Source of the DNA: Naegleria gruberi
Taxonomy: Eukaryota
Direction: 5' to 3' (one strand)
Assembly: GCA_000004985.1 (NCBI GenBank)
Contig: GG738917.1
Length of the DNA stretch: 64,000 nucleotides
In this document: piece by piece, positions 1 to 64,000 of the stretch
Numbering within the stretch: the stretch's first letter is position 1
How the letters are laid out: each line of letters opens with the position of its first letter
Position numbers and translations under genes: made by a program
The notes under the pieces: model-generated
What the model saw: only the letters and a program-made list of their open reading frames with translations
Told to the model about the DNA's origin: nothing
The model's database searches: none

Positions 1-273
1 GTCATACGGAGGTTATGCGTGGAAATGGTTGTTCATTTTGTGGTGATGATGATGTTTAATAATTATTATTGAAAACATTTGAATTATTTCATTCAGCCAA
101 GGAAATATAATTGTTAGGAATGCAAATGATCGAGCATTATTATTCAATGATTTGATAATTAATTGTTGAGGTTAAATAAATAGAAAGTCTCTATTAGTAC
201 ATTAATTAATTATCAGACATTTGGCTGATGATGGGAGATTGAGAAAGGAATTGACATTAACAATTCATAAAAA

Positions 274-2839
274 ATGTTTAGATTGGTGGCTTTTGTATTT
301 TTATTCATCATCACAATTTCGTTTATACATGCGGCCGATGAAAAGTATACTAAACCAACACTAAACGAAATTACATCCATTCCCAAGTTTACTCCCACTG
401 ATACTAATCCACTACCAAAATCCTATGCTGGAAATCTACCTATCCGAAGTGGAAAAGATCGATTATTCTATTGGTACTTTCCAAAAACTAATTCGAATAT
501 AAATGATGAAAGAAAGGATTTATTAGTCATGTTGAATCGTGGACCAGCTTGTTATTTTGCTGAAATGTTATTCTTGGTAAGTATTTTGATTAGAAAAGTT
601 TTTATTCGAAACTGGTCTTTTCCGAACTATAATTTGATTAATTTATTATTTTAATATTTTTGTAACGATAAATTATGAAAATAGGAAAATGGAGTTTTTC
701 AAATCGATGCAAATCAAGTTTTGACGCTCAATTCAAAATCATTTCATCAATTTGCTCATGTTTTGTACATTGATTCACCTTTGGGAACTGGATTAAGTCA
801 ATTTTCGACTGAAGTTTCGAATTTTGAATCATATGGTAAATTAATGTTTCCTGGAAATAGTTTGAGATTAAAAACAGTGTTTCCAGGTGCCACCAAATAT
901 GTAGTTAAGGATTTACAAGATGCACTCATTGGATTCTTTACTCTTTTCCCTCATTTATCACCAGATAAGAAGGGAAGTACTTTGAATTTCTATACTCCTG
1001 GATATTCTGCCAAGATGATTCCATATTTCATTAAGGAAAATTCAGTTGGTGGCAGTTTCACAACAAAATTCAAGATTTCGAGTATTATTTTGGGAGATCC
1101 ATTCTTACAACCATCACTTCAGTATGCATCTTATGCTAAATTTGGATATGTTTCTGGATTGACAATGTACAGACAGTTTGTTGAGATGAATAGAAAATAT
1201 GAACAATGTTTGACTGATGTTGAGAATGGAAATTACAATAATTATGATAAGGAATGTCACAGTTTGATTGCAGGACTTTTAGAAAATTCTGGAAACGTCT
1301 CACCATTTGATATTCGTGAACAATCTACTCAACAATATGAACAGAGACAAGCCGTTTTGAATACCTATGTCAATAACGATTTATTACCAGCTCTGAGAAG
1401 TTTTGGAAGTATTCCAACCGTAGTTACCATTCCTCATTGTTCCAAGAAGGTGAATGACTTATTCCATGAGGAGTATCATTTGGATGTACCACAAGATGTA
1501 TTTCCATCCATTCTCAATACCAATACACCTATCAATTCAGCTTACAATACTTCCAATGTTAGAATTTTGGTATTCAGTCAACAATTCAACTTGGTGAGTA
1601 ACGTTTTTGGAGTGAATGAAATTTTGAGACAAATGTTGGACTGGGAAGGTCAATTGACTTTTAATAGTTTGAATTCGAGCATCTTTACCATACAGGATAT
1701 GATTGGTGGAAGATTCAAAGCATATGGCGGATTGACTCAAGTAGTTCTCTATAATAACAATTACAAAGAAGGTGTGGAAATTAATCCAAATTTTAATGGA
1801 AACTATAAGATTGGTAATGTGGACATGGTTGCCTCTAGATATGAAATGGTCAATAGATACATTACTAGGGCTGACACTAGCATGCTCATTGATGATAGAG
1901 ATATTTTGTGTGGAGATGCTACCAAGAAGTGCCACTCTGATAGTCAATATCCATGCCCAAGTTTATGCTCCAAGAAGGGAACTTGTAATCTGGAAAAGAA
2001 GAAATGCGACTGTCAACCTGGCTATTATGACAATAATTGTTCAATTGGAAGAGCTAAATATTCATTGAACATTCTTTCAAATTCTGTTTCGTTCAATAAT
2101 TTGTATATTAGTGGAAGAGATACTGTTGTTTTGGAAGTTAACATTCAAGAAAGAACTTCTCTATTGGATCTTTACTTGGAAGTCAATCGTATTGGAAAGT
2201 ATGGAAATCCATTCGTTTTCATGAATGTTTCAACAACAGCTGATGCATTATCGAGTAGAGAATTGAAACTCTTGGCTGTGAAACAAATCGGTTACAGTCT
2301 ATTGAATGGATATAAGAGTACAAGATCAGAAGCTCAATCCAGCCACGAACACTACTTTTACACAGGTTACAAGACTTTCCAATTTTACAACACTTCACAT
2401 GATTCAAAGAAAATTATCGACGCCCAAGATGTTCAAATTATCAGAAATGAATTCCAAACCATTGCCATTGTCATTTACAATGCTGCTGATTTACCAGTCG
2501 AATTCAATGTAACATTAAGTAAGTTTATCAATATTTCACAATTTCTCATTATCAATTTCTTAAATAGAGGCCAACCTTGCAAGTGGAAAGGTTCAAACAG
2601 CTGGCATCTTTTTATCTCTGAGTGTGGTCATGCTAATGGTTATTGTCTTTGAGGTTGTCTTACTCATTCAACGATCCAACAACCGCAAACAATTCATTCT
2701 TCCAAAACTACAGGAAAGACAAGATATTCAAAGAAGAGGACTCTTGGAAAATAACAATTCACTTGTGGACGAGGATGAAAATTCAGAAGTGCTGACAAAT
2801 AACAATGAAGATATTGAATTACGACAACGAAATAATTAA
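274..2839 (+). CDS. Type I membrane protein with a serine carboxypeptidase (S10)-like ectodomain, apparently catalytically inactive, followed by an EGF-like module, a TM segment and a short tail. Three exons: 274-576, 685-2518, 2568-2839.
   Basis: S10 motifs are visible (SYAGNLP, LFYWYF, HVLYIDSPLGTGLSQ). The catalytic GESYAG is replaced by PGYSAK, the oxyanion motif NGGPGCSS is degenerate (NRGPACYF), and the His of GHMVP reads VDMVA. Introns have a GTAAGT donor at 577 with acceptor aatag at 684, and a GTAAGT donor at 2519 with acceptor aaatag at 2567. The exon frames connect. Exon 3 encodes a hydrophobic TM (AGIFLSLSVVMLMVIVFEVVLLI) and a charged tail. There is an N-terminal signal peptide and an EGF-like C-x-C-x-x-G-Y motif. 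Confidence 0.7.
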
Positions 2840-3131
2840 TTGAAATATTTAATGAAAATTGTTCAATTACCATATTTGTGTGTTCATATAATTACGAAAT
2901 TATTTCATATACGAATGTTTTGGAAGTGACAGACCAGTTTATTTATCAATGAGTATTGATGACGAATCAACTAAATGTTTTTTTGATTTACAGAACTTTG
3001 TATTTTTTCACAAACGAAAGTGGACGAATCAACACGATTATAATAATTCGTTCCAATAATCAATTGCCATTTCAAAATCTGCAATTTCTCTCATCAAATT
3101 CCCAAAATACTTTTCATCATCATTAAAAAAA

Positions 3132-4097
3132 ATGTCACAAGTCAAAACTGTTATTCTTTTGCTCTTGATCGCTTTGGTATCCGCCGTTGCTGTCAACGCT
3201 TCCTTGGATACCTTCGACATGTTGAGTGATTTCATCTCCATGTCCGATCTCTCTCCAAGAAGATCTTCTTCTTCCTCTTCTTCCAGCAGAAGACCAACTA
3301 GTTCCTCTTCTTATAGAAGACCAACCAGTTCTTATAACAGAAGACCAACCACCAGTAATAGCAGAAGACCAACTTCTTATAACAGAAGACCAACTACTAC
3401 TACTAACAATAGAAGAAGACCAACTTCAAACACTAGAAGACCAACTAGTAGTAATAATAGAAGACAACCAACTAATAGAAGACCAACTAGACCAACTAGA
3501 ACTAATGTTAGAAATGGTTCTAATAATAATAGAAGAAAGCCAAGTAATAGTGTTAGACCTGGAATGAGTAATCAAAGATTTTCTCAATATAGAAATACTC
3601 AATCCAAACCATATGGTGCTAATACTCAATCTAATCAACCAGCTCGTCAACCAACTCGTCAACCAACAACTGCTCAACAACCAGCTCAACAAAACATTCG
3701 TTCAACTGCTCCTAGCTCACAAGTTGTCCAATCTGCCATGAGCAATGTTAGATCTGCTTCTCACAGCCAATCTCAAGGTAAATGTGCCAAGTATACTGCC
3801 AATGCCATTGAAAAGGCCTTGACTGGTAAGACTTACACAATTAATCGTCCAGGTTCTGCTAAGGATTTCGGTTCTTGGTTACAAAAGATGGGTTATCAAA
3901 AGGTTAGTGGACCAATGCAACCTGGTGATGTCCAAATCTTCCAAGCTATTCCTGGACATCCTGATGGTCACATGCAAATGTTGACTTCTGGTGGTCAATT
4001 TGTTTCTGATTTTAGACAAAGAGATATGTATCCTGGACCAAGTTACAGAAATACTCACCAAGTTCCAGCCAACTACAGATATGTTGGTAATCAATAA
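3132..4097 (+). CDS. Secreted protein with an Arg/Pro/Thr/Ser-rich repetitive linker and a C-terminal CHAP-like (Cys/His papain-fold amidase/peptidase) domain.
   Basis: Signal peptide MSQVKTVILLLLIALVSAVAVNA. Repeats RRPTSS/NRRPTT. C-terminal motifs GKCAKYTANAIEKAL (CHAP Cys motif G-x-C-x-x-[YF]-x-A), MQPGDVQIF (PxPGD[IV]xxF) and GHMQMLTS (GH[VM]xx[VL]). Confidence 0.6.
   Translation: MSQVKTVILLLLIALVSAVAVNASLDTFDMLSDFISMSDLSPRRSSSSSSSSRRPTSSSSYRRPTSSYNRRPTTSNSRRPTSYNRRPTTTTNNRRRPTSNTRRPTSSNNRRQPTNRRPTRPTRTNVRNGSNNNRRKPSNSVRPGMSNQRFSQYRNTQSKPYGANTQSNQPARQPTRQPTTAQQPAQQNIRSTAPSSQVVQSAMSNVRSASHSQSQGKCAKYTANAIEKALTGKTYTINRPGSAKDFGSWLQKMGYQKVSGPMQPGDVQIFQAIPGHPDGHMQMLTSGGQFVSDFRQRDMYPGPSYRNTHQVPANYRYVGNQ
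3283..3530 (+). repeat. Coding tandem repeat of about 12-36 nt units (agaagaccaac[tc]... AGA AGA CCA ACT) encoding RRPTSS/NRRPTT low-complexity.
   Basis: The units agaagaccaac(t/c)agtt... visibly recur within the 3132-4097 CDS. The antisense ORF 3226-3567 is a shadow of this repeat. Confidence 0.7.
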
Positions 4098-4751
4098 ATC
4101 ATTTGTAGATTTTGGAACAATTATTGAGTGGCTTTTACTTTTCTGAATTACTAAGATTAATATTTCCAACCAAAAGTAATAACAACAAGACAATTTCATT
4201 TGTTTCCAATTTGTTAATTATTGAAATGAAGTATTCTATTCAGAAACATTTTCAGGCTTAACATTAGCAATACTATTAAGGAGGATATGGGATTCACATA
4301 ATGGTTTTAAGTAAAAATTCGTTGTCGCTTAACAATCAGGTACCTTAATAAAATCCTGAATTATTATTATTATGATACAAGACTTGAAGTAATACATTCA
4401 AAAATTAAATAAATTTTGTTTTGTGGTTGGTAGCATCAAATATGCAACATTTTTCCGCCAAACATTAATAAATTATTTAAATTATATTTAATATAAAAAA
4501 TAAGAGCCTTCGTGTGCTTTGTTAAATCCAGCGTTCATCATCATGTAAAGACGCAAACCTGTTTTCTTGCCTGTGTTGGAGGTTATTTATACTTCATCAC
4601 CAACAACAAAGGAGGATTGTAAAAATAGGGTTGAGAATTCACGTTCTTTTGCTTTGGCAAACGTGATTGCTTGCTTTTGTTTTAAAACAGAGCCAACGTT
4701 CTTATTAATAGAAACAAATCAAAGAAAAAAGTAGAAGAACAACATCAAATA

Positions 4752-5831
4752 ATGAAGACTCCACAACTCAAATCCAAGGAAAGATATATTGTAGTTGATA
4801 AATATCCAGCTGCCAGAAATGTTTTACTTCATTCACTTCCTCAGAATCCTTCGTTCACTTCTAGACTTGTTCAATATGATTATGATTTTGCTATCCATGT
4901 TGGTGCAGAGCTGGAGATCATCCAAGATTGCTCTTGGATTAGTAATGATTCAGCTCAAGTAGTGGACAATTCACAAGACAAATATATTGTAGGGTCTGGT
5001 CTCTTGTTGAGAAAGAATGGGAAATACTTCTTCATGCAAAATAAGGCCTCAATTGGAAAGGTTATGTTTATTTTCACAATTCTTGAGCTTGACGTATTTA
5101 AAAGAGAACTGGACGATGAAGTGAAGGAGTTACTTCAGAAATGTGTTAAACAATTTGAGGGAGAAGAATTAGAACATTTGAAAGATGCTATCAATGGTGG
5201 GGATTCATTTTCCCAATTTTTATTCAAAGGCAGAAAGAAGGAAAATGTAAAACATTTCTTTGAAAAGTATAGGAATATTCTATTAGAATTAGATCTATCA
5301 CAACATCCTACAGATATCCAGTTATGCTCTTTCAAGAATTTTTCTCCACCAAAGGGAAAACTCGAATCTGTTGCAAACTTACGGAAAAAACAATCATATT
5401 ATAAGAGAAATGGTCACAACAGATTTAGCATCTTTGAAAGATTTCCAAAAGGGATTAGGGATAACAAAGAATTCTGGTTATGGAATGCCTTATTCGAATG
5501 CGTAGAAGAAACCAATTCAGTCCCTGATACTATTTTCAGAGCATTAAGGGAAAAAACGTTTAATCCCCAATCATTCAAAACCATTTATTGCCCAGTGGTT
5601 TCTTTAGAGAGTAGAGATCCAACATTGAGTCAAGAATTGAAGGAATGTGCAGAACGTCTTCAAACAGCTTTCTTTGTTATTGAAGAGTCAGACTATTCGA
5701 AATTTAGATTGAACACTAAATTCGTGGATGAGGAAAAGAAAAATAAGAGAGAATACAATACTGAGGAATATTGGTTTTCACCTGATAACGAAAATATTCC
5801 TTTGTGTTTAAGAGAGCAGTTGAAAGAATAA
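4752..5831 (+). CDS. Hypothetical protein, 359 aa, no recognisable domain.
   Basis: Long uninterrupted ORF with a codon usage like its neighbours. AT-rich upstream region and TAA stop. Confidence 0.5.
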   Translation: MKTPQLKSKERYIVVDKYPAARNVLLHSLPQNPSFTSRLVQYDYDFAIHVGAELEIIQDCSWISNDSAQVVDNSQDKYIVGSGLLLRKNGKYFFMQNKASIGKVMFIFTILELDVFKRELDDEVKELLQKCVKQFEGEELEHLKDAINGGDSFSQFLFKGRKKENVKHFFEKYRNILLELDLSQHPTDIQLCSFKNFSPPKGKLESVANLRKKQSYYKRNGHNRFSIFERFPKGIRDNKEFWLWNALFECVEETNSVPDTIFRALREKTFNPQSFKTIYCPVVSLESRDPTLSQELKECAERLQTAFFVIEESDYSKFRLNTKFVDEEKKNKREYNTEEYWFSPDNENIPLCLREQLKE

Positions 5832-5909
5832 AGAATCCTTAATCGCACTAATTAAGGTCAAAATTCTCTTTTTGTTAAATCTAAAATAAATTAAAAACAA
5901 CTTTAAAAA

Positions 5910-6958
5910 ATGCACCAACCACACAAAAGCGCTCACTCAAATCATCATGATCAAAAATTCGAATCGGATCATACAATTGATGAATATATTCCTCATCAGA
6001 GTGTACCGGAGGAACCTCTCTGGTTGAGAGAATTACAAACATTAGAACCTGTTAAGATTGAAATTGAACATTTTGTTGATGTTCATCACTTGAGAATTGT
6101 GGTAATATCGGATACTCATGGATATCATCGTTATTTGAAATTTCCACCTTGTCCAGAGGGAAAGAAGATGATTCTGGTGCATTGTGGTGATATGACTGAT
6201 CATGGAACGTTGGAAGAAGTGAGGAATTTTAATGCATGGTTAGGACATTTAAGGACTAGTTTCTCTCAGATTTATTGTATTGCTGGGTAGGTTCTTTTTG
6301 CTTAATAGTTTTGATTTGAATAATTTTAGTAATCATGAAATTGAATTTGCAAAATTTACAAAAGAAGGTTTGTTTGAAATCAAGAATGAAAATTAATCAA
6401 TTTGAAGAAATTCAAAAAAAGCTATTGACTAATTGTATTTATTTACAAGATGAGGAATTTACAGTTTGTGGATTGAAATTTTATGCAACACCTTGGTGTC
6501 CAAACATGTACGATTGGTTGTGTTTGAAATTTGAAAAACTGATCAACCAGCCAGAGAAGGTGAAGGATTTACAAAATTTTGATGATAAATTCTTTTTCAA
6601 GAATGATAAGGAATTGGAAAAGATCTTTTCCAAAATTCCAGAAGATGTAGACATTCTCATAACTCACTCTCCACCAAAATTCATTCTAGATTTCAATGAA
6701 TTTGGTTACAATAGAGGATGCTCGCAAATATTGGCAAAACTATTGGATTTACACAAGCTAAAGATTCATCTATTTGGACATATCCACTCAACTTATGGTT
6801 ACGAATTTTTGAGAAGATCCGATGTGTTACAAGCTGCTTCAAGAGAAAAAGATCACAACACTGGTCAGTCAACCAAAACTGAACCAAGTAATGATGACAT
6901 CCTATTTGTGAATGCAGCAAATTCACACAAATTTCAACCATTTTATTTTGATGTTTAA
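5910..6958 (+). CDS. Calcineurin-like metallophosphoesterase (MPPED/239FB-like). Spliced; proposed exons 5910-6286, 6330-6367, 6408-6958.
   Basis: MPP motifs VISDTHG, HCGDMTDHG, IAG|NHE (the GNHE motif is split by an intron, donor GT at 6287, acceptor ttttag at 6329), ILITHSPP, GCSQIL, HLFGHIHSTYG. The second micro-intron (6368-6407, gtttgt...ttgaag) is inferred so as to join the frames. The exon 2 boundaries are less certain. Confidence 0.65.
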
Positions 6959-6978
6959 TCACACCCACTAACTGAAAC

Positions 6979-8007
6979 ATGGTTGAATTAATCAACAAAT
7001 TAAAAATGTCACAAGTTGGTTTTTCATCACTGCCCACGGAAATTTATCTTCAAATTTTGACATTTGCTGTAGACTGGGAGCTATCAGATGTTTTATTGAA
7101 AACATCAAATGCCAAAATAGTTGCTTCCTTCCAATCTATCAACAGGAATATTATCAACAATTCGGAGATGCAAAGTTCGTTTAACAAATTTTGGTGGAAA
7201 TTATTCGAAATTAATTTCGGCATCCCCAAGAAAAATTATCAAAAATTGGATCATTTACGAAAGGAAATTATTGAATCAAAAATCGATTTGAGGAGGATTA
7301 TTTTACAAGCTCATTATACGAAATTCAAATTGTGGAAACAACCTAAATATTATGAAATTCCTGTTGATATTCATGATATGAGAATTGTGTTATTAGGAAG
7401 AGGAGGTGTTGGAAAATCTGCCATCACTATTCAATTTTGTCAACATATTTTCTATCCTGAATACGACCCTAGTATAGAAGATTCGTATAGGAAAACAGCA
7501 ATAGTGGATAACACACAGTTAATATTTGATATACTGGATACAGCTTATTTGGAATATTATTCACCAATGAAGGAACAATACATGCACTATGCTCATGCAT
7601 TTATTGTTGTTTGTGATCTTACAGATAGGCCAACACTCGTGGAGGTCAACTCTGCAGTTAATGATCTAGTTTTAGCACAAGATAGAGAAGTGAATGATAT
7701 GCCTATTGTGTTTGCCTTGAACAAGATTGATTTATTGAACGATTCAGATAAAAAACTAGCCACAGAGGAATTTAGTTCTGAAATTAGGAAAATAGTGAAT
7801 GAATTTTCATTGACGAATTGGAAAATTATGGAATGTAGTGCAAAGCAAAGGCAAAATATTGATGAAATATTTATGGATCTAGCCAGAAGAAGGCAATACT
7901 ATGATATTGTCGATGATTTCACGCTTTTGCAGAATATTACTCTCGAAAATAGTCAAAAGAAATCAATCTCAGAACATTCAAGACACAAGAAATGTTCTCT
8001 AATGTAA
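6979..8007 (+). CDS. F-box-like N-terminus fused to a Ras/Rap-like small GTPase domain, with a C-terminal CAAX box (CSLM).
   Basis: F-box-like LPTEIYLQILTFAV. P-loop GRGGVGKS. YDPSIEDSYRK (switch I, Ras/Rap-like). DILDTAYLEYY in place of DTAGQE. NKID (NKxD). ECSAK (SAK). C-terminal KKCSLM. Confidence 0.7.
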   Translation: MVELINKLKMSQVGFSSLPTEIYLQILTFAVDWELSDVLLKTSNAKIVASFQSINRNIINNSEMQSSFNKFWWKLFEINFGIPKKNYQKLDHLRKEIIESKIDLRRIILQAHYTKFKLWKQPKYYEIPVDIHDMRIVLLGRGGVGKSAITIQFCQHIFYPEYDPSIEDSYRKTAIVDNTQLIFDILDTAYLEYYSPMKEQYMHYAHAFIVVCDLTDRPTLVEVNSAVNDLVLAQDREVNDMPIVFALNKIDLLNDSDKKLATEEFSSEIRKIVNEFSLTNWKIMECSAKQRQNIDEIFMDLARRRQYYDIVDDFTLLQNITLENSQKKSISEHSRHKKCSLM

Positions 8008-8347
8008 ATCTTTCCAGGCTTAACATAGAATTTGAAAGGACATTCCAAAATGCGTTTTGTAAAACTTGTCAATTTCTTGAATGGTCAATAATATTCGAAA
8101 CGTTGCATTGGCTATAGTCCAGAATCTTTGAAGAATGTATTATCATGAAGCTATCTATCCTAAGGATCGTATTCAAAAGTTGGATTTGTACTTTGAAAGT
8201 TTGAAAGATTTTGAGGGAAAACACAAGATTTGTTATTCCAATTCTCTCTGCACTGGTGTTCTACTTGGTTTGTAATTGGCTTTTTCAGAATGGAAATGAT
8301 ACTATTTTGTAAACTATTTAATTAAATTATTGTAACAATTAAAAAAA

Positions 8348-10009
8348 ATGTCAAAACGAACACTGGAAACTCTTTATGAGGATGATGAGATTTCCATTGT
8401 TGCTCAACCTCCTCCGATCAAGGAAATTAAATTATCATCAAATATTAAAACCAAATTCCAAGAACTTCCCGACGAATTAATTAAATTAATATTAAATTTC
8501 ATACCGGACCAATATATTATTGCCTCCACTTGTAGAATATCCAAAGAATGGTATGAAATCTGTTCGAATGGTTCTCTCCAATTCCGACTCGATTATTCAA
8601 TAAGAAGGATCAAGAGATTGGATTTGGTAAAATTATGTGATTGTCCAATGATGAGAAATTTAGTTTATTTAAATTTGAATAATAATCAATTGCCACAACG
8701 ATATGTTGCAATGATTGGAGGGAGCGAATATTTGACTAATTTGGAAGAATTGGAATTGAACAAGTCAAAACTAAAGTTTAAAGCTGTGAGCTCCTTGGTG
8801 AAGAGCAAATTTGCAAAAACTATCAAAAAGATTTCATTTGATAGTTTTATAACAATGAATCCAGATTTGCTAATTAAATGTGTTGAGGATACTGTGGAAT
8901 CAACTGGAAATTTGTTTTGGTATTACTTTCTTGCTGGATATTTTGAGAATGTTGATTGCGCAGAATTGTCAGAGGAATATTTGAGGAAATCAGCAAATCT
9001 TGGTTATGTACAATCACAGATTGAGTATGGTCTTTTAAAAGTAAAAGATAATCAAGAAGAAGCTCTGATATGGTTAAAAAAGGCAGCAGAATTTGGAGAT
9101 TCCAATGCTCAGATATATCTTTCTGAATTATATGGAAATAGAGGAGAAAATGAGTTATCTTTCAAGTGGCTATTGACAGCTGCAGAACAAGGTAATACTA
9201 AAGCGTTCTATAATTTGGGGTTTTATTATAGAGAGGGCACTGGTGTGAAGATGGATTATGAGAAGGCACTCCACTGGTTTTTGAAAGCTGAGGAACATGG
9301 CGATCTCAATGCCATTTGTGTTATCGGTCACATGTATGGTATAGGACAGGGAGTAGAAGTGAATGAAGAAAAATCAACAGAGCTTACCTTAAGAGCTGCC
9401 ATGCGGGGAGACTCTTCCTCGCAGTACAATTTGGGTGTTAAATATTATCATGGCACTGGGACAGAAAGAGATTTGGAAAAGTCATTCAATTGGTTTCTCA
9501 ATGCTGCTAATGCTGACGAACCACTCGCTCAAAAAAGGGTAGGTTGCATGTTTTCTTCAGGGGAAGGTGTTGAGCAAGATATAGATCGAGCCATGTTTTG
9601 GCTTAAAGAGGCGTGTGATCAAGGAGATCATTCATGTACCATTCTCTTTGGAATTATGCACTACTTTGGATTACATGATTGTGAACTAGATTTGGAAAAA
9701 AGTAGGCAATTTTTGGGAAAATTAGGCACTCAATTCGATGACAGATTTCTCAGTAAGGTAAATTCAAGCTGTTGTTGCAATGAATGTTTTGTGGAAGATT
9801 TTAATGGATTTAACTATGAATGTGCTAATTTATCATGTGATTTTGATTTATGCCAACGATGTTACGAGAATGGAGCTAAATGCAACAAATGTGGAAACTC
9901 AAAATTTGCCAAACACCACGCTTTACAACTTTTTGTTCCTTTGCTAAAGCAGTTAAATGAAAAACCAAAGCACACAAAATTGGAAACATTGATCAAACTC
10001 CTTGAATAA
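8348..10009 (+). CDS. F-box protein with an LRR-like segment, Sel1/TPR-like repeats and a C-terminal ZZ-type zinc finger.
   Basis: F-box LPDELIKLILNFIPD...W. Repeated A-x-x-[WY]-[LF]-x-x-A-A-E-x-G motifs (Sel1-like). C-terminal Cys/His cluster CANLSCDFDLCQRCYENGAKCNKCG..HH (ZZ-like). Confidence 0.7.
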   Translation: MSKRTLETLYEDDEISIVAQPPPIKEIKLSSNIKTKFQELPDELIKLILNFIPDQYIIASTCRISKEWYEICSNGSLQFRLDYSIRRIKRLDLVKLCDCPMMRNLVYLNLNNNQLPQRYVAMIGGSEYLTNLEELELNKSKLKFKAVSSLVKSKFAKTIKKISFDSFITMNPDLLIKCVEDTVESTGNLFWYYFLAGYFENVDCAELSEEYLRKSANLGYVQSQIEYGLLKVKDNQEEALIWLKKAAEFGDSNAQIYLSELYGNRGENELSFKWLLTAAEQGNTKAFYNLGFYYREGTGVKMDYEKALHWFLKAEEHGDLNAICVIGHMYGIGQGVEVNEEKSTELTLRAAMRGDSSSQYNLGVKYYHGTGTERDLEKSFNWFLNAANADEPLAQKRVGCMFSSGEGVEQDIDRAMFWLKEACDQGDHSCTILFGIMHYFGLHDCELDLEKSRQFLGKLGTQFDDRFLSKVNSSCCCNECFVEDFNGFNYECANLSCDFDLCQRCYENGAKCNKCGNSKFAKHHALQLFVPLLKQLNEKPKHTKLETLIKLLE

Positions 10010-10043
10010 GTTACATTATGGTTTATTGAAAGTAAGTTTTTTA

Positions 10044-10358
10044 TTAGAACCCAACTTTAATATTAGATGGTTTGTTAGCGTCTGTGGTGACAAGAATTCT
10101 ATATTTGGTATCTCTGGAATAACCATGAACACCAATAAAATAATAACCCAAGTTAGATGACTTCTTTTCAATTTCCAAAGCAACATTACCCATAGATCTT
10201 TTGGAATAATCATAATTAGTCAAAGTTGGAACGGAACGGAATTTGATGTAAAGACCTAGATCACCTCTTGAATTTAAAGGAAAAAGACCTATCAAAAGAC
10301 GTTGGAATTGAAGATTATTGTAAACATAATATTCCATTTGATCAGCTTTAATCAGCAT
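10044..10358 (-). CDS. Small hypothetical protein (104 aa) carrying a Y-x-IG-[VI]-H-G motif. It lies in a locus with two further degenerate copies of the motif in other frames (10440-10480 and 10700-10735, minus strand).
   Basis: ORF MLIKADQ...YYFIGVHGYSRDTKYRILVTTD. Related segments VYWIGVHAHLNDVHFTIVARQ and YIGIHGKSVTEFVF lie upstream on the same strand but out of frame. A signal-peptide-like exon MFSTLVFMERVLLNLFLTFGQAT is followed by a GTAAGT at about 10685. The gene structure is unresolved. Confidence 0.3.
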   Translation of the reverse strand: MLIKADQMEYYVYNNLQFQRLLIGLFPLNSRGDLGLYIKFRSVPTLTNYDYSKRSMGNVALEIEKKSSNLGYYFIGVHGYSRDTKYRILVTTDANKPSNIKVGF

Positions 10359-10770
10359 GTCCTTCAGGAAGACGAACTAAAGTTTGGGATTGTCTAGCAA
10401 CAATGGTAAAGTGAACATCATTTAGGTGAGCATGAACACCAATCCAATAAACAAGACTTGGATTCATTTGTGTTGTGTTTGTGAAGAAACAAAAAAATTA
10501 GAATCTCCATCAACTGGAGTGACTGAAATAGAAAGATTGTCAAGAGGTGAGGAAGTTCAAGTCTAAAGTATGTGTAGGTTCCTTTGAGAGCCTTGGCTTG
10601 TTGAGTTCAATCATTAAGGTGAATAAACTCTAATTACAATAATATTCATCCTCAAAATATTGCAAATTGTATCAACTTACTGTTGCTTGACCAAATGTTA
10701 AAAACAAATTCAGTAACACTCTTTCCATGAATACCAATGTAGAAAACATACCGATTCTTGGTCGCAATAC

Positions 10771-13700
10771 ATGATAAGTAAGTTTGGTATGACCTTCACA
10801 AATTCTAAAATTCCAGAAGAGCTTTTAATTTTGGTGCTGTCAGTCACTTTCGTTCTCTGCTTTGCAAGTGTCAGCGAAGGCAGAGGACCAAAAGCATGTG
10901 CAGATTTGAGTACATTACCAGCTGGTTGTACTCAAAAATCTAGCAAAGATTATTCAGGTACTCTAGCAACATCAACAGGTCCTTTGATGGGAATGGCGGC
11001 TGACTTGTCTGCAAATATTTATGTCATCCAAAACGCTTTCAACTCCTTTAAGACAAACAACTTGGCAACTGCTACATTGAACAAGGGTATTATTTCAAAG
11101 TACTCAGCTGATAAGGGTGTTCTTGCTTGGGAAAAGTTGACATGTGGTTCAGGAAATACTTTCTTTAGCAATATTGTTGCTACTACTTCTCAAGTTAACA
11201 TTGGCGGTACTATTGAAAATGTAACCAATCCATCTGATTTGTGTATCTTTAACGCTGTAAGTGGATCCAATACGAGAGAATTGGACGGAAGAAATCTTTC
11301 GTTCTTTGTTTCGTTAGATTCTTCCTCAGGTATTGTTCGTTTTGTCAAATCACTCGATGTTTACAATGGCTCCACCATTCTTTCAATGACTTCTGATGCT
11401 AGCGACAATGTTATCATTGCACAAAAAGTTAAGAAATATGGTAGTGGTGTTATTTCTATGGATGGTATCACAGTTACTCTTCCAAACAATGATGTTAGCA
11501 ATGTGGTAATTTCTGAATTCTCCAACGTTGATGGTAATTTAAGATGGTCATCCGTTTTGTGTGAAGATCCATCAAGTGAAGAGGCATGTCAAGTTATTTC
11601 CATTCATTCCTCTTATGGAGTTGATGATAATGTTCTGATTGTTTTATCTGTGAAGGGAAGTGTAGTTTTGAAAAATTTTGGTAAAATATCATCCCAAGTT
11701 AATATGGCTAATATCTTCCTTGTTGGTTTGTCAAAGAATGGGCAAAAGGTCAGATTTGCAAAGACGTTGAGTTATAGTTTAACTATTGATATTACAAATG
11801 TCAAAGCAACTATTAATCAAGCTGGAGAAATGGTTTTAGCACTAGCTTGTTCTGATAATTGTATTATCAATCAAGAAATGGTAAATCCTGGTATCTACCT
11901 CATTCAATTTAACATGTTTAAACTCTCAATTGACTATGTTAAATTATTTGTACCAATATCTAACCTTGATACTGTTCAAGTTGCATCAATTGCAATCGAT
12001 GCCGCTGGTAATCCATATACCATTATCAAATCTTTGTCCACTCCCCAAATTACCATCTATGACAGTGATTCTAGAAAGTCAACCTTTGTTTCTCCAAATG
12101 TTCTTCTAGTGAAACATACAGCAAGTTCTGGATCAGTTTACTGGGCACAACCTATTGTCACTTTCTCTACTGTTAGCAAGCTGTTCATTCCAAATATGTT
12201 CAGAAGTGATTCTTATGTTTATACTTTCCCAACTATTCCAGTTGTTTATCAAGATAACAATCAAGTCAACTTGAACACATTCCAACCATGTTTGGGCACG
12301 GTTTCAAAGCTATCAACATCATATTTCGTTGGTGGTTCTGGAGGTGATCATTCATTTTCAACAGATCAGAAAGTCAAATCTATTGCTTGTTATGGTGAAG
12401 GAACAGTGAAAGGAATTGTTTTTAATTATTTTGTTGGTGAAGGTTTTAAAGCAGGAACAACAGAGGGAACCACAAAAACCATTATCTTTGATCCAGATGA
12501 GTACATTACAGAACTAGAGATGAGTGTTGATAGAGGAACATTTATAACCAACGTTGGTTATATCAGAATCAAGACAGACAGACAACAATTTACATTTGGA
12601 CAAAAGAGGTCGTCAAGTAACTACAATTACATTCTGGATAATGATAAGACTGTTATTGCGTGGTCTATCAAGTCAGGAACTCATGTTGATTCAATTACAG
12701 CATTTTTAGGAGATAGAGCCAACGGTTATCCACTTTATTGTGATTGTAAGTCAGGTTTTGAAGGTTCTACGTGTGAAAGAACTCAATGCTATGGTCAAGA
12801 TGCCACTGCCACAGGAGTTGTTTGTTCAGGAAAGGGCTCATGTTCAGGTCCAAACAGTTGTGCCTGTAATCTTGGATACAGCGGTCATGCCTGTATTGAT
12901 GTTAATTATTGTAACAATAATAGCTCATTGGCAGATCCATTGTTGTGTGGCACTGGTACTTGTAAGAGTGATTTGTGTGACTGTAAACCTGGGTTTTATG
13001 GCGAAAGATGTCAATATTGGGATTGTTATGGAATTCAACAAACAAACACTTCATATGCTTGTAGTGCTAATGGACAATGCCAATCTCCAAACAATTGTCA
13101 ATGCTATGATTATACCAAATATGGAGGTTTACAATGCCAACTCCCTATTTGTAATTTCTTACTTTCAAATCATTCAGATGTATGTACTGGACATGGCATT
13201 TGTACAGCTCCGGAAAAATGTGCATGTGAACCAAATTATTTGGGTCAATATTGTGAAGAATTCTCTTGTTTTGGAATTGAAAGAAATTCCTCAAATGTCT
13301 GTAATACTCGTGGTAAATGTATTGGTATTAATCAATGTAAATGCACTCTACCATACTATGGAAATGAATGTCAACTCTATGATTGCCATGGAGTAGTATA
13401 TAATGATAATAATGTCTGTTCTTCACATGGTCAATGTGGTTCACCAAATAATTGTACATGTCAGGCAGGTTATTTTTCAAATGATTGCAGTTTATATCAA
13501 TGTAGTGGTAAATTAATGAACGATTCGAGTGTCTGTTCTGGAAGAGGTACTTGTCAATCACCTAATAATTGCTCCTGTGTTGAAGGACATTCTGGTCAAG
13601 TGTGTGAAAATTACTATTGTTTCAATGTTTTTAAAGGAAATTCTTCAGTTTGCTCAGGTAATGGTAATTGTATTTCATCCAATAATTGCCAATGCAAATA

Positions 13701-13986
13701 TAATTTCAATGGAACAAATTGTGAAACATGTGCCAATAACTATTTTGGCAAACGCTGTACTAATAGCATCCCCAATAGAAGAGCACTCATGACATCCACC
13801 ACTTCAGTAGAAATCGAGTTCTTCTCTCCAAAATATTTTGCAACCAACAGTCAAACTACAATTAGTTGTGATAATATACTGTCCCCTGCATCTATCACTA
13901 AATATGTAGAATTGGACTTTGTAGACCAAAATTACTTTCCACTTTTGCAGATTCTAATGGAAACTATCAATATAGATTCACTATAA
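10771..13986 (+). CDS. 5' portion of a very large secreted/transmembrane protein: signal peptide, jacalin-like lectin domain, and about 12 tenascin/laminin-type EGF modules.
   Basis: Signal peptide MTFTNSKIPEELLILVLSVTFVLCFASVSEG. Jacalin-like segment GGSGGDHSF...IVFNYFVGEGF...FDPDEYITELEMSVDRGTFITNVGYIRIKTD...FTFGQ. Repeated C-x-C-x(2)-G-[YF]-x-G-x-x-C EGF units from 12740-13750. The antisense ORF 12740-13396 is a shadow. Confidence 0.7.
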   Translation: MISKFGMTFTNSKIPEELLILVLSVTFVLCFASVSEGRGPKACADLSTLPAGCTQKSSKDYSGTLATSTGPLMGMAADLSANIYVIQNAFNSFKTNNLATATLNKGIISKYSADKGVLAWEKLTCGSGNTFFSNIVATTSQVNIGGTIENVTNPSDLCIFNAVSGSNTRELDGRNLSFFVSLDSSSGIVRFVKSLDVYNGSTILSMTSDASDNVIIAQKVKKYGSGVISMDGITVTLPNNDVSNVVISEFSNVDGNLRWSSVLCEDPSSEEACQVISIHSSYGVDDNVLIVLSVKGSVVLKNFGKISSQVNMANIFLVGLSKNGQKVRFAKTLSYSLTIDITNVKATINQAGEMVLALACSDNCIINQEMVNPGIYLIQFNMFKLSIDYVKLFVPISNLDTVQVASIAIDAAGNPYTIIKSLSTPQITIYDSDSRKSTFVSPNVLLVKHTASSGSVYWAQPIVTFSTVSKLFIPNMFRSDSYVYTFPTIPVVYQDNNQVNLNTFQPCLGTVSKLSTSYFVGGSGGDHSFSTDQKVKSIACYGEGTVKGIVFNYFVGEGFKAGTTEGTTKTIIFDPDEYITELEMSVDRGTFITNVGYIRIKTDRQQFTFGQKRSSSNYNYILDNDKTVIAWSIKSGTHVDSITAFLGDRANGYPLYCDCKSGFEGSTCERTQCYGQDATATGVVCSGKGSCSGPNSCACNLGYSGHACIDVNYCNNNSSLADPLLCGTGTCKSDLCDCKPGFYGERCQYWDCYGIQQTNTSYACSANGQCQSPNNCQCYDYTKYGGLQCQLPICNFLLSNHSDVCTGHGICTAPEKCACEPNYLGQYCEEFSCFGIERNSSNVCNTRGKCIGINQCKCTLPYYGNECQLYDCHGVVYNDNNVCSSHGQCGSPNNCTCQAGYFSNDCSLYQCSGKLMNDSSVCSGRGTCQSPNNCSCVEGHSGQVCENYYCFNVFKGNSSVCSGNGNCISSNNCQCKYNFNGTNCETCANNYFGKRCTNSIPNRRALMTSTTSVEIEFFSPKYFATNSQTTISCDNILSPASITKYVELDFVDQNYFPLLQILMETINIDSL

Positions 13987-16892
13987 TTTATAGCAGTAAT
14001 CCAACATTCATTCCAGGAGATGTATTTGAATTCAATGTTTTCTGTTTGGAAAGTGAGACACCTGTGTTTGTTCCAATGGTTTATGATGATTCCCAATTGG
14101 TTTATACTGATCCAGTCGTTGAACTTGCAATCGATACTGGTGGTAGTGGACAAGATGAAGCTGCAGTTCACAAATGCTTCTCGACTACTTTCAAAATTAC
14201 AAAATGGTCTCAATATGAGAAGAGAGAAACTTATAGATCTATTAATTGGACAATTGTTGGTTCAGATTCATACGGTGTGGAAACTACAAGTGCTAAGAAT
14301 CAACTGTACCTTACCATTCCAGCAATCTTTTCATCAGAATTTTCTTCCTTGACTCTTGAAGTTATGTTCGAAACTTATTTCGGAAAAAAGAAACTTTTCT
14401 CTTTTAATTTCCCTATCAGTTCTAAATCAATGTTGCCACATGGATCAGCATATTCAACAAGACTACGAATCAAGAATAATGTGCTCAACTATGTGAAACC
14501 ATCCTCATTCATTTCAAATCCATGTGCCAGTCAACTTGCATCGCCTTATATTTTGGTTATGATTCCATCTAGTGATGCCCTTCAAGTTTCTTATCAAGAT
14601 CAACAATTTGCTCTTAAAAATTCTCTGTTTAGTGCACCTAGAACAACTTCAGTAAGATTCTATCAAACCTCCACTAATTATTTCCAAATTGATTTCACAT
14701 TTACTTATGAAATCGCAGCTTTCACTATGAATCCTACAGTTTTTATTGACTCTAGATCAACCAGTACTGTGTTATCATGTACTGATGCTTCTGAATACGG
14801 AAGTGGAACACACAGATACGAGCTTCAATGTTATAATTGTCAACCGCCTCAAAACAGAAGCAAGGAAGTGTCATTCTCTACAGCATCTTCATCAAGTACA
14901 ACCTACGATTTATCTATTTTTGGATTGGGAAGTAAAACTCTAGATATTGGAGTGAGATGTTTCAGAACTAATGAAATATTGTCAAGTGATGTATCATTCA
15001 CTAATTACAAAGTTTCTTTGATTAATTCAAATTCTTTCAATGATGAATGCAAGATTTTATCTTTCCGAATTAAGAATTTGGTAGGCGTCAATTTACCATT
15101 CACTAGTTCACAAACTGAATATCAAATTGAAGTAATTATGAGCTCATCTAATTGTCCTGTCAAATTGACTGTCTCAAACCAATCAGATACAAAATATACA
15201 ATTTATGAAGGAACACTAATCAATCGTTTGAACACTATTCCGTTCGTCTATGTATCTGGGGCGATTGAGAAATCTGGTGGTAGGGTATTTTCTTTCTCCA
15301 GTGTTGGTAACACATTGAGATTGGACAGCTCAGTTGATTCTTCCACTTTACTTATTAATTCAGATCCAGCACCTGCCTATCCAAGTGGTTGCTCAACCAT
15401 TAGATCAGTTTATAACCTTCTAGAAACTGTCTCCATTTCATGTTCCACTGGTACTGGTGTTTCATATTATGCAATTTATCTTGATGATTTCTTTTTGACA
15501 CGCTCAACAAGTTTCCCGCTCACATTCACTGTACCAATGGAAGGAACTCTGTATTTGGCATCTGTCTCTTCTTCAGGTGGTATTGACAAGAGAAAGATAG
15601 CTACTGCCGAATACTCAGCATCAATCTTTACTCAAACCAGTAATATTAATACTTTTGTAAATGGGGTTGGAATAATTTCATCAGTTATGCCATTACAATA
15701 TTCTGCTTTCTTTTATTACTATCCTCTAAAGAAACCACAAATGGATGAAAAACAAATGGTTTCATTATACGAAACTGCATTGAATAAGGCTACCTCTTAT
15801 GGAAATAGTTATGGATTTGCCAATGCTGATTCTCTTAATTTATTATTACATAGTGTTGCCTGTTTGAGCAACCCATACCTTATGAAATTGAGTACTTTTA
15901 GTTCAACTGTCAAATTCTTATATTCCTTCATGGACAACGCTGTGTCCAATGTTAAAAAGAATCCATCTCTATGGACAAAGCGTTCCACCAAATCCCTGGG
16001 TATCATTCTTACAAATTTGAATATATTTACCGTACAAGTTGCTGATATACCATTCTCCTCTTACTCTGCTCCATCGAGTTACATTCTCTACACAACTGCT
16101 CAAATTACTGGTGAAATCACTCAGAAAGAATTATTCGGTAGCTCCACTCAAAGTTTATCACCAATTGTTTATGCCAAATCAATTAGACAAGAATCCATTT
16201 CTTATCTTTCAATTACTGATTCGAATAGTAATAGATGGATTACACTTAATTCTCAAAATGTTTATCCAACATTATCTCCAATGTCTAGCATTCAAGAAGT
16301 TATTGTAAACCATGCCATTATTAAGAAACCAGTTCCGTCTACTTTACAATCAACTGGGGATGTAACAAGTGATTATCTTTCCCAATTTTCAATGACTGGT
16401 GCCGAAACTCTTCCAGATAAGAATAGAGTTTTTATTTCAGTTCCACTCTCTTCTAAACCTTCCAATAGTTTTGGTGGAAAGAGTTTCGAATGTGTTATGG
16501 TTTATGATACAGATACATGGACAAGGGATTATTCTTGTTCTCTTGTCGACACTTTTGAAGCATTAGTTCCTGAAATTAGTTCTGAAAAAATTTTAATGGC
16601 AAACTGTTCATGCTTACTGACATCTGTCATGAAATTGAAAACCACCTCCAGAAATGTTCAACAAACATCCTCAACAACTTCCAACAATGCTATTGGAGTT
16701 TACATTTATGATAACGGTGTTGGTGTTGGGTTGGGCATTTTCTTTGGCTTAATTGTTCCATTATTTTATATCACGGCATTGGTTGTCTGTGTTGTTGGTG
16801 CTTTCTTATTTTGGAAATTCAAGATTAAGCCAAATAGTGGAAAGGCAAACAATCCAGCAGTTTCTAAGGAAAATCCTAATGTCGTTGTTTAA
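13902..16892 (+). CDS. 3' portion of the same large protein: serine/threonine-rich extracellular region, a C-terminal TM segment and a short cytoplasmic tail. Probably contiguous with 10771-13986 (frame open from 13902; first Met at 14046).
   Basis: The reading frame is open across 13902-16892 and overlaps the end of the upstream ORF by 85 nt in a different frame. It ends with GIFFGLIVPLFYITALVVCVVGAFLFW (TM) + KFKIKPNSG... The style (S/T-rich, N-glyc sites) matches the upstream part. Confidence 0.6.
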   Translation: MCRIGLCRPKLLSTFADSNGNYQYRFTIIYSSNPTFIPGDVFEFNVFCLESETPVFVPMVYDDSQLVYTDPVVELAIDTGGSGQDEAAVHKCFSTTFKITKWSQYEKRETYRSINWTIVGSDSYGVETTSAKNQLYLTIPAIFSSEFSSLTLEVMFETYFGKKKLFSFNFPISSKSMLPHGSAYSTRLRIKNNVLNYVKPSSFISNPCASQLASPYILVMIPSSDALQVSYQDQQFALKNSLFSAPRTTSVRFYQTSTNYFQIDFTFTYEIAAFTMNPTVFIDSRSTSTVLSCTDASEYGSGTHRYELQCYNCQPPQNRSKEVSFSTASSSSTTYDLSIFGLGSKTLDIGVRCFRTNEILSSDVSFTNYKVSLINSNSFNDECKILSFRIKNLVGVNLPFTSSQTEYQIEVIMSSSNCPVKLTVSNQSDTKYTIYEGTLINRLNTIPFVYVSGAIEKSGGRVFSFSSVGNTLRLDSSVDSSTLLINSDPAPAYPSGCSTIRSVYNLLETVSISCSTGTGVSYYAIYLDDFFLTRSTSFPLTFTVPMEGTLYLASVSSSGGIDKRKIATAEYSASIFTQTSNINTFVNGVGIISSVMPLQYSAFFYYYPLKKPQMDEKQMVSLYETALNKATSYGNSYGFANADSLNLLLHSVACLSNPYLMKLSTFSSTVKFLYSFMDNAVSNVKKNPSLWTKRSTKSLGIILTNLNIFTVQVADIPFSSYSAPSSYILYTTAQITGEITQKELFGSSTQSLSPIVYAKSIRQESISYLSITDSNSNRWITLNSQNVYPTLSPMSSIQEVIVNHAIIKKPVPSTLQSTGDVTSDYLSQFSMTGAETLPDKNRVFISVPLSSKPSNSFGGKSFECVMVYDTDTWTRDYSCSLVDTFEALVPEISSEKILMANCSCLLTSVMKLKTTSRNVQQTSSTTSNNAIGVYIYDNGVGVGLGIFFGLIVPLFYITALVVCVVGAFLFWKFKIKPNSGKANNPAVSKENPNVVV

Positions 16893-17098
16893 TAATTATT
16901 TTACAATCAACTGTCAATAAATAAGATTTTCAATTTAACATTAATTAAAAAAAAGATCCGATCTATTTGATTAGCAATTATTCGTTGGTGTGAATGAAAT
17001 ACGCGAATGCCGATAAAGCGCGGATTTACATGTCGGGCATAAAATCCGACAAGTCCTCTCTTCATCGTCTCCATTGAAATTTTCAACAACAAAAAAAC

Positions 17099-18850
17099 AT
17101 GCCAAAAACCTCATCTCGTCAATCAGGAAAATCCCACCCCAATGACTGCAACGCAGAGCTGAGTCCCATTGCTTGCAAGGCCTGCAAAAAAGCACATAAA
17201 AAAGTAAGTAATCCATTGCCATTATTATTATTGAAACATGCAACTTTTAAAGTGTGTAAGTATTCATCATCATCTCATCATCGGAATTAATATACTGAAT
17301 AATAGGATAGGAAAATGGGGAAATGCTCCCGATGTTCAAAGAAAAATCTTGAATGTCATTATGATACAGTGGATAGGAGAAGAAGATCTGAAAATCAACA
17401 AATTCAAACCGATGCAAATAGTAGTGGAAATGACAGTTCAAATCAATCACTTTCGGAATATTCCGATGATCATCAGCTTATCAAACACTCTGTGAATGGT
17501 AAAACCATTGAAGTTTACATTTACGTTACCAGTATGGGAATTCCTTGTTTTAAACCTGAAGAATATTACAAATTGTTACAATGCAATATGGAAGAATTAA
17601 ATAAGAATCGAAGAGATCAACTAGCTCTATTACTTTCTATCCAAACTATTTGTGAACAGATATTTGGATTCCCTGATTTGGCTGAACAAACTGCCAGAAA
17701 ATGTAAAAAGGTTGTCATGCATTTGTATGATGATTTTTCAAATCCATTTGTGGCTTGCACTTTTTTGAATATGGCCACATATTATTCAGCTGAAGGAGAT
17801 ATTGAGATGGCCAGAGGTTACATTGCTTTGGTGGAAAATTTTATTGATAGAATGAAACTGACCTCACAATTATTCGAATATGAACTAATTCCTAAATTTA
17901 ACATTGAATTTTGCATAACTTCAATGAAAATTGTTACTCCCATAACGTCTTTGGCATGCTGTGATTCCTATCCAATACCTGACGTTCCAATTCTCACGAA
18001 AATCTTTGGACTCCTCTCATCAATGCACGTTTTTCATCCAAGTTATGAAATTGAATTTTGGAATAATAATTTGAGTCCTACCATTGAGAATAGAATTAAT
18101 AATTTGGAGATTTTCTCAGTCCTTGCCGCCATATATGAGAACAAGTTGACAGATGTTTCAAAGAAATTAATGGAAGTCACCAAGGAAGTCTTCTTCAATG
18201 GATTGAATATTATACGACTGATATTGCATGCCAGTAAGATTGATAATTCTAAATTGTACGCAAATACTAGATTATTGGAATTCTATGCATTGAAAGTGAG
18301 CAAATTATCAGAGAATAATCTCTTCATTTACATGACTCCATATGTCATGTCATTTGTTCTGTCATCCATTAAGGTAAACTTTGAAGTTTGTAAAATGATT
18401 GATCGAGGAGAAAGAGTAAATTTACAGACCACACTCGTATTGAATAATGAAATGTTTGAAAATTCGACTGAAGTTGTGGATTACTATTCAGTGCTGAATA
18501 GAGATTTGGAAACACTCAAACAACTTTCAAAGAGATACAGATATATCACCACTATTTATAATGAAGTGAATACATTCTTGAATAATAGAGCTAACATGTG
18601 TCAATCGAACATTCAGTTGGATGGGTTGACTTCCTCTCCTGGAAGTTTGAGTTCACTATTTGATCCACCTTCTAACATTTACTCAGAGATGAGGAATTTC
18701 TTATCAACCTTTGGAAAATCCAGGAATTTACTCAAAACAACAGATCAAGAAAAACCAATTTGTGACAGAATTACTACTGAGGAAGAGTTTTGTAATTATT
18801 TTGGATTTGAACCAGCAATGGATGATCAATTTCCACCAAACAATAGATAA
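17099..18850 (+). CDS. Protein with an N-terminal Cys-rich Zn2Cys6-like (fungal-type binuclear cluster-like) motif and a large C-terminal domain of unknown function. Two exons: 17099-17203, 17306-18850.
   Basis: Exon 1 ends ...CKACKKAHKK with a GTAAGT donor at 17204. Acceptor aatag at 17305. Exon 2 continues in frame DRKMGKCSRCSKKNLECHY (C-x2-C...C-x2-C-x6-C-H). The exact Cys spacing is non-canonical. Confidence 0.55.
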
Positions 18851-18955
18851 ACATCATAATATTAATTGTGTTTTTCTATCAATTTAATTGAATTTCCAGA
18901 AGTACTAGAATTACATTTGAGTGAAGCAACAATAAAATAAAAAGTAATTTCTGAA

Positions 18956-19287
18956 TGCGTCGACCGGGAATTGAACTTCCTTTTTAGGAATATTATATTT
19001 AATATTTAAATAGTTTACAATATTGAATAATGAAACAACGTGTAAATGTGTTTAAGTAGGGTACCCGTGAGTCGATTCACCATATTTGGAAGGTACTATT
19101 CAACAACAACAACAACAATAAATGTATTTAATATTAATTATTTGATACCGGGAGTCGCTTTTCCTTTTTGGGAATGTTGTATGTGAGTTATCAACTGGTC
19201 TACGCATTTAAATTTTTTTAAAAAATAAAAAAAAATGAAATTGGGTAACGGGAGACGGTTTACTATATATGGAACATTCAAACATAC
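18956..19287 (-). repeat. Segment holding the tRNA-Gly 3' end (T-loop/acceptor 3'/discriminator, 18956-18976, minus) followed by an array of four degenerate ~30-35 bp units resembling tRNA 3' ends or B-boxes (about 18957, 19059, 19145, 19244).
   Basis: The minus strand of 18956-18976 reads GTTCAATTCCCGGTCGACGCA, i.e. tRNA positions 53-73. The units share CCGGGA..(10)..TTCC..TTTTTGGGAA on the plus strand. Their reverse complements resemble GGAA..TTCAATTCCCGGT. Confidence 0.55.
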
Positions 19288-19345
19288 AATTGAACCCGGG
19301 TCACGGCGATGGCAACGCCGTATTCTACCACTAAACCATCGACGC
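19288..19345 (-). tRNA. Truncated tRNA-Gly(GCC), positions 1-60 only (A-box, anticodon arm, T-stem 5' half and T-loop). The 3' T-stem and acceptor are missing at this site.
   Basis: Minus strand: GCGTCGA TG GTTTAGTGGTAGAATAC GGCGTTGCCATCGCC GTGAC CCGGG TTCAATT, then unrelated sequence. The anticodon loop TTGCCAT gives anticodon GCC. The matching 3' end lies 311 bp downstream (18956-18976) with an 8-nt overlap GTTCAATT. Confidence 0.6.
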
Positions 19346-19443
19346 TTCTTATTAAGGTTCTAAGGCTCTATCATTTCACACAACCAGAAACCTGATACTC
19401 CAAAAGTTTATTACAGCTGATCGTTCAATGACTCATTACCACC

Positions 19444-20632
19444 TTATTGCAAACTCTTTCCACCAACACATTGGAATCCTAACTTGACACATCTAGGACA
19501 AGGTTTTTCATCAGTACAGAAAACGTGAGCTTTTCTACATTGATCACAGGGTGACTTAACTTGATTTCTTCTCTTTTTCTTCGTTACTTCTCCCTTATCA
19601 TTGCTACCGTTCATTATAACCGTGACGTGTTTTCCTGTAATCAAGTTTGTAAACTTGATTGGCATTCCGTTTGGAATAAAGTTGAATAAATCACAATCTC
19701 TTTTAAGAAATTTCTTATCTTCCTTATTCTCAATCATTGCAGGATTCAAATTGTATATCATGGCTTCATAAAGCTTTGGGGAAATGATATCTCTCTTAGA
19801 AACCAAAAGTGGATGGGAATCAACTGTCGCCAAGACCTCTCCTTCAATAATTGGGAATCTGATTTCACTCAAGAAATAGTCCAAATATTGCAATCTATTT
19901 TCCTTATCGTGCTCAATCCATCTCATCAAGGACTTGAATAAATTTCCTTCACTACCTATTAATTTGAGTTCCTCTCCAGCAAGCATGACCTTCAAGTCTT
20001 CAATTGATAATTTAACAAAATGTTCACTTTCACAAACAGCATCAAAATTAGCAGAAATCTTAGTAAGAAGAGTTTTCTTTAAAGAGTTGATTTCCTTAAA
20101 TTCTTCCAGATATTGTGAGCAATTTTCCAAAAGAAGGAATGAATCACCAACAGCAGCACTTCTCATAATTTTAAGAGCCCTACCCTCAATTTCTTGCATT
20201 CCATAGGTATGAGCAAAAGTGTACAGATCCATAAATTTATCCACTGCATAATCCTTTGTGGAACCAAAATAGACAACCTTTAAGAAAATTTCCAATCCTA
20301 AATCGGTCACCTGATCCAATACAAGCTCCATGCCAATCTTGAATTCTGGAATAAAAAGAAGTTCCTTCAGTTTTGTACTCCATTTTCCGACCTATGATGA
20401 ATCATCATGATGTTCGGATCATCACACAATTTAAATATTTGATTTTACAATAACACACACATACCATGGCTCTAAGAGCTGGAAATTTCTTTCCATTCTG
20501 ACTGATCAATACACAATCAGAAACTTCTTCATCCAAATACAAGGATGAAATCATGGACATGGTTTTTTCTGTACATTCAATGTAGTTGTTGGAACGGGTT
20601 ATGGAATTACCTAATGTGGAAATTGAATTCAA
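19444..20632 (-). CDS. BTB/BACK-domain protein with a C-terminal Zn2Cys6-like cysteine cluster. Two exons: 20465-20632 and 19444-20391.
   Basis: Exon 1 encodes ...DCVLISQNGKKFPALRAM (BTB N-terminus) with a GTATGT donor. Acceptor catag at 20392. Exon 2 in frame: VGKWSTKLKELLF...MELVLDQ... The C-terminus reads CDQCRKAHVFCTDEKPCPRCVKLGFQC, which is C-x2-C-x6-C-x5-C-x2-C-x6-C. Confidence 0.6.
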
Positions 20633-20889
20633 TTTTGAAATTGAATATAAGTGGATTGTTTCAATAAATTTTCAAAATTGAAATTGAGATTATTTACAAT
20701 ATTTTATTGAATATTGATGAAATTAAATAAATAGAATATTTCACATAGTTTCTTGTTAGAAAAGATAGTCAATTGAACTTAAGATTTATTACATATCAAC
20801 CAGACACTCAATCACCATCAAAGAAAACAAAGAAGAATAACGTTATTGATAGTGATACTGAAGATTTCGATTGTAATATTAAAGATATT

Positions 20890-21200
20890 GATAATTGGGT
20901 ATAGGGAAACGGAATTTCCTAATGGGGAAAGTCACACAATAAATTAAATTATTTATTCATTAATGATGATGTTCACAAACTTTGAATTAACACATTATGT
21001 ACATGATGAAACAATTCAAACTTTAAACATTGAACTTTAACCATCGGGTAACGGATTTTAATACATGTACTAGTATGTTGACAATTTGATAATTTGTCGA
21101 CGCACATAAATTTAAATAAACAAAATTAACAAGATTTTAAACAAAATCCTACATAGAGTTGGAGAACGGGAAATGAAATTCCCAAATTGAAATTTAGAAA
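20890..21200 (-). repeat. Second array of degenerate tRNA-3'-end/B-box-like ~30-35 bp units (about 20896, 21043, 21154), adjacent to the second tRNA-Gly fragment.
   Basis: gggtatagggaaacggaatttcctaatggggaaag, cgggtaacggattttaatacatg and ggagaacgggaaatgaaattcccaaattg resemble the units at 18957-19277 (for example gggtaacgggagacggtttactatatatggaac). Confidence 0.45.
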
Positions 21201-21238
21201 CAACTATTCATTTCACAATAATTCATACTATCAAAATG

Positions 21239-21296
21239 AATTGAACCCGGGTCACGGCGATGGCAACGCCGTATTCTACCACTAAACCATCGACGC
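21239..21296 (-). tRNA. Second copy of the truncated tRNA-Gly(GCC) positions 1-60. It is identical to 19288-19345 and shares 13 bp of 5' flank (CCTTAATAAGAAG on the minus strand).
   Basis: Plus-strand aattgaacccgggtcacggcgatggcaacgccgtattctaccactaaaccatcgacgc is identical to the copy at 19288-19345. Both are truncated after TTCAATT. The flanks diverge beyond the shared cttcttattaagg. Confidence 0.6.
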
Positions 21297-22037
21297 TTCT
21301 TATTAAGGTAATAAGGCACCATATTTTAATAAAGAAGAACCCCAAAAGTGTTTTTATGCTTTAATAACAATTTGAATGATTCATGAATACCTGCGGTGGG
21401 AGGTAACATTGGCGTGGCTACCTCAACAACTAAAAAAAGCGCCATAATCACCTACAAGTTGGAGGTACCCTCAGATTGACATGGCTCTTAAATTTGTGAT
21501 AATGGTTTCGAGTAATTCTTACTCCAATAGTTCACATCATCCAAAAACTAATACTAGTAATTTTTAATACCATCATTTCCTTATTGAAACATCATCCTAT
21601 CATTCACCAACAAATTGAAGTGCATTCTTCATTCTTTTCTTACTCAATGGCCAACAAAACGATGGCTAATTGTTCAGTTTCCAACAACACACAATTGAAT
21701 GACCATAAAGAAACCTCAAGCTAATACTTTCCTTTTTCAATTCATATTCCCATCATCATACAAAATGATGAAATATCACATGAAATATTCAGTGAAAGAA
21801 GTAATCGTTAGACACAAATATTCAATTTAGAAAGGAGATGATTCACATCAAAAGAAATTACCATTCCTCATATGAATGCATTTGGAAATAATGTAAACCA
21901 CAACGGTTTTAAATCAAGCCACAACAGCAACTGATGGAAGACATGTCCACTCAATTCTTCTAGACATACAAAAAGTTCATCCACATAACAACAACACCTG
22001 ACATCCACCAACTGACACATTTCAATAATACACAAGG

Positions 22038-25000
22038 TTGTTCTTGTTGTATTTTAAAGACACACCAAGACGGGTTAACAACTTCAAAAAAAAACAAAAA
22101 TACAAGATGGTTACAAAGGCAAATATTTCAATTGTTGTCATCGTTGTGATGATGGCCATGTTGGTGTACATGGTTAATGGAGCACCATTAAATACATACT
22201 CTGTCAAGATTAGTACATTTGCAGGTGGTAATGGTGAATTCAAAGATCCACAAAAGCTTGCTAGATTATCAAATGGTGATATTTTGGTCAGTGATGCTTT
22301 AGGTCATGCCATTAAGAAGATTAACGTGACCAGTGGTGTGATTACTACAATTGCTGGTAATGGTACTGCTGGTTTTGGAGGGGATAATGGTCCAGCTGTC
22401 AATGCTCTAGTCAACAAACCATTTGGTATTGCAGTTTCTCAAACAGATGAGATTTACTTTGCTGATTCTGGAAATAATAGAATTAGAAAAATTGATTTGA
22501 CTGGTACAATTACAACAGTGGTTGGTACAGGAGATGCTACACCTTTCATTGATGGTGATTTGGCCACCAATTGTACCATTAACACTCCAATGGATGTTTC
22601 ATTGAGTACTTCAGGTGAATTATACATTGCTGATATGTACAATTACAGAATTAGAAAAGTTTTGACTAATGGTACCATTGTTACATTTGCTGGAAGTGGT
22701 CAATCAGGTCATACAGGTGATGGTGGTTTGGCAACCAATGCTGCCATGGCTCTTGCTTATGGTGTAAAAGTTTTTTCAAATGGAGAAGTTTACATTTCCG
22801 ATAGTTTCAATTTCAAAGTGAGAAAGGTTGATGTTAATGGAACTATTACAACTGTAGCTGGTTCTGGTGTTGCTCCTTATAGTGGTGATAACATTTTGGC
22901 TACTGCTGCCAATTTGAATTATCCAAGTGATGTTTTTCGTTTTGATACAGGTGAATTGGTCATTGCTGATACAAACAATAATAGAATTAGACTTGTAATG
23001 CCAAATGGTACAATTATTACAACTGCTGGTAATGGTACTGCTTCATTCTCTGATGGTGAATTTGCTGAAGAGAATGGATTATCTCTTCCAACTGGTTTGG
23101 TACTTATTCAAAATGGATTGTTGATTGCTGATGCTGGTAATAAGAGAATTAGATTGTTACAACGTACAATTTTCTCATGCTATGGAAAGTCAACACTCGA
23201 TTCCAATGTTTGCAGTGGTCAAGGAAGATGTGTTGGTAATAATATATGTCAATGTAATGCTGGTTTTGAAGGACCAACTTGTCTTCCATCCAAGTATTAT
23301 ATTACAACTGTTGCAACTGATTTTAAGGATCCACAAAAGATTGCCAAATTGTCAAATGGTGATATTATCGTTTCTGATACAGGTGATCACTCTATTAAGA
23401 AGATTAGTTACTCAACTGGTGTTATTTCAAGAATTGCTGGTACTGGTGTTGCAGGTTTTTCAGGTGATGGTGGTTTGGCTTCCCAAGCTCAACTCAATAA
23501 GCCATACGGTATTGCAATTACTGCTAATGATGAAATTTACATTGCTGACAATTTAAATCATAGAATTAGATTTGTTGATGTGAATGGCAATATTTCAACT
23601 GTTGCTGGTACTTCAATTGGTTTCTCTGGTGATAGTGGTTTGGCAACAGCTGCTAAATTAAATGCTCCAATGGATGTTTCATTGAGCGCTTCAGGTGATT
23701 TATATATTGCTGATAGAGATAATTATAGAATTAGAAGAGTTAGCAGTGGAGTTATTTCTACCTTTGCTGGTAATGGTCAATCTGGTTATTCTGGTGATGG
23801 TGGTCAAGCTACAAGTGCAGCCTTATCTCAAGCTTATGGTGTTAAGGTTATTAATGGCGAAGTTTACATTTCAGATAGTAACAATTACAAAGTTAGAAAG
23901 GTTGATGGAAGTGGAATTATTACAACTATTGCTGGTTCTGGAGCTGCTCCTTTCAATGGTGATGGATTGATGGCAACTTCTTCGAATATGAACCATCCAA
24001 CTGATGTTGCACTTCTACCAAGTGGTGAAATGATAATTGCGGACACTGATAACTATAGAATTAGAATGGTTCTTTTGAATGGTACAATGGTCACTATTGC
24101 AGGTAATGGTAATTATGTTTCAAGTGGTGATTATGGCCTTGCTACATCTGCTGGTTTGAAACTCCCAACCGGTATTTTAATTACTCAAGATGGTATCATG
24201 TTCACTGAAACAAGTAGTGTTGGAAGTAATGGAGGCGGTAAAGTTAGATTATTATCAACAGTTTATGTTCCTCCATTGTGTAATGGTATGTCTGCAAGTG
24301 ATCCTTATGTTTGTAACGGAAGAGGATCATGCATTGGTAAAGATTTGTGTCAATGTAATGCAGGATTCAATGGAACCTTCTGTGCAAATTCTCAATGTGT
24401 TAAACCATCTGCTGATATCACAATTCCATGTTTTGGAAATGGTAATTGTTCAAATGATGTTTGTACATGTGCTCCTGGTTTCTATGGACCTTACTGTTCA
24501 ATCTCAGTTATGATTAGCTCTAGAGGATATACTCATCCAATTATGGGTATTTTCATGATGGCTACAGTTAATTCATTGACCCTTGATGGTATTTCAAATG
24601 TTGATTACAGTTGGTCTCAAATTTCTGGTCCAACCATTTCAAACTTGGCAACCATGACCAATTTGAAAACTCCAACATTTATCATTCCAGGAAAATTCAA
24701 TTCTCTTTCATTCGATAACGGTCTTGTTTCTGGTAATACATATGGTTTTGCATTGACTGCCAAGATTACAACTGGTGCCTACACAACAACTGTCACAACC
24801 TCAACCACTGTTCTAGTTCAACAAAATCCAGCATTGACTTTCACATTAAAAGATGACAGTACCAATCAAGCTATTACTTCAGGTGTTGCTGGTACAACTG
24901 TTTTCAGAATTAACATTACAAGTAACTCAAATCCATACTCTGACTCTAGCTTCAAATACGGATTTGGTTTTGCAGATTCTAATAGTATTACAATTCTCAC

Positions 25001-26198
25001 TGATATGAAAGAAGGTCCAGCTACTTTTAAATTACCATTCATTTCAGGTCAATCAAGTGTTGATATCTATGTTGGATGTGAAGGAACTAACTCATACAGT
25101 GTTCAAAAATTGACAACTGTCTCATTGACAAATCCAGTTTCAAACTTGCCAACAAGTCAAGCCATTTCCTCAATTCAAAATCTCTTCACTTCAAATTCTT
25201 CTGTTGGTGATTTGTTGGGTGCTGCTTCACTTTTGAATACCATTACAACAACTGATGCAACTCAAATTGCAAATAAGCAAACTATCAGAAATTCAATCAT
25301 TACCACAATTTCTAAAGCAATTTCCACTGGAGATCTTGGTTCTGCAATTAAGGCCCTCTCTACCGTAACATCAGTCACATCAGAAATCACTCAAACTTCT
25401 GCTGATAACACACTTGAAACAATGATTAGTGGAACCAACAATCCACAATTCTCCAGAAATGAAGTTGCTTCACTCGTTAATATTGCTTCAAGTATTGGAT
25501 CAGTTTCAAGCGGTAGCAAGACAGTATCACTTGGTAATTCAATAGGATCTAAACTCATTACACAAATGTCCTTGGGAGATTTAATCAGTAGTAGTGGAGC
25601 CAATTTTGGTATTGCAATTTCGAGAGGTGTGAAATCATTCGCTCTTGCAAATGTTTCAATTGCTTTACCATCTAACACAAGATCTTTGAATGGCATTGAA
25701 TGTTTCTTCATTGATATTAAGGACCAACTTTCCTTCATGCAATGTTTGGCAAATTCCAATTGGGTAGCCAGAAATGGACCAAAATATGCACCAGGTACTC
25801 AAAGAGCTCTTAACGCTGCCACATATACTATTGGTTCATTGGTTTATGACCTGACACCAATGTACGACAATGGAACCATTGTTTCTGGTAATGTTACAAG
25901 TTCTACCGATATTCAAATTACAATTCCTTACACAGGATCATTGACACCAGTTTGTGGTATTTTAAATAGTGATCAAACTTACTCTGTCAATAGCAAAGCC
26001 ACACTAGTCAAAGGAAATGGTTCAGTAACTTGTAAAACTAAAGTATTGAGAGGAAATGTCTTGCTTTTAACTCAAGCTACAGCTGCTAGTTCACCTATCA
26101 CACCTAAGAAATCGACAATTGTTGGCGGAAGTGAAACAAACAAGTTGAGTGCATTGTTGATGTGTTTGTTGATGGCTATTTCCATGTTACTCTTCTAA
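22038..26198 (+). CDS. Large secreted, probably GPI-anchored, protein with two tandem NHL-repeat beta-propeller + EGF modules followed by a Thr/Ser-rich stalk. The likely true start is the Met at about 22107 (MVTKANISIVVIVVMMAMLVYMVNG).
   Basis: Repeated NHL-type blades (Y[IF]ADSxNNRIRK[IV], GxxGxxGDGG). EGF units (CSGQGRCVGNNICQCNAGFEGPTC and CNGRGSCIGKDLCQCNAGFNGTFC). Clear internal duplication between about 22200-23290 and 23300-24390. Hydrophobic C-terminus (LSALLMCLLMAISMLLF). The antisense ORFs inside are shadows. Confidence 0.75.
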   Translation: MFLLYFKDTPRRVNNFKKKQKYKMVTKANISIVVIVVMMAMLVYMVNGAPLNTYSVKISTFAGGNGEFKDPQKLARLSNGDILVSDALGHAIKKINVTSGVITTIAGNGTAGFGGDNGPAVNALVNKPFGIAVSQTDEIYFADSGNNRIRKIDLTGTITTVVGTGDATPFIDGDLATNCTINTPMDVSLSTSGELYIADMYNYRIRKVLTNGTIVTFAGSGQSGHTGDGGLATNAAMALAYGVKVFSNGEVYISDSFNFKVRKVDVNGTITTVAGSGVAPYSGDNILATAANLNYPSDVFRFDTGELVIADTNNNRIRLVMPNGTIITTAGNGTASFSDGEFAEENGLSLPTGLVLIQNGLLIADAGNKRIRLLQRTIFSCYGKSTLDSNVCSGQGRCVGNNICQCNAGFEGPTCLPSKYYITTVATDFKDPQKIAKLSNGDIIVSDTGDHSIKKISYSTGVISRIAGTGVAGFSGDGGLASQAQLNKPYGIAITANDEIYIADNLNHRIRFVDVNGNISTVAGTSIGFSGDSGLATAAKLNAPMDVSLSASGDLYIADRDNYRIRRVSSGVISTFAGNGQSGYSGDGGQATSAALSQAYGVKVINGEVYISDSNNYKVRKVDGSGIITTIAGSGAAPFNGDGLMATSSNMNHPTDVALLPSGEMIIADTDNYRIRMVLLNGTMVTIAGNGNYVSSGDYGLATSAGLKLPTGILITQDGIMFTETSSVGSNGGGKVRLLSTVYVPPLCNGMSASDPYVCNGRGSCIGKDLCQCNAGFNGTFCANSQCVKPSADITIPCFGNGNCSNDVCTCAPGFYGPYCSISVMISSRGYTHPIMGIFMMATVNSLTLDGISNVDYSWSQISGPTISNLATMTNLKTPTFIIPGKFNSLSFDNGLVSGNTYGFALTAKITTGAYTTTVTTSTTVLVQQNPALTFTLKDDSTNQAITSGVAGTTVFRINITSNSNPYSDSSFKYGFGFADSNSITILTDMKEGPATFKLPFISGQSSVDIYVGCEGTNSYSVQKLTTVSLTNPVSNLPTSQAISSIQNLFTSNSSVGDLLGAASLLNTITTTDATQIANKQTIRNSIITTISKAISTGDLGSAIKALSTVTSVTSEITQTSADNTLETMISGTNNPQFSRNEVASLVNIASSIGSVSSGSKTVSLGNSIGSKLITQMSLGDLISSSGANFGIAISRGVKSFALANVSIALPSNTRSLNGIECFFIDIKDQLSFMQCLANSNWVARNGPKYAPGTQRALNAATYTIGSLVYDLTPMYDNGTIVSGNVTSSTDIQITIPYTGSLTPVCGILNSDQTYSVNSKATLVKGNGSVTCKTKVLRGNVLLLTQATAASSPITPKKSTIVGGSETNKLSALLMCLLMAISMLLF

Positions 26199-26568
26199 AA
26201 TAAACAATATTTTCATTATTAATTATTTATTACATACACTGTACTTCCAGCAACAAAATACTTCGGGTTCTTAAACATGAACCTTTCCCAACATCTTTAA
26301 GTAAATGGAAGACATGAAGATGCTATGGTGGAATGTAGCCATGGCTGATGTGGAAGGAAGCAAGGGAGAACTCTCTTATGGTAATATCAAGGTAGCATGA
26401 TGAAGGTGGTATTATTCAGCAGGTGGTGATGAAATCATGATGAGTACTTGTTTTTTTTTTGAAGAATATTTAACGGTCAGAACAGACAACTTTCAGCGGT
26501 TTTTGGATGGCGCGAAAATACCACTATATCTACTTGCAACAATTTAATGAAAAAGATTTTAGAATAGT

Positions 26569-29500
26569 TTAATTGGTTGTCCTGCTGTTACAAGTGGACA
26601 GGATCTTCAATAATTCAGATCTAATAATGGAGAAGGAAGGTCTTAAATCTGTTTGTTGATTCCAACATTGCTTTGCGAGTATAAAGTATTCCAAAATAGC
26701 CACAGGATTCATATTCGAAACTGGATACATATTTAACCATTCTTGTAATTCCTCAATAGTTTCGAAAGGAACAAGAGGTCTATAACCATTCAGAACCATT
26801 CCCAAAACATTAACAGGTGCCAAACTAGCATTTGCTCCAACTTTAGACGAAACTGTATAAGGAGTCAACTCAAAGAAAAGTTCCCACATGATTATTCCAA
26901 AAGAATAAACATCCATCTTGGTCGCCCTACTAATTTTCGACTCGTGTGAAATCTCCAAACTGTCATTTGTCAATTCTTGTTCATTTCTCATTAATTCTGG
27001 ACTCGCATAAAATAAAGTTCCAATTCCACGTGTCATGGTATTTTGTGTTAAATTTCCAACACTTCTACTCAATCCAAAATCACAAATTTTACATCTCAAA
27101 TCTTCGTCTAAAAGGACATTTCCTGGTTTGAGATCTCTGTGAATAATGGCAGGTTGTAGAGAATGCAAATAATCCATTCCAGCAGCAATGTCCTGGAGGA
27201 GGAGAATCTTTTGTTGGAATGTGAGATTAGTCTTGCCATTTCTGCAATTGAAAATTAATCTTTCCAATGAACCATTTTCCAAAAATTCAGTGACCATGTA
27301 TCTTGTTTCATCGGTGATACACACTCCGTAGAATTTCAAAATATTGGCATGTTGTAAACTTGCTAAAATTGAAGCTTCCTTCTCAAATTCCAATTGTAGC
27401 TCTTCATCATCTGCCAAATTTTTCAATGACTTGACAGCAACACTTGTTTCCTTAAATAAAATTGCCTTATAGACAACTCCTTGTCCACCTTCTGATATCT
27501 TTTTTACAATTTCCAAATCCTCAATGTTAATAATTATTGCTTCCAATCGAGATTTCATTTTCAATTCCATTTCATTTTGGCTTAATAGGGGTGAAGTGAG
27601 CGAGGTGGTATAGTAGGTCGAAAGAGGATCCTCTGCATTGCCAAATATCACTCTCTTATCAAGAATCTTTCTCGCAATGCTCTTCTCTGCTCTTTCCTTT
27701 CTCGATAACTTGTTGAGTCTTGCACGAATTTTCATTACAATGTAAATGACAAGAGTGGAAGAGATGATTCCCAAAATGAAGAATAGGATACTCGAAGGAA
27801 TGGCTATTCCTAAAATTAATCCCAACGATACTTTCTCTTTTGGAATGCACGAGTATCCAATCGCTGGAATACTTGTAAGAACAAGCTCTGTATCTGTTGG
27901 ACAATTAACAACTTGAATGGTTAGTGAGTTTGATTCCTTGAGTGGATATTTAGCCCATCCAATTGTTATATTAAACATGGTGGATAATCCCTTCTTGATG
28001 GATGCTTCAACAGAAAGCATTGTAATATTGACACCATCAAATGTTGGATTCACAATAAAAGTATAATCTGGATTAGTGACATTTACGTACATATTATCAA
28101 CATTGACTGGTATTACCATCTCTGAAGAAGTGGCCATTGCACTAATAAAAACTTGTTGTCCTGGATATAAATAGTAAAACTGTCCATAATTTGAGCTATT
28201 AAGACTCAATGAATTTTCCAATAAAAAATAATCATCTCCAAATATGTCAGCTCTATTTCCAATAAAACGATTATTTGTTAATGAAGTTTCAGCTTTTTGA
28301 AATTGATAAATGGCTCCTCCAGCTCTCTGAGCTCTATTATTCCTAAATGTACAATCTCTAATCGATGCCAATGCCTCTTTCCAATAAAAGAGAGCTCCTC
28401 CATTATAAGCATAATTGGATTCAAAGGTTGCATTCTTAATAGATAATGAATCAACACTTAAAGAGGATAATATAAAGATTGCTCCTCCATTTCCCATATA
28501 AATCTTGTCAGTTGGCAGAGAATTACTATAGGTAACTCTATTTCCATAAAATAGAGAACCTGTCAATGATAAATCAGTTGCACCTAAGATGAAGATTGCT
28601 CCACCAGATTTCTTTGCTGTGTTATTCCTAAATATGGTATTGGAAATTTCTAGACTCTGTGTAGTTGAAATGAAAATAGCTCCTCCCAAATTTGGAGAAT
28701 AATTATCTTGAAATAGAGAATTTTCAATTAAGGTAACGACCAATTTGGTTTCTTTTGCCATTGAATCAATATAAATAGGAGAACCTAATCCTCTGGTGAA
28801 ATTCGATTCCTTAATATAAAATTTCAAGATATCCGAAAGGTAAAACGTCGAAGCTCTTTCTCCCTTATTAGAATCAAATTTGCTATTCATCACCCTTAAT
28901 GTATCCACTACAAATAATGAGACAGGTGCTTGATAAGTTATTAGAAACTCAGTATCATAACTCAAAGTACTAAAAGAAGAACTAGACGAAATTTCACAAC
29001 TTTCAAACTCTACATTGGTGCTAATTCTAATAGAAAACCAAATACCTCCATTCAGCATTCTACTTTTCCAAACTCTGACCAATCCAGTATTTGCAATCAC
29101 AAAAACTGGATCACTCTTCATTGCCACTGAAAATGTGCAATTTTCAATTAAAATATTATCAGCAAAAGAAATTGAAAAAAAAGCCAAAGTTTCCTCAAAT
29201 ATTGAATTATATAATGATAATAAAGATGATTGTTCTGTGTTGATGATAAAAGATTGAGTTGATTGAATATTCGAAATGTAGAGCTTATCTTGTTTCGTTC
29301 CAATTAGAATATTCATTGTAAAGTAGAGAATTTTGGAATTATCAATTCTTGATAATTGAATAGAATTTGTTGTGAATTTAAATATATAAACATTTGAATA
29401 TTCCAAGATAAATAAATTTAGAGAAGTGAAATCTGAAATTAAATTTACAATTTTCACATTCGAAAGTAAAAAACCTTTCGCATAGGAATCATAAATTCTC

Positions 29501-30075
29501 ACATTTTCAATTCCAATATTTGCAAAATATAAAACATCAACATCTTTTCTATCCACATTCAATAAATTCAAATTATCTACTTGACATTTAACTGTCACTT
29601 GTTTAGTTTGGTTCGGTTGACCAGAAATTTTAATCCAATAAAACAAGCCAGTGAGTGGTGAACGTAGGATTGTGGGTGGTGACGAACAATCGGCTAATAA
29701 ATCATTCATCAAAATTATTTCGACTGCAACTATTCGATTCACAAAATAGAGAAGGAAATTTATATTATTCGAAAGGTCGATATCTAGTCGGGTGAATACT
29801 TGATGAAGATTTACGCAAGGAGTGTCTAGAGTACAGTTTAGACTTGAAGATTCGAATGCAGTGGCCGAATTCACATAGTATGTGAAATTTAAATAGGGAG
29901 CTTTCGAATAGGATTGAAAAAACTGTTCTGCTTGTTGTGCCTTGTTTTCTAATGGAAAGAAAAGAAAGAAAGTTATTAGAATAATGATGATGAAAAAGGT
30001 GTGATGGGTTTCTAATAGTTTCATTTTTTTGACGAAAGCTCTTTGAACTTCACTAATAATTTTTTTAATAGCCAT
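26569..30075 (-). CDS. Receptor-like TKL protein kinase: signal/anchor, large ectodomain with polymorphic-membrane-protein-type (GGA[IL] / FxxN) parallel beta-helix repeats, a single TM, and a cytoplasmic kinase domain.
   Basis: Ectodomain repeats NLGGAIFIS...FRNNTAKKSGGAIFIL...GNGGAIFIL...FESNYAYNGGALFYW...FRNNRAQRAGGAIYQF. TM LGLILGIAIPSSILFFILGIISSTLVIYIVM. Kinase motifs ISEGGQGVVYKA, VAVK, HRDLKPGNVLLD, DFGLSR, GTLFYASPE. Confidence 0.8.
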   Translation of the reverse strand: MAIKKIISEVQRAFVKKMKLLETHHTFFIIIILITFFLFFPLENKAQQAEQFFQSYSKAPYLNFTYYVNSATAFESSSLNCTLDTPCVNLHQVFTRLDIDLSNNINFLLYFVNRIVAVEIILMNDLLADCSSPPTILRSPLTGLFYWIKISGQPNQTKQVTVKCQVDNLNLLNVDRKDVDVLYFANIGIENVRIYDSYAKGFLLSNVKIVNLISDFTSLNLFILEYSNVYIFKFTTNSIQLSRIDNSKILYFTMNILIGTKQDKLYISNIQSTQSFIINTEQSSLLSLYNSIFEETLAFFSISFADNILIENCTFSVAMKSDPVFVIANTGLVRVWKSRMLNGGIWFSIRISTNVEFESCEISSSSSFSTLSYDTEFLITYQAPVSLFVVDTLRVMNSKFDSNKGERASTFYLSDILKFYIKESNFTRGLGSPIYIDSMAKETKLVVTLIENSLFQDNYSPNLGGAIFISTTQSLEISNTIFRNNTAKKSGGAIFILGATDLSLTGSLFYGNRVTYSNSLPTDKIYMGNGGAIFILSSLSVDSLSIKNATFESNYAYNGGALFYWKEALASIRDCTFRNNRAQRAGGAIYQFQKAETSLTNNRFIGNRADIFGDDYFLLENSLSLNSSNYGQFYYLYPGQQVFISAMATSSEMVIPVNVDNMYVNVTNPDYTFIVNPTFDGVNITMLSVEASIKKGLSTMFNITIGWAKYPLKESNSLTIQVVNCPTDTELVLTSIPAIGYSCIPKEKVSLGLILGIAIPSSILFFILGIISSTLVIYIVMKIRARLNKLSRKERAEKSIARKILDKRVIFGNAEDPLSTYYTTSLTSPLLSQNEMELKMKSRLEAIIINIEDLEIVKKISEGGQGVVYKAILFKETSVAVKSLKNLADDEELQLEFEKEASILASLQHANILKFYGVCITDETRYMVTEFLENGSLERLIFNCRNGKTNLTFQQKILLLQDIAAGMDYLHSLQPAIIHRDLKPGNVLLDEDLRCKICDFGLSRSVGNLTQNTMTRGIGTLFYASPELMRNEQELTNDSLEISHESKISRATKMDVYSFGIIMWELFFELTPYTVSSKVGANASLAPVNVLGMVLNGYRPLVPFETIEELQEWLNMYPVSNMNPVAILEYFILAKQCWNQQTDLRPSFSIIRSELLKILSTCNSRTTN

Positions 30076-30192
30076 TTTATCCTAAATAGAACTTTCACTA
30101 GTATTGGATTTAAATATCTGCAAACCAAAAAATAAACAAATTAGAAATATGGAGTTGATGAAATTTCAATTGAATATTTGGACGAATGTTAT

Positions 30193-31575
30193 TTATTCTA
30201 GGTCTTGTTGAAAACCAAGCAAATGAGAATTGTCAATTGTTGATCTTTTGCGTTGAGAGCCTAACAGATGGATTGATGAAGCAATTTCTTCAATAATGGA
30301 ATGTTGAGAAGCTTTCGAATAAGTGCAGCTGGTTTCGTCTAGAGTCGTTCTATGTTCCAACGCTACTAAAGAATTCACCTCTTCCATGCATAGAACCAAA
30401 ACCTCCACCTTTACCCTTCGATTCAAACTTTGGTTGTAAAATATCCACTCATTCGAAAGCGCTTGCGAATCTTGCAGTTTCTCCACCTTTCTATCTCTGA
30501 AATTTTCCACAAAATTTGGAATTTGTTGAACCCCAACAGAATTCATCGTTTCTGCACTCTCAAAATTCAGGAATGCTCCAATTTGATCCTGATGAATCAT
30601 TTTATGAATCAAATTTCTATTCGAAAGCTCCAAAGACTGCTCACAATCAGCAAATAATTGTAACTTGATTTGATCCAGTTCAGTATCTATGAAATTTCCC
30701 CTTCTATCCTTCAATTGAATATTCTTGAATAGAAATGTTGAGATTGTTTCACAAAATTGATTCGATTGTACAAATTCCTGAACGCATTTCTCATAATTTT
30801 CTGAAATGTTGAAGATTATTCCACTTTCTTCATCCACAATTTCAACCATTGAATAAGGATTGGTTGTTGCTGCTGTATTGGAAATTATGGACAATGAAGA
30901 GTTGACTAAGGATTGAAAATGAGAGTTGGAACTATTCATGGTTTTGCATCTTGTGTCCATCGTGTTCATTCTGGATTTGTATGGAGAAACCATTGGAAAT
31001 GAGCCACTCACACATCGTCTCAAAAGTGTCAAGGCAGAATAAAGTGTTCCAGCCAGTTTATCCTTTCTTCTCAATGTGGTGGATAGTACTGTTTCCATAT
31101 TTGGTGTAATAGTATTTGGAACTTGAATCTGTCCACAACCTAAGAGGGAATCCTTGGAGAAGAATTTGGATTCCATAATTGAAACTCTTATTGAAAGGTT
31201 TTGACAATTATGAACATGATTCAAATTGAAAGTTAAAGTTGAATCTATAGTTAAGGAAAGAATCTTCATTTCATCATAATTGCCAGCAAATGAGGAAGGT
31301 GAAGAGGCACAATCATCATTATTAGTGGACACAAGTGTTGGACATATGGAAATTTTAATAGGTTTACTCAATGGTACTTCGTGTTGTTCACAAGGATTGT
31401 CTTGTTGTTGTTGTTGTTGTTGTTGATGGGGCAACGAAGCGAACAACTCTACTAGACAATATAATCGCTTGGAACCAACACTTTGATTCTTCTTCTTCTT
31501 TCCAATAGATTCTTCTGCTGTTTGGAAGAAACAATGATGCAAATGCAACGAGATGAGGTCACCATTCAAAAACAT
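30193..31575 (-). CDS. Hypothetical protein with a poly-Q tract.
   Basis: 460-aa ORF. (CAA)n on the coding strand at 31389-31424. No confident domain assignment. Confidence 0.45.
   Translation of the reverse strand: MFLNGDLISLHLHHCFFQTAEESIGKKKKNQSVGSKRLYCLVELFASLPHQQQQQQQQDNPCEQHEVPLSKPIKISICPTLVSTNNDDCASSPSSFAGNYDEMKILSLTIDSTLTFNLNHVHNCQNLSIRVSIMESKFFSKDSLLGCGQIQVPNTITPNMETVLSTTLRRKDKLAGTLYSALTLLRRCVSGSFPMVSPYKSRMNTMDTRCKTMNSSNSHFQSLVNSSLSIISNTAATTNPYSMVEIVDEESGIIFNISENYEKCVQEFVQSNQFCETISTFLFKNIQLKDRRGNFIDTELDQIKLQLFADCEQSLELSNRNLIHKMIHQDQIGAFLNFESAETMNSVGVQQIPNFVENFRDRKVEKLQDSQALSNEWIFYNQSLNRRVKVEVLVLCMEEVNSLVALEHRTTLDETSCTYSKASQHSIIEEIASSIHLLGSQRKRSTIDNSHLLGFQQDLE
31389..31424 (-). repeat. 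(CAA)12 microsatellite encoding poly-Gln.
   Basis: ttgttgttg... on the plus strand within the 30193-31575 CDS. Confidence 0.8.
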
Positions 31576-31727
31576 TTTTTATGAGTTGGAATTTATGAAT
31601 CATCAGTTCTTCTTTATCACCTACTTATAATGTTGTTTGGGTCACTTATTTTGTTGTGATTGTCAAATATCATACCTTACTTCAACTTCCAAATTTGTAA
31701 AGTGATAATACCAAACCTACTACTTCC

Positions 31728-34558
31728 CTACTCTGAAATCAAGCAAGTTGCGTCGCTCCATCTTCCACTTGATGGTCTCAAAGTCCATTCAGAGAATCTT
31801 TTGAATGAATCTGCACAAATTAATTGGGTAATCTGCATTTGTAATTTATCAAATAAGTCTAATTGTGCATATCCATTCTTGATTTTTTCATATTCACTTT
31901 CGTAGACTGCATGGGATATATTAAGGAAGGTGTTTGAAGATTTTTCGAGATACTTGCTGATTATTTCCTGTTGTTTCTTTCCTCTGTCTATGGTTGTACT
32001 GGTTGACTTGTATGCTCGAACTTCTTCCAAGAATGCTAAATTCTCTGCACTTTTTTCCTTCTCCAAGAAGATTCTAAATAATGAAAGGAGAGTTGGATTA
32101 TTGAACATGTTTTCAAACTCTTCAATGTTTCTCGCCTCATCAACAGTTCTTCTTCTGGTTAGGGCAGTTCTAATATCCTTTTTTTGCTCCGTTATTTTCA
32201 TGACTAGAACGTAGGTATCGACTGGTTTACCACAAGAATTTGAAACTTTTGACTTGGTAATGTTGATAGAGACTGGCACAGGTGTACTCAGTGAAGAGAG
32301 CAAATTAGTCTCCCATCTTGTCTCAGAAATTAATAATTCATCAAATTTTTGTAGTAAATCCTTAAAGGGTAGCTTTTCTTGTAAGTATTGGACTATATTA
32401 TAGATTTGAGAGGAATTCTTTGCTTTTCTGGCTATTTTAGACTCGAAGGAGGTATTGGCAGATATGATTGAACCGTCACAAGCGTCTATGAAAGCTACAA
32501 GCTCTGGTACAGAATTCATTACGCTTCTATTCTTATGTTCCTCAATAGAAGCCCTTTCCAACAGCTTTTTGATTGATTTGTTGTCCTTTTCCAATTTCTT
32601 TTGATTTAGATCCAATACATCGAGCATTCCATTAATGAAAAAGGTTAGCTCTCCAACTTCATCCTTATATTTCGATATTAGTCGTTTTGTAAAGTCAGAA
32701 GTCTGAATAATTGATTTAACAAATTTTGATACTACCAAAATACGTCTAATTACAAACAGCTCTATAAAAAAGATCATTACTACTAATGATACAAATATAA
32801 ATAACCACGATACAAAAATACCCAAAAAACAAGATTCCCAAATGATTACAACGTACTCTCTTACAACATCTGATCTTAGGACAACAGTATATTCCCCATA
32901 AAAATCAGGAATCATATGATATGAAACAAGCCTCTTTCTTTTTGAAATTATGCTTGGAAGGTCTTTGTCTTGAGTGCAAACACGAAAATCAGTCTTGAGA
33001 TCATCGAGCAGAACTGTATTTGAATCCAAAGCGAAAACCTTGCTTTGACCATACTGATATCTAACCTCTATTTCATTCGATATTTGAAGAAATACATTTG
33101 AGGCATTTCCTTCAAATGATGTACCAAGTGATTTTCCTAAAAGAGACAACTCTGATTGATTTCTCAAATTGAATACAGTGATACACGAGGATGTAAAGGA
33201 AGAGATTGGTTCTAGTCTATCCAAAGTAATGTACCTTCCAAACATTAGTACATATGGCACACCAAATGTTTTCATAATGGAAATCATGAGAATGTGAGTG
33301 CTGTTAGTGTGAGGTTCAGCAGTCCCAAGAAATATTATTGGATTCTCAACATTAATGTATCCAGATTTGATAATTTCATCCTGTAGATTGTTCTTATTAA
33401 TATCCAAAGGTAAAGTCAAAACCTCTTTAGGAGGTTTTATAGGCTTTCCATTATGACATGCAGAAAGGTATGTTAATTCACTCGAATAATTGTAAATTCC
33501 AACAATATCAACTCCAACAATATCCAATCTTGGACAATTGAATAACTCTCCAAATATTGATATTGTTCCTCTTCAGTAGTGGTACTCTCTTTGAAATCTA
33601 TAGCTCTATTATGTCCATACTCGTATAACTTTGATTCTAATTTGTGCATCTTATTGAGAAATGTAACAGTTCCTGAAATACCCATCGATTGACCTTTTGT
33701 TGCCTCAACATTATCTGAGGCATATGCAGAGAAAATTGCAAGTAGTCCAAACAAGAAAATTGTCAGTAGTACCACAAAAACAAATAGACCACTCCAAACA
33801 CAAACTCTCAAATTCATAAACATATCCTTCCAAATGTTTTGTTGCTGTTTAATCCTCTCTTGATATTTGGCAATGAAAGCAGTGATAGAATACTGCTTAC
33901 TCACCTCATCAGAGCTTGGATTACTTCTCGGTGTCAATGTCGAAGGAGCAAACAAAGAAGGAGATGCTACCTTCTCAATCAAGAGAGGTCCCACAGAGAC
34001 TGGGGATTGTGGCGAACCCACTCTAAACATTATTTCTTGTTGTCCATTCATACTTTGATTATTATTACTATTATTATTGAATTTGTTAGTGTTGGGTGTT
34101 GTTGGTTCATCTCGACTGCTTTGAATAGTTAGAGGTGATGAAACATTTCTCCTCCTCGTGTAAACATCGACCATTCCTGATTGGATGGGTGTTGAAGAAG
34201 AAAGAGGTTCCACTGAAAAACCAAACATCAAGTCGCTTCCTGTGGGTGATGATGAAGTTAGAGGATTCTGTTGTTCCTCTTCTTGTTGTACTTCTATGAG
34301 AATGTTTGTTCTTCCATATGATGATGATGATAAGGATGAAACCAAATCTTGTTGTTGTTGTTGTTGAATAGCATGCAATATATTACAACTTGTGGGTGTT
34401 GATGTTGAACCCGAAGCACACTCCAATATTATATTATTAATATTAATTGTTGTAGCCTGAACATTGTCCATAATATTATCATCTCCACCAATGCTGCTAC
34501 CACAACCATCATCATCAACTCGACAACAACAATCTGTCTGCTTTCCTTGTTCAGACAT
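31728..34558 (-). CDS. Two-TM sensor-type membrane protein. It has a long low-complexity cytoplasmic N-terminus, TM1, an extracellular domain of about 230 aa, TM2, a HAMP domain, a possible PAS-like segment and a C-terminal RGS domain. The two ORFs (33473-34558 and 31728-33527) are joined by a frame change near 33480-33530.
   Basis: TM1 VWSGLFVFVVLLTIFLFGLLAIF. TM2 VVIIWESCFLGIFVSWLFIFVSLVVMIFFIELFV. HAMP-like FVKSIIQTSDFTKRLISKYKDEVGELTFFINGMLDVL. RGS-like FRIFLEKEKSAENLAFLEEVRAYK...IISKYLEK...LQMQITQLICADSFKRF. Removing a 38-nt GT...AG segment (gtgaattaacatacctttctgcatgtcataatggaaag) connects ...EFTIIR to PIKPPKEVLTLPLD in frame. Confidence 0.65.
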
Positions 34559-34953
34559 TTTGAATTGGTTGATATATTATAATTCATACGTTGTCGTCAG
34601 TAGCGGCAAATAACAAATACGTTGTATGATGCTGATGTCTCAATTATTACGAAGATAGAAGCATCGATTTCATCTCTCATCAGTATAGGGAAATGTGTGA
34701 TGATAGAAAATCTCTCGCTTGGATTTTAATATCTTAAGCTATAAAATAGTAGAGAAGGAGATGGAATAACATGACGATTTTATTTTTTTAATAATATTTT
34801 TTTAAACACTTTACAAAATCTTAAACCTTTAATATTAATGTTACTATTACATCTATTTTTATATAATATTACAAAAAAAAATTTCTCTTCGATATTACTT
34901 TCATCACGTTTTACTTGAACAAATAACAACAATATAATAATTAAAACAAAAAC

Positions 34954-36162
34954 ATGAATGTCAAACACAAGTATCCATGTACACATTGCAAATCGGAAGT
35001 TTATTTTCAACCATCGTCGACTATGGCATCCAATTCAGCAGCCCTCGATGATGGTTTTGTCTTTATTACATCAAATGATGGTGGTGGCGGACAAACACCA
35101 ACCAACAATACAACAAGCCTAAATATTGAATGTAATCATAGCGGAAAGATTGAACGGATTGAAGATATTGAATATCTAACGGAGGATATATTGAGTTCCA
35201 TCACTATAGGAGAGGATTTGAAAAAGAATACAAAATTATCAACGCTCATCAATGATCTGTATTTATGTAATACTTGTATGACTGATTTGTTTGGTGGACT
35301 TTCGGAGGAAATTGAACAATTAGAATTGGAATGTAAATTATATGATGAAAAATTGAAAAAATCGAAAAAGTTTGATACGAATGGAATGTACAAGAAATAC
35401 ATGAAGGAAATGGATGAATTGAGGAATGAAGAGTTGGTTCTCAGAGAGCAGGTTAATGTTATACAGAATGATAGGCATCGAATTGGAAGAAATATTACAA
35501 GTTTACAAACTGAATATAATACTCAACAGGAAAGCGAGAAGAATTATTGGAAAATTTATTTTCAATTCATTCATAATAATCAGTTCCTTGCAGAGGAAAA
35601 TCGTAGAAAGAGTCAATTGATAGATAAGGAGGATAAAATTAGAAGGAAATCACCTCTTGCTGGCATGTTTCATTTGTGGTATGAAGGATCGTATGGTACG
35701 ATCAATGGATTGAGAATGGGTCGTCTAAGACATGATCCTGTAAGTTGGGAGGAAATCAATGCTGCCTGGGGACTTGCAGTCTTGTTGTTAGATCTTACTG
35801 CCCAACAATTGAATAATTTCAAATTTACCAAATACAAACTGGTGCCAAAGGCCAGCTGTTCATCCATTAAGGAACTGGAGAGTGGAGACAAGTATGATTT
35901 ATTCTTCTCTTCCACTAGAAACATTCAATCATTCAATGAGGGAATGAAATGCTTCCTATTCTGCCTTGAAGAATTATGTCAACATATTGGTATTGTAGTG
36001 CCAGGTTCCTCAATTGGAACTAGATTGATAGTCAAGGCCGATGAGGGTAAGATTCAAGACTTGAGCATGCTGTACAGTGTCGAAAGAGAATACGAGTGGA
36101 CAAAGGCATTGAAGTATCTCATCATTAACCTCAAATTTGTACAAAAGAATGTAATCAAATAA
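34954..36162 (+). CDS. atg6: Beclin-1 / Atg6 (Vps30) homologue: coiled-coil plus C-terminal BARA domain.
   Basis: FHLWYEGSYGTINGLRMGRLRHDPVSWEEINAAWGLAVLLLDLTAQQL matches the Beclin-1 signature ...GQFGTINNFRLGRLP..VEWNEINAAWGQTVLLL. A coiled-coil region is upstream. Confidence 0.85.
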   Translation: MNVKHKYPCTHCKSEVYFQPSSTMASNSAALDDGFVFITSNDGGGGQTPTNNTTSLNIECNHSGKIERIEDIEYLTEDILSSITIGEDLKKNTKLSTLINDLYLCNTCMTDLFGGLSEEIEQLELECKLYDEKLKKSKKFDTNGMYKKYMKEMDELRNEELVLREQVNVIQNDRHRIGRNITSLQTEYNTQQESEKNYWKIYFQFIHNNQFLAEENRRKSQLIDKEDKIRRKSPLAGMFHLWYEGSYGTINGLRMGRLRHDPVSWEEINAAWGLAVLLLDLTAQQLNNFKFTKYKLVPKASCSSIKELESGDKYDLFFSSTRNIQSFNEGMKCFLFCLEELCQHIGIVVPGSSIGTRLIVKADEGKIQDLSMLYSVEREYEWTKALKYLIINLKFVQKNVIK

Positions 36163-36296
36163 TTGTTGATTTCATTATTTATTAATACTTCTATGACATG
36201 TGTTTAGTATATTCACATACCTTCTACAAATAGATGTTTCATGTAATATTTTCGAATTTGGATTAAAAGAGAAATTGGAAATAGAATGAATTAATT

Positions 36297-37067
36297 TTGG
36301 ACTTGTTATTTGCATATTTAGAAGTTTCTACTTTGGTATTTATGTCATCATTCACCTGTTTTGCCTTGTTGAATAGATCTTTGAAAAAAAACTTCAACAT
36401 GCAACAACAACAGCAAACAACCAGCAGAAAATCAACAGTATCCTTCCAGGAAGAGAGCATCGAGTGCCAAGATACACCAGTGCTGGATAGACGAATGTCA
36501 TTATTGGCCAAGGCGAAACGAAGGGTTTCTCTCGTTTTGAAAAAGAAAAGTCCACAAAATGCAACACCCGATAATGATAATCACCAACAACAAGAAAAGA
36601 TAACACCACGAAGTGATTCGAATAGTACTGGGAATTTTGACGCAGATTCATTCTATTCGAATGCTGGTTCGACAACTTCATCTTCTACACTTTCGAATAG
36701 TTTTTCATCACCAAGAAATGAACGACCAAGGTTCAGTTTTGCTTCCCTCTTTCCTACATTTACGTGTCCATCAGGAAACACCAAAAAACTGGAAGTTTCA
36801 GCAGATTTCGACAAGATGAAACACGAACGAATGCTACGAGTGAAATACTATGAAGATCAATTGGAATTTAAGAAAGTCAAAAGTATAACCAACACGAGCA
36901 GAGACAATTTCAAAAACAAATTGAAATCTAGAAAGAGTTTCCACACTTCAACAATTTTGAATCAACCCAAGCAAGAAACCATATCAACAAACGAAACTAA
37001 TATTACAACACTAATTCATAGAAATTCGAAAAAGTGGAATTGGACCTTTTACGAAATAATTCAATAA
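36297..37067 (+). CDS. Hypothetical Ser-rich basic protein. It may start at the internal Met at about 36398.
   Basis: 256-aa ORF with a poly-Q/S-rich composition typical of the neighbourhood. No domain recognised. Confidence 0.4.
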   Translation: MDLLFAYLEVSTLVFMSSFTCFALLNRSLKKNFNMQQQQQTTSRKSTVSFQEESIECQDTPVLDRRMSLLAKAKRRVSLVLKKKSPQNATPDNDNHQQQEKITPRSDSNSTGNFDADSFYSNAGSTTSSSTLSNSFSSPRNERPRFSFASLFPTFTCPSGNTKKLEVSADFDKMKHERMLRVKYYEDQLEFKKVKSITNTSRDNFKNKLKSRKSFHTSTILNQPKQETISTNETNITTLIHRNSKKWNWTFYEIIQ

Positions 37068-37290
37068 AAATTGCAAACCAATTCCAACCTTGATATCATC
37101 GTGGGAGATTTTCTCTAAAACAAAGCAAATTGAGATGAAGTAGTTGATGGTTCCAATAATGAAATTTCAATTTGATTAATGCTTGTTTCATCAGCCTTTT
37201 CATTATTTAAAAATATTTGTAAACCAAATTGTAAAAATTGAAGCGATCAGATCGTGAACTTGCATTAGAATTGTAATGAAGCAACAACAA

Positions 37291-37387
37291 CCCAGTGTGG
37301 TCTAATGTTAAGATAGATGACTTTGTGATGAGGTATAATCTACCTTGTTAAATTCATCAGATCCAGGTGCAAGTCCTGGCATTGGGT
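37291..37387 (+). tRNA. tRNA-like element with a 26-nt insert in the anticodon loop: either an intron-containing tRNA (anticodon UUG, Gln, if the canonical 37/38 intron position applies) or a tRNA-derived pseudogene.
   Basis: Cloverleaf: acceptor CCCAGTG/CATTGGG (one G-T pair). D-stem GTCT/AGAT. Anticodon stem GATGA/TCATC separated by 33 nt. Variable loop AGAT. T-stem CCAGG/CCTGG with loop TGCAAGT. Non-canonical points: no GG in the D-loop, G at position 55, and T at position 37. Confidence 0.35.
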
Positions 37388-37590
37388 ATTTTTGTTTAAT
37401 TATTAAAGCGTGACTAAAACAGGACTAAATACTCTAGATCTTTTATTTGTTGCACAAAAGTTGTAAATCAAGCAGCGGAATTTGTTTGAAAATTTGCTGA
37501 ACCAAGTTTTTTGTTTTGCTTTTCTATTTCAAGGTAATCATCCACCATTCGTTTAAAAATAGAAAAACAAAAAGAAAATAACAAAACAAC

Positions 37591-38391
37591 ATGTTGAGCT
37601 TAATTTCCCACAAAAGAAAAGTTTCTCTCTGCCCAGATGAAGTCAATCAAGTTTTGGAATTTGCCAATCTCACCGATTTAAAAACTAATTTGAAACTGTC
37701 TCAAGTCAACCGTGAATTTCAAGCTCTCACTTCCTCTGATGAATATTGGAAGGTAATCTATTCTAAAGATAAATCACTCAAATATGAACGAAACATTCCT
37801 CAACACAATTACAAGGAAAATTATCTTTCCTTAAAGAGTGAACAATATCTCAGAAAGAAAAAATACGAATACGAAAAGAAATCAGAAAGGAGAACACGAA
37901 ATGCGTGTTGCACCTATTGTTTTCTAACAATTTTATTGTTATTCACAATTGGTATTTTTGGAATTGTATATGGTGGTCTTGGATTTACAAATGAGGTAAA
38001 ATGTGGAAGAATATTGCTAAAAACGGAAAGAATAGAAATAGTTCATCCTTGTTTTCCAAGCACTCCTAATTGTACCCAATCCATTACCTTCTTATTGAGA
38101 TACACCTTACTAGATTATGTTATCTCACACTCAAATGAGCTACTTTACAACTCAACTCAAGTCTACGAATGTCAAGAATCAAAATGCCATCCGGAAGAGC
38201 ACATAATCCCTGCACACCCCTGTCTTTTTGATCCAGTCACCAAAACTCAGACATATTTCTCTTCGTTAAGTGCTTTAGTTTGGATTCTTTTTGGTATTTT
38301 CCTTGTAGGTGGCAGTTGTCTTTGTTGTAAATCTTTTGGAGAACTATTCTTGGGTATAGATTTTTCAAACGAACCTTGCATGAAGGTGTAA
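37591..38391 (+). CDS. F-box-like N-terminus followed by a Cys-containing membrane region (two predicted TM segments).
   Basis: QVLEFANLTDLKTNLKLSQVNREFQALTSSDEYWK (F-box-like). Hydrophobic CTYCFLTILLLFTIGIFGIVYGG and ALVWILFGIFLVGGSCLCC. Confidence 0.5.
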   Translation: MLSLISHKRKVSLCPDEVNQVLEFANLTDLKTNLKLSQVNREFQALTSSDEYWKVIYSKDKSLKYERNIPQHNYKENYLSLKSEQYLRKKKYEYEKKSERRTRNACCTYCFLTILLLFTIGIFGIVYGGLGFTNEVKCGRILLKTERIEIVHPCFPSTPNCTQSITFLLRYTLLDYVISHSNELLYNSTQVYECQESKCHPEEHIIPAHPCLFDPVTKTQTYFSSLSALVWILFGIFLVGGSCLCCKSFGELFLGIDFSNEPCMKV

Positions 38392-38464
38392 TATAAGTAT
38401 ATTTGATATAGACCTTTCTTTTTAATGTTTTCTATGTGTGAGGAATTATCATAATTATGGAGAG

Positions 38465-39724
38465 CTATCTCATACCATCATTTTCAGCTTCACAATGGAA
38501 CATAAATTTGTCCAATAGATTTCCTTCTTTTTCATCAATTGACTTTCCCTCATAGTATGGATCTTCACTATATGAGTGTTCATAAGAAATGCTATTCAGT
38601 TTTTTCAAATATGGTGAATTGACAATATATTGGACACAATCATTTCCAGAGTTTGTTCGAGTAATGTCTAATCGTGTTAAATTTTTCATATTTGGGCTCT
38701 GAGCCAGATACTTTACGCCTTCGTCGCCAATGTCTGTATATTCAAATTCCAATTCTTCAATACTGGCTGCATTCTCACTTGAACACATAATTCTAACTCC
38801 TTCAGCATCAAAACTACATCTATCCAAAATAAGTCTCTTGAGCTTTTTTAAATATGGACTTGATGCAAAATATTTCATTCCTTCATTTCCAATACTTGTC
38901 ATTCCAATATCTAGATCTGTAAGATTTGAAAAATTGGGACTTTCACACATTAATTTGAATCCTTCATCACCACCCAAATCTGTCATTTCAAGTTTGACCA
39001 GTTTTGAAAATTTGGGATGACTTGATAATATTTTGATACCTTCAATTGTGAAACCATTCCAATAGGATATCAAAGTATTCAACTTATTGAAATTATTGCT
39101 TTCTGCTATAATTTTCAAACCTTCATCATCTGTCCTAAATCTATACAAATCCAACCATTGTATATTCTTTGAAATGTCCGAATTTGCAACCAATTGCAAC
39201 ATTTCACAACTTGTTTTAACATTGCTTTCATAACTTGTAATTGCAAGTGTTTTTAGCTTTTTAAAAGATCCACAATTGACCAATATTTCAACATGATTTC
39301 TTGATGGCTTGAACAATGTCAACCCCGTTGTAAACTGACTCACCAAACTATTACAATATTCTTCAAAATTATTTTCATAATCAAGATTATAAAAACTCTG
39401 CGACTGGTCAATAAAATTATCAAATTCCAAAGCAATCCGAAACCATCTCTTGCAAGTGGGCATAATTTCCGAAATTAATTGCGACAAGGAACAAAATTGG
39501 AAAATATTTGTGAGCATGTCATCATGATCAAGAGTGTGAAAAAGTGCTGCTGTTTCTTCTTGCGACATTTTTTTTTTAAAAGTTTTATTTACAATAAATT
39601 GGCTTTGGATCCATAGCCACGTGTCTACACGATGTTTATGGTGCACATTATGTTTCTTGGTTACTTTTATGGATGATAACCTACCATGATTACCAGATCC
39701 ATAAATATCTTCAAAATTTGTCAA
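38465..39724 (-). CDS. F-box / RNI-type leucine-rich-repeat protein. The likely start is the internal Met MSQEETAALF at about 39570.
   Basis: F-box-like MLTNIFQFCSLSQLISEIMPTCKRWFRIA. About 9 LRR units of the type NLTDLDIGMTSIGNEGMKYFASSPYLKKLKRLILDRCSFDAEGVRIM. Confidence 0.7.
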   Translation of the reverse strand: MTNFEDIYGSGNHGRLSSIKVTKKHNVHHKHRVDTWLWIQSQFIVNKTFKKKMSQEETAALFHTLDHDDMLTNIFQFCSLSQLISEIMPTCKRWFRIALEFDNFIDQSQSFYNLDYENNFEEYCNSLVSQFTTGLTLFKPSRNHVEILVNCGSFKKLKTLAITSYESNVKTSCEMLQLVANSDISKNIQWLDLYRFRTDDEGLKIIAESNNFNKLNTLISYWNGFTIEGIKILSSHPKFSKLVKLEMTDLGGDEGFKLMCESPNFSNLTDLDIGMTSIGNEGMKYFASSPYLKKLKRLILDRCSFDAEGVRIMCSSENAASIEELEFEYTDIGDEGVKYLAQSPNMKNLTRLDITRTNSGNDCVQYIVNSPYLKKLNSISYEHSYSEDPYYEGKSIDEKEGNLLDKFMFHCEAENDGMR

Positions 39725-40120
39725 TTAAATTGTTGTTGCTCATATAAAACAAATTCGAAACAATAATCAAGGCAAATATTCCTAAAGCAAGTTTAGAATT
39801 CTCCTTACTGACTGGTCCATGAAAATCATGTTCGATTTTGAAATTTCATTTACGAATTATCAACTAGATAATTTGAGGTCAACTGGTTGGAAATCAGAAC
39901 AGTATATTGAAAACAACTAACGAAAATACTCATGCTAAATGACATTTTATTGTTGTATTCAAAAGATATATGAGTTTCTTCTATCGCATACTATCACGGA
40001 ATAGTTATACTTTTAGAGTTGGTTTCTTCTTGAGTCCAATAATTAGGATAGTTATCCATTACCTTTTACAAAACCTTAATAAAATGAACGTTCACAATTG
40101 TAAAGCGGATTAATTGTCAC

Positions 40121-43100
40121 TTGCGGAGTATGAAAAATGTTTGCGCAAAAGTGAATCATTCAAAAAGTCACAAATCAACTCAACCAGACGTTTTTACTTT
40201 TCACATTCAAAAACAAAAAATGCGACGAGAGGACTGGTTGGTCCAAGCAACATGCGTTTTGTTCCAATTGTTGGCTACAGTACTATTGTGTAGTACTACT
40301 AACGGCCAAACAATCCAAGACGATCTCTATATTGTCCCAATTGCAAAAATCAATGTTCCAGAATATGGATCAGTATCATTCTATCCACAAGTCTACTACT
40401 TTAATTCAAGCTATTCTTCAAGTTCATTGCAAGTCTCTTACTCGATGGCAGATGGCTCAGCATTGAAAAGTGGCATGACAGTTTTGAATGGTGTATTGAA
40501 CTTTTATTCAAATCCTGCACATGTTGGTCAACTCAGTGTGTTGAGAAATGTATCTTATTATAATAGTGAAAACAAGTTTATTACAATTTCACATGTGACC
40601 ATATTTCAAGTCATTCCAACACCAACACCAAATCAATTATCCTTACTATTTTCAGATGATTTTTTAGGTGGTGATTTATCTAAATGGTATTTATTAGATG
40701 GCACTATGAAACTACAATCAGCTCAACTAAATATTTATCAAAACAATACGAAACTTGTGACTGTTAACAGTTTTGATTTAACTAATCAATTGGGTGTAAC
40801 CTTTACATTCAATTTATTGACCACATGGACAGCTTCTAGAGGAATTCTTATTTATGTGGACAAGTTGAATTATTATGAAATTAACTTGTCAGGTTCTTCT
40901 TTTACTATTACTCGTTGTGTGAATGGAAACCCAACAGTGATATTGCAAAGCACCAAGCTATTACAAGTTCATGCTGCAAATTATTATTCAAGTTATAAGG
41001 TTTATTTACAATATACCAAAGAAGGAATGATAATTACTATTGCTAAAATTGGAATATTGGCAAGTGATTATGTTCTAAATGTAGTTGATAGTTTTACTAA
41101 TATTGATGTATTCAAAAGTGTTAAATTGGGTTTTTATGAAAAAACTGTCGACTCTCCATCTCAATCAAATTTCAAAGTGTTACAATGTAAAGTTTACAAT
41201 GGAAAATTAATGCATTCCAGACAAGGTGTAACTTATCACGTTGATGGTAAAAATGGTAATGATTTGAATGATGGTCTTTCTAGTTCAAGTGCCTTCAAAA
41301 CATTGAATACAGCTCAATACCAATTATTACCTGATGACACTCTATTAATTCATGATTCAATCTATAGAGAAAGCTTTCAAATTAATAGACAAGCATCCGT
41401 TGACCATCCAATTACTATCAAAGCATTTAATCAACCAACCACAACATCCACTTTTACAACAACACCTTACACTCACACAGCTATTCTTGACGGATCGCTT
41501 GTTTTGGATAATTCTAAATTTAAAAAAATTACCAATTCAAACATTTATCAAATTGCACTGAAATTTACACCAGATGTTGTCTATCAAGATAATGTTAAAA
41601 TGAGCTTGGCAATGAAACCACTTCCAAGTAATTTACAAGATGAATATTTTGTTGACAATTACATTCATCCTAAAAACAATTCAATTCAATCATCATCTGA
41701 TAATTCAATGATTTATTTACAATTGGATGACATGTTCAAATATGATCAATTTGGTAGCCAGGCTCCAGATGATTTCTGGGTTGGTGCCATCTTTTATCAA
41801 TTTTACAAGGCAGGTGTCTATGTTATAACACGTAAAATAGTATCATATAATGCTACTACTAATACCATTGGATTGCTTTATAATGACTTGCCTGTTGTAA
41901 CAAGTGATTCGTATGCTATTGCTAATCATATCGGTTGCTTTTCACAAGCTGGCCAATACGTTGTGAATACGAACTTTATTTCAGTTTCATTAAGTACTGA
42001 CCCTACCGTATCTCAAACAATCCTGGAGGTTTCTGCACTGGACAATGGTGCTAAAATTGTTAATGGAATGGAGGGAATTAACCTTCAAGGTTTAATGGTT
42101 AGAAAATATCTAAGTGATGGAATTGTGTGTTCTGGTGGTTGCACAAATTTGGTAATCAGTAATTGCTCTGCCAAATATAATGGTGGATCTGGTATTAGTT
42201 TAAGTTATTCCTCAAATCTACTAGTTGATGGTGGTGAAATGTCACAAAATTTCAACAATGGAGTTAATTTTGGAGGTGCTGTAAAAGATTCCACAGTACA
42301 AAATACCTATACTCACAGAAATATTAATAATGGTATTTGGGTTGGTAATGCAGGAACACCTCTATTCTATTGTGTGAATATTCTATTGAAATCTAATAAG
42401 GTTGGTCCTCAAAATAGTGAAAGACTTCATCCAGATAACATTCAATTGGCCAGTGCTGATAATATTACACTCGAATCGAATATATTAACACAAGATGGTG
42501 ATCAAAATATGTGGATGGATAAGAATGGTCTTGTAATATTTAAGAGAAATATTATCATTGGTGGACCACTTGGTGTTAATAATGCACAGAGTGTTGTAAT
42601 GTTCAACAATGTGTTCTATAATTCTTATTTGAGATTTGCTGTTGCACCAGTTGGTCCATTTGTTGGACTTGATAATATTGCTGATTGGTCTGACATGTTC
42701 AATAGTATTACAGATACCAATTCACAATCTATTGCAAATATTCTTGTATGGTCAAGTATGAATTCACAATTATCGTCTACTATCAAATCCTATTCATCTT
42801 ACAAATCATTAACAACTGCAGATAAGACTGCTATTATTGATCAAATTAACAGTGTTATCAATAATACTTCTTTTATGGCACAATTTAAGGATGTAGTAAT
42901 CCCTTTTTTAGGAAAAGAGCATGTTGTGGCCTATCCATACTGGAATGCTATGACTAAACGAGGATTGATGGATAAATCAACTGGTAAACTCACAAACAGC
43001 AATAATGAAACAATTTACGAAGCTAAAGGTTTAACACGTGCTATTTTGGATGAAGTTTTTGATGGAATTATTTACAAAGGTCCAATTACCTTCTATCCAA

Positions 43101-43612
43101 GAATTGTTTCCATTAAGAATAATGCTTTCATTGAATCATTTTTACAATTACCTTCCACAACATACAGCTTACTACCATATTGGGAATCCAATTTCAATTA
43201 TATTGAACAACCTGCCTCGTATCATGCCAATATTTGGAAAGCATTAGCTGGCCCTAATACTGTATTCGAAACATCAGCTAAAAACACTACTCTCTACTTT
43301 AAGAATATGACAGCATATGATTTCCACTTGAATTGTAATTCAAATATTACACTTATTGACAAAGGAACCAATGTTGGTTTACCATATTATGGTCAAGCAC
43401 CTGATATTGGACCTTATGAATCCAACTGCAATAATGAAATCAATCCAGTCAATCCAGTCACTCCAAAACCTTCCATTTCAACTAATCCTCAAATCTCAGC
43501 AATTGCTTCACCAAAACCAAATCAGTCACGGGTTGTTTCTTCAACTACAATGCCTGAATGGAAAGTGTTCTATTTATTGATTGGTTTGATTATCTCAATG
43601 CTTGTGCCTTAA
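40121..43612 (+). CDS. Large membrane-anchored protein with right-handed parallel beta-helix (pectin-lyase-fold) repeats, and a C-terminal TM.
   Basis: Signal anchor LVQATCVLFQLLATVLLCSTTNG. Beta-helix repeats (NGMEGINLQG..., GGCTNLVISNCSAKYNGGSGISLSYSSNLLVDGGEMSQNFNNGVNFGGA..., NGIWVGNAG). C-terminal TM WKVFYLLIGLIISMLVP. Confidence 0.65.
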   Translation: MRSMKNVCAKVNHSKSHKSTQPDVFTFHIQKQKMRREDWLVQATCVLFQLLATVLLCSTTNGQTIQDDLYIVPIAKINVPEYGSVSFYPQVYYFNSSYSSSSLQVSYSMADGSALKSGMTVLNGVLNFYSNPAHVGQLSVLRNVSYYNSENKFITISHVTIFQVIPTPTPNQLSLLFSDDFLGGDLSKWYLLDGTMKLQSAQLNIYQNNTKLVTVNSFDLTNQLGVTFTFNLLTTWTASRGILIYVDKLNYYEINLSGSSFTITRCVNGNPTVILQSTKLLQVHAANYYSSYKVYLQYTKEGMIITIAKIGILASDYVLNVVDSFTNIDVFKSVKLGFYEKTVDSPSQSNFKVLQCKVYNGKLMHSRQGVTYHVDGKNGNDLNDGLSSSSAFKTLNTAQYQLLPDDTLLIHDSIYRESFQINRQASVDHPITIKAFNQPTTTSTFTTTPYTHTAILDGSLVLDNSKFKKITNSNIYQIALKFTPDVVYQDNVKMSLAMKPLPSNLQDEYFVDNYIHPKNNSIQSSSDNSMIYLQLDDMFKYDQFGSQAPDDFWVGAIFYQFYKAGVYVITRKIVSYNATTNTIGLLYNDLPVVTSDSYAIANHIGCFSQAGQYVVNTNFISVSLSTDPTVSQTILEVSALDNGAKIVNGMEGINLQGLMVRKYLSDGIVCSGGCTNLVISNCSAKYNGGSGISLSYSSNLLVDGGEMSQNFNNGVNFGGAVKDSTVQNTYTHRNINNGIWVGNAGTPLFYCVNILLKSNKVGPQNSERLHPDNIQLASADNITLESNILTQDGDQNMWMDKNGLVIFKRNIIIGGPLGVNNAQSVVMFNNVFYNSYLRFAVAPVGPFVGLDNIADWSDMFNSITDTNSQSIANILVWSSMNSQLSSTIKSYSSYKSLTTADKTAIIDQINSVINNTSFMAQFKDVVIPFLGKEHVVAYPYWNAMTKRGLMDKSTGKLTNSNNETIYEAKGLTRAILDEVFDGIIYKGPITFYPRIVSIKNNAFIESFLQLPSTTYSLLPYWESNFNYIEQPASYHANIWKALAGPNTVFETSAKNTTLYFKNMTAYDFHLNCNSNITLIDKGTNVGLPYYGQAPDIGPYESNCNNEINPVNPVTPKPSISTNPQISAIASPKPNQSRVVSSTTMPEWKVFYLLIGLIISMLVP

Positions 43613-43831
43613 TAAATCAATTCGAATTTCATTTATTATTTCAAAAATTGCAATCTAATCCGTCAAATAAACCAGTTCCCTGCTCAGCACTTCAAGGTTG
43701 AATACCATTTACATTTTCCAGAGCTGGATATTCTCTTACTCGTTTAGATTGCCTAATCGACAAAAAGCTGTAACATTAATCAGAAAGAAAAAAACACGTG
43801 TTCGCTCTTCCTCAAATCAACTTTAAAAAAA

Positions 43832-45525
43832 ATGGATGGACCACAGTGCAATACCAAGTTGATGGTTTTTGTGGGTTTTTGGATTGTGTTGATGGTGATT
43901 ACTGTTTGTTGCTATGCAGAAAACGAAAGCGATGGAACCTATGCTGAAATTGGACTTTCGATTGGAAATACGAATTGGAGAGCTGCTGTTATGGTAAATG
44001 GCAGTTTGGAATGGATTGTGGATAGGAATGGAAATGTAGATCATCCCTCTTTTGAAAATATAAACAAGATTATTGTGAGCAATTATAAAATAATTAAAAG
44101 CAGAGATGGTTATTTATTGGAATCGAATAACAACATTTTTGAAAGAAATGGAACAGTTTATTGTAAAGTTAAATTAGATGATGGAATTGAAAAGGAAATG
44201 ACACCAGAGGAAATTTATTCGGATATTCTACATGATGTGAAAGAACTTGCTTTCCAATATTTGAAACGAAACATTACACATATTTTCCTTTCAGTACCAG
44301 CATATTTTAAACAAACTCAAGAAGATTATATCATACGAAACGCAGCTTCAAAACACAATTTAACAATTGTAAGATCTGTTCGAGATCCAATCATGGCTGT
44401 ACTAGCTCAAGACCATTTCCAAAAGATCAATAACAATTATACGAACGATTCAAACGATGAAAGAACTTTTTTAGTTGTGGATTTGGGAATTAGATCATTG
44501 GCTTTAAATATTGTAAATGATGATTTTGGATTTTATGAAATACTTGCTTCAGAATCCTATGGTCAATTGGGAACTGAAAGATTTCATATGAAACTGAGAG
44601 AATTATTCGTAAAAGAGTTCAAGAAACAACATTTATTGAATGAACAATCAAATATTTTGGAAAATCAACAATTAATGAATTATTATTAAGGCAAGCTGAA
44701 AAATCAATGATTTCCCTTTCAAAAGAAAATTCTGTGCGAGTGAATATTCCATCTTTATTCGATGGAAAGGATTTCACATTCGAATTGACCAGAGAAATAT
44801 TTGAAAATCAATGCCAAGACCTACTTGAACAAATAGCAGCCTCTGTTTTTCGGCTATTCAATCGATCAGATGTATTCGCAGAAGAAATTTCACAAGTGAT
44901 TCTTTCTGGAGGTGGAACACTCAATCCTTCAATAAGGAGTGCAATTATTGATCGATATTTCAAAGATGGAAATGTTTCGAATATTTTACAAGCATCAACC
45001 ATAGGTGCAGCTCTTCAAGCAGCTGTAGTATATGAACCATTCCAAACTGTTTCTTTAATACTGGCACCATTTTCTCTTGGGATTGAGAATTCTGACAGCC
45101 AGTTAGTGAAAATCATTGAAAGAGGAACAGTTCTGCCAACTGTCAAGAAGATGGTCTTTTCTAGTGAAAGAGGATTTCTTGATTCTGTTGATTTTTGTAT
45201 ATTTGCTGGTGATAACATTTATGAAATGGAAAAGAATATTCAATTAGGTCAATTGACCCTGGAAGGAATTGAGTTGACTAAAAAGGGGAAAGCTCAAATT
45301 GAAGTTTCTTTTGAATTAAGTGATAGTTTCATTCTCAATGTTACTGCCACTGATTTAACAACCAAAGTAAAGAGTGAAAAGATAATTTCTTTGGAAAAGT
45401 TAGAAAGTAATAGGGAACTCACTAACAAACTTGAACAGGATGCTACGAAAGATGGAGAAGAGAAGGAAATAAGAAAATTACTCCATACTTATAATTCACC
45501 AAGTGTTCTCCATGAAGAATTGTAA
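43832..45525 (+). CDS. Divergent ER-type Hsp70 family protein: signal peptide, degenerate nucleotide-binding domain, SBD-beta, and a C-terminal HEEL. The two ORFs (43832-44689 and 44707-45525) are joined by a 1-nt frame shift at about 44645-44690.
   Basis: Hsp70 motif positions: IGLSIGNTNWRAAV (cf. IDLGTTYS), TPEEIYSDILHDVKELAFQYL, FLSVPAYFKQTQEDYIIRNAASKHNLTIVRSVRDPIMAVLA, FLVVDLGIRSLALNIV (cf. DLGGGTFD), ILSGGGTLNPSIRSAI, ASTIGAALQAAVV, PFSLGIEN...LTLEGIEL...AQIEVSFELSDSFILNVTATD (SBD-beta). Ends SVLHEEL. The frame of ORF2 is open back to 44644 and aligns with Hsp70 ...LRTACERAK. Confidence 0.7.
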
Positions 45526-45859
45526 ATAGCCAATTCAATTACAATAATAGATTAGTTTATTTCACTTTAGTATGGACAATATACGGTATGGTCAACTAGA
45601 CTCCATTTGATTGAAAGGAGTATTTTCCTTTGAAAGGAAGATAATGTGGATCACCTAAAGCTTCACATTTCTAACAGACAGACGAATCAAAAAACAAAGT
45701 GTTTGTATTTCATTTTTCGATATAATTTCGTTTCGATTGGTTTCGAATATTTGTACTCCATTGATAGGTTCATACAACCGAACAATTATTTCAATAATCC
45801 ATACTTTACAATATCAAATTCCATCAAAATGGCGAAAAAGAAGAAAACTATAAAAAAAA

Positions 45860-46057
45860 ATGTCTCTTTCATCATTACCCACCGAACTCTTCCTAATCAT
45901 TGCTGATTTCTGCTCTTCCGATGATTTGACGCTCCAAAATTTCTCACTTTTATCACAATGCACCTATCGGGAGATTTATTTAAAGCATCGGAAGATGTTT
46001 CCCATTAGAATGAAGAGATCTATTATGAATTACAAAGGAATAAGATGCTTTCTGTAG
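45860..46057 (+). CDS. Small F-box-like ORF, possibly the first exon of a multi-exon gene extending to about 46546.
   Basis: MSLSSLPTELFLIIADFCSSDDLTLQNF (F-box-like). Downstream ORFs 46216-46341 and 46346-46546 lie in other frames. The structure is unresolved. Confidence 0.25.
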   Translation: MSLSSLPTELFLIIADFCSSDDLTLQNFSLLSQCTYREIYLKHRKMFPIRMKRSIMNYKGIRCFL

Positions 46058-46551
46058 CTAAATTTAAGAGAGGTAAATAAGAAGTGTTAGCTATTTAATA
46101 ATATGTAATAATATATTAAATAGCTAGATCCGATGATGAAGATAAGGAAGATGAAAATTATAATTCTGATGATGGTGATGAAGATGATGAGAAAAACAAG
46201 AATCGGAAGAGAAAATGCAATTTCAAGACATTTCTGATTATATCATGAAAAAGAAAGCTTTTATGGAAGCTCAAGAAACTGCAAAAAGTAAATTATTTGA
46301 TAAGTGGAATGAATATTTGGATATCGTCGAGAGTGGTTAATCAAATTGGACAATGAACTTTTGGCGTTTGATACCTATGCATGTTGTATTCATCGTAGTG
46401 TTGCAAATAACTTTATGGAACAGCACAACCTTAAACTCACAAAACCTCTTAAATTGGTAGAAATATTATTGAAATTACAACCATGGTTTTTCGATGACCA
46501 AGATGTGTGGGATTTTTTTAAACTGAACGTTATTATTAAGGAATAATTTAT

Positions 46552-48674
46552 TTACAAATCAATTTCATCATTCTCTTCCATAATATCAAGAGTTTCCTCT
46601 GCATCTTCTCGTTTAGGTTTGAAAGCCATTTGCTTCTCAGCCAACTTTCTGTAAACACCATTCTCTATTTCAAGTAAGTCATCATGTTTACCCTTTTCTA
46701 CTAATTTACCCTTCACAAGAACACAAATCACATCTGAATTCTTGATAGTTGACAATCTGTGAGCAATGCAAATAGTAGTTCTTCCCTTCATTAAATTATC
46801 CAATGCTTCCTGAACGAGTGCCTCAGATTCTGTGTCAAGTGCTGAAGTGGCTTCATCTAAAAGTAAGACAATTGGATTTTGAATTAAGGCTCTAGCAATG
46901 GCAATTCTCTGTTTCTGACCTCCTGACATGGAGACACCCTTCTCTCCCAATAGAGTATCATATTCATCTGGAAGATCCATGATGAAATTGTGACAGTTGG
47001 CAAGTTTTGCAGCATTGACAATTTGTTCATGTGTAACGTTCTCCAAACCAACAGCATAGGCAATATTTTCCTTAATAGAAGCAGCAAACAAGACAGGTTC
47101 TTGAGTGACAATACCAATTTTGTGGTGGATGAACATTGGATCAATTTCCAAAATGTCAACTCCATCAATGAGAATCTGACCAGCATTTGGATTATAGAAC
47201 TTTTCAACGAGCCCAACAATGGTTGATTTACCAGATCCTGATGGACCAACCAATGCAACGGATTGACCTTGCTTGATATCAAGAGAAAAGTCCTTGAGAA
47301 CTGTAGTATTTGGTCTTGCTGGGTATATGAAATCCACATTTCTAAACGAAATGTTTCCTTTCAAATTCTCAATTGACTTTCCTCCCTTGAATGGAATTTC
47401 TGGCTTTCTCTTAATCACCTTCAACAAGACGGCTTCACTCAAAATTGATTTGGTAAATTCTGGAAAGATAGCAAAGGTCTGAATAAGACTCATCACTGTC
47501 ATGATCATCAAACCACAAACTTTGAAATAATCTCCGAGTGTTGTAAGGCCATCAACAACGTTGTAACCACCGTACCATAATCCAAGAGAGACAGTTCCCC
47601 AAACAATGAAAGTAACTGAGAGGAAAGCAACGCCAAAGCTAAGAGCTTTGAAGAATCCATATCTATTGACAATTGCCATTTGTTTCTTATATTTCAATTG
47701 TTCCTTAATTTCTCCTGTCATACTGCGAACCGTTTTGATAGAGGAAATGATTTCAGTAGCCATGGCCATACCTTTAGTACTTGCTTCGTTGGTTTTAGTT
47801 GTGAAATATCTAATGAATACACCCAAAACCATGATAACTAGGAATAATAGAGGTACAGTTGAAGCAATGACAAGTGACATTCTGTAAGCAGAAACTACAG
47901 CCATTACAAATCCACCAATAACTGTTGCACCGTTTTGAATAAGTGTTGAAACCTTATTTGTGTATGCATCTTGAATCTTGGCAACATCGTCAGACAATAC
48001 AGCTGTCAATGCACCAACCTTCTTAATATCAAAGAATGCCATTTCTTGTGCTGTCAATGCATTGAAATATAATTCTCTAAGCTTTTGTCCAATTCTTTCA
48101 TTAGCCCAATTGAAAAAGAAATGCAACATGAAATTGGCTATAAATGCACTTGCTGCCACAACTGTCAATTTCCATCCAATAGTATTGACACCAGCTCTTA
48201 TTTGATCTTTAGTAGTTGAAGTGGAAGATAAAATGTTGAGTAAATCTCCAACAACAAATTGGATAAAGATTGAAATTACACCAGCACTACAGCACGTGTA
48301 AGAAACATTCCAATAATTTCATTCGAAACTTACCCAATAGCTCCAACAGCTCCTAAAAATAATAACAACAAATTGAATGATCCAAACTTGGACAACAAGT
48401 ACAAGTGATCCTTTACACCAATCTTTGGATCCCTCACATCAGCAACTTCTTCAGTTTGCTCCTGTTCCTTTTGGATTCGTCTTCTTTCTTTCATTTTCTT
48501 AAATGGATTTCTAGAGAGACGAGTTGGTTGAGCAGGAAGTGGAGCTACTTGATTTTCTTCTTGCTCTGCAGCAAGATATTGTTCTGGAACTAAACCAGTT
48601 GTATCTGCAATCATTTCTTTTTTTTGAGTTTCAATAAGAAGAAGATTTGCAGCCACTTTTATAATTCGAAACAA
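46552..48674 (-). CDS. ABC transporter, ABCB-type half-transporter (TMD-NBD). Two exons: 48334-48674 and 46552-48287 (intron 48288-48333).
   Basis: Exon 1 ends ...LGAVGAIG with GTAAGT. Acceptor ctgtag. Exon 2 AGVISIFIQFVVGDLL... contains six TM helices. NBD motifs: Walker A GPSGSGKST, ABC signature LSGGQKQRIAIARAL, Walker B VLLLDEATSALD, H-loop ICIAHRLSTI. Confidence 0.8.
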
Positions 48675-48928
48675 TTCGAAAGTTTAAAGTTGGAACCGGA
48701 ATGTGGAATTGAAATGATGGTCCATTGTTAAGGGTTTATTAATCGGGTTAACGTTATAGTCGCGCTTACTGCAACTGATAACCAACTCAAGAGCGGAAGA
48801 AACGGTGGCGGAGGTATTGAATATGAAGATCTGTAGTTAACAACAATCAATGGTTATATGACCAAACAGTAGATAATATTGTGATAACTTGACCTCAATC
48901 CTTTGTCTGCATTTCCACCATTTTCAAA

Positions 48929-51900
48929 TTGAAATTTCAATATATTTTATGTTTAAAAAAAATGCATCAAGAAAAGAACTTCACGGATGTGCTCATCTCT
49001 TTACATGATATTGATTCCGAAAGTGATAGTGTGAATTTATCTTGCTCTGAATTATTGATCAGCAAATTTCGGCAAACAATATCGGAAAGACTTAAACTAA
49101 ACGAAAGTATTTATGAGCACATGAAACAACTGATAGAGTTGCATGGTGTGAACAAATGTATTCCTTTCGTTCGTGAAAATCCCTTTCCTGATAATGATTG
49201 CACCCTAGCCTTTTTCAAAATCCTTTCTTACTGTGGTTTATTATTGGAATTTGCATCCGAAAGAATACGAAACGATGAAACACTTGCATTGATTGCTGTA
49301 CAGAATGATGTAGATGCCTTGATGGATGTGAGCATTAATTTGAGAGAAAATAGAGATTTTGCTTTAAAAGTTGTGCAATTAGATATTTCAAATAGTTACA
49401 AAAAGAGTACGATGAAATATTTGAACAAATTCAAAGACGATTATGAAATTGTGTTGAAGGCAGTTCGCCAATGTGGTATATCACTTGCAAATACAGCTAT
49501 AAGATTGAGATATGACAAGCAAATAATTGAAGAAGCTGTCAAAAGTTGTGGAACAGCTCTATCCTATGTTCCAAAAGACTTTATCGATAGAAATTTGGTA
49601 ATGAGTGCAATATCATCAGATGCAAAGGCTCTTCAATACGCCCTAAATTTTAAAAACGATAAGGAAGTAGTATTTGCTGCATTTCAAGTGGGTAAAGATT
49701 CTTTTCATTTTGCTTCGGATGAATTGAAATCAGATCGAGAATTTTGTATGAAATTGGTAAAGTTAAATGGCCATACGATTAGATTTTGTTCAGACGAGTT
49801 GAAAAATGATAAGGAGATGGCTATTATTGCTGTGAAATCAGACCCATATTCATATTATTGCCTGCCTCCAAATATGAAGAATGATAGAGAAATATTGTTA
49901 AAATGTGCCTCTATTGCTCTTTTTGACCTACCCTATGATATAAGTAGCGACAGAGAGTTTATGAATAGTTTACTAATTTCAGGAAAGCAATTATTGAACT
50001 TTTTAGAATATTCGGCATTGACAAGAGATTTTGAATTAGAACTCATTGGAAGCAATTGCAATTATCAATATGGTTTATTTGGAAGAATTAAAGAGGAAGA
50101 AGAACTATTCACAAGAATTGTTAACATAGATCCTTCTGCATTCATGTTTGCAACAAGTGATAATATTAGGAACAATAAGCAAATTGTTATGAATGCACTT
50201 TTTTATGAGGCAGAAATTCTCGGTAATATATCAGAGGAATTGAAAAATGACAGAGAATTGTTTGAGCTAGCCATTCGATTACATGATAATGTGCTTTATT
50301 ATGCATCAATGAATTTGAGAAATGATAAAGATTTAGTAATGATGTCAATCGAATATGATGCCTTTTCCTTTCAATACGCCTCTGAAGAATTGAAAAACGA
50401 CAGACAAGTTGCAGAGCTAGCAATAACGATCAATGGCCTTAATTTCCAATTCGCTTCTGAAGATTTGAGAAATGACAAGGAATTTTGCAAACTGGCGACT
50501 CGTAATTCTTACCATTGTTTAAATGAATATTTAGGTGCTGACATGAAAAGAGAAAGGAATCTTATTTTGGAAAATGTAAAGAAGCATACTTCTTTCATTC
50601 CAGATGAATTCAAAGATGATAAGGAAATAGTTTTTGAATCAGTTTCAGTATATGGTGGAAATATTGAACAAGCATCTTTTGATTTAAGAAATGATGATAG
50701 AGAGTTGATACGAACGGCAGTAAGAAATGGCTGTCCATTAAGCTCCTTAGATAACAGAATTATAGATAGAGACCTAGTCTTCGAGTCAATCCTTTATGGT
50801 AGCGCCTTGTGCATCGTGTCCGTTGTTGAGGAATGGCCAGAAATAGTAGATGAGGAAAAAATCATTCATTTTCAAATTTTGAGAGGATGTTGGGATTGGT
50901 TCAAATATTTCAATCCTCTATTAAGAAATGATAAAGATTTTGTAAGGAAATATGTAAAGATTTGTGGCGACATATTGGAATATGTTTCAGAAGATTTTAA
51001 AAATGATAGAGAAATTGTTAAAGAAGCAGTTAGCAACAGTGCAAATGCATTTAAATACGCGTCAGATACACTGAAGAATGACAGAGAAATTGTGGAAGCA
51101 TTGAAGAATGCAGAAGAATCAGTATATTTCATATCAGGTCTTAAAGACAGAGAGTTAGTATTGCAAGCTGCTGAAAAAGGAGTTATTCTAAACACACTCG
51201 AAGAATTTACGTATGATAGAGAAATTGCCTTAAAAACAGTTTCCAAGGCTGGTTCAAAGTTACTTTACCTATCCTACGATCTAAGAAGTGATAGGGAAAT
51301 TGTATTAGAAGCTGTAAAGAATGACCACTCATCTCTTGAATATTCCATGTATGATTCAAGATATGATAAGGATGTCATCTTGAAAGCAGATCTCCCTCTC
51401 AGCCATGTGGTACCAGCTCTAAGAAATGATAGAGAGCTCGTACTAAAGTTGCTCGAAAAACCCCTAAAAAAGTACAAATATCATTTCGATATTATAGATG
51501 ATACGATTGAGCTAGAGTATTATTCTGGATCACAATTCGTGTATCTCTCAGATGAATTGAAAGAAGAATTCAAATCGAATAAGGAAATTATGTTGAAAGC
51601 CATTAAATTTGGGCCAACAGCAATCAATTATGCCTCCAAGGAGCTTCAAAATGATGAAGAGTTTGTATTGGAAGCTGCTCAAATCAATGGTATGGTACTA
51701 AACCATGTACTACCGAAATTTAAACATAATCGAAATGTTGTAATGAAGGCAGTTCAACAAAATGGTATGTCCCTCTCTCATGCATGCAATGAATTACAAA
51801 ACGACATTGAAATAGTTCAAAACGCTCTCAAATCCCATGTTTGTGCTTTTGAATATGCCGGTTATAAATTGAGAGGCGACAAGGAATTTGTATTGGAAAT

Positions 51901-52213
51901 GACTAGACAAAATTATCATGCTTTTAAGTTTGCCAGTAGTGATTTACAAGGTGATGAAGACATTATTTCACAAGTTATGGAAATTAATATTGAGACACTG
52001 AATTGTGCCTCCTATTCATTGCGGAATAATGTTGACTTCTTGAAGAGGATGAACAAGGATAATAGACTTGTGGAGAGGGCTTCCTTCAATCTACAAAGAT
52101 CCATTAACATGCAAGGATTGTTGGATATTGAAGAAACAGACCCAAAGAAATATGAAAAGCTACTAGATTTTTACATTGACAGGTTAGTTGTGGCCACAGA
52201 GAACTCAAATTGA
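48929..52213 (+). CDS. Repeat protein (1094 aa) built from about 25 tandem 35-38-aa units of consensus LKNDRE[IVF]VL.AV.QNG.AL.YAS.E, resembling DUF4116-type repeats.
   Basis: Visible periodic repeats, for example LKNDKEMAIIAVKSDPYSYYCLPPNM, LKNDRELFELAIRLHDNVLYYASMNL, LRNDKDLVMMSIEYDAFSFQYASEEL, LKNDRQVAELAITINGLNFQFASEDL. The antisense ORFs are shadows. Confidence 0.7.
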   Translation: MKFQYILCLKKMHQEKNFTDVLISLHDIDSESDSVNLSCSELLISKFRQTISERLKLNESIYEHMKQLIELHGVNKCIPFVRENPFPDNDCTLAFFKILSYCGLLLEFASERIRNDETLALIAVQNDVDALMDVSINLRENRDFALKVVQLDISNSYKKSTMKYLNKFKDDYEIVLKAVRQCGISLANTAIRLRYDKQIIEEAVKSCGTALSYVPKDFIDRNLVMSAISSDAKALQYALNFKNDKEVVFAAFQVGKDSFHFASDELKSDREFCMKLVKLNGHTIRFCSDELKNDKEMAIIAVKSDPYSYYCLPPNMKNDREILLKCASIALFDLPYDISSDREFMNSLLISGKQLLNFLEYSALTRDFELELIGSNCNYQYGLFGRIKEEEELFTRIVNIDPSAFMFATSDNIRNNKQIVMNALFYEAEILGNISEELKNDRELFELAIRLHDNVLYYASMNLRNDKDLVMMSIEYDAFSFQYASEELKNDRQVAELAITINGLNFQFASEDLRNDKEFCKLATRNSYHCLNEYLGADMKRERNLILENVKKHTSFIPDEFKDDKEIVFESVSVYGGNIEQASFDLRNDDRELIRTAVRNGCPLSSLDNRIIDRDLVFESILYGSALCIVSVVEEWPEIVDEEKIIHFQILRGCWDWFKYFNPLLRNDKDFVRKYVKICGDILEYVSEDFKNDREIVKEAVSNSANAFKYASDTLKNDREIVEALKNAEESVYFISGLKDRELVLQAAEKGVILNTLEEFTYDREIALKTVSKAGSKLLYLSYDLRSDREIVLEAVKNDHSSLEYSMYDSRYDKDVILKADLPLSHVVPALRNDRELVLKLLEKPLKKYKYHFDIIDDTIELEYYSGSQFVYLSDELKEEFKSNKEIMLKAIKFGPTAINYASKELQNDEEFVLEAAQINGMVLNHVLPKFKHNRNVVMKAVQQNGMSLSHACNELQNDIEIVQNALKSHVCAFEYAGYKLRGDKEFVLEMTRQNYHAFKFASSDLQGDEDIISQVMEINIETLNCASYSLRNNVDFLKRMNKDNRLVERASFNLQRSINMQGLLDIEETDPKKYEKLLDFYIDRLVVATENSN

Positions 52214-52243
52214 AAAATTCCATTCCAATAATGTCAATCAATT

Positions 52244-52876
52244 TTAACTCCAACCTGTCTTTATTGAGATGTTTGGATGCACTTGCTTCTTTTGAGTTAC
52301 AATGTTGAAATAGACAATGTAGTGTTCTCTTGGAGGTTTGAATGAGATGGTTGGATTCACACCACTAAAAACATATTCATAATTCCACCTGCCTGGAGTT
52401 GGAGTCTGTGTAGAGACATAGATTGTGAGTGGTGTCTTTTGTGAGTTTTCTGTAATGATTAAAGATTGGTTTCCATAGTTATTTCCAAGGTATCTTTGGG
52501 ATCTGAACATGAAGTTATCTTGTCCAGGTTCAATAAATAAAGAGGTTGTGTAATGTTCCAATTCTGTTGCTTGTGGGTCAAAACCTTCCAATAAACAATT
52601 TACTCTATCTTCTGAAACTCGAGTCTTACAAGGAGAACAGGTTTTTGCCTTTCCCTGACTATAGGTCATTGAAGGACATGGAAAAGCTTCCTTTCCATCA
52701 GCACAATAGAAACCAACTGGACATTTTTCACAGGTAGGATTGGCCCTAGAAATTGGATGATAACCCTGACCGCATATCACCACCGGTTTGCTTATCAAGG
52801 TGAGAGCTTCTATCGACAAGATTTTGAGCAAAATGAAGAATAAAACGAGTGAGCTCAGTGAGAAGGAGAGATTCAT
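52244..52876 (-). CDS. Small secreted protein with an ephrin-receptor-like / TNFR-like cysteine-rich module.
   Basis: Signal peptide MNLSFSLSSLVLFFILLKILSIEA. CEKCPVGFYCADGKEAFPCPSMTYSQGKAKTCSPC (C-x2-C-P-x-G-[FY]-Y pattern). Confidence 0.55.
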   Translation of the reverse strand: MNLSFSLSSLVLFFILLKILSIEALTLISKPVVICGQGYHPISRANPTCEKCPVGFYCADGKEAFPCPSMTYSQGKAKTCSPCKTRVSEDRVNCLLEGFDPQATELEHYTTSLFIEPGQDNFMFRSQRYLGNNYGNQSLIITENSQKTPLTIYVSTQTPTPGRWNYEYVFSGVNPTISFKPPREHYIVYFNIVTQKKQVHPNISIKTGWS

Positions 52877-53480
52877 TTTTCTTAGTTTGTTCTTAGTTTA
52901 TATTTGTTAAGGGTTTGATGTTTGTTTTTTTTCTTGAATAATAGCACCACAAACACGCAAAGCATTCTTCAATATGCAAGAATGTTTATTGCTTGGAAGA
53001 ATTTCCAAAAACGAACCTCAAAATCGCCTAACAGGGATGCTGACTGTTACACAACCGTTTTTTAATGTGTCTAAAGAAGGATTGTTGGACCTTTTAGAGA
53101 TGATTCAGTTGTGAAATTGAGAAAAGGGCATTCAGTTGATATCGGTTGTTGTGAAGACGGATATATTAAGGGATTATGCTCTGAATTTCCAATACTGGAA
53201 GAACCGATACCGTGGCCATGGCTAACCATAAGTTTTCTTCGGATTTCCCAATATATATGTCGTCATTAATTAAGGTCGCTATTCATGCTAAAGATTCAGC
53301 CCACAGTAAGCTTTGGCTTGATTAACTGAAAGAACTTTTTCAATGAAAGAAAACATTCATATTACAGAAAAGTAATTACTGCGACCTTTATTAAGATTAA
53401 TCTTTCAAAGCATTCACATTTTAAATACTATTGTTTAATTAAATTTAATTTATTAAATAATAAATATTGAAAATTATTAA

Positions 53481-56942
<3,462 letters not shown>

Positions 56943-57040
56943 TTTATTTCCACATCAATATAGATATAATTGTTTATTGAACTGATTCTCTTTGTTTCGG
57001 ATACATTTCAAAGTAGTTTTTGTTATTTGAAAAGATGTGA

Positions 57041-59496
<2,456 letters not shown>

Positions 59497-59713
59497 GCTC
59501 AGTTTATGAAACTCCAAAAGCAGAAAGATAACAACTCCTTATTAATAAATGAAAATTGTTTTGGTGATTTATTGTTCTCTACTATCACACAATTGTGTAT
59601 ACAGTTTGTTTTATGTCCTAACAAAATTATATGTCGTCACAAGCAAAACACGACAATAGGTGTAAATTTGTATTACTATTAGTAGTACAAATTATATGAT
59701 TACATTATATAGA

Positions 59714-62204
59714 TTAACAAAAGATTGGTCTGCAATCTTCTTCCTCGCACATCAAGCTGGAATTTTGGAAGTGATTAATAAGTGCTATCTTCCCTTGAAT
59801 TCTGGCATAAGTGATATCACAAACCTTTTCACTGTTAAACTTTTCCCACTTCTTTCTATTGAATCTTTCAACAAATGGAATGATTAATTTTGGATCAGCA
59901 AAGTTGATGAATGCATATCCAACATTGCACTTGTTCTTAAAGTCAATAGGAAGATAGAAAAAGTCATATGCTGTTTTGAACTCTACATCTACAGTTTCCA
60001 AAAGCATCTTTTGAGTGTACTTGTTTGGAATATTCTTAACCATGAGAGTAGTTCTCTTATCAATACCACATCTAACCTTTTCAAGATCCAATTTGAATTG
60101 TTCCTTCTCCTCAGCGCTGATAGCTCTTGGACGTCTTGACTTGTTGTTTCCAGGATGAAGAAGAGCATCATTCTTTGGTGGAGAGAGAGTTTCAATATTG
60201 GTGGTTGTTGGAAGAGAGCTGCTGATTTCAATAGTTTCTGGAGTACCTTGAAGAGTTGGACTGCCAGAGTCAGAATCAGAGAATGAAGGGAATCTATTTC
60301 TCAAACCACCAGGTCTAGAGTATTCAATCTTAATCTTTTTACCCTTCAACTCGGTCTTGTTGAGTTGCTTCAATGCTCTTTCAGCATCTCTTGTATCATA
60401 GAACTCGATGAATTTGTGGAATTTCTTGTTAGGAGTTTCTCTAATTTCCTTAACATCTCCTCCAAATTGAGTAAAAATAGTTTTTAACTCTTCATTAGTG
60501 ATAGAAGGATCTAGATTGAAAACAACCAATGTCTCTTGGTTGAGTTGTTCCTTTTCTGGTGGATTTTCCTTTGGAATGGAATAGTGAATATCAATCTTTC
60601 TCTTCTTGATTAACTTGGATTGTAAATTCTTCTTTGCTTGCTTGGCGTGTCTAATATCGTAGTAAGTAATCATGACAAAGCCACGATGCTTGCAAGAAGT
60701 GTACATTTGTCTTATTGGTCCAAAGCTTTCAAAGAGTATTCTCAATTCTTGATCATCAACTACACTAGAAATATTTCTAACAAAAAGTGTTCTTGAAGGA
60801 TATTCACCAGGATGTTTTTGACTCTTTCCTTCATCATCACTGTCTGTTGAAGATCCATTGGAACCATCTTGATTGATTTGGTCGTTTGGATTATAACCAC
60901 CAGCCATTTGAACATTAGCAGTATTTGGGAATAAATTAATACCGTATGGAATTTGTTTGAATCCATTTTGATTGTTATTGGCTTTGTATCCTCCCATTGG
61001 TGAAGAAGAATAATCATTTTCCATATATCCAGTAGCATAGGAAGTCATAAGAGGACTACTTTGAGATGGTGACATTTCAAGATGGCCAACAACATATTGC
61101 TCCTCATTATATCCACCATTAACATACATAGATGGATTATTGGAGTACCAAATATTATTTGAAAAAGAATCTAATTCATCTTCTTCCAAAATTTTCATAT
61201 TCACGGATTTAGAAATGTGGTTATTCATTCTATCAATATCTATATCATTCTTATAAAGTCCTGTTGATGTAAATGCCGGAATAGGAGGCATACTGTTACT
61301 TCTTCCACCTTGAAGTAAAGCTCTAGTTTGTTGAGTGATCTTATTTCCTGGATGATATTCAACTCTAGGAGAGTTACTTGGTGACATTGAAGGAGAAGGA
61401 TGTGATGGAATCAAACCAAAGGTTAAAGGATCAACGTCAGCAGATCCAAATAATGATGAACCTTGATTTGATGGGAATCCTGTATATCCCATATTGTTGT
61501 TGAAAGAAGTGTTCAATTTAACATTTTGTCTTGATGGATTAGTTGGAGTACCAGGAGCAAGAAGTGGACTACCAACGTATCCATGATTATCATAGTTTTG
61601 TGGTGGGAGAGCTGGTGATTGAGGATGATATCCTTGATTATATACAGTGGTGGATGGATTTACATCAATTCTTGGAGAAAGTTCTAAGAAGATAAGAAAT
61701 TAATAAATTGAAGAAGCACTAATACTTACTTGTCAAATGTCCTCCAATAGGAGGGAATCCACTAGAATTACCTCTTTGTCTGGCAGCAAAAGGAACGTCA
61801 AATCTTGGAGAGAGATCCCTTTGATGACTACCATTAGAATCCAATGAAAGAGATTGTTGATGAGTTGGTTGAATATTGTTATTAAATGGTAACTTGTTTG
61901 GAGAGGTACTGGTAGAGATGTCATGGTGCAAATTGTTGTTATCTTGATTTAATGACAATTCCATGAGTGACATCGATAGTTGTGGTATATGATCTAAACT
62001 GTCACCACCTTTAAACGAACCATTGTTTGGATTGTTATTATGCATAGAATTATTACTATTTAGATAGGAGTAAGTCAAGAGAGGTGATGATGGCACGTTT
62101 TGGTTCATCATCGTATTATTCGGTCTACCAAAGAACGTCTTGTTAGAATTATTATCACCATAAACCATGGTAGAGGTAGTATTTGCTTGATGATCAAGAG
62201 TCAT
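59714..62204 (-). CDS. Mei2-like RNA-binding protein (three RRMs including the characteristic C-terminal Mei2 RRM3). Two exons: 61730-62204 and 59714-61683 (intron 61684-61729).
   Basis: C-terminal RTTLMVKNIPNKYTQKMLLETVD...YDFFYLPIDFKNKCNVGYAFINF...KKWEKFNSEKVCDITYARIQGKIALINHFQNSSLM is a Mei2 RRM3 signature. Upstream RRMs: RTLFVRNISSVVDDQELRILFESFGPI and TLVVFNLDPSITNEELKTIF. Exon 1 ends ...GHLTSK with GTAAGT. Acceptor cttcttag. The frames join. Confidence 0.8.
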
Positions 62205-63865
62205 TTCTAATTTACAGAAAATTTAGTAGTATTAATGATGATGATACTAGTTGTTGTTGTAAGTATTAAATTTGTTATCTTTCAAATAATAATAATAATA
62301 AATATTAGGATGATCACCAAATACTTTGATCAACTATTAAATATAGGAAGTAGAATGATGATAGTGGTTGTAGTAGTGGTTGTGGCAAAGTTTTGTCAAG
62401 TAATAATAATAAATTTGTGAAGTATGACGAATGTTGAACAAACTCTTGTGATCAGAAAGTGGATATAAGAGTTTAAACCGAAATGATAATATCAATTCTT
62501 CACAACACCAACAGCAAATGATCAACAAGATATATTGCCGTTAGATTCCTAAACTGCAAAAATACTACTTGGTCAATAGCAGCTGTTCCGAACTGAATTC
62601 AACAGACAACAGTTGTCAAATACACTGTTTCCTTCGGTTCTTTAAATTGTGATGAGGAAATCAACAATAAAAATCACACACAACTCTTCAGTGGACAAAA
62701 AGTTAAGCAGCAACAGAGAAAAAATGCTTTGCGCAGGTTTTTTTTTGGAATTTTTTCACCAGCAACAAACAAATAGAACGAAGAATGCCTTTCTCAGCGC
62801 GCAAAGTTATCGAAGGGATATTCTCTGAGATGAGATAATATCGAAGGATATGATTGGAAAGCTTTTGTGAAGAAGCTTTGATGTTTTTGAATCTAGAAAT
62901 TTCTAGAGGTAGTTAAAATCTGTAATCTATATGGATAGGACTGTAAACCTGTGTGTGGCTTTTCTTAGCGGGATGAAACTGTGGTGCTGATGATAATATT
63001 TGTTGTATAATTACTCAACAGCAAATATTCCGAAAGATGAAGATGATTGGAAAAATCACACACAACAAGCTTCTTTAAAGACTTGTAAGGGTAGAGATGA
63101 TGCCCTGAAGGTATGTCAACGTTCCCTTCTAGAAATATTACTCTGGTTGATGGGTGCCTTTTTTGATGGGATTACCAACCAATAATTAATGACGATAATC
63201 AACTACGAAAAAGAGCCAAATTATCGAAAGGTTGACTTGAGCAAATTTGGAAGGTTTCAAAAAGCCAGTATTTTGGAAAATTGTAATAATCTACAAGATG
63301 TGTATGTGGTTAGTTGTAGACTCAAAATTTTTGAAAGAAAAACACAAAGATGATAGAAATGCTTTTCAATTAATTCGTGATTATCAGAATCCTTTATTGG
63401 TTTCAAGTAAGTTACCTGATATGGGCAATTCTATTTTGAAGTAATGTAAAAGGATTGGAAATTTTGAGGTCGTACTTGTTATGGATTGTTTACAATTGTG
63501 TTTAGAAAAGATTGTTTTGAATGTGGTGGATTTATATATAACATTAATATTGAGGAAAAACACCATTCTTTATTCGAATATTATAATCTTAAATGTGGAA
63601 TTTCTAATATTGAGGATGATTTGTTTCCATTGCTGGAAAATGGAAAGATTTTACAACGACAAATCAGTTAAGAAGATAGAATATTCTTATTCCAAACTGT
63701 ATAGTATTTAGAATTAGGAGAAAGTAAGGTTTGAAAGAAGAAAATACGAAACTCTGATTTCAATTATAGATTCAGATAGTGATAAGCATCTAGGCAACTA
63801 TATTGGCTTTCTAACACCAACACAGCAAGTAATATTTAAATTGGTCATTTACTAAATTAAAAAAA

Positions 63866-64000
63866 TGGGGTTAAAAGACATGTACAAAGAAATCAAGAAG
63901 AATGTCAGATCGTTGGACGAAACTATGGATCGAACTGACCAAGAAATTGAACATTTCGGCCATGTACTCGATATAACAGAAGATGGCATTGCCAAGTTTA
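63866..64000 (+). CDS. 5' end of a gene truncated by the window edge (MGLKDMYKEIKKNVRSLDETMDRTDQEIEHFGHVLDITEDGIAKF...).
   Basis: An ATG at 63866 sits in a good context (aaaaaATGg). The frame is open to the end of the window. Confidence 0.35.

Follow-up and report, generated by a model that had tools for sequence, protein, structure and literature searches.

Why does the free-living, bacterivorous protist Naegleria gruberi encode a protein whose closest characterised relatives are all bacterial? In the window, as we call the 64-kb stretch of N. gruberi DNA analysed here, positions 3132..4097 of the + strand hold a single uninterrupted ORF that runs from ATG to TAA (321 aa plus stop). A preliminary description, made from the DNA letters alone, had presented this intronless ORF as the gene of a secreted CHAP-domain protein with a repetitive linker. 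The ORF is indeed present as described, and its translation is 100% identical to the NCBI protein XP_002670238.1 / NAEGRDRAFT_74701, which is annotated as single-exon. NAEGRDRAFT_74701 is a real, intact N. gruberi gene, and tblastn with the amidase domain detected no second copy of the domain in the 64-kb window. Read from its N-terminus, the protein begins with a predicted signal peptide, continues with a short acidic motif and a strongly cationic linker of RRPT(S/T) repeats, and ends in a papain-like amidase domain; along the DNA these parts lie as follows.

3132..4097, + strand: complete single-exon CDS NAEGRDRAFT_74701 / XP_002670238.1 (ORF list; exact NCBI protein match).
3132..3200, + strand: predicted ER signal peptide, aa 1-23 (MSQVKTVILLLLIALVSAVAVNA), likely cleaved after VNA (hydropathy, -3/-1 rule).
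3201..3251, + strand: acidic motif, aa 24-40 (SLDTFDMLSDFISMSDL), net charge -4 (charge count; clade A conservation).
3255..3551, + strand: polycationic Ser/Thr/Pro/Asn repeat, aa 42-140, net charge +27 with 0 acidic residues (TRF, regex, charge counts).
3552..3731, + strand: Gln/Pro-rich basic spacer, aa 141-200, with QPTRQPT and QQPA mini-repeats (TRF, composition).
3732..4094, + strand: predicted papain-like amidase domain of Tae3 type (CHAP/NlpC-P60 superfamily), aa 201-321 (phmmer, family profile, AF2, Foldseek).
3783..3785, + strand: TGT codon of Cys218, the predicted nucleophile, equivalent to Tae3 C23 (4HZ9 alignment; 142 of 143 homologues).
3969..3971, + strand: CAC codon of His280, which is predicted to act as the catalytic base and corresponds to Tae3 H81 (4HZ9 alignment; 143 of 143 homologues).
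4005..4007, + strand: TCT codon of Ser292 in S-D-F-x-Q, the predicted third member of the triad (143 of 143 homologues; alignment of VSDF with ISDF).

A phmmer search of the PDB with the whole protein returned one significant match, 4hz9_A (E 6e-18), in which aa 208-317 align to residues 13-118 of the chain; the entry 4HZ9 shows the Ralstonia pickettii enzyme Tae3 together with the immunity protein Tai3 (PMC11796386). A 38-sequence family profile run against the PDB likewise retrieved 4HZ9 (E 1.5e-43), followed by CHAP endolysins at E 1e-5 or weaker. The AF2 model of the domain, computed from an alignment from which the PDB-derived Tae3 row had been left out, has a pLDDT of 95.5 and a pTM of 0.90. 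When compared with the PDB by Foldseek, this model finds Tae3 chains at the top (4hz9_A: TM 0.80/0.88, rmsd 2.2 Å, 38% identity), and CHAP and NlpC/P60 hydrolases rank after them. By sequence similarity and predicted structure, the domain is a member of the Tae3 family with the fold seen in 4HZ9.

The CHAP label of the preliminary description holds at the superfamily level and gives way to Tae3 as the specific family. Pfam CHAP (PF05257) scores 19.3 bits with the whole protein and 21.4 with the domain alone and so does not reach its gathering threshold of 26, which means that, strictly speaking, there is no CHAP HMM hit, the outcome that the preliminary description had itself named as speaking against its assignment. 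The same profile matches 16 of the 38 family members at E<=0.01 (best 1.6e-7). NLPC_P60 (PF00877), the other profile that had been proposed for the domain, gave no match for the window protein and is matched weakly by five of the 38 family members. Phage lysin profiles in PHROGs yielded no family for the domain at E<=0.01, and there were no meaningful matches in NCBIfam and PADLOC. As judged by these profiles, the relationship of the domain to CHAP is one of superfamily or clan only.

The catalytic residues of Tae3 are C23 and H81 (PMC11796386), and the enzyme has a Cys-His-Ser triad (PMC10318531). The window protein contains a single cysteine in its entire length, Cys218, which together with His280 aligns with this Tae3 pair, so that the proposed placement of Cys and His at catalytic positions is borne out by the alignment; Ser292 is predicted to be the residue equivalent to the triad Ser of Tae3. 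The three motifs that had first drawn attention to the domain, GKCAKYTA (aa 216-223), PGDVQIF (aa 264-270) and GHMQML (aa 279-284), are present in that order and coincide with those alignment columns in which the family varies least. The full family comes to 917 hits at E<=1e-3; among the 143 homologues compared here, G279, H280 and S292 are present in all, C218 and G265 in 142 and D266 in 141; D293 and Q296 are near-invariant, and the window protein keeps all of these residues. The clade to which it belongs (clade A, see below) has a 3-residue insertion in the K-T-Y-T region (aa 234-236) and departs from the family at positions that are otherwise conserved, with T222 for V, A223 for R and F290 for W.

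The genomic setting is that of an amoeba gene. Its neighbours are an unannotated ORF and the genes of an S10 serine carboxypeptidase (immediately upstream), a Ras GTPase, and F-box/Sel1 and EGF/jacalin proteins; the scaffold measures 223 kb, and a second scaffold carries a 99%-identical copy, NAEGRDRAFT_76059. GC3 is 0.24 in the gene as compared to 0.28 in the other ORFs of the window, and the host-preferred codons AGA, CCA and CAA are used. The gene is truly eukaryotic and fully ameliorated. The repeat region does differ in composition, as had been remarked earlier, but this shift is due to amino-acid bias, the linker repeats favouring AGA, CCA and ACT codons, and is not a foreign signature. 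Neither T6SS genes nor the immunity gene tai3 are found among the neighbours (S10 peptidase, unannotated ORF, Ras GTPase, F-box/Sel1). Given the eukaryotic host and the eukaryotic neighbours, the gene is a descendant of the Tae family and not a Tae.

Related genomes, in which a search for orthologues had been advised, do contain homologues, namely those of N. lovaniensis, N. fowleri and Willaertia magna; that of Willaertia adjoins Gpi16, UCH and NADAR genes, and in N. gruberi itself paralogy is seen as well (P0012; NAEGRDRAFT_68243). The window protein groups with P0002, P0007 and the N. lovaniensis sequence P0008 in clade A (NJ bootstrap 98%), and in the clade-A gene of N. lovaniensis the catalytic domain is interrupted by an intron of 127 nt with GT...AG ends. 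Bootstrap support is 13-26% for clade B and 0% for the two heterolobosean clades A and B joined, the deep nodes being without support; as nothing in the tree backs the monophyly of A and B, it is as compatible with two transfers as with one. The window and the N. lovaniensis locus L001 are not syntenic: apart from the gene, they match only in repeat and domain sequences, and gene order thus lends no support to orthology. Across the four clade-A genes the dN/dS of the domain is 0.17-0.40 (Nei-Gojobori; dS is near saturation in the deeper pairs): the domain is under purifying selection.

Acquisition from bacteria, which the preliminary description had suggested, thus needs qualifying: the bacterial origin stands, whereas the gene is neither recent nor compositionally foreign, and it is shared with other Naegleria species and Willaertia. 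Within the family, P0165 and P0003, which share 44% and 53% identity with the window domain, bear a PAAR-like tail, and a DUF2169 gene and a PAAR-RHS gene are found close to P0165; many bacterial members of the family have PG_binding_1 domains instead. Given these PG_binding_1 members and the unsupported deep nodes, the ancestor may have been a T6SS effector or another secreted hydrolase.

It is in its N-terminal extension that the protein departs from Tae3. K5, a 16-residue hydrophobic core and V-N-A at -3 to -1 agree, by signal-peptide rules only, with the signal-peptide-like N-terminus read earlier from the sequence, and equivalent N-termini are found in the homologues P0008, P0012, P0179 and L003; alternatively, the core could serve as a signal anchor. 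The acidic motif that follows reads D-x-F-D-x-L-x-D-[FY]-[IL]-x-[LM]-[SA]-D in clade A, recurs as DIFDSLSDFISLSD in N. lovaniensis P0008 and as DMFDLLGDYLELAD in the metagenomic L003, and is possibly a pro-peptide or a sorting motif. The repetitive basic linker is likewise as described: RR(K/Q)P(T/S) occurs in 10 copies, and aa 42-140 hold about 10 units of RRPT(S/T) type, with period-24 and period-51 TRF arrays at 3287-3473 and period-12 arrays at 3635-3692 in the Gln/Pro-rich spacer. Over aa 41-200 the net charge is +34 with 0 acidic residues, and the linker is 33% Ser/Thr and 11% Pro. Other heterolobosean homologues also have cationic linkers, built from repeat units unlike those of the window protein: against a linker charge of about +32 in the latter, the values are +48 for the metagenomic L002, +38 for P0155 of N. 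lovaniensis and +18 for Willaertia.

Taken together, we consider it quite likely that NAEGRDRAFT_74701 is a domesticated Tae3 homologue, that is, a bacterial gene acquired by an ancestor of Naegleria and Willaertia that now serves the amoeba as a secreted peptidoglycan hydrolase. Read from the sequence, it would most likely function outside the cell or in the phagosome, once secreted or delivered there, by cutting the cross-links in the peptidoglycan of bacterial prey. The signal peptide would direct the protein into the secretory/endolysosomal route and thereby to the medium or the food vacuole, where Cys218, His280 and Ser292 of the papain-like domain would attack the peptide portion of peptidoglycan and hydrolyse an amide bond there, weakening and presumably lysing prey or competitor bacteria. 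The long Arg-rich Ser/Thr/Pro linker would serve as a spacer that is disordered and evolves fast; speculatively, it may carry O-linked glycans and may hold the enzyme on anionic bacterial envelopes. Tae2 and Tae3 are specific for peptidoglycan's cross-link between mDAP and D-Ala (PMC3695027), and the same bond is predicted for the window protein by extrapolation from a bacterial enzyme of ~40% identity. Tick Dae2, one of the domesticated amidase effectors (Dae), illustrates that specificity can drift after transfer, and Dae enzymes are unable to cross the Gram-negative outer membrane alone (bioRxiv 10.1101/2020.04.10.036376). If this barrier applies here, killing Gram-negative prey from outside would need other factors. 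The core of the preliminary description, a secreted papain-like amidase of bacterial origin with a probable antibacterial role, has survived all the sequence- and model-based tests that we ran.

The linker might itself be such a factor. It is conceivable, if rather doubtful, that the Arg-rich, acid-free linker is a functional module and not a passive spacer, either binding LPS or teichoic acids and destabilising the outer membrane or, alternatively, offering its RR pairs as dibasic sites for release of the catalytic domain. In the former case, a eukaryotic Tae3-type amidase could reach the peptidoglycan of Gram-negative prey from outside, much like the engineered polycation-fused endolysins ('Artilysins'), and by opening the outer membrane the linker would overcome the obstacle described for tick Dae2. 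Of all the features of the NAEGRDRAFT_74701 protein, this linker alone is unexplored, and, being naturally polycationic, it is of possible interest to lysin engineers.

Other readings of the locus have to be weighed against that of a domesticated, prey-lysing Tae3 homologue. Naegleria feeds by phagocytosis, and the protein might be mainly a digestive or peptidoglycan-fragment-processing enzyme, as opposed to a killing factor, that degrades dead bacteria in phagolysosomes as food or trims muropeptides, with the linker as a mucin-like glycosylated shield against lysosomal proteases. The immediate upstream gene, an S10 serine carboxypeptidase, encodes a typical lysosomal hydrolase, the Ser/Thr and Pro content of the linker is typical of O-glycosylated stalks, and Dae enzymes do not get through outer membranes unaided (bioRxiv 10.1101/2020.04.10.036376). 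A strongly cationic linker devoid of acidic residues is, however, atypical of mucin stalks, and we judge the digestive role unlikely as the main one, noting that it differs from the preferred explanation in physiological emphasis only. Alternatively, peptidoglycan may no longer be the target at all, the catalytic domain having been re-purposed for an endogenous, non-antibacterial substrate such as a glycoprotein of the cyst wall or surface or an amide of gamma-glutamyl or glutathionyl type, or for protein processing. The CHAP superfamily does contain non-peptidoglycan amidases, e.g. glutathionylspermidine amidases, the Gsp amidase and trypanothione synthetase amidase domains are weak structural matches in Foldseek, and the clade A insertion together with T222, A223 and F290 would fit an altered substrate. 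Re-purposing nevertheless appears quite improbable to us: every invariant residue of the family is kept, SDFxQ included, no other structure matches nearly as well as that of peptidoglycan-specific Tae3, a peptidoglycan target suits both the secretory architecture and a life of feeding on bacteria, and the characterised Dae2 and Dae4 have kept peptidoglycan hydrolysis (PMC8713801; bioRxiv 10.1101/2020.04.10.036376).

That the ORF is bacterial contamination, an assembly artefact or a decaying pseudogene is hardly credible. The exclusively bacterial nature of the closest characterised relatives and the lack of an intron in the window copy would be expected of a contaminant, but the scaffold has eukaryotic genes on both sides, the codon usage is host-like, a second near-identical copy exists, and three further heterolobosean genomes contain homologues, including one that has a spliceosomal intron. 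Nor does an intact frame with a dN/dS of about 0.2 suit a pseudogene. We consider these possibilities refuted by the flanks, codons, second copy, relatives, frame and dN/dS.

How does the preferred reading, a domesticated Tae3 homologue, compare with known systems? The domain resembles Tae3 of Ralstonia pickettii (PDB 4HZ9/4HZB) over its full length (~38-40% identity) with the same predicted fold, and the catalytic Cys and His and the SDF-motif Ser of Tae3 align with it. Tae3 is a bare domain of ~120-140 aa that is injected by the T6SS into rival Gram-negative cells and encoded beside the immunity gene tai3; the window protein, by contrast, has a predicted eukaryotic signal peptide, a 180-aa N-terminal extension and eukaryotic neighbours. 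By its descent from the T6SS toxin family Tae3 it falls into a class already known, that of the domesticated amidase effectors, and no new kind of system is involved. Dae genes follow the scenario proposed for it: a tae-family gene moved to a eukaryote, obtained a secretion signal and came under purifying selection. Dae proteins gained eukaryotic secretion signals and kept peptidoglycan degradation, and nvDae4 of Nematostella kills Gram-positive bacteria (PMC8713801); Dae2 of ticks and mites cleaves peptidoglycan and kills Gram-positive bacteria (tick Dae2 described in bioRxiv 10.1101/2020.04.10.036376). The window protein differs from Dae2 and from the Dae4 of Nematostella and others in that it derives from Tae family 3, as opposed to families 2 and 4, and in that its host is a free-living bacterivorous protist and not an animal with an immune system. 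For its long polycationic repeat linker we found no description among Dae proteins. Chou et al. in 2015 reportedly described dae3 genes in some eukaryotes. In open-access full texts, among which that article is not included, there is no earlier report of NAEGRDRAFT_74701 or of a Naegleria dae, amidase effector or CHAP gene.

More distant parallels exist within the superfamily. The NlpC/P60 enzymes of Trichomonas vaginalis are papain-like peptidoglycan hydrolases that a protist acquired laterally and uses against bacteria (PMC6299479). They are a weak structural match to the window domain (PDB 6BIQ, Foldseek E 0.32) and represent another family (NlpC/P60 with bacterial SH3, a DL-endopeptidase), an independent acquisition and another host lineage. 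The CHAP phage endolysins (LysK CHAPK 4CSH, Ly7917 5D74 and Lys2972 8TW1) have the superfamily fold and the Cys-His chemistry in common with the window domain but are related to it only remotely, at profile E-values of 1e-5 to 0.2 and a TM of about 0.35-0.6. The locus confirms the established Dae principle and does not open a new one. It provides a candidate for testing prey lysis by amoebae, and its relatives in N. fowleri could inform on the ecology of that species. With paralogues in two or more groups and an intron gained once, in a setting of feeding and not of animal immunity, the Heterolobosea (Naegleria/Willaertia) would join the eukaryotes that have captured toxins of bacterial interbacterial warfare.

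The ORF at 3132..4097 (+) is a single uninterrupted frame of 321 codons in the ORF listing. The encoded sequence matches, residue for residue, the annotated N. gruberi protein XP_002670238.1 (EFC37494.1; UniProt D2W021; NAEGRDRAFT_74701, on a 223 kb scaffold), whose gene has been publicly available with the genome of this species since 2010. A second locus on another scaffold (97.6 kb), NAEGRDRAFT_76059 (P0262), encodes a protein identical at 319 of 321 positions (99%, two substitutions) with the same number of repeats, and is probably an allelic haplotype scaffold copy rather than a recent duplication. NAEGRDRAFT_68243 is a second, shorter N. gruberi paralogue.

The preliminary description assigned the protein to the CHAP domain hydrolases on the basis of three motifs, all of which we found (GKCAKYTA at aa 216-223, PGDVQIF at aa 264-270 and GHMQML at aa 279-284). 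However, Pfam CHAP scores only 19.3 bits with the whole protein and 21.4 bits with the isolated domain, both below the gathering cut-off of 26, and searches of NCBIfam, PADLOC and PHROGs gave nothing useful. The PDB sequence search, on the other hand, returned a single strong match covering the whole domain (E 6e-18): 4hz9_A, the type VI secretion amidase effector 3 (Tae3) of Ralstonia pickettii. Tae3 uses C23 and H81 as catalytic residues (PMC11796386) within an unusual Cys-His-Ser triad (PMC10318531); in the alignment, C218 of the N. gruberi protein pairs with C23, H280 (the His of GHM) with H81, and VSDF with ISDF. A profile built from 38 family members matches Tae3 at E 1.5e-43, the next PDB matches being CHAP endolysins at E 1e-5 or weaker, and 16 of the 38 match Pfam CHAP at E ≤ 0.01. 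The highly confident AlphaFold2 model of aa 192-321 (pLDDT 95.5, pTM 0.90) has Tae3 chains as its nearest structures (TM 0.80/0.88, rmsd 2.2 Å), the remaining CHAP and NlpC/P60 hydrolases being far more distant. By sequence and modelled fold, then, the domain is a member of the Tae3 family; ‘CHAP’ is right at the superfamily level and inexact at the family level.

An exhaustive HMMER search with a cut-off of E ≤ 1e-3 yielded 917 homologues, of which 143 were aligned. G279-H280 and S292 are invariant in this alignment, and C218, A243, G265-D266, D293 and Q296 are kept in at least 141 sequences; the N. gruberi protein retains all of these residues. Since every family-invariant residue is kept, we disfavour the possibility that the domain has been re-purposed for a substrate other than peptidoglycan. 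The majority of homologues are bacterial (Paraburkholderia, Caballeronia, Rugamonas, Stigmatella, Polyangium, Chryseobacterium and Erwinia among those named); bare domains of ~120 aa are frequent among them, and a fusion to PG_binding_1 occurs in some. A PAAR-like C-terminal tail is present in two close relatives from outside Heterolobosea, P0003 (53% identity to the N. gruberi domain) and P0165 (44%). On its bacterial metagenomic contig, the P0165 gene (L005:8001-8636) lies near genes for DUF2169 and a PAAR-RHS toxin, a neighbourhood typical of a T6SS auxiliary module. Close to the P0003 gene (L007:8001-8639, likewise a bacterial metagenomic contig) is an SpvB/RHS toxin that contains a Gln_amidase domain.

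Around the N. gruberi gene, the neighbours are eukaryotic:

844-2652, + strand, S10 serine carboxypeptidase (Pfam E 9e-14), immediate upstream neighbour
6979-8007, Ras-family GTPase
8348-10009, F-box/Sel1 protein
10771-13986, + strand, EGF/jacalin protein

Codon usage is likewise host-like: GC3 is 0.24, the value for 20 other ORFs in the window being 0.28, and the preferred codons are the same (AGA, CCA, CAA, GGT/GCT), with a stronger bias (ENC 33 versus ~41). The odd composition of the repeat region remarked on earlier is due to the amino acid bias of the repeat. Relatives, which the preliminary description proposed looking for, are present in N. lovaniensis (two genes), N. fowleri and Willaertia magna, in the last case surrounded by Gpi16, UCH and NADAR genes. 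A 127-nt intron (GTAAGT...TAG) splits the catalytic domain of the closest N. lovaniensis gene (L001:10001-10775), separating VQVYG from AIKGHPNGH. This gene, the N. gruberi gene and two metagenomic relatives (L002 and L003) form one clade (98% NJ bootstrap), hereafter clade A, within which catalytic-domain dN/dS is 0.17-0.40. Taken together, neighbours, codons, relatives, intron and selection exclude contamination or a pseudogene: the gene is truly eukaryotic. A second heterolobosean group (NAEGRDRAFT_68243, N. fowleri, N. lovaniensis 2530 and Willaertia) is poorly resolved in the NJ tree, which does not distinguish one transfer from two behind the two groups.

We found no synteny between the 64-kb window and L001. 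The large product of 10771-13986 has a jacalin-like lectin domain together with numerous EGF/teneurin-type repeats; the repeats also match a gene in L001. The S10 carboxypeptidase gene may have upstream exons from ~274, and its product, whose C-terminal region is EGF-like and rich in Cys, is probably another secreted or lysosomal hydrolase. Beyond Heterolobosea, eukaryote-labelled or eukaryote-like candidate family members are P0013 (Chlamydomonas incerta KAG2433258), P0162 (rotifer Didymodactylos carnosus) and P0011 (metagenomic, with a signal peptide and an acidic Pro-rich linker).

The N-terminus (MSQVK, a 16-residue hydrophobic core, then V-N-A) conforms to classical signal-peptide rules. 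The repetitive basic linker reported to follow it was confirmed: it holds ten RR(K/Q)P(T/S) units, TRF detects arrays of period 24 and 51 (3287-3473) and period 12 (3635-3692), and aa 41-200 contain 34 basic and no acidic residues. Clade A proteins share an acidic motif, D-x-F-D-x-L-x-D-[FY]-[IL]-x-[LM]-[SA]-D, immediately behind the predicted signal peptide, followed by basic Ser/Thr-rich low-complexity sequence whose repeat unit varies by species.

Linker repeat units and net charges
N. gruberi window protein (clade A): RRPTSS; +32
L002 protein (clade A; charge from partial linker): RSSS and TRN; +48
L003 protein (clade A): GRSSS
N. lovaniensis P0008 (clade A): S/T/K; +2
N. lovaniensis P0155 (other group): GGRRQSY; +38
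Willaertia: HRPRP; +18
N. gruberi NAEGRDRAFT_68243: -7

With net charges from +48 to -7 across six proteins, a cationic linker is recurrent yet not universal. Because tick Dae2, a domesticated amidase effector, cannot by itself pass the Gram-negative outer membrane (bioRxiv 10.1101/2020.04.10.036376), a polycationic tail that would bind or perturb anionic bacterial envelopes is an attractive hypothesis; the linker may instead be an O-glycosylated spacer or supply dibasic processing sites. In L003 (JGI 3300002220 contig, ~400-900), frame 2 encodes the predicted signal peptide, the acidic motif and the GRSSS repeats, whereas the catalytic part is read in frame 0. The two can be joined only through an intron or a change of frame, so that P0007, the protein as called, begins with out-of-frame sequence. 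The N-termini of N. fowleri P0156 and P0009 (VVLVVVVAV..., EEDNLTEED...) resemble an out-of-frame GGRRQSY repeat of P0010 and P0155, which suggests that these gene models are mis-annotated.

A class of tae genes transferred to eukaryotes was reportedly described by Chou et al. in 2015. The N. gruberi gene is easily found with Tae3 as query, and may already be listed there. Among the open-access papers searched, none links Naegleria to amidase effectors or cites the locus tags; on this basis we regard the gene as a new member, or one with minimal documentation, of an already described class.

The preliminary interpretation, an antibacterial lysin possibly acquired horizontally, was essentially right. 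We infer that the gene is expressed; the predicted signal peptide would direct its product to the secretory or endolysosomal route, and the Tae3-type domain would hydrolyse, through Cys218, His280 and Ser292, the cross-links in the peptidoglycan of bacteria, whether these are in the medium or inside food vacuoles. A purely digestive role without killing would differ in physiological emphasis and is a less likely possibility. The proposed mechanism is the ‘domesticated amidase effector’ scenario already established for tick Dae2 and for Dae4 of Nematostella, two enzymes that degrade peptidoglycan and are lethal to Gram-positive bacteria (PMC8713801; bioRxiv 10.1101/2020.04.10.036376).

What the first reader, a model, noticed from the sequence alone, without database searches (positions are those of the whole stretch)
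6979..8007. F-box fused to a Ras/Rap-like GTPase carrying substitutions at the catalytic Gly/Gln positions, plus a CAAX box
The GTPase domain is clearly Ras/Rap-like (GRGGVGKS, YDPSIEDSYRK, NKID, SAK, C-terminal CSLM). The DTAGQE switch-II motif reads DTAYLE, equivalent to G60Y and Q61L. Q61L is a classic GTPase-dead, constitutively GTP-bound substitution. With an N-terminal F-box-like motif, this suggests a membrane-anchored, permanently GTP-loaded scaffold that recruits SCF ubiquitin ligase, or alternatively a substrate-targeting pseudo-GTPase. The domain fusion is uncommon.
Basis: partly seen in the sequence, partly recalled or inferred. Interest (0 to 1): 0.55.

Follow-up and report, generated by a model that had tools for sequence, protein, structure and literature searches.

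The report
F-box-like Ras GTPase of Naegleria
This is a real Naegleria gruberi gene for a membrane-anchored Ras-type protein with a disabled catalytic site and an N-terminal domain that starts like an F-box; it belongs to a large amoeba-specific gene family, and F-box-GTPase fusions are already described for this organism, so it is an interesting but incremental case.

Summary
The window is Naegleria gruberi. The public model of this gene (XP_002670241.1, 209 aa) starts at Met134 and omits the N-terminal 133 codons. Those codons are open, score as coding, and are homologous to the N-termini of paralogs. DTAYLE aligns column for column with DTAGQE (G60Y, Q61L). Thr35 is also changed (T35S). CSLM is a farnesylation-type CaaX box.

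The protein belongs to a large Naegleria/Willaertia-specific Ras subfamily built as an LPxEI N-terminal domain, a helical linker, a Ras domain and C-a-a-M. Most members have lost Gln61. Tyr60 was seen only in this gene among the members I aligned.

The F-box call is only partly supported. Pfam finds nothing in this protein. Profile-profile comparison matches F-box helix 1 only (about 90% probability, clean shuffle controls). The rest of the domain does not match, and structure prediction was uninformative.

Herman et al. [quoted passage not shown] This would add the Ras family to that list. T35S plus G60Y suggest a non-switching pseudo-GTPase rather than an "active, GTP-locked" Ras.

The parts
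6979..8007 (+). Complete ORF, 342 codons plus stop. The true start may be Met10 (ATG at 7006), which gives 333 aa. The public model XP_002670241.1 covers only 7378..8007.
   Evidence: ORF list. P0001 is 100% identical to aa 134-342. An in-frame stop lies at 6973. Family HMM alignments start at Met10, and paralog P0028 is 333 aa. The same 342-codon ORF with no indels occurs in a second strain, L002.
7024..7218 (+). Conserved N-terminal family domain, aa 16-80. It opens with the F-box-type helix LPTEIYLQILTF (7030..7065), followed by ..FQSINRNI.. and ..FNKFWWKLFEINF.
   Evidence: Coding potential is positive in frame 0 only (+0.11 bits/codon versus -0.40 to -0.88), and the chance of 133 open codons is 3e-5. 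A family HMM built without this protein scores it 32.6 bits, E=2.5e-8, with 0 of 5000 shuffles reaching that. hhalign against a PDB-validated F-box profile gives 89.8-93.9% probability, E=1.5e-7 to 1.8e-6. All of that signal comes from helix 1.
7219..7377 (+). Helical linker between the N-terminal domain and the GTPase, aa 81-133 (..LRKEIIESKIDLRRIILQAHYTKFKLWKQPKYY..).
   Evidence: It is conserved in position and partly in sequence across the family. AF2 predicts two helices here at low confidence, mean pLDDT 62.
7378..7890 (+). Ras-family GTPase domain, aa 134-304.
   Evidence: Pfam PF00071, E=7.7e-31. It is 35-41% identical to R-Ras2, Ras-like and Rap-like proteins. Herman et al. 2021 class it as 'Ras' in Table S8.
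7396..7419 (+). G1 / P-loop GRGGVGKS (intact; Ala11 replaced by Arg).
   Evidence: Alignment with H-Ras.
7462..7488 (+). Switch I / effector loop YDPSIEDSY. It is identical to Ras residues 32-40 except T35S (Ser165).
7537..7554 (+). G3 / switch II DTAYLE: Tyr190 at the Gly60 position (TAT 7546..7548) and Leu191 at the Gln61 position (TTG 7549..7551).
   Evidence: Gap-free alignment to DTAGQE. Leu191 is Ser and Tyr190 is unchanged in the near-identical strain L002.
7720..7731 (+). G4 NKID (guanine specificity; intact).
7837..7845 (+). G5 SAK (intact).
7981..8004 (+). Basic stretch RHKK plus the CaaX box CSLM (7993..8004). X = Met predicts farnesylation.
   Evidence: Sequence. C-a-a-M ends 11 of the 14 family members tabulated: 14 rows excluding H-Ras, two of them truncated models, plus one CYLQ. 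It also ends many N. gruberi paralogs in Table S8. The farnesylation rule is established knowledge, not tested here.

Best explanation
The locus encodes a full-length protein of 333-342 aa that the public annotation truncates. It is one member of a large, fast-evolving Ras subfamily restricted, as far as seen, to the heterolobosean amoebae Naegleria and Willaertia. The architecture has four parts: (1) a conserved N-terminal domain of about 65 aa whose first helix is an F-box-type LPxEIxxxILxF helix; (2) a helical linker of about 50 aa; (3) a Ras domain that keeps the nucleotide-binding motifs G1, G4 and G5 but has lost the catalytic Gln61, and in this paralog also Gly60 and Thr35; (4) a basic stretch plus a C-a-a-M farnesylation signal. 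The most likely mechanism is a membrane-tethered, guanine-nucleotide-binding but essentially non-hydrolysing and non-switching (pseudo-)GTPase. Its N-terminal divergent F-box would dock onto Skp1/Cul1, so the Ras domain would serve as the substrate- or partner-binding module of an SCF ubiquitin ligase at the membrane, or would itself be turned over by SCF. Shown here: the ORF, the coding nature and family homology of the N-terminus, the domain order, the motif states, the family and its distribution. Inferred: nucleotide binding, lack of hydrolysis and switching, farnesylation, Skp1 binding and any ubiquitination.
For: Gene and N-terminus: the ORF is open for 342 codons. The chance of 133 stop-free codons at this base composition is 3e-5, and codon usage is positive only in frame 0. 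The ORF is intact with no indels in a second strain. The N-terminus scores 32.6 bits (E=2.5e-8) against a family HMM that excludes it, and 20.1 bits (E=1.9e-4) when its closest paralog is also excluded; 0 of 5000 shuffles reach either score.

Family: an exhaustive profile search finds full-length matches of 309-366 aa covering both N-terminus and GTPase. They come from N. gruberi, N. lovaniensis, Willaertia magna and an unidentified metagenome organism. Willaertia has tandem clusters of them. Table S8 of Herman et al. shows about a dozen further N. gruberi 'Ras' paralogs with the same N-terminus, many ending in CaaX.

F-box: hhalign of the family against a PDB-validated F-box profile gives 93.9% (E=1.5e-7). 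The two subfamilies taken separately give 91.7% and 89.4%. Column-shuffle controls reach a maximum score of 13 against 32-40 observed. Pfam F-box-like is the only non-NTPase family recovered, in 4 of 15 members; the best result on an isolated N-terminus is E=5.2e-5, 23.4 bits against a cutoff of 24.3.

GTPase state: G1, G4 and G5 are kept, while Q61 is replaced in most members. H-Ras T35S and G60A predominantly adopt state 1 and have drastically impaired intrinsic GTPase (PMC4867591).

[quoted passage not shown] Rab40 acts with a SOCS box and Cul5 as a GTPase substrate receptor.
Confidence: 0.55

Rival explanations
1. The N-terminal domain is a lineage-specific helical module that is not an F-box and does not bind Skp1. 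It might instead mediate dimerisation, autoinhibition of the GTPase or binding of another partner. Under this reading the LPxEI helix is a chance or convergent resemblance.
For: Only 17 columns (helix 1) carry the F-box signal. The post-helix-1 part fails against the F-box profile in both subfamilies. There is no significant Pfam hit in any Naegleria-type member. There is no significant PDB sequence hit and no fold match. Herman et al. corrected many of these gene models but did not label them F-box, although they used SMART, Pfam and CDD.
Against: The helix-1 match is strong and specific (E about 1e-6 to 1e-7, shuffle maximum 13 against 32-40). It sits at the extreme N-terminus, followed by two more predicted helices. 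The extended alignment places FQSINRNI on VCKRW and FWWK on LW, the canonical F-box register. One Willaertia member matches Pfam F-box-like positions 4-36 of 47 at E=5.2e-5. F-box-GTPase fusions are abundant in the same genome.
Confidence: 0.27
2. This copy is a decaying or functionless paralog in a birth-and-death family. G60Y, Q61L and T35S would then simply reflect relaxed constraint, and the protein would have no specific mechanism.
For: Residue 61 differs (L or S) between strains that are 99% identical. The ratio is 6 non-synonymous to 2 synonymous changes, omega about 0.7. Switch motifs are extremely variable across paralogs. Willaertia copies carry frameshifts. Herman et al. describe pseudogenes and birth-and-death dynamics in the related divergent Rab-like clades.
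Against: The 342-codon ORF is intact in two strains, with no indels or stops. G1, G4, G5, the effector loop and the CaaX box are all intact. Codon usage is gene-like. Eight differences are far too few for a selection test.
Confidence: 0.12
3. One reading: a constitutively active, GTP-locked Ras (as with oncogenic Q61L) that signals permanently or scaffolds SCF in the 'on' conformation.
For: Q61L in H-Ras is GTPase-deficient (established knowledge). The effector loop YDPSIEDSY is almost canonical, and the nucleotide-binding motifs are intact.
Against: Gly60 and Thr35, the two residues that clamp the gamma-phosphate in the active state, are both changed. H-Ras G60A and T35S predominantly adopt state 1, which has drastically impaired effector affinity. 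Residue 61 is not conserved even between near-identical strains.
Confidence: 0.1
4. The public model is right: translation starts at Met134, and the upstream 133 codons are an untranslated leader that is open by chance.
For: The RefSeq/JGI model XP_002670241.1 starts there, and Herman et al. did not correct it. Only 20 nt (47 nt from Met10) separate the previous gene's stop codon from the long ORF's ATG.
Against: The chance of such an open frame is 3e-5, and the coding signal is frame-specific. There is significant homology to the N-termini of paralogs whose public or corrected models include this domain. An independent gene caller predicted the 342-aa product on a metagenome contig. Short intergenic gaps are usual here, for example 78 nt between the two preceding genes.
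Confidence: 0.04

Closest known systems
Naegleria F-box-GTPase fusions (Rab-like, Rho, Ran, G-alpha) described by Herman et al. 2021, BMC Biol 19:142, Supplementary Material 4 and Table S8 (PMC8296547)
   Same: Same organism. [quoted passage not shown] One divergent Rab-like subgroup also has a C-terminal CaaX. The families are lineage-specific, expanded and evolve by birth and death. The proposed meaning is GTPase-dependent ubiquitination.
   Different: [quoted passage not shown] The present gene and its paralogs appear in their table as plain 'Ras' with no domain note, and this gene's truncated model was not corrected. The F-box here is more divergent (helix 1 only).
TbFRP (Tb927.7.3790) of Trypanosoma brucei and Euglenozoa: FYVE + F-box + GTPase (PMC3593210)
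   Same: An F-box placed N-terminal to a Ras-superfamily GTPase in a member of Discoba. A link to ubiquitination or turnover is proposed but unproven.
   Different: TbFRP has an N-terminal FYVE domain for PI3P-dependent membrane targeting and a Rab18/Ypt6-like GTPase. The present protein has no FYVE, a Ras-type GTPase and CaaX-dependent membrane targeting. The TbFRP authors found no N. gruberi ortholog. Common ancestry was not tested here because no TbFRP sequence was available to the tools.
Rab40 (Rab GTPase + SOCS box, forming the CRL5 ubiquitin ligase)
   Same: A prenylated small GTPase fused to a cullin-adaptor module. The GTPase acts as the substrate receptor for localised ubiquitylation, for example of EPLIN, ANKRD28 and Rap2 (abstracts).
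   Different: The adaptor is a C-terminal SOCS box that binds ElonginB/C-Cul5, not an N-terminal F-box binding Skp1-Cul1. The GTPase is a Rab. It is a metazoan family.
RhoBTB (atypical Rho GTPase + BTB domains, Cul3 adaptor)
   Same: A GTPase with non-canonical catalytic residues fused to a cullin-adaptor domain. It is also present in Naegleria. The Cul3 link is from my own knowledge.
   Different: The adaptor is a C-terminal BTB tandem and the cullin is Cul3. The GTPase is of the Rho family, and there is no CaaX in most members.
H-Ras T35S, G60A and Q61L mutants, and natural Ras-family proteins that lack DxxGQ (RGK proteins with DxWE; Rap with Thr61)
   Same: The same positions are altered. 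T35S and G60A shift Ras-GTP to the effector-incompetent state 1 with impaired GTPase. RGK and Rap precedents are from my own knowledge.
   Different: These are single mutants or different natural families, and none carries Tyr at position 60. The behaviour of the triple combination in this divergent scaffold is untested. Lack of Gln61 does not by itself exclude GAP-assisted hydrolysis, because RapGAP supplies an Asn in trans.

Membership tests
Ras family of small GTPases (Pfam PF00071; Ras/Rap/R-Ras group) | Profile match above the curated threshold | tested here: met
   PF00071 E=7.7e-31, 107.3 bits against a cutoff of 21.6, aa 135-304.
Ras family of small GTPases (Pfam PF00071; Ras/Rap/R-Ras group) | G1 GxxxxGK[ST], G4 NKxD and G5 SAK nucleotide-binding motifs | tested here: met
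   GRGGVGKS, NKID and SAK all align to the H-Ras motifs.
Ras family of small GTPases (Pfam PF00071; Ras/Rap/R-Ras group) | Ras/Rap-type effector loop YDPTIEDSY | tested here: met
   YDPSIEDSY, 8 of 9 identical with T35S. Herman et al. class the gene as Ras, not Rap.
Ras family of small GTPases (Pfam PF00071; Ras/Rap/R-Ras group) | G3 DxxG with catalytic Gln61 (a working switch and hydrolysis) | tested here: not met
   DTAYLE: Gly60 is Tyr and Gln61 is Leu. It is therefore a sequence member of the family but not a canonical switch.
Ras family of small GTPases (Pfam PF00071; Ras/Rap/R-Ras group) | C-terminal CaaX prenylation signal | tested here: met
   CSLM preceded by RHKK. Only the motif was tested, not the modification.
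F-box proteins (Pfam PF00646 / PF12937; SCF substrate receptors) | Profile match of this protein above the Pfam gathering threshold | tested here: not met
   No hit at E<=1 on the full protein and none on aa 1-133. F-box-like reaches E=0.16, 12.2 bits against a cutoff of 24.3, on a 65-aa fragment.
F-box proteins (Pfam PF00646 / PF12937; SCF substrate receptors) | Helix 1 motif LPxE(I/L)xxxI(L/F)xxL | tested here: met
   LPTEIYLQILTF. hhalign of the family against a PDB-validated F-box profile gives 89.8-93.9%, E=1.5e-7 to 1.8e-6, and 0 of 40 column shuffles reach the score.
F-box proteins (Pfam PF00646 / PF12937; SCF substrate receptors) | Helices 2-3 (..L..VCK.W..L...D..LW..) | tested here: inconclusive
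   The extended alignment puts FQSINRNI on VCKRW and FWWK on LW. Tested alone, this part is no better than shuffles in either subfamily. One Willaertia member reaches Pfam F-box-like positions 4-36 at E=5.2e-5, just under the cutoff.
F-box proteins (Pfam PF00646 / PF12937; SCF substrate receptors) | Three-helix F-box fold | tested here: inconclusive
F-box proteins (Pfam PF00646 / PF12937; SCF substrate receptors) | Binding to Skp1 | not testable with these tools
   This needs a pull-down, a yeast two-hybrid assay or a complex prediction.
Heterolobosean 'LPxEI-Ras-CaaM' subfamily (defined here; listed as 'Ras' by Herman et al.) | Homologous N-terminal domain plus linker upstream of the Ras domain | tested here: met
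   32.6 bits, E=2.5e-8 against a family HMM that excludes the query, with 0 of 5000 shuffles reaching it. 45% identity over the full length to N. gruberi P0028. The post-helix-1 regions of the Naegleria-type and Willaertia-type groups are homologous, E=6.8e-5, 0 of 40 shuffles.
Heterolobosean 'LPxEI-Ras-CaaM' subfamily (defined here; listed as 'Ras' by Herman et al.) | Loss of catalytic Gln61 with G1, G4 and G5 retained, and a C-a-a-M end | tested here: met
   Motif table. The same pattern shows in the Table S8 sequences.
PseudoGTPase (nucleotide-binding but catalytically inactive class) | Loss of catalytic residues with nucleotide-binding motifs retained | tested here: met
   Sequence level only.
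PseudoGTPase (nucleotide-binding but catalytically inactive class) | Measured lack of GTP hydrolysis, and nucleotide-binding status | not testable with these tools
   This needs biochemistry on recombinant protein.
TbFRP / FRP family (Euglenozoa) | N-terminal FYVE domain and a Rab18/Ypt6-like GTPase | tested here: not met
   No FYVE hit in Pfam. The GTPase is Ras-type. The FRP authors found no N. gruberi ortholog.

The most novel reading that the evidence does not exclude
The family is a set of membrane-anchored SCF substrate receptors that use a nucleotide-locked, non-hydrolysing Ras domain as the recognition module. Each paralog, with its own diverged switch surfaces, would capture a different Ras-effector-like partner for ubiquitination at the membrane. 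Alternatively, signalling by these Ras proteins is terminated by SCF-mediated self-destruction instead of GTP hydrolysis. This would be the CRL1 counterpart of Rab40/CRL5 and RhoBTB/CRL3, expanded into dozens of paralogs in amoebae.
Probability: 0.2. Interest if true: 0.55.

Novelty: new member of a known kind. Interest (0 to 1): 0.3.

Why it matters
Practically, it corrects a public gene model. XP_002670241.1 lacks 124-133 N-terminal residues. It also suggests that a whole block of N. gruberi, N. lovaniensis and Willaertia 'Ras' genes carries an unrecognised, probably F-box-derived N-terminal domain.

[quoted passage not shown] That strengthens the idea that these amoebae wire small GTPases directly to cullin-RING ubiquitin ligases.

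The family is also a natural experiment in the decay of the Ras catalytic and switch residues (Gln61 replaced by P/A/L/S/H/V/M/R; Gly60 by Y/E/T/S) while nucleotide-binding motifs and the prenylation signal persist. That makes it a useful set of candidate pseudo-GTPases.

It does not open a new category, and nothing here is tested experimentally.

Tried and rejected
- Giant-virus or bacterial origin. I considered this at first because the window is AT-rich and packed with ORFs. It was rejected when the GTPase part matched N. gruberi at 100%.
- Word-based homolog search with the N-terminus alone: nothing found.
- HMM built from only four Willaertia N-termini: it does not recognise the N. gruberi N-terminus (3.2 bits, no better than shuffles). 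A broader family HMM does.
- Family N-terminal profiles against PDB sequences: only chance homeodomain hits (E about 0.2), and FBXL5 at E=0.98.
- dN/dS against the near-identical metagenome strain: only 8 differences, so uninformative.
- A TbFRP-like or other F-box architecture among the longer GTPase-similar hits: they are tandem-Ras gene models or a ubiquitin-VWA-Ras protein, with no F-box.
- SCF components next to the gene: none found.
- The window protein's sequence in Herman et al.'s corrected models: absent. Only its accession is listed, uncorrected.
- Literature search for an F-box-Ras fusion in Heterolobosea beyond Herman et al.: none found.
Full report
OBSERVATION. The window has 33% G+C and is densely packed with ORFs. 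An ATG-to-stop ORF of 342 codons lies at exactly 6979..8007 on the + strand. Pfam places a Ras domain at aa 135-304 with E=7.7e-31. G60Y and Q61L are therefore correct.

ORIGIN AND GENE MODEL. The C-terminal 209 residues are 100% identical to 'ras family small GTPase [Naegleria gruberi]', XP_002670241.1 / D2W024. That public model starts at Met134 and omits the 133 upstream codons. Five results say those codons are coding:
- The chance of 133 stop-free codons at this base composition is 3e-5.
- Codon usage, trained on 17 other long ORFs of the window, is positive only in frame 0: +0.11 bits per codon against -0.40 to -0.88 in the other five frames. The GTPase part scores +0.22 and the downstream intergenic region about -0.5.
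- A 99.2%-identical copy on a metagenome contig (L002, ENA ERZ929261) keeps the whole 342-codon frame with no indel, while a 4-nt indel lies just upstream of the ATG.
- The N-terminus is homologous to the N-termini of paralogs (see below).
- An independent gene caller predicted the 342-aa product on L002.

Family HMM alignments begin at Met10 (ATG 7006), and the closest paralog is 333 aa, so Met10 may be the real start. The preceding gene ends at 6958, only 20 nt (or 47 nt) upstream. Gaps this short are usual here.

THE FAMILY. The closest heterolobosean hit in the first search was a 269-aa Willaertia magna protein with an N-terminal extension. Its locus holds three tandem Ras genes:
- Gene B splices into a 338-aa protein that starts ..LLPNEILCDIVSYV.. 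and ends CILM.
- Gene A has an ORF with LPDDVICEILSYF that is separated from its Ras part by a 1-nt frameshift.
- Gene C has LPNEIICHV upstream but out of frame.

An exhaustive HMM search of 1.8 billion representatives with a four-member profile found about a dozen proteins of 309-366 aa that match across both the N-terminus and the GTPase. They come from N. gruberi (XP_002668509.1 and XP_002673033.1, 45% identical to the window protein over the full length), N. lovaniensis (two), Willaertia magna (many) and an unidentified metagenome organism. Nearly all begin LPxEI... and end C-a-a-M.

A family HMM that excludes the window protein scores its N-terminus at 32.6 bits (E=2.5e-8). Excluding the closest paralog as well, the score is 20.1 bits (E=1.9e-4). 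No shuffle out of 5000 reaches either value. An earlier HMM made from only four Willaertia sequences had failed, at 3.2 bits. Table S8 of Herman et al. 2021 shows about a dozen further N. gruberi 'Ras' entries whose corrected models have the same N-terminus (LPxEI..FQS[IL]..FNEFWW..), many with a CaaX end. This is a large expansion.

IS THE N-TERMINUS AN F-BOX? Pfam says no for this protein: nothing at E<=1 on the full protein, nothing on aa 1-133, and only E=0.16 over 16 residues of a 65-aa fragment. Across 15 family members, F-box-like (PF12937) is the only non-NTPase family recovered, in 4 members. On isolated N-termini, the best result is Willaertia gene B at E=5.2e-5, 23.4 bits against a cutoff of 24.3, covering profile positions 4-36 of 47. 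Ten Naegleria-type N-termini give only E=0.004-0.19.

I validated it against PDB: it retrieves 45 chains, all F-box proteins, including many not in the alignment. hhalign of the family against this profile gives 93.9% probability and E=1.5e-7. The Naegleria-type and Willaertia-type groups taken separately give 91.7% and 89.4%. A deeper 14-member Naegleria-type profile gives 89.8%. Column-shuffled controls never exceed a score of 13.2, against 32-40 observed.

Dissection shows where that signal comes from. It is all in helix 1 (LPxEIxxxILsF, 17 columns). With helix 1 removed, the remainder matches the F-box profile no better than shuffles in either group (scores 6.9 and 8.6). That remainder is, however, homologous between the two groups (E=6.8e-5, 0 of 40 shuffles). 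The register is the F-box-compatible one: FQSI.+ lines up with LYLINKQF, and FN.FWW with F..FYKDLLF.

STATE OF THE GTPASE. Across the family, G1 (GxxGxGK[ST]), G4 (NKxD) and G5 (SAK) are kept in almost all members. Gln61 is replaced in most (P in three, then A, L, H, V, M, R). Only two Willaertia members keep Gln. DTAGPE recurs in N. gruberi, N. lovaniensis and Willaertia, and in several Table S8 paralogs, so it may be ancestral for the Naegleria-type group. Gly60 is kept in most Naegleria-type members. Tyr at this position was seen only in the window gene and its near-identical strain copy, among the members tabulated. In that strain, residue 61 is Ser instead of Leu while Tyr60 is unchanged. 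The identity of residue 61 is therefore not under constraint.

In H-Ras, T35S and G60A each make Ras-GTP adopt predominantly state 1. That form has drastically impaired effector affinity and impaired intrinsic GTPase (PMC4867591). Applying this to the window protein is an inference. It predicts a protein that binds nucleotide, hardly hydrolyses it and does not make the normal switch: a pseudo-GTPase, not an oncogene-like 'on' Ras. There is one caveat from established knowledge. Rap lacks Gln61 and is still switched off by RapGAP, so the loss of Gln61 alone does not prove inactivity.

PRIOR KNOWLEDGE. Herman et al. [quoted passage not shown] They report that three divergent Rab-like subgroups have a conserved N-terminal extension identifiable as an F-box in some members, one subgroup with CaaX. 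They take this to point to GTPase-dependent ubiquitination. For the Ras family they mention only one BTB fusion. In their Table S8 the window gene (XP_002670241.1) and its paralogs are listed as 'Ras' with no domain note, and this gene's truncated model is not corrected. In Euglenozoa, TbFRP combines FYVE, an F-box and a Rab-like GTPase, and its authors found no N. gruberi ortholog (PMC3593210). Rab40 with its SOCS box and Cul5 and RhoBTB with Cul3 (own knowledge) are the established mechanistic analogues. I found no paper describing an F-box on Ras-family proteins of Heterolobosea.

MECHANISM AND RIVALS. The best-supported model is a farnesylated, membrane-bound, non-cycling Ras-like domain coupled through a helical linker to a divergent F-box that recruits Skp1-Cul1. 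The Ras domain would present partners for ubiquitination, or would itself be turned over. I give the whole model about 0.55: about 0.9 for gene, architecture and family, and about 0.45-0.5 for the SCF link. The rivals are:
- a non-F-box lineage-specific helical domain (0.27);
- a decaying paralog in a birth-and-death family (0.12);
- the truncated public model being right (0.04).

NOVELTY AND SCORE. The kind of object, an F-box-GTPase fusion in Naegleria that may include CaaX, is already described, and so is the proposed meaning. Four things are new:
- the corrected gene model;
- recognition that a large Ras-family clade in Naegleria and Willaertia carries an F-box-like N-terminal domain;
- the systematic loss of catalytic and switch residues in that clade;
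- the particular T35S/G60Y/Q61L combination in this gene.

I rate it a new member of a known kind, with interest 0.3.

Noticed in passing
window 5910..6958 (+): The upstream gene is a calcineurin-like metallophosphoesterase (Pfam PF00149 on both halves) that appears as two ORFs. A 43-nt GT..AG intron at 6287..6329 joins them in frame and restores the conserved ..IAG|NHE.. (GNHE) motif.
   Followed up: partly
window 8348..10009 (+): The downstream neighbour is a bona fide F-box protein: F-box PF00646 at 20.9 bits (above its cutoff) on ELPDELIKLILNFIP, six Sel1 repeats (E=6.8e-40) and a Cys-rich ZZ-like C-terminus. An F-box gene next to the F-box-like Ras gene is probably a coincidence. I used its F-box as one row of the reference alignment.
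   Followed up: partly
L001 2233..6901 (Willaertia magna JBEGDK010000117.1): Three family members lie in tandem. One is intact (338 aa). Two carry a single 1-nt frameshift between the LPxEI part and the rest, one of them in an A-run. These could be pseudogenes from birth-and-death evolution or homopolymer errors in the assembly. The same 422-kb contig carries at least six more members (locus tags ABK040_006875 to ABK040_006913).
   Followed up: partly
L002 1462..2490 (ENA ERZ929261 metagenome contig) versus window 6979..8007: A 99.2%-identical copy from an environmental Naegleria. Six of the eight nucleotide differences change the amino acid, including L191S at the Gln61 position. The upstream metallophosphoesterase gene is syntenic.
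   Followed up: yes
window 6959..6978: Only 20 nt separate the stop codon of the metallophosphoesterase gene from the first ATG of the Ras ORF (47 nt to Met10). The promoter and 5' UTR of the Ras gene must therefore overlap the upstream gene or its 3' UTR.
   Followed up: no
window 26569..30075 (-): A 1168-aa protein combines a C-terminal tyrosine-kinase-like protein kinase domain (E=1.7e-48) with Chlamydia polymorphic-membrane-protein (PMP) repeats (E=1.1e-12). This is an unusual repeat type for a eukaryotic receptor-like kinase.
   Followed up: no
window 10771..13986 (+) and 22038..26198 (+): Two large proteins carry teneurin-type EGF arrays, one with a jacalin lectin domain and the other with NHL repeats. 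A Beclin/Atg6 homolog lies at 34954..36162.
   Followed up: no
P0055 (637 aa; source organism not looked up): Among the GTPase-similar hits, one protein has a ubiquitin-like domain, a VWA domain and a C-terminal Ras domain. This is another link between Ras and ubiquitin-system domains.
   Followed up: no
family C-termini (alignment A6, columns ~395-425): Between the GTPase domain and the CaaX box, most family members share a segment of about 25 aa (D.x.[LV][LIV]K..[IL]..[DG]...[FI].E). It is shortened in the window protein (..DDFTLLQNITLENSQKK..). Its function is unknown.
   Followed up: no

What the first reader, a model, noticed from the sequence alone, without database searches (positions are those of the whole stretch)
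18956..19345. tRNA-Gly(GCC) gene split in its T-loop by a ~311-bp insertion with an 8-bp direct duplication
On the minus strand, 19345->19288 encodes tRNA-Gly(GCC) positions 1-60 perfectly and ends exactly after the T-loop (…CCGGGTTCAATT). The remainder (GTTCAATT CCCGG TCGACGC A, positions 53-73) lies 311 bp away at 18976->18956. The two pieces share the 8 nt GTTCAATT, as a target-site duplication would. The intervening 311 bp is itself made of four degenerate ~30-35 bp tRNA-3'-end/B-box-like units spaced about 90-100 bp apart. This looks like a site-specific insertion into a tRNA gene, or a recombination product of a tRNA-derived short repeat family, rather than an intact tRNA. Dictyostelid retroelements are known to target the surroundings of tRNA genes, but insertion inside the gene body at the B-box is atypical.
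Basis: seen in the sequence. Interest (0 to 1): 0.65.

Follow-up and report, generated by a model that had tools for sequence, protein, structure and literature searches.

The report
Recent insertion splitting a Naegleria tRNA-Gly gene
A glycine tRNA gene of the amoeba Naegleria gruberi has been cut in two by a recent 311-bp piece of non-coding DNA flanked by an 8-bp duplication; a nearly identical strain still has the gene intact, so this is a dead gene copy and not a new kind of tRNA intron.

Summary
On the minus strand, 19345->19288 is the first 58 nt of tRNA-Gly(GCC). 18976->18956 is the last 21 nt. 311 nt lie between them, and GTTCAATT flanks that stretch on both sides. Joined, the two pieces form a perfect cloverleaf. 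Covariance models find no intact tRNA here.

The window is Naegleria gruberi, not a dictyostelid. The decisive result is metagenome contig L006. It is 98.9% identical to the window across this locus and carries the same gene uninterrupted, with the same upstream flank. It lacks exactly 319 nt (311 + 8), so this is a recent insertion/deletion difference between strains.

It is not an intron. No splice register gives a bulge-helix-bulge motif, the boundaries fit no group I or spliceosomal intron, the fold is ordinary (z = 0.12), and a T9 run would stop RNA polymerase III 52 nt into the insert.

The insert has no terminal inverted repeats, no ORF and no other copy in the 64 kb. It holds three degenerate copies of its own right-hand junction with the tRNA T-arm.

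A second perfect 58-nt 5' piece lies 1.95 kb away (21296->21239). It breaks at the same nucleotide and is followed by distantly related DNA, but has no 3' piece. That suggests a T-loop-specific element, which I could not prove without the rest of the genome.

The parts
19288..19345 (-). 5' piece of tRNA-Gly(GCC): acceptor 5' strand, D-arm, anticodon arm, variable loop, T-stem 5' strand and T-loop (tRNA positions 1-60). It contains the A box and most of the B box.
   Evidence: (exact, 0/100 shuffles); identical to intact genes on L002 and L006
19288..19295 (-). Left copy of the 8-bp direct duplication GTTCAATT (the target-site duplication).
   Evidence: present once in the empty site of L006
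18977..19287 (-). 311-bp inserted DNA. It is 28% G+C and has no ORF, no terminal inverted repeats and no unusual RNA fold. It is absent from the orthologous locus of a 98.9%-identical strain.
   Evidence: (319 nt = 311 + 8 unaligned)
18969..18976 (-). Right copy of the 8-bp duplication GTTCAATT.
18956..18976 (-). 3' piece of the tRNA: T-loop, T-stem 3' strand, acceptor 3' strand and discriminator A.
   Evidence: (only match within 3 mismatches in 64 kb)
18939..18943 (-). Native T5 run 13 nt after the tRNA 3' end. This is the original Pol III terminator of the gene.
   Evidence: the intact gene on L002 has a T5 run at a comparable distance
19220..19235 (-). T9-A-T6 inside the insert, starting 52 nt after the break. 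It would terminate Pol III before the 3' piece is reached.
   Evidence: sequence; role inferred from the established rule that Pol III terminates at T runs
19230..19274 (-). Internal unit a (TTCC-N6-..-TCTCCCGTTACCCAA). It is T-arm/3'-end-like, matching the canonical 3' piece at 8/21 positions.
19130..19174 (-). Internal unit b (TTCCCAAAAAGGAA-AAGCGAC-TCCCGGT). It copies the insert's own 3' end plus the adjoining T-stem 3' strand.
   Evidence: (family D3, 78% over 36 nt)
19046..19091 (-). Internal unit c (TTCCAAATATGGTGAATCGACTCACGGGTACCC), similar to unit a.
   Evidence: (4/300 shuffles)
18946..18990 (-). Unit d: the present right-hand junction. It is the insert's 3' end TTCCTAAAAAGGAA followed by the tRNA 3' piece.
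19197..19208 (-). Inverted copy (11/12) of the tRNA 3' end plus 2 nt of trailer. AATGCGTAGACC here is the reverse complement of GGTCGACGCATT at 18965-18954.
   Evidence: pair I7
19346..19357 (-). 12-nt upstream element CCTTAATAAGAA, identical at both tRNA-Gly loci of the window and in L006. L002 shares only the final AAGAA.
   Evidence: (family D1)
21239..21296 (-). Second, identical 58-nt tRNA-Gly 5' piece, broken after the same GTTCAATT. ARAGORN miscalls it as a tRNA; Rfam scores it 21.2 bits, below the 29-bit threshold.
20779..21238 (-). DNA following the second 5' piece (27% G+C). It holds T-arm-like units at 21192 and 20929 and TGCGTCGAC near 21100, and is weakly similar to the 311-bp insert.
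   Evidence: (6/300)
20771..20778 (-). A second GTTCAATT 460 nt after the second break. It is not followed by tRNA sequence. It may be a right-hand duplication, or chance (about 3-5%).

Best explanation
A once-functional nuclear tRNA-Gly(GCC) gene of Naegleria gruberi was recently interrupted in its T-loop (B box) by 311 bp of AT-rich, non-coding DNA. The event duplicated 8 bp of target, GTTCAATT.

The interrupted copy is dead as a tRNA gene. The 5' piece keeps its upstream element, its A box and most of its B box. RNA polymerase III would probably still start there. It would then stop at a T9 run 52 nt into the insert and never reach the 3' piece. This step is inferred, not shown. Intact paralogues presumably supply the tRNA.

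The event is young. A strain that differs by only 1.1% at this locus still has the uninterrupted gene. That is why both pieces are still letter-perfect.

The inserted DNA has a history with this kind of target. It contains three decayed copies of 'its own 3' end plus the adjoining T-arm'. A distantly related sequence sits behind a second tRNA-Gly 5' piece, broken at the same nucleotide, 1.95 kb away.

My preferred mechanism is integration of a small non-autonomous element that prefers the tRNA-Gly T-loop. It would use a staggered 8-bp cut, supplied in trans by an enzyme I could not identify. This mechanism is inferred. Copying the insert from another already-split tRNA-Gly paralogue by ectopic recombination would leave the same footprint.
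For: - Empty site. L006 aligns to window 20585->18952 at 1286/1300 = 98.9% identity. It skips exactly window 19295-18977 (319 nt) and reads straight through an intact tRNA-Gly with the same upstream flank.
- Both pieces are 100% canonical: 71/71 identical to the genes on L002 and L006.
- The direct repeat is exactly 8 bp.
- There is no intact tRNA by Rfam or ARAGORN.
- It is not an intron. No BHB motif appears in any of the 9 possible registers. No Rfam intron family hits 17000-23000. The fold z-score is 0.12. T9 and T6 runs lie inside the insert.
- A second locus has the same breakpoint. The upstream flanks of the two loci are paralogous at about 79% identity.
- Internal junction-like units exist. 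TCCCGGT sits at the same offset from the repeated 22-mer in unit b as in the real junction.
Against: - No second copy of the 311 bp exists in the 64 kb. I could not reach the rest of the genome, so mobility is not shown.
- The insert has no terminal inverted repeats, no A-rich tail and no ORF. It fits no transposon class.
- The two inserts share only marginal similarity (6/300 shuffles). Their sequences immediately after the break differ.
- The second locus has no 3' piece, which a simple insertion does not explain.
- The direction of the event is inferred by parsimony and from the duplication. A precise loss in the L006 lineage is not excluded.
- L006 ends 8 nt past the tRNA, so its 3' flank is confirmed for only 4-7 nt.
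Confidence: 0.68

Rival explanations
1. The split is old. An ancestral tRNA-Gly gene acquired the T-loop insert before the local duplication that produced the two loci. The insert then grew by tandem duplication and decayed. The tRNA pieces were kept perfect by gene conversion from intact paralogues. In the L006 lineage one such conversion, or slippage between the 8-bp repeats, removed the insert and restored the gene.
For: - Both loci break at the same nucleotide.
- Unit a of copy 1 and unit 1 of copy 2 share changes relative to the canonical 3' piece: G65T, A69C, G71A and C72A (my reading).
- The motif order is roughly collinear in the two bodies: unit, T-rich stretch, TGCGT(A/C)GAC, unit, unit.
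- There are 0/70 differences across the upstream 12-mer plus 5' piece, against 11/53 in the next stretch of flank (p = 5e-5). That pattern resembles a conversion tract.
Against: - It needs an extra, precise restoration event within about 1% divergence.
- A 21-nt 3' piece with no homology on its left can hardly be patched by conversion without deleting the insert. Staying 21/21 through 10-20% neutral divergence has roughly 1-11% probability (my estimate).
- The upstream flanks are about 79% identical, but the DNA just after the break is unalignable. Equal age would not predict that.
Confidence: 0.17
2. The insert is not a mobile element. A break in the T-loop of this highly transcribed Pol III gene was repaired by templated, microhomology-mediated synthesis or by ectopic recombination. 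The repair copied about 311 bp from the surroundings of another tRNA-Gly paralogue. The 8-bp repeat is the microhomology or the filled-in stagger.
For: - The insert contains tRNA-Gly 3'-end-like and T-arm-like fragments in both orientations.
- It has none of the structural hallmarks of a transposon class.
Against: - The same breakpoint occurs at a second locus.
- The insert is not significantly similar to the local 3' flank (288/500 shuffles).
- An exact 8-bp duplication is more typical of an enzymatic staggered cut.
Confidence: 0.1
3. It is a functional split gene. The 311 nt are a non-canonical T-loop intron, as in Cyanidioschyzon or Archaea, or the two pieces are joined in trans to give mature tRNA-Gly.
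For: - Both pieces are perfect and join into a perfect cloverleaf.
- Positions 59/60 are a known intron site in Archaea (my own knowledge).
Against: - No BHB motif appears in any register. The best central helix has three G-U pairs and no outer helices.
- T9 and T6 Pol III terminators lie inside the insert.
- The fold is not unusual (z = 0.12).
- A near-identical strain lacks the insert.
- The second locus has no 3' piece.
- The other tRNA of the window carries an ordinary 26-nt anticodon-loop intron.
Confidence: 0.03
4. It is an assembly artefact, either in the reference (a false insertion) or in the metagenome contig (a false intact gene built from reads of paralogues).
For: - tRNA genes are repeated.
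- L006 ends 8 nt after the tRNA.
Against: - The insertion has clean boundaries with an exact 8-bp duplication.
- L006 is a k=127 contig. Its last 127-mer spans 48 nt of locus-specific upstream flank, the whole 71-nt tRNA and 8 nt of trailer. So single reads link the unique flank to the intact T-arm.
Confidence: 0.02

Closest known systems
Dada DNA transposons (Kojima & Jurka 2013, PMC3706591; 2022, PMC8869645)
   Same: They insert at one fixed site inside multicopy tRNA and snRNA genes, including tRNA-Gly in Perkinsus and medaka. They make short target duplications that can look like 8 bp. They have no terminal inverted repeats and carry subterminal repeats that also occur in the target gene. 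They have internally deleted derivatives, tandem insertions, and copies with the target on one side only. They are tolerated because the target is multicopy.
   Different: Dada duplications are 6-7 bp. Most tRNA-targeting lineages insert at nucleotides 8-13 (A box), and others at a different site such as GCGTTCA in tRNA-Leu; none is reported in the T-loop. Full elements are kilobases long and encode a DDE transposase. No transposase was found or searchable here, and Dada is not reported from Heterolobosea in the two papers read.
tRNA-gene-targeted retrotransposons of Dictyostelium (TRE5/TRE3, DGLT-A) and yeast Ty3
   Same: They are mobile elements guided by Pol III genes or the Pol III machinery (my own knowledge).
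   Different: They integrate upstream or downstream of the gene and leave it intact. They are retroelements with coding capacity or recognisable ends. Here the insert is inside the gene at the B box and has no retroelement features. The organism is not a dictyostelid.
Non-canonical BHB introns and split or permuted tRNA genes (Archaea, Cyanidioschyzon merolae, nucleomorphs)
   Same: The gene body is interrupted outside the anticodon loop, and T-loop positions are used (my own knowledge).
   Different: Those introns are bounded by a bulge-helix-bulge motif, are mostly under 100 nt, and are fixed functional features. Here there is no BHB, there are internal terminators, and the insert is a strain polymorphism.
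Prokaryotic integrative elements using tRNA T-loops as attachment sites for tyrosine recombinases
   Same: The 7-nt loop flanked by inverted stem halves serves as the crossover site, and the result is a short direct repeat at both ends (my own knowledge, Williams 2002).
   Different: Those elements carry the tRNA 3' part and so regenerate an intact gene, and they encode an integrase. Here the gene is destroyed and no recombinase is known. N. gruberi has only degenerate DIRS1-like tyrosine-recombinase relics on record (PMC3266345).
MITEs of the hAT, P, Merlin or Novosib superfamilies (8-bp duplications)
   Same: They are small (about 300 bp), AT-rich and non-coding, and make an 8-bp target duplication.
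   Different: The defining terminal inverted repeats are absent. No other copy lies in 64 kb.

Membership tests
Intact tRNA gene (Rfam RF00005) | Covariance-model score at or above the gathering threshold (29 bits); complete cloverleaf | tested here: not met
   The split copy scores 18.8 bits and the second copy 21.2 bits. ARAGORN finds nothing at 18900-19400. The joined pieces alone form a perfect tRNA.
BHB-type (archaeal / C. merolae) tRNA intron | Two 3-nt bulges separated by a 4-bp helix at the two splice sites | tested here: not met
   All 9 registers allowed by the 8-nt repeat were examined. The best central helix is GGUU/AGUU (three G-U pairs) with 1 and 3 of 4 outer pairs.
BHB-type tRNA intron | The precursor is transcribed through the intron | tested here: not met
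   T9 and T6 runs at 19235-19220 begin 52 nt into the insert. Termination at these runs is inferred from the general Pol III rule and was not measured in Naegleria.
Group I / group II / spliceosomal intron | Conserved core fold or boundary nucleotides (U before the 5' splice site and G at the intron end; GUGYG..AY; GU..AG) | tested here: not met
   No Rfam intron family hits 17000-23000 at E <= 10. The fold z-score is 0.12. No register gives the required boundary pairs (sequence).
Transposable-element insertion (generic) | Filled site versus empty site at orthologous loci, with a target-site duplication | tested here: met
   L006 has the empty site at 98.9% flank identity. The window has 311 bp plus a duplicated GTTCAATT.
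Transposable-element insertion (generic) | Multiple dispersed copies of the element | tested here: inconclusive
   The window holds only one distantly related sequence, behind the second tRNA-Gly piece. The rest of the N. gruberi genome could not be reached. The tRNA 26-mer gave one metagenome hit and none in prokaryotic genomes or viral contigs.
Dada superfamily | Insertion at a fixed site inside a multicopy small-RNA gene | tested here: inconclusive
   Two loci break at the same nucleotide of tRNA-Gly(GCC). Two cases are too few to establish a fixed site.
Dada superfamily | 6-7 bp duplication; tRNA targets mostly at nucleotides 8-13 | tested here: not met
   The duplication is 8 bp and lies at positions 53-60 in the T-loop. 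Dada values are from PMC3706591 and PMC8869645.
Dada superfamily | Dada DDE transposase in autonomous copies | not testable with these tools
   The insert has no ORF.
MITE (hAT/P/Merlin-like) | Terminal inverted repeats | tested here: not met
   No inverted repeat involves the two ends of 18977-19287.
tRNA-derived SINE | Own tRNA-like head with A and B boxes at the element's 5' end, plus an A-rich or simple-repeat tail | tested here: not met
   The tRNA head belongs to the host gene, since L006 has it without the insert. The insert starts GTATGTTTG and ends ..TAAAAAGGAA.

The most novel reading that the evidence does not exclude
Naegleria gruberi harbours a previously undescribed, recently active family of small elements. 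They integrate specifically into the T-loop (B box) of tRNA-Gly(GCC) genes, make an 8-bp duplication and lack terminal inverted repeats. At each hop they carry along part of the previous target's T-arm. This would be a new target site and possibly a new mechanism for gene-specific integration in a deep-branching eukaryote.
Probability: 0.33. Interest if true: 0.65.

Novelty: new variant of a known kind. Interest (0 to 1): 0.45.

Why it matters
Elements that home in on one position of a multicopy RNA gene are rare. They are of interest as natural examples of safe, sequence-specific integration. Those known inside tRNA genes (Dada) use the A box or the anticodon arm. A T-loop/B-box-specific element in a heterolobosean would add a new target and a new lineage. 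The filled/empty polymorphism would mean the element has been active recently and could be studied in culture.

If it is only a one-off repair product, it is an ordinary tRNA pseudogene. Either way there are two practical lessons. The split is not a new class of eukaryotic tRNA intron. And ARAGORN's 'tRNA-Gly' call at 21226-21297 is a false positive.

Tried and rejected
- Intron readings were rejected. BHB was tested in all 9 registers. Group I, group II and spliceosomal boundaries, Rfam at E <= 10 and the fold z-score all argue against an intron.
- The idea that the insert is an array of whole degenerate tRNA-Gly genes failed. tRNA against the insert scores 18 against a null of 15.7 (101/500 shuffles).
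- The idea that the insert is a tandem duplication of the local 3' flank failed. Flank against insert is not significant (288/500).
- Helitron insertion (5'-TC..CTRR-3' between A and T) was rejected on reading the ends.
- An LTR-retrotransposon primer-binding site was considered for the inverted tRNA 3'-end copy. The TGG expected from a CCA end is absent.
- Looking up window ORFs in the contig index failed. N. gruberi is not on record there.
- Synteny with N. fowleri and N. lovaniensis gave nothing. The flanking genes have no detectable orthologues. The two 21-kb loci I did fetch contain no tRNA.
- Prokaryotic genome and viral contig scans for the tRNA 26-mer gave 0 hits.
- Literature searches for Naegleria tRNA introns, split tRNAs or tRNA-targeting elements found nothing relevant.
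- Contig L007 does not reach the tRNA.

Full report
**Observation.**
- 19345->19288 is the first 58 nt of a tRNA-Gly(GCC) and ends ...CCCGGGTTCAATT.
- 18976->18956 is GTTCAATTCCCGGTCGACGCA.
- 311 nt (19287-18977) lie between them.
- The shared GTTCAATT is exactly 8 nt, because the neighbouring bases differ on both sides.

Both pieces are unique beyond chance, with 0 of 100 shuffles matching either. Joined, they give a perfect 71-nt cloverleaf (ARAGORN). No intact tRNA is detected at the locus. Rfam's tRNA model gives 18.8 bits against a gathering score of 29, and ARAGORN finds nothing.

**Organism.** The window is not dictyostelid DNA. The ORF at 17315-18850 is 100% identical to a Naegleria gruberi predicted protein on a 223-kb scaffold. 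The gene between the two tRNA-Gly loci is NAEGRDRAFT_74708.

**A second locus.** The same 58 nt occur again at 21296->21239. They are again followed by non-tRNA DNA immediately after GGTTCAATT.
- ARAGORN's 'tRNA-Gly' call at 21226-21297 is this truncated copy, with a non-pairing T-stem and acceptor. Rfam scores it 21.2 bits.
- No 3' piece for it exists anywhere in the 64 kb, within 3 mismatches for the 21-mer or 2 for the 12-mer.
- The 12 nt upstream (CCTTAATAAGAA) are identical at the two loci. The next ~55 nt are about 79% identical with indels. So the two genes are old local paralogues.

**The decisive comparison.** The C-terminal exon of the BTB-BACK-Zn2Cys6 gene (19444-20331, minus strand; Pfam) has a 99%-identical partial homologue on an ENA metagenome contig. 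I fetched that contig as L006 (1322 nt).
- L006 aligns to window 20585->18952 at 1286/1300 = 98.9% identity.
- It reads ...CCTTAATAAGAA-GCGTCGATGG...CCCGGGTTCAATTCCCGGTCGACGCA-TTCA.., which is an uninterrupted tRNA-Gly(GCC).
- The alignment skips exactly window 19295-18977. That is 319 nt, the 311-nt insert plus one copy of GTTCAATT.
- L006 is a k=127 contig. Its terminal 127-mer covers 48 nt of locus-specific upstream flank, the whole tRNA and 8 nt of trailer. So the intact gene is physically linked to this locus and was not borrowed from a paralogue.

The split is therefore a filled-site/empty-site difference between strains that are about 1% diverged, with an exact 8-bp duplication. This explains simply why both tRNA pieces are still perfect: the event is young.

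A second intact gene with the identical 71 nt sits on JGI contig L002. That contig comes from a more distant Naegleria-like organism. Its ORF is 43% identical to N. fowleri and N. lovaniensis proteins. The gene there is preceded by ..AAGAA and followed by a T5 run.

**Why it is not an intron.**
- The 8-nt repeat allows nine splice registers. None gives a bulge-helix-bulge motif.
- None gives group I (U...G), group II or GU..AG boundaries.
- Rfam at E <= 10 finds no intron or ribozyme family in 17000-23000.
- The 311 nt fold no better than shuffled sequence (z = 0.12).
- A T9 run followed by a T6 run (19235-19220) begins 52 nt into the insert. By the general rule for RNA polymerase III, transcription from the tRNA's internal promoter would end there, about 260 nt before the 3' piece.
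- The gene's own terminator (T5 at 18943-18939) still follows the 3' piece.
- The only other tRNA of the window (37291-37387) has a conventional 26-nt anticodon-loop intron.

The likely present-day product is a chimeric RNA of about 110 nt with no acceptor 3' strand. This is inferred and has no evident function.

**Anatomy of the insert.** It is 28% G+C and has no ORF. It has no terminal inverted repeats and no A-rich tail. It contains a (CAA)6 microsatellite. No other copy lies in the 64 kb; only low-complexity matches appear.
- It contains three ~35-45-nt units, starting at 19274 (a), 19174 (b) and 19091 (c). These align almost without gaps with the present right-hand junction (unit d, 18990) and with two units behind the second locus (21192, 20929). 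Mean column identity is 69%, and the consensus is TTCCAAATAnGGAAATTCGATTCCCGGTACCCAA.
- Units b and d are the clearest pair. The 22-mer ATAYAAYATTCCYAAAAAGGAA matches at 19/22, and 8 nt further on both have TCCCGGT. In unit d the 22-mer is the insert's 3' end, and TCCCGGT is the tRNA's T-stem 3' strand. So the insert holds decayed copies of 'its own end plus the adjoining target'.
- It also holds an inverted 11/12 copy of the tRNA 3' end plus 2 nt of trailer (19208-19197). The body of the second locus has TGCGTCGAC at a comparable place.
- The other similarities are marginal. Unit a against c gives 4/300 shuffles, and body 1 against body 2 gives 6/300.
- Two ideas failed their tests. The insert is not an array of whole tRNA pseudogenes (101/500). 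It is not a duplication of the local 3' flank (288/500).

**Mechanism.** Three things are shown: a recent 311-bp gain or loss with an 8-bp duplication, inside the B box, which destroys the gene. The rest is inferred.

An exact 8-bp duplication with an empty site elsewhere is the classical footprint of an integration at a staggered cut. The second locus breaks at the same nucleotide, and the insert carries internalised junction copies. Both point to a sequence with a standing association with tRNA-Gly T-arms. That would be a small non-autonomous, target-preferring element mobilised in trans. Ectopic recombination from another already-split paralogue would give the same result.

I put about 0.68 on the core reading, a recent disruptive insertion. 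I put about one third on the stronger claim of a T-loop-specific mobile family. The main rival (about 0.17) is an old split that was duplicated locally, kept perfect on the 5' side by gene conversion, and precisely reverted in the L006 lineage. The shared derived changes in unit a and unit 1 favour it, as does the 70-nt identical tract between the two loci (0/70 against 11/53 differences, p = 5e-5). It needs an extra precise event on a very short branch, and it leaves the perfect 21-nt 3' piece to luck. A one-off templated repair product (about 0.1), a functional intron (about 0.03) and an assembly artefact (about 0.02) follow.

**Unexplained.** The second locus has a perfect 5' piece but no 3' piece. 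A second GTTCAATT lies 460 nt downstream (20778-20771). I estimate that at about 3-5% by chance. It is followed by unrelated sequence. One-sided flanks of this kind are described for Dada elements, but I cannot say that is what happened here.

**Comparison with known systems.** The closest functional analogue is the Dada superfamily. These are DNA transposons without terminal inverted repeats that insert at fixed sites inside multicopy tRNA and snRNA genes, including tRNA-Gly. They carry subterminal repeats that also occur in the target, and they show tandem and one-sided insertions (PMC3706591, PMC8869645). Membership is not supported. Dada makes 6-7-bp duplications and mostly targets nucleotides 8-13 in tRNA genes, and I could not test for a transposase.

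The other candidates each fail at least one defining feature. This applies to MITEs with 8-bp duplications, tRNA-derived SINEs, the Dictyostelium and yeast tRNA-targeted retroelements, BHB introns, and prokaryotic T-loop integrases (see the membership table). I found no paper describing split tRNA genes or tRNA-gene-specific elements in Naegleria.

**Verdict.** It is a dead tRNA gene copy created by a recent insertion and not a new intron type. It is moderately interesting as a possible first sighting of a T-loop-specific element in Heterolobosea. A BLAST of the insert against the full N. gruberi genome would settle that in minutes.

Noticed in passing
window 21226-21297 (-): ARAGORN reports a tRNA-Gly(gcc) here. 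It is the truncated second copy, whose T-stem and acceptor 3' strands do not pair. Rfam gives 21.2 bits against a threshold of 29. This is a false-positive gene call.
   Followed up: yes
window 37291-37387 (+): A tRNA gene with a 26-nt intron in the anticodon loop (Rfam 46.7 bits). The isotype is ambiguous: ARAGORN says Leu(taa) with an odd intron position, while my reading is Gln(TTG).
   Followed up: partly
window 19444-20331 and 20405-20632 (-): The gene NAEGRDRAFT_74708 appears to combine a BTB-like start (read from the exon 1 translation, no Pfam hit), a BACK domain and a C-terminal fungal-type Zn2Cys6 DNA-binding cluster. This is an unusual domain combination. The gene is flanked on both sides by the two broken tRNA-Gly genes.
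   Followed up: partly
window 17315-18850 (+): A 511-aa protein with a Cys-rich N-terminus resembling a Zn2Cys6 cluster and no Pfam hit. Its only homologue among 5.8 billion proteins is 32% identical and comes from the same metagenome sample (ERZ929261) that yielded L006.
   Followed up: partly
window 20977-21024: A 24-nt-arm palindrome with no spacer (75% complementary) inside the DNA behind the second tRNA-Gly piece. It gives a spurious mir-753 hit in Rfam.
   Followed up: no
window 20771-20778 (-): A second GTTCAATT lies 460 nt after the break of the second locus, on the same strand. It is followed by GACTATC rather than the tRNA T-stem. It may be a right-hand duplication of a one-sided insertion, or chance (about 3-5%).
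   Followed up: partly
L002 47-119 and 207-277: tRNA-Ile(AAT) and an intact tRNA-Gly(GCC) lie 88 nt apart on a JGI metagenome contig from a Naegleria-like organism. The tRNA-Gly is 71/71 identical to the N. gruberi sequence.
   Followed up: yes
L006 1166-1174 versus window 19416/19415: There is a 9-nt indel in the intergenic spacer between the BTB gene's stop codon and the tRNA. There are also a 13-nt and a 2-nt indel elsewhere in the alignment (around window 20400-20412 and 20061/20062, near or within the intron region). These are ordinary strain differences.
   Followed up: no

What the first reader, a model, noticed from the sequence alone, without database searches (positions are those of the whole stretch)
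19288..21296. Two identical tRNA-Gly 5' halves truncated at the same nucleotide, each beside an array of degenerate B-box-like units
The fragments at 19288-19345 and 21239-21296 (minus) are identical over tRNA positions 1-60 and over 13 bp of 5' flank (CCTTAATAAGAAG). Both stop after TTCAATT and diverge immediately outside. Each lies next to a series of units of the form ggg(t)aacgggaNacgg..tt.c....tgggaa (18957, 19059, 19145, 19244; 20896, 21043, 21154). An identical breakpoint in two copies argues for a propagating unit: a tRNA-derived SINE-like or MITE-like element, or recurrent site-specific insertion. It does not look like random decay. Both fragments retain the A-box and most of the B-box, so they could still bind TFIIIC and act as Pol III or insulator sites flanking the BTB/Zn-cluster gene (19444-20632) that sits between them.
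Basis: seen in the sequence. Interest (0 to 1): 0.6.

Follow-up and report, generated by a model that had tools for sequence, protein, structure and literature searches.

The report
Insertion splitting Naegleria tRNA-Gly genes
Two neighbouring glycine tRNA genes of the amoeba Naegleria gruberi are interrupted at the same nucleotide of the T-loop by related non-coding repeat blocks, and one block is absent from a near-identical strain, so this is a site-restricted insertion that inactivates tRNA genes and not a truncation.

Summary
The window is Naegleria gruberi. Two tRNA-Gly(GCC) fragments (positions 1-60 plus 13 nt of flank) are identical and stop at the same base. Copy 1 is therefore a whole gene split by a 311-bp block flanked by an 8-bp direct repeat, GTTCAATT, which is the T-loop.

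A metagenome contig 98.9% identical to this locus carries the same gene intact. Four intact copies of this tRNA from relatives have no units downstream of them.

The "B-box-like units" are internal modules of the block. They resemble the block's own right junction with the tRNA, the tRNA 3' end and its 3' flank. As B boxes they are no better than random sequence.

Copy 2 carries a diverged, related block and has no recognisable 3' end.

Best reading: an old, non-coding, tRNA-3'-derived repeat block is copied into, or lost from, the T-loop octamer of tRNA-Gly(GCC) genes. Whether a site-specific transposase/reverse transcriptase or homologous recombination does the copying is unresolved. The 71-bp SINE/MITE idea is not supported. 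It looks like a new variant of tRNA-gene-targeted insertions, and the evidence rests on only two copies.

The parts
19288..19345 (-). tRNA-Gly(GCC) copy 1, 5' part (canonical positions 1-60, 58 nt)
   Evidence: Exact 58-mer, two copies in the window, 0 expected. Identical to the intact genes in L001-L004.
18977..19287 (-). 311-bp non-coding block (28% G+C) inserted in the T-loop of copy 1; absent from the orthologous site in L002
   Evidence: The L002/window alignment is 98.9% identical over 1300 nt, with a single 319-nt gap at this position. G+C content.
19288..19295 (-). Left copy of the 8-bp direct repeat GTTCAATT (tRNA positions 53-60)
   Evidence: Overlap of the 5' and 3' tRNA parts.
18969..18976 (-). 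Right copy of the 8-bp direct repeat GTTCAATT
18956..18976 (-). tRNA-Gly copy 1, 3' part (positions 53-73), perfect
   Evidence: Unique 21-mer in the window. Equals the 3' end of the intact genes in L001-L004.
19237..19279 (-). Unit U1 (TTCC-N6-xGTA, T-loop-like, CCCGTTACCCA)
   Evidence: nhmmer. 71% identical over 76 nt to the V3 region.
19220..19235 (-). T9 and T6 runs on the tRNA strand, read as Pol III terminators, inside the block
   Evidence: Read from the sequence. Pol III would be expected to stop here, so the 3' part would not be co-transcribed.
19136..19177 (-). Unit U2
19052..19095 (-). Unit U3
18962..18993 (-). Unit U4: the right junction (block end TTCCTAAAAAGGAA joined to the real T-loop and 3' T-stem)
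   Evidence: An HMM built without U4 finds it as the top independent hit, E=0.017 window-wide.
18927..19274 (-). 183-nt higher-order repeat: 19274-19113 matches 19091-18927. The second copy runs through the junction and the tRNA 3' end into the 3' flank.
   Evidence: blastn, 62% over 170 nt, E=3e-6.
18886..18897 (-). GGAAATTCAATT: near copy of the junction 12-mer GGAAGTTCAATT, 83 nt further downstream, in the flank outside the indel
   Evidence: about 0.93 such matches expected per 128 kb searched.
19346..19444 (-). Upstream flank of copy 1, homologous to 21297-21392 (13 nt identical, then about 70%)
   Evidence: Local alignment score 30 against a null maximum of 17.
21239..21296 (-). tRNA-Gly(GCC) copy 2, 5' part (positions 1-60). 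No recognisable 3' part follows.
   Evidence: Rfam 21.2 bits, below the cut-off of 29.
20888..21238 (-). Block downstream of the copy 2 break, with units V1 (21153-21195), V2 (21031-21072) and V3 (20888-20932). The right end is not defined.
   Evidence: Global alignment to insert 1 scores z about 2.4.
21297..21392 (-). Upstream flank of copy 2, paralogous to that of copy 1

Best explanation
Shown: both loci are glycine tRNA genes of Naegleria gruberi that have been inactivated by an insertion. In copy 1, a 311-bp AT-rich non-coding block sits inside the T-loop, bounded by two copies of the T-loop octamer GTTCAATT. Both tRNA halves are still perfect. A strain 98.9% identical at this locus has the gene uninterrupted. 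The block is built of about 83-101-bp modules arranged as a 183-bp higher-order repeat. Each module resembles the block's own right junction: TTCC-N6-GGAA, then a T-loop-like octamer, then CCCGG plus an acceptor-like tail and an AT-rich flank. The modules are about 40% diverged from one another.

Inferred: this is an old block involved in a young event. A pre-existing block was copied from another interrupted tRNA-Gly gene, not present in this window, into the T-loop octamer of a working gene. Copy 2, an old paralog 1.95 kb away, carries a diverged relative of the block at the same nucleotide and has lost its 3' part. Its perfect 5' part plus 13 nt of flank is best explained by gene conversion from copy 1, or by a recent one-ended event.

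How the block is copied is not settled. I put about 0.35 on homology-directed copying (ectopic gene conversion between tRNA-Gly genes, using the 58-nt and 21-nt tRNA arms). I put about 0.35 on an enzyme-driven site-specific element, either Dada-like DDE transposition or target-primed reverse transcription. The remainder goes to multi-step local array rearrangement.

Consequence: the T9/T6 runs inside the block would be expected to stop Pol III before it reaches the 3' part, so copy 1 probably yields no tRNA. Copy 2 has no 3' part at all.
For: Split gene and 8-bp repeat:
-.

Empty orthologous site:
- L002 aligns over 1300 nt at 98.9% with one 319-nt gap.
- The L002 organism's proteins cluster with N. 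gruberi proteins at 90% or more.

The intact gene sequence is the 5' part plus CCCGGTCGACGCA:
- Seen in four other loci, none of which has units downstream.

Units are confined to the two loci:
-.

Internal units resemble the right junction:
- An HMM built without U4 hits 18993-18962 at E=0.017.

Internal 183-nt repeat reaching into the true 3' flank:
- blastn E=3e-6.
- Module tails against the flank give p about 0.01.
- An in-register 12-mer lies in the flank.

Relatedness of the two blocks:
- U1/V3 are 71% identical over 76 nt, E=2e-4.
- The global alignment scores z = 2.4.

Paralogy of the two loci:
- About 100 nt of upstream flank is homologous.

Dead genes:
- Rfam scores of 21.2 and 18.8 bits against a cut-off of 29.
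- T9/T6 runs inside the block.

Target abundance:
- N. gruberi has 924 tDNAs.

Precedent for insertions inside tRNA genes without terminal inverted repeats, with apparent 8-bp duplications, target-like subterminal repeats and one-sided copies:
- Dada transposons, including in the protist Perkinsus (PMC3706591).
Against: - Only two copies were seen, and no donor copy was found.
- The rest of the N. gruberi genome could not be searched.
- There is no transposase, reverse transcriptase or recombinase among the 29 ORFs of 200 aa or more in the window.
- There are no terminal inverted repeats and no poly(A) tail. The 5' ends of the two blocks do not match convincingly.
- The L002 contig ends 6 nt past the tRNA. 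The 3' flank of the empty site is unseen, and the 6 nt that are visible differ slightly (TTCAAGA against TTCAGAA).
- Polarity is not proven. A precise deletion in the L002 lineage, through the 8-bp repeats or by conversion from an intact paralog, would give the same picture.
- Module homology to the host's own 3' flank is awkward for a foreign element.
- Cross-locus unit similarity is weak in leave-out tests.
Confidence: 0.6

Rival explanations
1. Purely local origin. The block is a degenerate tandem array made from the gene's own T-loop to 3'-flank segment. It arose by slippage or unequal exchange between the T-loop octamer GTTCAATT and its near copy ATTCAATT 83 bp downstream. Further unequal crossovers, deletions and conversions then rearranged it. 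The shared 'breakpoint' is simply the octamer at which such exchanges resolve. The L002 state is a contraction or an unexpanded allele. Nothing moves between loci.
For: - The modules resemble the T-loop, 3' end and 3' flank, including sequence outside the indel.
- A 12-mer lies in register, 83 nt downstream, in the flank.
- The higher-order repeat structure is typical of arrays that evolve by unequal exchange.
- The two loci are paralogs. Their flank identity (about 70%) is similar to the U1/V3 identity (71%), so the array could predate the locus duplication.
Against: - A simple tandem duplication keeps the perfect 3' end next to the 5' part and puts the decayed copies distal. The opposite order is seen here, so at least three steps are needed.
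- Old modules (about 40% diverged) sit between two perfect tRNA halves and a perfect 8-bp repeat. At 62% identity, 21 of 21 matches by chance has a probability of about 4e-5.
- The intact genes in L001, L003 and L004 show no array or flank octamer.
- Tandem Repeats Finder sees no array.
Confidence: 0.2
2. One reading: a tRNA-derived SINE-like or MITE-like element whose mobile unit begins with the 13-nt flank plus tRNA-Gly positions 1-60, used as a Pol III promoter head.
For: - The 71-nt head is identical in both copies and is followed by related modular sequence.
- The A box is intact and 7-8 of the 10 specified B-box positions are kept.
Against: - At copy 1 the head and its upstream flank are the resident gene's own. 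Both are present, with the same flank, in the uninterrupted ortholog L002.
- The perfect 3' end lies 311 bp downstream.
- Upstream homology extends about 100 nt beyond any plausible transcript start, which indicates a DNA-level paralogy of the loci.
- There are no terminal inverted repeats and no A-rich or simple-repeat tail.
Confidence: 0.04
3. A functional split or intron-containing tRNA. The block would be removed at the RNA level from the T-loop, which would explain why both tRNA 'exons' stay perfect around a decayed interior.
For: - Both halves are perfect (58/58 and 21/21) although the interior modules are about 40% diverged.
Against: - T9 and T6 runs on the tRNA strand inside the block are expected to terminate Pol III before the 3' part.
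- The 390-nt hypothetical precursor does not fold into a cloverleaf or a bulge-helix-bulge motif, and its stability is unremarkable (z = -1.8). The read-through transcript also folds unremarkably (z = -1.3).
- Copy 2 has no 3' part.
- A sister strain does without the block.
- The window's other tRNA has its intron at the usual place.
Confidence: 0.02
4. Ordinary pseudogene decay: two tRNA-Gly genes that happened to lose their 3' ends.
For: - N. gruberi has many tDNAs, including 41 called pseudogenes.
Against: - The break is at the same nucleotide in both copies.
- There are no substitutions in the 71 nt of either copy.
- The 3' end of copy 1 is intact downstream.
- Related repeat blocks sit at both breaks.
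Confidence: 0.01

Closest known systems
Dada DNA transposons (Kojima & Jurka 2013, PMC3706591; Kojima 2022, PMC8869645)
   Same: - They insert at one fixed site inside multicopy small-RNA genes, including tRNA genes and including tRNA-Gly in the protist Perkinsus.
- They have no terminal inverted repeats.
- Their target duplications are 6-7 bp and sometimes look like 8 bp.
- They carry short subterminal repeats that also occur in the target.
- Tandem insertions are known, as are copies flanked by the tRNA on one side only, which is what copy 2 looks like.
- They thrive in genomes with hundreds of tRNA genes.
   Different: - Dada elements are 4.7-11 kb and encode a DDE transposase. This block is 311 bp and non-coding, and no such protein is in the window.
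- No Dada has been reported from Naegleria or at a T-loop site in the papers read.
- This block resembles its host gene's 3' end and flank over tens of bases, not just a 7-9-bp motif.
Site-specific non-LTR retrotransposons and their SINE-like dependants (R2, Utopia, Keno, Mutsu, Dewa; PMC4640811; the remaining detail is from my own knowledge)
   Same: - Fixed insertion site in multicopy RNA genes.
- Precise 3' junction and variable, often truncated, 5' end. Block 1 starts 13 nt, and block 2 starts 46 nt, before the first TTCC-N6-GGAA motif.
- No inverted repeats.
- Short target duplication.
   Different: - No reverse transcriptase partner is known here.
- No poly(A) or simple-repeat tail.
- No known family targets a tRNA T-loop.
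Intergenic gene conversion among dispersed tRNA genes (concerted evolution of S. pombe serine tRNA genes, Amstutz et al. 1985; from my own knowledge)
   Same: - Short tRNA-length homology is enough to copy sequence, including internal insertions such as introns, between unlinked tRNA genes.
- It would give the same junction in every copy.
- It would explain the sharply bounded identical tract from -13 to +60 between copies 1 and 2.
   Different: - It has not been shown to carry a 319-bp heterology on a 21-nt right arm.
- It does not explain how the first interrupted gene arose.
Prokaryotic integrative elements at tRNA genes (tyrosine integrases that use the T-loop or anticodon loop as the att core; from my own knowledge)
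   Same: - Insertion inside the T-loop, bounded by a direct repeat of the core.
- The displaced original 3' end is left perfect at the far side.
- Tandem accretion leaves a ladder of degenerate tRNA-3'-like att copies.
   Different: - This is a eukaryotic nuclear genome.
- The gene is not restored at the near junction.
- No recombinase was found.
- The block is only 311 bp.
Extra B boxes downstream of Dictyostelium tRNA genes, and extra TFIIIC sites in yeast (from my own knowledge)
   Same: - Repeated T-loop-like motifs downstream of a tRNA gene.
   Different: - The units here match the B-box consensus no better than random sequence.
- They lie inside an insertion that is absent from intact genes.

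Membership tests
Dada superfamily (target-specific DNA transposons) | Encodes, or is a deletion derivative of an element that encodes, a Dada DDE transposase with zinc fingers | tested here: not met
   The block is 311 bp and non-coding. None of the 29 window ORFs of 200 aa or more has a transposase domain. Whether an autonomous partner exists elsewhere in the genome could not be tested.
Dada superfamily (target-specific DNA transposons) | Insertion at one fixed site within a multicopy small-RNA gene | tested here: met
   Two tRNA-Gly(GCC) genes are interrupted after the same nucleotide. There are only two cases.
Dada superfamily (target-specific DNA transposons) | 6-7-bp target site duplication (apparent 8 bp in some families) | tested here: inconclusive
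   An 8-bp direct repeat, GTTCAATT, is present at copy 1. Copy 2 has no right junction.
Dada superfamily (target-specific DNA transposons) | No terminal inverted repeats, but subterminal inverted repeats shared with the target | tested here: inconclusive
   There are no terminal inverted repeats. A TTCC-N6-GGAA motif lies 13 nt from the left end and at the right end. A 12-nt inverted match to the tRNA 3' end lies about 80 nt inside the block (I6), not at a fixed subterminal distance.
tRNA-derived SINE | The tRNA-related head is part of the mobile unit | tested here: not met
   The head and its flank at copy 1 are the resident gene. They are present in the uninterrupted ortholog L002.
tRNA-derived SINE | A-rich, simple-repeat or LINE-derived 3' tail; many dispersed copies | tested here: not met
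   The block ends ...TAAAAAGGAA, with no tail. Copy number in the genome is not testable with these tools.
MITE | Terminal inverted repeats next to the target duplication | tested here: not met
   The left end, GTATGTTTGAATG, and the reverse complement of the right end, TTCCTTTTTAGGAA, do not match.
Site-specific non-LTR retrotransposon or dependent retroposon | Reverse-transcriptase partner with matching 3' end | not testable with these tools
   There is no reverse transcriptase in the window, and the genome is not searchable here.
Site-specific non-LTR retrotransposon or dependent retroposon | Fixed 3' junction with variable 5' truncation | tested here: inconclusive
   The two blocks begin at different points of a module, 13 nt against 46 nt before the first TTCC-N6-GGAA motif. 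With two copies and weak alignment this is only a hint.
Non-canonical tRNA intron or split tRNA gene | Both exons co-transcribed, with a bulge-helix-bulge motif at the splice sites | tested here: not met
   T9/T6 runs lie inside the block. The predicted fold shows no such motif and has z = -1.8. Copy 2 lacks a 3' exon.
Extra B box / extra TFIIIC site | Close match to the B-box consensus GGTTCGANTCC | tested here: not met
   Units U1-U3 and V1-V3 match 5-7 of the 10 specified positions, the same as random window segments. Actual TFIIIC binding is not testable.

The most novel reading that the evidence does not exclude
Naegleria may harbour a small non-coding element that integrates by site-specific recombination at the tRNA T-loop octamer and carries a mimic of the tRNA 3' end. 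That would be a eukaryotic counterpart of prokaryotic tRNA-targeting integrative elements. Tandem accretion would leave the ladder of att-like junction copies seen here as units U1-U3, and the displaced original 3' end would be left perfect at the far side, as U4.
Probability: 0.08. Interest if true: 0.8.

Novelty: new variant of a known kind. Interest (0 to 1): 0.5.

Why it matters
If the block proves to be a family that enters only the T-loop of tRNA-Gly genes, it would be the first tRNA-gene-internal, site-restricted insertion described in a heterolobosean, and the first at a T-loop site among those I could find.

Its make-up is unusual: degenerate copies of the target's own 3' end and flank. 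That make-up bears on how target-specific elements recognise or mimic their targets. Alternatively, it bears on how insertions spread through tRNA gene families by conversion alone.

In practice, such split genes are invisible to tRNA finders. ARAGORN mis-called one copy and missed the other, and Rfam scored both below threshold. Counts of tRNA genes and pseudogenes in Naegleria may therefore be off.

The presence/absence difference between near-identical strains could serve as a strain marker.

Tried and rejected
1. Searching for more copies:
- The JGI metagenome scan for the tRNA 23-mer gave one contig with an intact gene.
- The viral and prokaryote-genome collections gave none.
- The N. gruberi reference contigs are not retrievable through the gene-position index.
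- A chimeric protein query was meant to fish out the copy-2 ortholog and ORFs across tRNA-Gly. It found only one N. gruberi paralog of the BTB gene.
- A full HMMER search with the ORF that runs through copy 1 found only ORFs over intact tRNA-Gly genes.

2. Modules as decayed whole tRNA-Gly genes (a tandem tRNA array): rejected. There is no similarity to tRNA positions 1-52 above chance.

3. Units as structured RNA or DNA hairpins: rejected. The folds are not better than shuffles, except for V3.

4. Units as B boxes: rejected.

5. A conserved flank or extra B box downstream of the intact genes in relatives: not found (L001 p=0.058).

6. Homology between the far 3' flanks of the two loci: not significant.

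7. Tandem Repeats Finder: silent, because the copies are too diverged.

8. A helitron, hAT or classical MITE reading of the ends: no TC...CTRR termini, no inverted repeats.

9. L005, a contig from the same sample as L002: it is a paralog, not the ortholog, and carries no tRNA.

10. A small RNA in the G+C-richer patch at 21385-21490: no support.
Full report
**Organism and setting**

The ORF at 17315-18850 is 100% identical to a Naegleria gruberi predicted protein on a 223-kb contig. The gene between the two fragments is N. gruberi XP_002670287.1, which has BACK and Zn2Cys6 domains. The window is about 33% G+C and gene-dense. N. gruberi is reported to have 924 tDNAs, 883 of them called genes and 41 called pseudogenes (PMC2888827 and its supplement).

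**Checking the observation**

The 58-nt sequence covering tRNA-Gly(GCC) positions 1-60 occurs exactly twice, at 19288-19345(-) and 21239-21296(-). None is expected by chance. The 13 nt upstream are identical, and an 89-nt stretch is 93% identical. After TTCAATT the two copies diverge at once.

Seven degenerate units lie downstream on the tRNA strand. Four are at spacings 101/83/100 and three at 142/122. A profile built from them finds nothing else in the 64 kb. Neither fragment is an intact tRNA. Rfam gives 21.2 and 18.8 bits against a cut-off of 29, and the ARAGORN call at 21226-21297 has a forced 3' end. No other tRNA fragment is in the window. The only good tRNA is an intron-containing one at 37291-37387.

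The exact 3' end of this tRNA, GTTCAATTCCCGGTCGACGCA (positions 53-73), lies at 18956-18976(-) and is unique in the window. That this is the true 3' end is shown by four intact genes of identical sequence:
- L001, from a JGI metagenome;
- L002;
- L003 and L004.

Copy 1 is therefore a complete gene split by 311 nt (18977-19287). The octamer GTTCAATT is present on both sides.

**The empty site**

L002 is a 1322-bp contig from ENA sample ERZ929261. That organism's proteins cluster at 90% or more with N. gruberi proteins. L002 aligns colinearly with window 20585-18952 at 98.9% identity over 1300 nt. The only large difference is a 319-nt gap, which equals the 311-nt block plus one octamer. In L002 the same BTB gene and the same upstream flank are followed by an uninterrupted tRNA-Gly.

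There are two caveats. The contig ends 6 nt after the tRNA, and those bases (TTCAAGA) differ slightly from the window (TTCAGAA). The direction of change, insertion here or precise loss there, is therefore inferred and not proven.

**Anatomy of the block**

- It is 28% G+C and has no ORF of note.
- It has no terminal inverted repeats.
- It contains T9 and T6 runs on the tRNA strand (19220-19235), which are expected to stop Pol III well before the 3' part.
- It consists of modules of about 83-101 nt, each ending in TTCC-N6-GGAA. That motif is followed by a T-loop-like octamer, CCCGG, and an acceptor-like tail (consensus).
- A profile built from the six units other than U4 finds the real right junction (18993-18962) as its best independent hit in the window, E=0.017. 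The internal units therefore look like copies of the junction between block and tRNA.
- blastn shows a 183-nt higher-order repeat: 19274-19113 against 19091-18927, 62% over 170 nt, E=3e-6. The second copy runs through the junction and the tRNA 3' end into about 30 nt of the true 3' flank, outside the indel.
- Module tails align to that flank with p about 0.01.
- A 12-mer, GGAAATTCAATT, lies in register 83 nt downstream of the junction 12-mer GGAAGTTCAATT.
- The modules are not decayed whole tRNA genes.
- They do not fold notably.
- They match the B-box consensus no better than random sequence.

**Copy 2**

Its downstream block has three units. V3 and its surroundings are 71% identical to U1 over 76 nt (E=2e-4). 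The blocks align colinearly only weakly (z=2.4), and leave-one-locus-out profiles give weak cross-hits. No tRNA 3' end is recognisable.

The two loci are old paralogs. About 100 nt of upstream flank is homologous at roughly 70% identity, with a score of 30 against a null maximum of 17. The homology starts right after the BTB stop codon at copy 1. Against that background, the 71-nt tract of perfect identity (-13 to +60) ends exactly where homology between an intact and an interrupted gene would end. That suggests gene conversion between the neighbours. A recent one-ended insertion would fit equally well.

**Interpretation**

These points are shown:
- Copy 1 is a split gene.
- The octamer is repeated on both sides of the block.
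- An uninterrupted ortholog exists.
- The block is modular and resembles its own junction, the tRNA 3' end and the 3' flank.
- A second, related block sits at the same nucleotide in a paralog.
- No such units lie behind the four intact genes.

This much is inferred. The modules are about 40% diverged, yet both tRNA halves and the octamer are perfect. At 62% identity, 21 of 21 matches by chance has a probability of about 4e-5. An old block therefore took part in a young event, most simply a recent copy-in from a donor outside the window.

Two copying mechanisms fit about equally well.

The first is homology-directed copying (ectopic conversion) between tRNA-Gly genes:
- It needs no enzyme of its own.
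- It gives the same junction every time.
- It agrees with the conversion-like identical tract.
- It agrees with the block's resemblance to the host gene's 3' region.

The second is a site-specific element:
- Dada transposons are the closest precedent. They insert inside tRNA genes, lack inverted repeats, make 6-7 bp (apparently 8 bp) duplications, and have subterminal repeats that are also found in the target. One-sided and tandem copies are known, and they occur in Perkinsus tRNA genes (PMC3706591).
- The different starting points of the two blocks within a module hint instead at 5' truncation by target-primed reverse transcription.

A purely local multi-step rearrangement of a flank-derived array remains possible. 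It gives the wrong order of perfect and decayed copies unless several extra steps are assumed.

**Rejected readings**

- A SINE or MITE with a tRNA head. The head is the resident gene and there are no inverted repeats.
- A T-loop intron or split tRNA. The block contains internal terminators, the predicted fold shows no bulge-helix-bulge motif, and copy 2 has no 3' part.
- Random decay.

**Limits**

Only two copies were seen. The rest of the N. gruberi genome could not be searched with these tools, and the public collections that could be scanned added only intact genes. No transposase, reverse transcriptase or recombinase is encoded in the window. Copy number, conserved termini and the direction of change therefore remain open.

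**Verdict**

This is a real, non-random feature, but it is an insertion and not a truncation. It is best filed as a new variant of insertions that target the inside of tRNA genes. The mechanism is unresolved. Interest is moderate.

Noticed in passing
window 37291-37387 (+): An intron-containing tRNA (Rfam 46.7 bits, 29-nt insert after the anticodon loop). ARAGORN in bacterial mode missed it. It has no unit-like repeats downstream. The isotype was not resolved.
   Followed up: partly
window 19444-19345 (-): The stop codon of the BTB/BACK-Zn2Cys6 gene lies only 98 nt upstream of tRNA-Gly copy 1 on the same strand. The mRNA 3' UTR probably runs into the tRNA fragment and the block.
   Followed up: no
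window 20977-21024: A spacer-less palindrome (24-nt arms, 75% complementary) inside the block downstream of copy 2. It gave a sub-threshold mir-753-like Rfam hit.
   Followed up: partly
window 19197-19208 and 21096-21104: Inverted copies of the tRNA-Gly 3' end lie inside both blocks: AATGCGTAGACC in block 1 and TGCGTCGAC in block 2. The first forms a 12-nt, 92% inverted repeat with the real 3' end plus 2 nt of flank (18954-18965). Significance is marginal (p 0.02-0.05).
   Followed up: partly
window 21385-21490: A G+C-richer patch of about 100 nt, just beyond the point where the copy 1/copy 2 flank homology ends, with a T7 run on the minus strand. It has no Rfam match, and its folds are no better than shuffles.
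   Followed up: partly
window 19101-19118 and 34327-34371: A (TTG)6 run followed by GAATAG inside block 1 recurs at 34327-34371 (78% over 46 nt). It is probably a coincidence of CAA/TTG microsatellites.
   Followed up: no
window 43832-45525 (+): An HSP70 homolog is split over two adjacent ORFs (43832-44689 and 44707-45525). This could be an intron or a frameshift.
   Followed up: no
L001 47-119 and 207-277: In a related metagenomic contig, tRNA-Ile(AAU) and tRNA-Gly(GCC) lie 87 nt apart. Both have a similar upstream motif (TAAGG..A.GAA just before position +1), which resembles the TTAATAAGAA upstream of the window's tRNA-Gly copies. It may be a conserved upstream Pol III element.
   Followed up: no

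What the first reader, a model, noticed from the sequence alone, without database searches (positions are those of the whole stretch)
19444..20632. BTB/BACK protein ending in a perfect Zn2Cys6 binuclear-cluster spacing
The last 30 residues read C-x2-C-x6-C-x5-C-x2-C-x6-C (CDQCRKAHVFCTDEKPCPRCVKLGFQC), the exact spacing of Gal4-type Zn2Cys6 DNA-binding clusters. Here it is at the C-terminus of a BTB/BACK (cullin-3 adaptor-like) protein rather than at the N-terminus of a transcription factor. The neighbouring gene 17099-18850 also begins with a looser Zn-cluster-like motif. Either this is a BTB transcription factor with a swapped domain order, or the Cys cluster serves as a substrate-recognition or zinc-binding module for a CUL3 adaptor.
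Basis: partly seen in the sequence, partly recalled or inferred. Interest (0 to 1): 0.5.

Follow-up and report, generated by a model that had tools for sequence, protein, structure and literature searches.

The report
BTB-BACK protein with borrowed zinc cluster
A Naegleria gruberi gene really does encode a BTB-BACK (ubiquitin-ligase-adaptor-type) protein ending in a Gal4-type zinc cluster, apparently made by swapping the usual C-terminal domain for a DNA-binding cassette copied from a transcription-factor-like gene; the combination is new but its function is only inferred.

Summary
On the minus strand, exon 1 (20560-20465), a 73-nt GT..AG intron and exon 2 (20391-19444) encode 347 aa. This is identical to the deposited Naegleria gruberi 'predicted protein' XP_002670287.1, so the organism is a heterolobosean, not an amoebozoan. 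Pfam matches BTB, BACK and Zn_clus, all above their curated cut-offs. The C-x2-C-x6-C-x5-C-x2-C-x6-C pattern occurs once in six-frame translation of the 64-kb window.

The protein is a chimera. Residues 1-284 are homologous (36-38%) to a heterolobosean BTB-BACK-ALK/LTK-glycine-rich-domain family, through that domain's first strand. Residues 287-341 are 65% identical to the zinc cluster of N. gruberi's own Zn_clus-ankyrin protein, which has orthologues in Willaertia and N. lovaniensis. The zinc cluster therefore sits in the slot where CUL3 adaptors carry their substrate-binding domain.

The BTB-BACK part models confidently and resembles KBTBD2, KLHL11 and SPOP. The tail models as a Zn2Cys6 fold, closest to S. 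pombe Pho7, and keeps Pho7's minor-groove contact residues.

Most likely it is a BTB-dimerised, DNA-targeted scaffold, a functional analogue of animal BTB-zinc-finger proteins. Expression, zinc binding, DNA binding and CUL3 binding are all untested. A 97%-identical metagenomic allele carries a 2-nt frameshift. I found no other protein with this architecture and no paper describing it. Interest is moderate.

The parts
20465..20560 (-). Exon 1, residues 1-32 (ATG at 20560-20558), encoding the start of the BTB domain
   Evidence: Sequence reading and splicing script. The spliced product is identical to deposited XP_002670287.1.
20392..20464 (-). Intron, 73 nt, GTATGT...TAG, phase 0
   Evidence: The intron is present, with a 13-nt deletion, in the 97%-identical contig L001, and shortened in the 87%-identical contig L002.
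19444..20391 (-). Exon 2, residues 33-347 plus stop TAA (19446-19444). A single open frame runs from BTB through BACK to the zinc cluster.
   Evidence: ORF list, translation, tblastn back to the window.
20185..20539 (-). BTB/POZ domain, residues 8-101 (the span includes the intron)
   Evidence: Pfam PF00651 at 23.2 bits against a cut-off of 20.5. AlphaFold2 pLDDT is 87-98. Foldseek matches KBTBD2, KLHL11 and SPOP. I46-P47-E48 aligns with L-S-E of KBTBD2.
19825..20091 (-). BACK domain, residues 133-221
   Evidence: Pfam PF07707 at 64 bits. PDB sequence hits to KLHL3, KBTBD2 and gigaxonin.
19636..19674 (-). Remnant of the first strand of the parental ALK/LTK glycine-rich domain, residues 272-284 (FIPNGMPIKFTNLITG)
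   Evidence: It aligns with FIPRGVAITFTTLGASG of P0154 and KFTTLGCSG / KFTSLGQTG of P0002 and P0006, which continue into PF12810.
19465..19629 (-). Cassette homologous to the Zn_clus-ankyrin family, residues 287-341: pre-cluster stretch, basic arm KKKRRNQVK, and zinc cluster
   Evidence: BLASTP gives 65% identity to N. gruberi XP_002674749 residues 135-187, 61% to Willaertia KAL9642142 and 57% to N. lovaniensis XP_044551154.
19468..19548 (-). Six-cysteine Zn2Cys6 motif, C314-C340
   Evidence: Regex scan. Pfam Zn_clus at 29.5 bits. Best solved relative is the Pho7 DNA-binding domain, E 1.6e-4. AlphaFold2 pLDDT is 78-87 with helices after Cys1 and Cys4. All 24 Foldseek PDB hits are Zn2Cys6 domains.
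19447..19464 (-). Six-residue C-terminal tail GGKSLQ. It replaces the conserved E-A-x-K-K basic stretch of the donor family, and no linker or coiled coil follows the cluster.
   Evidence: Alignments A3 and A4.

Best explanation
This is a real, in-frame chimeric gene of Naegleria gruberi. A BTB-BACK scaffold came from a heterolobosean family that normally ends in an ALK/LTK-type glycine-rich domain. That domain was lost after its first strand and replaced by a ~55-residue cassette (basic arm plus Zn2Cys6 cluster) copied from the Zn_clus-ankyrin regulator family. These points are shown by homology. The rest is inferred. The BTB domain probably makes the protein a homodimer, supplying the dimerisation that Gal4-type factors get from a coiled coil, which is absent here. 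The basic arm (KKKRR) and zinc cluster probably take it to the nucleus and to DNA sites similar to those of the parental regulator. The BTB-BACK part then probably acts there, most likely by recruiting cullin-3 to ubiquitylate DNA-bound proteins, or simply by occupying and repressing the sites. In effect it would be a heterolobosean analogue of animal BTB-zinc-finger factors, with the DNA-binding module in the adaptor's substrate-receptor position. The confidence given (0.4) is for this whole mechanism; the chimeric architecture alone I hold at about 0.9.
For: Architecture and frame: one ORF from BTB to the stop, all three Pfam domains above cut-off, and a product identical to the deposited model. 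Chimeric origin: residues 1-284 are 36-38% identical to BTB-BACK-ALK_LTK_GRD proteins of N. gruberi, Willaertia and metagenomic relatives, through the FTxLGxxG strand. Residues 287-341 are 65/61/57% identical to the clusters of Zn_clus-ANK proteins, against 29-50% for the other zinc clusters aligned. BTB-BACK competence: pLDDT is above 90 over most of residues 1-260. The nearest solved structures are all CUL3 adaptors, several of them solved bound to CUL3 (KBTBD2, KLHL11, SPOP, vaccinia A55). I-P-E sits five residues before strand beta-4 and aligns with L-S-E of KBTBD2. Zinc-cluster competence: all six Cys are present and 26 of 69 alignment columns are invariant with the donors. The tail models as a two-helix Zn2Cys6 fold, and its 24 PDB matches are all Zn2Cys6 DNA-binding domains. 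Pho7 residues K282, K283, R284 and Q287, which contact DNA backbone and minor groove (PMC6265462), align with identical K304, K305, R306 and Q309. Selection: pN/pS is 0.34 over 116 BTB codons against an 87%-identical relative. Coding sequence differs from L001 by about 0.8%, against about 2.6% in the 3' flank.
Against: There is no expression evidence. The 97%-identical allele in contig L001 carries a 2-nt insertion that frameshifts after about codon 141. All three nucleotide differences in the tail between the two alleles are non-synonymous (V>M, G>C). The tail differs from the donors at five core positions that are invariant across three genera. Two of these are helix-1 positions corresponding to Pho7 K300 (base contact) and K301 (phosphate contact); here they are V and F. 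The tail has also lost the donors' acidic residue after Cys6, which aligns with Pho7 D320 (an Arg306-Asp320 salt bridge stabilises the Pho7 fold), and the following basic stretch. In the full-length AlphaFold model the tail has pLDDT below 50. The BTB Pfam score (23 bits) is far below those of the paralogues (45-60 bits). The phi-x-E assignment depends on which alignment is used. No orthologue with this architecture was seen outside close N. gruberi relatives.
Confidence: 0.4

Rival explanations
1. It is a young chimera that is drifting or decaying. The fusion happened and is annotated, but it has little or no selected function and is dispensable.
For: There is a 2-nt frameshifting insertion in the only other full-length allele, L001. 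pN/pS against that allele is 0.54 on just 8 changes, and the tail changes are all non-synonymous. The tail has substitutions at donor-invariant positions and has lost the post-cluster basic segment. The BTB HMM score is weak. The N-terminus is 32 residues shorter than in an 87%-identical relative, and the upstream sequence has been replaced. No architecture-sharing orthologue was found.
Against: The open frame is intact in NEG-M over 347 codons, with all six Cys and 26 donor-invariant columns retained despite 26-35% divergence from the donors. The BTB part shows purifying selection (pN/pS 0.34). Coding sequence is more conserved than the flanking and intron sequence. The L001 insertion comes from one metagenome assembly and could be an error or a single null allele.
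Confidence: 0.25
2. It is a conventional CUL3 substrate adaptor in which the zinc cluster is a zinc-stabilised protein-binding (substrate-recognition) knob, not a DNA-binding domain.
For: The cluster sits exactly where the Kelch, MATH or glycine-rich recognition domains sit in BTB-BACK adaptors. The helix-1 residues corresponding to Pho7 base and phosphate contacts (K300, K301) are V and F here. The C-terminal minor-groove arm used by Pho7 is missing.
Against: Every solved relative of the module by sequence or fold is a DNA-binding domain. The N-terminal basic arm, which has identical residues at four Pho7 DNA-contact positions, is retained. The donor family keeps this arm invariant across three genera.
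Confidence: 0.15
3. It is a gene-model artefact: the zinc-cluster codons are not part of the mature coding sequence (UTR, alternative splicing, or a separate gene).
For: No transcript data could be consulted. The deposited model is a computational prediction labelled 'predicted protein'.
Against: There is no stop codon between BACK and the cluster, and no canonical GTAAGT/GTATGT..AG intron of workable length in between. The homology to the two parental families abuts within 2 residues in the same frame. The same continuous frame exists downstream of the frameshift in L001. An AATAAA lies 32 nt after the stop codon.
Confidence: 0.07

Closest known systems
Animal BTB-zinc-finger (POK/ZBTB) transcription factors, e.g. 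PLZF, BCL6 (established knowledge, not tested here)
   Same: An N-terminal BTB dimerisation/effector domain and a C-terminal zinc-dependent DNA-binding module in one polypeptide. Some members also recruit CUL3.
   Different: Their DNA-binding module is tandem C2H2 fingers, not a Zn2Cys6 binuclear cluster, and they lack a BACK domain. There is no sequence relationship beyond the BTB fold, so the resemblance is convergence, not membership.
BTB-BACK CUL3 substrate adaptors (KLHL/KBTBD families, SPOP, gigaxonin)
   Same: These are the best structural matches for residues 1-260 (KBTBD2, KLHL11, KBTBD4, SPOP, gigaxonin, vaccinia A55). The BTB-then-BACK order is shared, and there is a candidate phi-x-E (I-P-E).
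   Different: There is no Kelch or MATH domain. The recognition slot holds a 27-residue zinc cluster on a roughly 90-residue low-confidence linker. CUL3 binding is untested.
Heterolobosean BTB-BACK-ALK_LTK_GRD family (N. gruberi XP_002674389, Willaertia magna KAL9655061, metagenomic P0002/P0154)
   Same: 36-38% identity over residues 1-284, including the FIPxGxxIxFTxLG entry into the glycine-rich domain. This is the parental scaffold.
   Different: The glycine-rich domain (PF12810) is absent apart from its first strand. The BTB is more divergent (23 against 45-60 bits).
Heterolobosean Zn_clus-ankyrin proteins (N. gruberi XP_002674749, N. lovaniensis XP_044551154, W. magna KAL9642142)
   Same: 65/61/57% identity over the basic arm and cluster, with the shared signature KKRRNQxKSxCxxCRxAHxxCxDxKPCxRCVKLGxxCV. 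This is the donor of the cassette.
   Different: In the donors the cluster lies internally (residues ~160-250 of 609-716) and is followed by E-A-x-K-K and C-terminal ankyrin repeats. Here the cluster is terminal and neither feature is present.
Fungal Gal4-type Zn2Cys6 factors; closest solved is S. pombe Pho7 (PDB 6E33/6O19)
   Same: Cysteine spacing, two-helix fold, and identical residues at Pho7 DNA-contact positions K282, K283, R284 and Q287.
   Different: The cluster is at the C-terminus. There is no linker/coiled-coil dimerisation element, no fungal middle-homology domain and no Pho7-type C-terminal minor-groove arm. Helix 1 reads A-H-V-F instead of the K/N-rich base-contacting residues. 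The organism is not a fungus.
Budding-yeast CBF3 core (Cep3 Zn2Cys6 with Skp1 and the F-box protein Ctf13; PMC6077249 listed, Cep3 among the hits)
   Same: A Zn2Cys6 DNA-binding module physically coupled to a BTB/POZ-fold, cullin-ligase-type component.
   Different: The components are separate polypeptides, of the SCF/Skp1 type rather than CUL3/BTB-BACK, with a kinetochore function. This is an analogy only.

Membership tests
Zn2Cys6 binuclear cluster domain (Pfam PF00172) | Six cysteines spaced C-x2-C-x6-C-x5-12-C-x2-C-x6-8-C | tested here: met
   C314-x2-C317-x6-C324-x5-C330-x2-C333-x6-C340, the only such site in six frames of the window.
Zn2Cys6 binuclear cluster domain (Pfam PF00172) | Profile match above the curated threshold | tested here: met
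   29.5 bits against a cut-off of 21, E 8e-7. Pho7 DNA-binding domain E 1.6e-4 in the PDB sequence search.
Zn2Cys6 binuclear cluster domain (Pfam PF00172) | Two short helices, each starting after the first Cys of a C-x2-C pair | tested here: met
   AlphaFold2 of the tail with a 16-sequence alignment gives helices at tail residues 30-34 and 46-51 (after Cys29 and Cys45), pLDDT 78-87. All 24 Foldseek PDB matches are Zn2Cys6 domains, rmsd 1.1-2.5 A for the best. The fold is not confident in the full-length model.
Zn2Cys6 binuclear cluster domain (Pfam PF00172) | Binds two Zn(II) ions | not testable with these tools
   Needs metal analysis of recombinant protein.
Gal4-type zinc-cluster transcription factor | Sequence-specific DNA binding (CGG-type half-sites) | not testable with these tools
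   Indirect evidence only. Four Pho7 DNA-contact residues of the N-terminal arm are identical, but the positions corresponding to Pho7 N299/K300/K301 are H/V/F.
Gal4-type zinc-cluster transcription factor | Linker and coiled-coil dimerisation element C-terminal to the cluster | tested here: not met
   The protein ends 7 residues after Cys6.
Gal4-type zinc-cluster transcription factor | N-terminal position of the cluster, often with a fungal middle-homology (Fungal_trans) domain | tested here: not met
   The cluster is at residues 314-340 of 347, and Pfam shows no Fungal_trans hit at E up to 1.
BTB-BACK CUL3 substrate adaptor | BTB domain followed by a BACK domain | tested here: met
   PF00651 at 23.2 bits and PF07707 at 64 bits. 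pLDDT is above 90 over most of residues 1-260. Foldseek top hits are KBTBD2, KLHL11, KBTBD4, SPOP and gigaxonin.
BTB-BACK CUL3 substrate adaptor | phi-x-E motif in the alpha3-beta4 loop that contacts CUL3 (established knowledge of KLHL/SPOP-CUL3 complexes) | tested here: inconclusive
   HMMER aligns I46-P47-E48-F-K with L-S-E-S-K of KBTBD2, five residues before modelled strand 53-56. MAFFT against the paralogues instead places F49-K50-I51 opposite their F-M-E.
BTB-BACK CUL3 substrate adaptor | C-terminal protein-recognition domain (Kelch, MATH and similar) | tested here: not met
   Only Zn_clus is found after BACK.
BTB-BACK CUL3 substrate adaptor | Physical binding to cullin-3 | not testable with these tools
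   Needs co-IP, a pull-down or a complex prediction with N. gruberi CUL3.
Animal BTB-zinc-finger (POK) factors | C-terminal tandem C2H2 zinc fingers | tested here: not met
   No zf-C2H2 hit; the zinc module is Zn2Cys6. The resemblance is functional analogy only.
Heterolobosean BTB-BACK-ALK_LTK_GRD family | Full-length homology including the glycine-rich domain PF12810 | tested here: not met
   Homology stops at residue ~284 after the first strand. There is no PF12810 hit, whereas the paralogues score 26.7-46.6 bits.
Heterolobosean Zn_clus-ankyrin family | Zinc cluster plus C-terminal ankyrin repeats | tested here: not met
   Only the cluster cassette is shared (65% identity). There are no Ank hits here, whereas the donors have strong Ank hits.

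The most novel reading that the evidence does not exclude
A DNA-guided cullin-3 ligase adaptor: the Zn2Cys6 cluster occupies the substrate-receptor position of a BTB-BACK adaptor. It directs CRL3 ubiquitylation (or BTB-mediated repression) to promoters recognised by the parental Zn_clus-ankyrin regulator. This would be an independent invention, in Discoba, of the BTB-plus-zinc-DNA-binding logic known from animal BTB-ZF factors, with BTB dimerisation replacing the Gal4 coiled coil.
Probability: 0.2. Interest if true: 0.6.

Novelty: new variant of a known kind. Interest (0 to 1): 0.4.

Why it matters
If functional, this is a natural example of a Gal4-type DNA-binding module grafted onto a cullin-3-adaptor scaffold. 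It lies outside fungi and outside the lineage (animals) where BTB-plus-DNA-binding-zinc-finger proteins are known. It would show that the 'dimerising BTB + zinc DNA reader' design arose more than once. It would also show that zinc-cluster cassettes are mobile between gene families in Heterolobosea. Both parents are identifiable, so it offers a clean case for studying how domain replacement creates a new regulator or an antagonist of the parental factor. If it is only a drifting young chimera, it is an ordinary product of domain shuffling in a gene-rich protist.

Tried and rejected
1. The word-indexed protein search with the full protein returned nothing, and with the 99%-identical fragment P0001 or the tail alignment it returned only P0001 itself or one 109-aa JGI protein. 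It missed the identical deposited protein and the 65%-identical donor, so its negatives say nothing about absence of orthologues.
2. Exact-sequence locus look-ups for the deposited protein and for the donor XP_002674749 found no record. I therefore could not compare donor and recipient at the DNA level for dS, intron positions or retroposition signs.
3. A JGI metagenome scan with residues 201-347 found no relative.
4. Contigs of the more distant relatives (L002/L003 at 87%, L004 at ~79%) end inside exon 2, so whether they carry the zinc-cluster tail is unknown.
5. I first thought the CUL3-contacting phi-x-E motif was lost (F-K-I in the MAFFT alignment). I withdrew this after HMMER aligned I-P-E with L-S-E of KBTBD2.
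6. I considered that the neighbouring Zn_clus gene donated the cluster and rejected it. Its cluster (CKACKKAHKKCDRKMGKCSRCSKKNLEC) differs at far more positions than the Zn_clus-ANK family's does.
7. I tried to date the fusion from identities. Tail versus donors is 67-74% in the 39-column core, against 79-82% among the donors. The pre-cluster stretch is only marginally closer to the N. gruberi donor (6/15 against 3-4/15). The result is inconclusive.
8. Literature searches for Naegleria plus Zn2Cys6 or binuclear, BTB plus Zn2Cys6, and the gene/protein accessions found nothing describing this protein or architecture. The 2008 comparative survey of protist transcription factors by Iyer et al. is not held.
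9. The Rfam gathering scan of 18800-21500 found nothing.
Full report
**What is at the site**

The finding lies on the minus strand. The sequence shows an ATG at 20560 and 96 nt of coding sequence to 20465. A 73-nt intron follows, with canonical ends (GTATGT...TAG, 20464-20392, phase 0). A single open frame then runs from 20391 to the TAA at 19446-19444. The upper coordinate in the finding (20632) is only the mechanical TTG start of the ORF list.

The spliced product is 347 aa. It is identical, residue for residue, to the deposited 'predicted protein' XP_002670287.1 / EFC37543.1 / UniProt D2W028 (NAEGRDRAFT_74708) of Naegleria gruberi. The window is therefore N. gruberi, a heterolobosean, not an amoebozoan or a fungus. 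Window GC of 31-36% and the other genes sampled (beclin/Apg6, F-box/Sel1, a kinase, Vps39-like) fit a free-living protist.

**Check of the observation**

The string CDQCRKAHVFCTDEKPCPRCVKLGFQC occupies residues 314-340 (window 19548-19468). It has exactly the stated spacing. A six-frame scan for the general Zn2Cys6 pattern finds only this site in 64 kb. Pfam-A reports three domains, all above their curated cut-offs:

| Domain | Residues | Bits | Cut-off |
|---|---|---|---|
| BTB | 8-101 | 23.2 | 20.5 |
| BACK | 133-221 | 64 | 20.9 |
| Zn_clus | 313-341 | 29.5 (E 8e-7) | 21 |

**Origin: a chimera of two identifiable families**

An exhaustive HMMER scan of 1.84 billion cluster representatives splits the protein into two parts.

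- **Residues 3-282** match proteins of 320-600 aa at 29-39% identity. These include N. gruberi XP_002674389, Willaertia magna KAL9655061 and metagenomic relatives. Pfam shows they are BTB-BACK-ALK_LTK_GRD proteins, carrying the PF12810 glycine-rich domain.
- **The homology runs into the first strand of that domain.** FIPNGMPIKFTNLITG here aligns with FIPRGVAITFTTLGASG and KFTTLGCSG in the relatives. It then stops at about residue 284.
- **Residues 287-341 match a different family.** They are 65% identical to residues 135-187 of N. gruberi XP_002674749, a 609-aa protein with an internal Zn_clus and C-terminal ankyrin repeats. They are 61% identical to the Willaertia orthologue and 57% to the N. 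lovaniensis orthologue.
- **The shared signature** covers the basic arm and the whole cluster: KKRRNQxKSxCxxCRxAHxxCxDxKPCxRCVKLGxxCV. It gives 26 invariant columns.

The two homologies abut within two residues in one reading frame, at a G-(K)-H that resembles both parents (TGH in the glycine-rich side, GHV in the donor). The simplest reading is domain replacement: the glycine-rich domain of a BTB-BACK gene was replaced by a zinc-cluster cassette from a Zn_clus-ANK gene.

The adjacent Zn_clus gene is not the donor; its cluster sequence is much less similar. The age of the event is unresolved. In the 39-column core the tail is 67-74% identical to the donors, which are 79-82% identical to each other. 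The non-conserved pre-cluster stretch is only slightly closer to the N. gruberi copy. I could not obtain the donor's DNA.

**Is each part likely to be competent?**

*BTB-BACK part.* With a 44-sequence alignment, AlphaFold2 models residues 1-260 at pLDDT mostly above 90. Foldseek against the PDB returns CUL3 adaptors throughout the top ranks. These include KBTBD2-CUL3 complexes, KLHL11 alone and with CUL3, KBTBD4, gigaxonin, SPOP and vaccinia A55-CUL3. From established work on KLHL/SPOP-CUL3 complexes, a phi-x-E motif in the alpha3-beta4 loop contacts CUL3. HMMER aligns I46-P47-E48-F-K here with L-S-E-S-K of KBTBD2, five residues before the modelled beta-4 strand. A MAFFT alignment with the paralogues places the motif differently. 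I score this feature as inconclusive.

*Zinc-cluster tail.* In the full-length model the tail has pLDDT below 50. Modelled alone with 16 aligned zinc clusters, it reaches pLDDT 78-87 over the cluster, with helices directly after Cys1 and Cys4. All 24 Foldseek PDB matches are Zn2Cys6 DNA-binding domains: Pho7, Ppr1, Gal4, Put3, Hap1, Leu3, AlcR and Cep3. The best have rmsd 1.1-2.5 A.

By sequence the nearest solved relative is S. pombe Pho7 (E 1.6e-4). In the Pho7-DNA crystal structure, K282, K283, R284 and Q287 of the N-terminal arm contact phosphates and the minor groove, and N299 and K300 read bases (PMC6265462).

- The four arm residues align with identical K304, K305, R306 and Q309 here.
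- The positions aligned with N299, K300 and K301 are H, V and F.
- The residue aligned with D320, which stabilises the Pho7 fold through a salt bridge, is G.
- Pho7's C-terminal minor-groove arm has no counterpart, because the protein ends GGKSLQ seven residues after Cys6.

Relative to the donors, the tail has five substitutions at core positions invariant across three genera (A>V, A>P, E>D, T>V, A>F). It has also lost the E-A-x-K-K stretch. DNA binding is therefore plausible but not assured, and specificity may have shifted.

**Population and selection evidence**

Three metagenome contigs carry close relatives.

- **L001** (97% identical) spans the whole gene, including the tail, and shares the intron. 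It has a 2-nt AA insertion that shifts the frame after about codon 141. Apart from that, the coding sequence differs at 8 positions, with pN/pS 0.54, too few changes to interpret. All three changes in the tail are non-synonymous. Coding sequence differs by about 0.8%, against about 2.6% in the 3' flank.
- **L002/L003** (87% identical) cover only exon 1 and 330 nt of exon 2. There pN/pS is 0.34 over 116 codons, so the BTB part has been under purifying selection. That orthologue also starts 32 residues further upstream. In NEG-M the corresponding upstream sequence is unrelated.
- **L004** (~79%) is also N-terminal only.

Whether more distant relatives carry the zinc-cluster tail is unknown. No protein in the top 150 hits matched both the BTB-BACK part and the tail. 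A JGI metagenome scan found nothing. The word-indexed searches were uninformative, because they missed even the identical deposited protein.

**Most likely mechanism**

*Shown:* one frame encodes BTB-BACK plus a Zn2Cys6 cassette, and the cassette sits where the parental family, and CUL3 adaptors generally, carry the recognition domain.

*Inferred:*
- BTB makes a homodimer, which would supply the dimerisation that Gal4-type factors obtain from a coiled coil that is absent here.
- The KKKRR arm and cluster take the dimer to the nucleus and to DNA sites related to those of the Zn_clus-ANK regulator.
- The BTB-BACK part then acts there, by recruiting cullin-3 or by occupying the sites.

This is the logic of animal BTB-zinc-finger factors (established knowledge), reached with a different zinc module and with a BACK domain. 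I give this composite mechanism about 0.4. The chimeric architecture itself I hold at about 0.9.

The rivals are:
- a drifting or dispensable young chimera (0.25; frameshifted allele, changes at donor-invariant positions, weak BTB score);
- a CUL3 adaptor in which the cluster binds protein rather than DNA (0.15);
- a gene-model artefact (0.07; argued against by the continuous frame, the abutting homologies and the lack of a plausible intron).

**Comparison with what is known**

Zinc-cluster factors are not confined to fungi. Acanthamoeba is reported to have 22 and Dictyostelium 3 (PMC4053784). The nearest non-heterolobosean relatives of this cluster come from cryptophytes (Hanusia, Rhodomonas) and Boletales fungi. 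A zinc cluster in Naegleria is therefore not surprising in itself.

What I could not find anywhere is the BTB-BACK-Zn_clus combination. It was absent from the sequence searches and from the literature searches. The protein is not a member of the Gal4-type factor class, because the coiled coil, the N-terminal position and the middle-homology domain are all not met. It is not a BTB-ZF protein, because it has no C2H2 fingers. It is not a complete member of either parental family. It is best filed as a new domain combination of known modules: a new variant of a known kind.

**The neighbouring gene mentioned in the finding**

The deposited model XP_002670244.1 (511 aa) begins at MGKCSRC (17315) and contains only the second half of a cluster (Zn_clus 11.4 bits). 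The alternative model is:

- upstream exon 17099-17203, which ends ...CKACKKAHKK;
- the triplet TGT at 17253-17255, flanked by AG on one side and GTAAGT on the other, with introns of 49 and 50 nt;
- a third exon from 17306.

Joining these gives C-x2-C-x6-C-x6-C-x2-C-x6-C and a Zn_clus score of 32.9 bits. Skipping the TGT gives 18.8 bits, below the cut-off. The 'looser' motif is thus a full zinc cluster whose third cysteine appears to be encoded by a 3-nt microexon. This needs transcript confirmation.

**Verdict**

Function is untested. Interest is moderate at 0.4.

Noticed in passing
window 17099-18850 (+); microexon 17253-17255: The neighbouring gene's deposited model (XP_002670244.1, 511 aa) starts inside a Zn2Cys6 cluster. 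Adding an upstream exon (17099-17203) and a 3-nt microexon TGT, flanked by AG| and |GTAAGT with introns of 49 and 50 nt, restores the third cysteine. The Pfam Zn_clus score rises from 11.4 bits (deposited) or 18.8 bits (microexon skipped) to 32.9 bits. Mis-annotated or microexon-dependent Gal4-type domains have been described in fungi (PMC10141177 and PMC11121469, titles and abstracts seen).
   Followed up: partly
window 18957-19345 (-), insert 18977-19287; second copy 21239-21327 (-): A tRNA-Gly(GCC) gene just downstream of the BTB gene is split in its T-loop by a 311-nt insertion with an 8-bp duplication (GTTCAATT). The 97%-identical metagenome contig L001 has the tRNA intact, so this is an insertion polymorphism. 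A second partial copy (5' flank plus the first 59 nt, 93% identical) upstream of the BTB gene breaks at the same T-loop position. ARAGORN calls it tRNA-Gly, but Rfam scores it 21.2 bits, below the 29-bit threshold. This may reflect an element that targets this T-loop site; the insert has no other copy in the window.
   Followed up: partly
proteins P0004, P0006, P0002, P0154, P0155 (relatives, not in the window): The parental family combines BTB-BACK with the ALK/LTK glycine-rich domain (PF12810, 26.7-46.6 bits) in N. gruberi, Willaertia magna and unnamed metagenomic organisms. UniProt's name for the N. gruberi member, 'receptor protein-tyrosine kinase', looks like a misnomer driven by that domain. 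A glycine-rich ALK-type domain in the substrate slot of a CUL3-adaptor-like protein in protists may deserve its own look.
   Followed up: partly
L001 positions ~420 of the CDS (aligned to window ~20061): The only other full-length allele (ENA metagenome ERZ929261, contig k127_342078) has a 2-nt AA insertion (ACTAAGA > ACTAAAAGA) that frameshifts the gene after about codon 141. This could be a real null allele or an assembly error.
   Followed up: no
window 20561-20700 (-) versus L002 2150-2272: In an 87%-identical relative the orthologue begins 32 codons further upstream (MLSLSSSSSSGGGAVQKTAIDEEAYIECTEKTL...). In NEG-M the codons YIECTEKT are still in frame upstream of the ATG, but the sequence before them is unrelated and has no in-frame ATG. 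NEG-M therefore uses a new, downstream start.
   Followed up: partly
window 26569-30075 (-): An ORF of 1168 aa combines Chlamydia-PMP-type repeats with a C-terminal protein kinase domain. Window 8348-10009 (+) encodes an F-box plus Sel1-repeat protein. I saw both only in the Pfam survey used to identify the organism.
   Followed up: no
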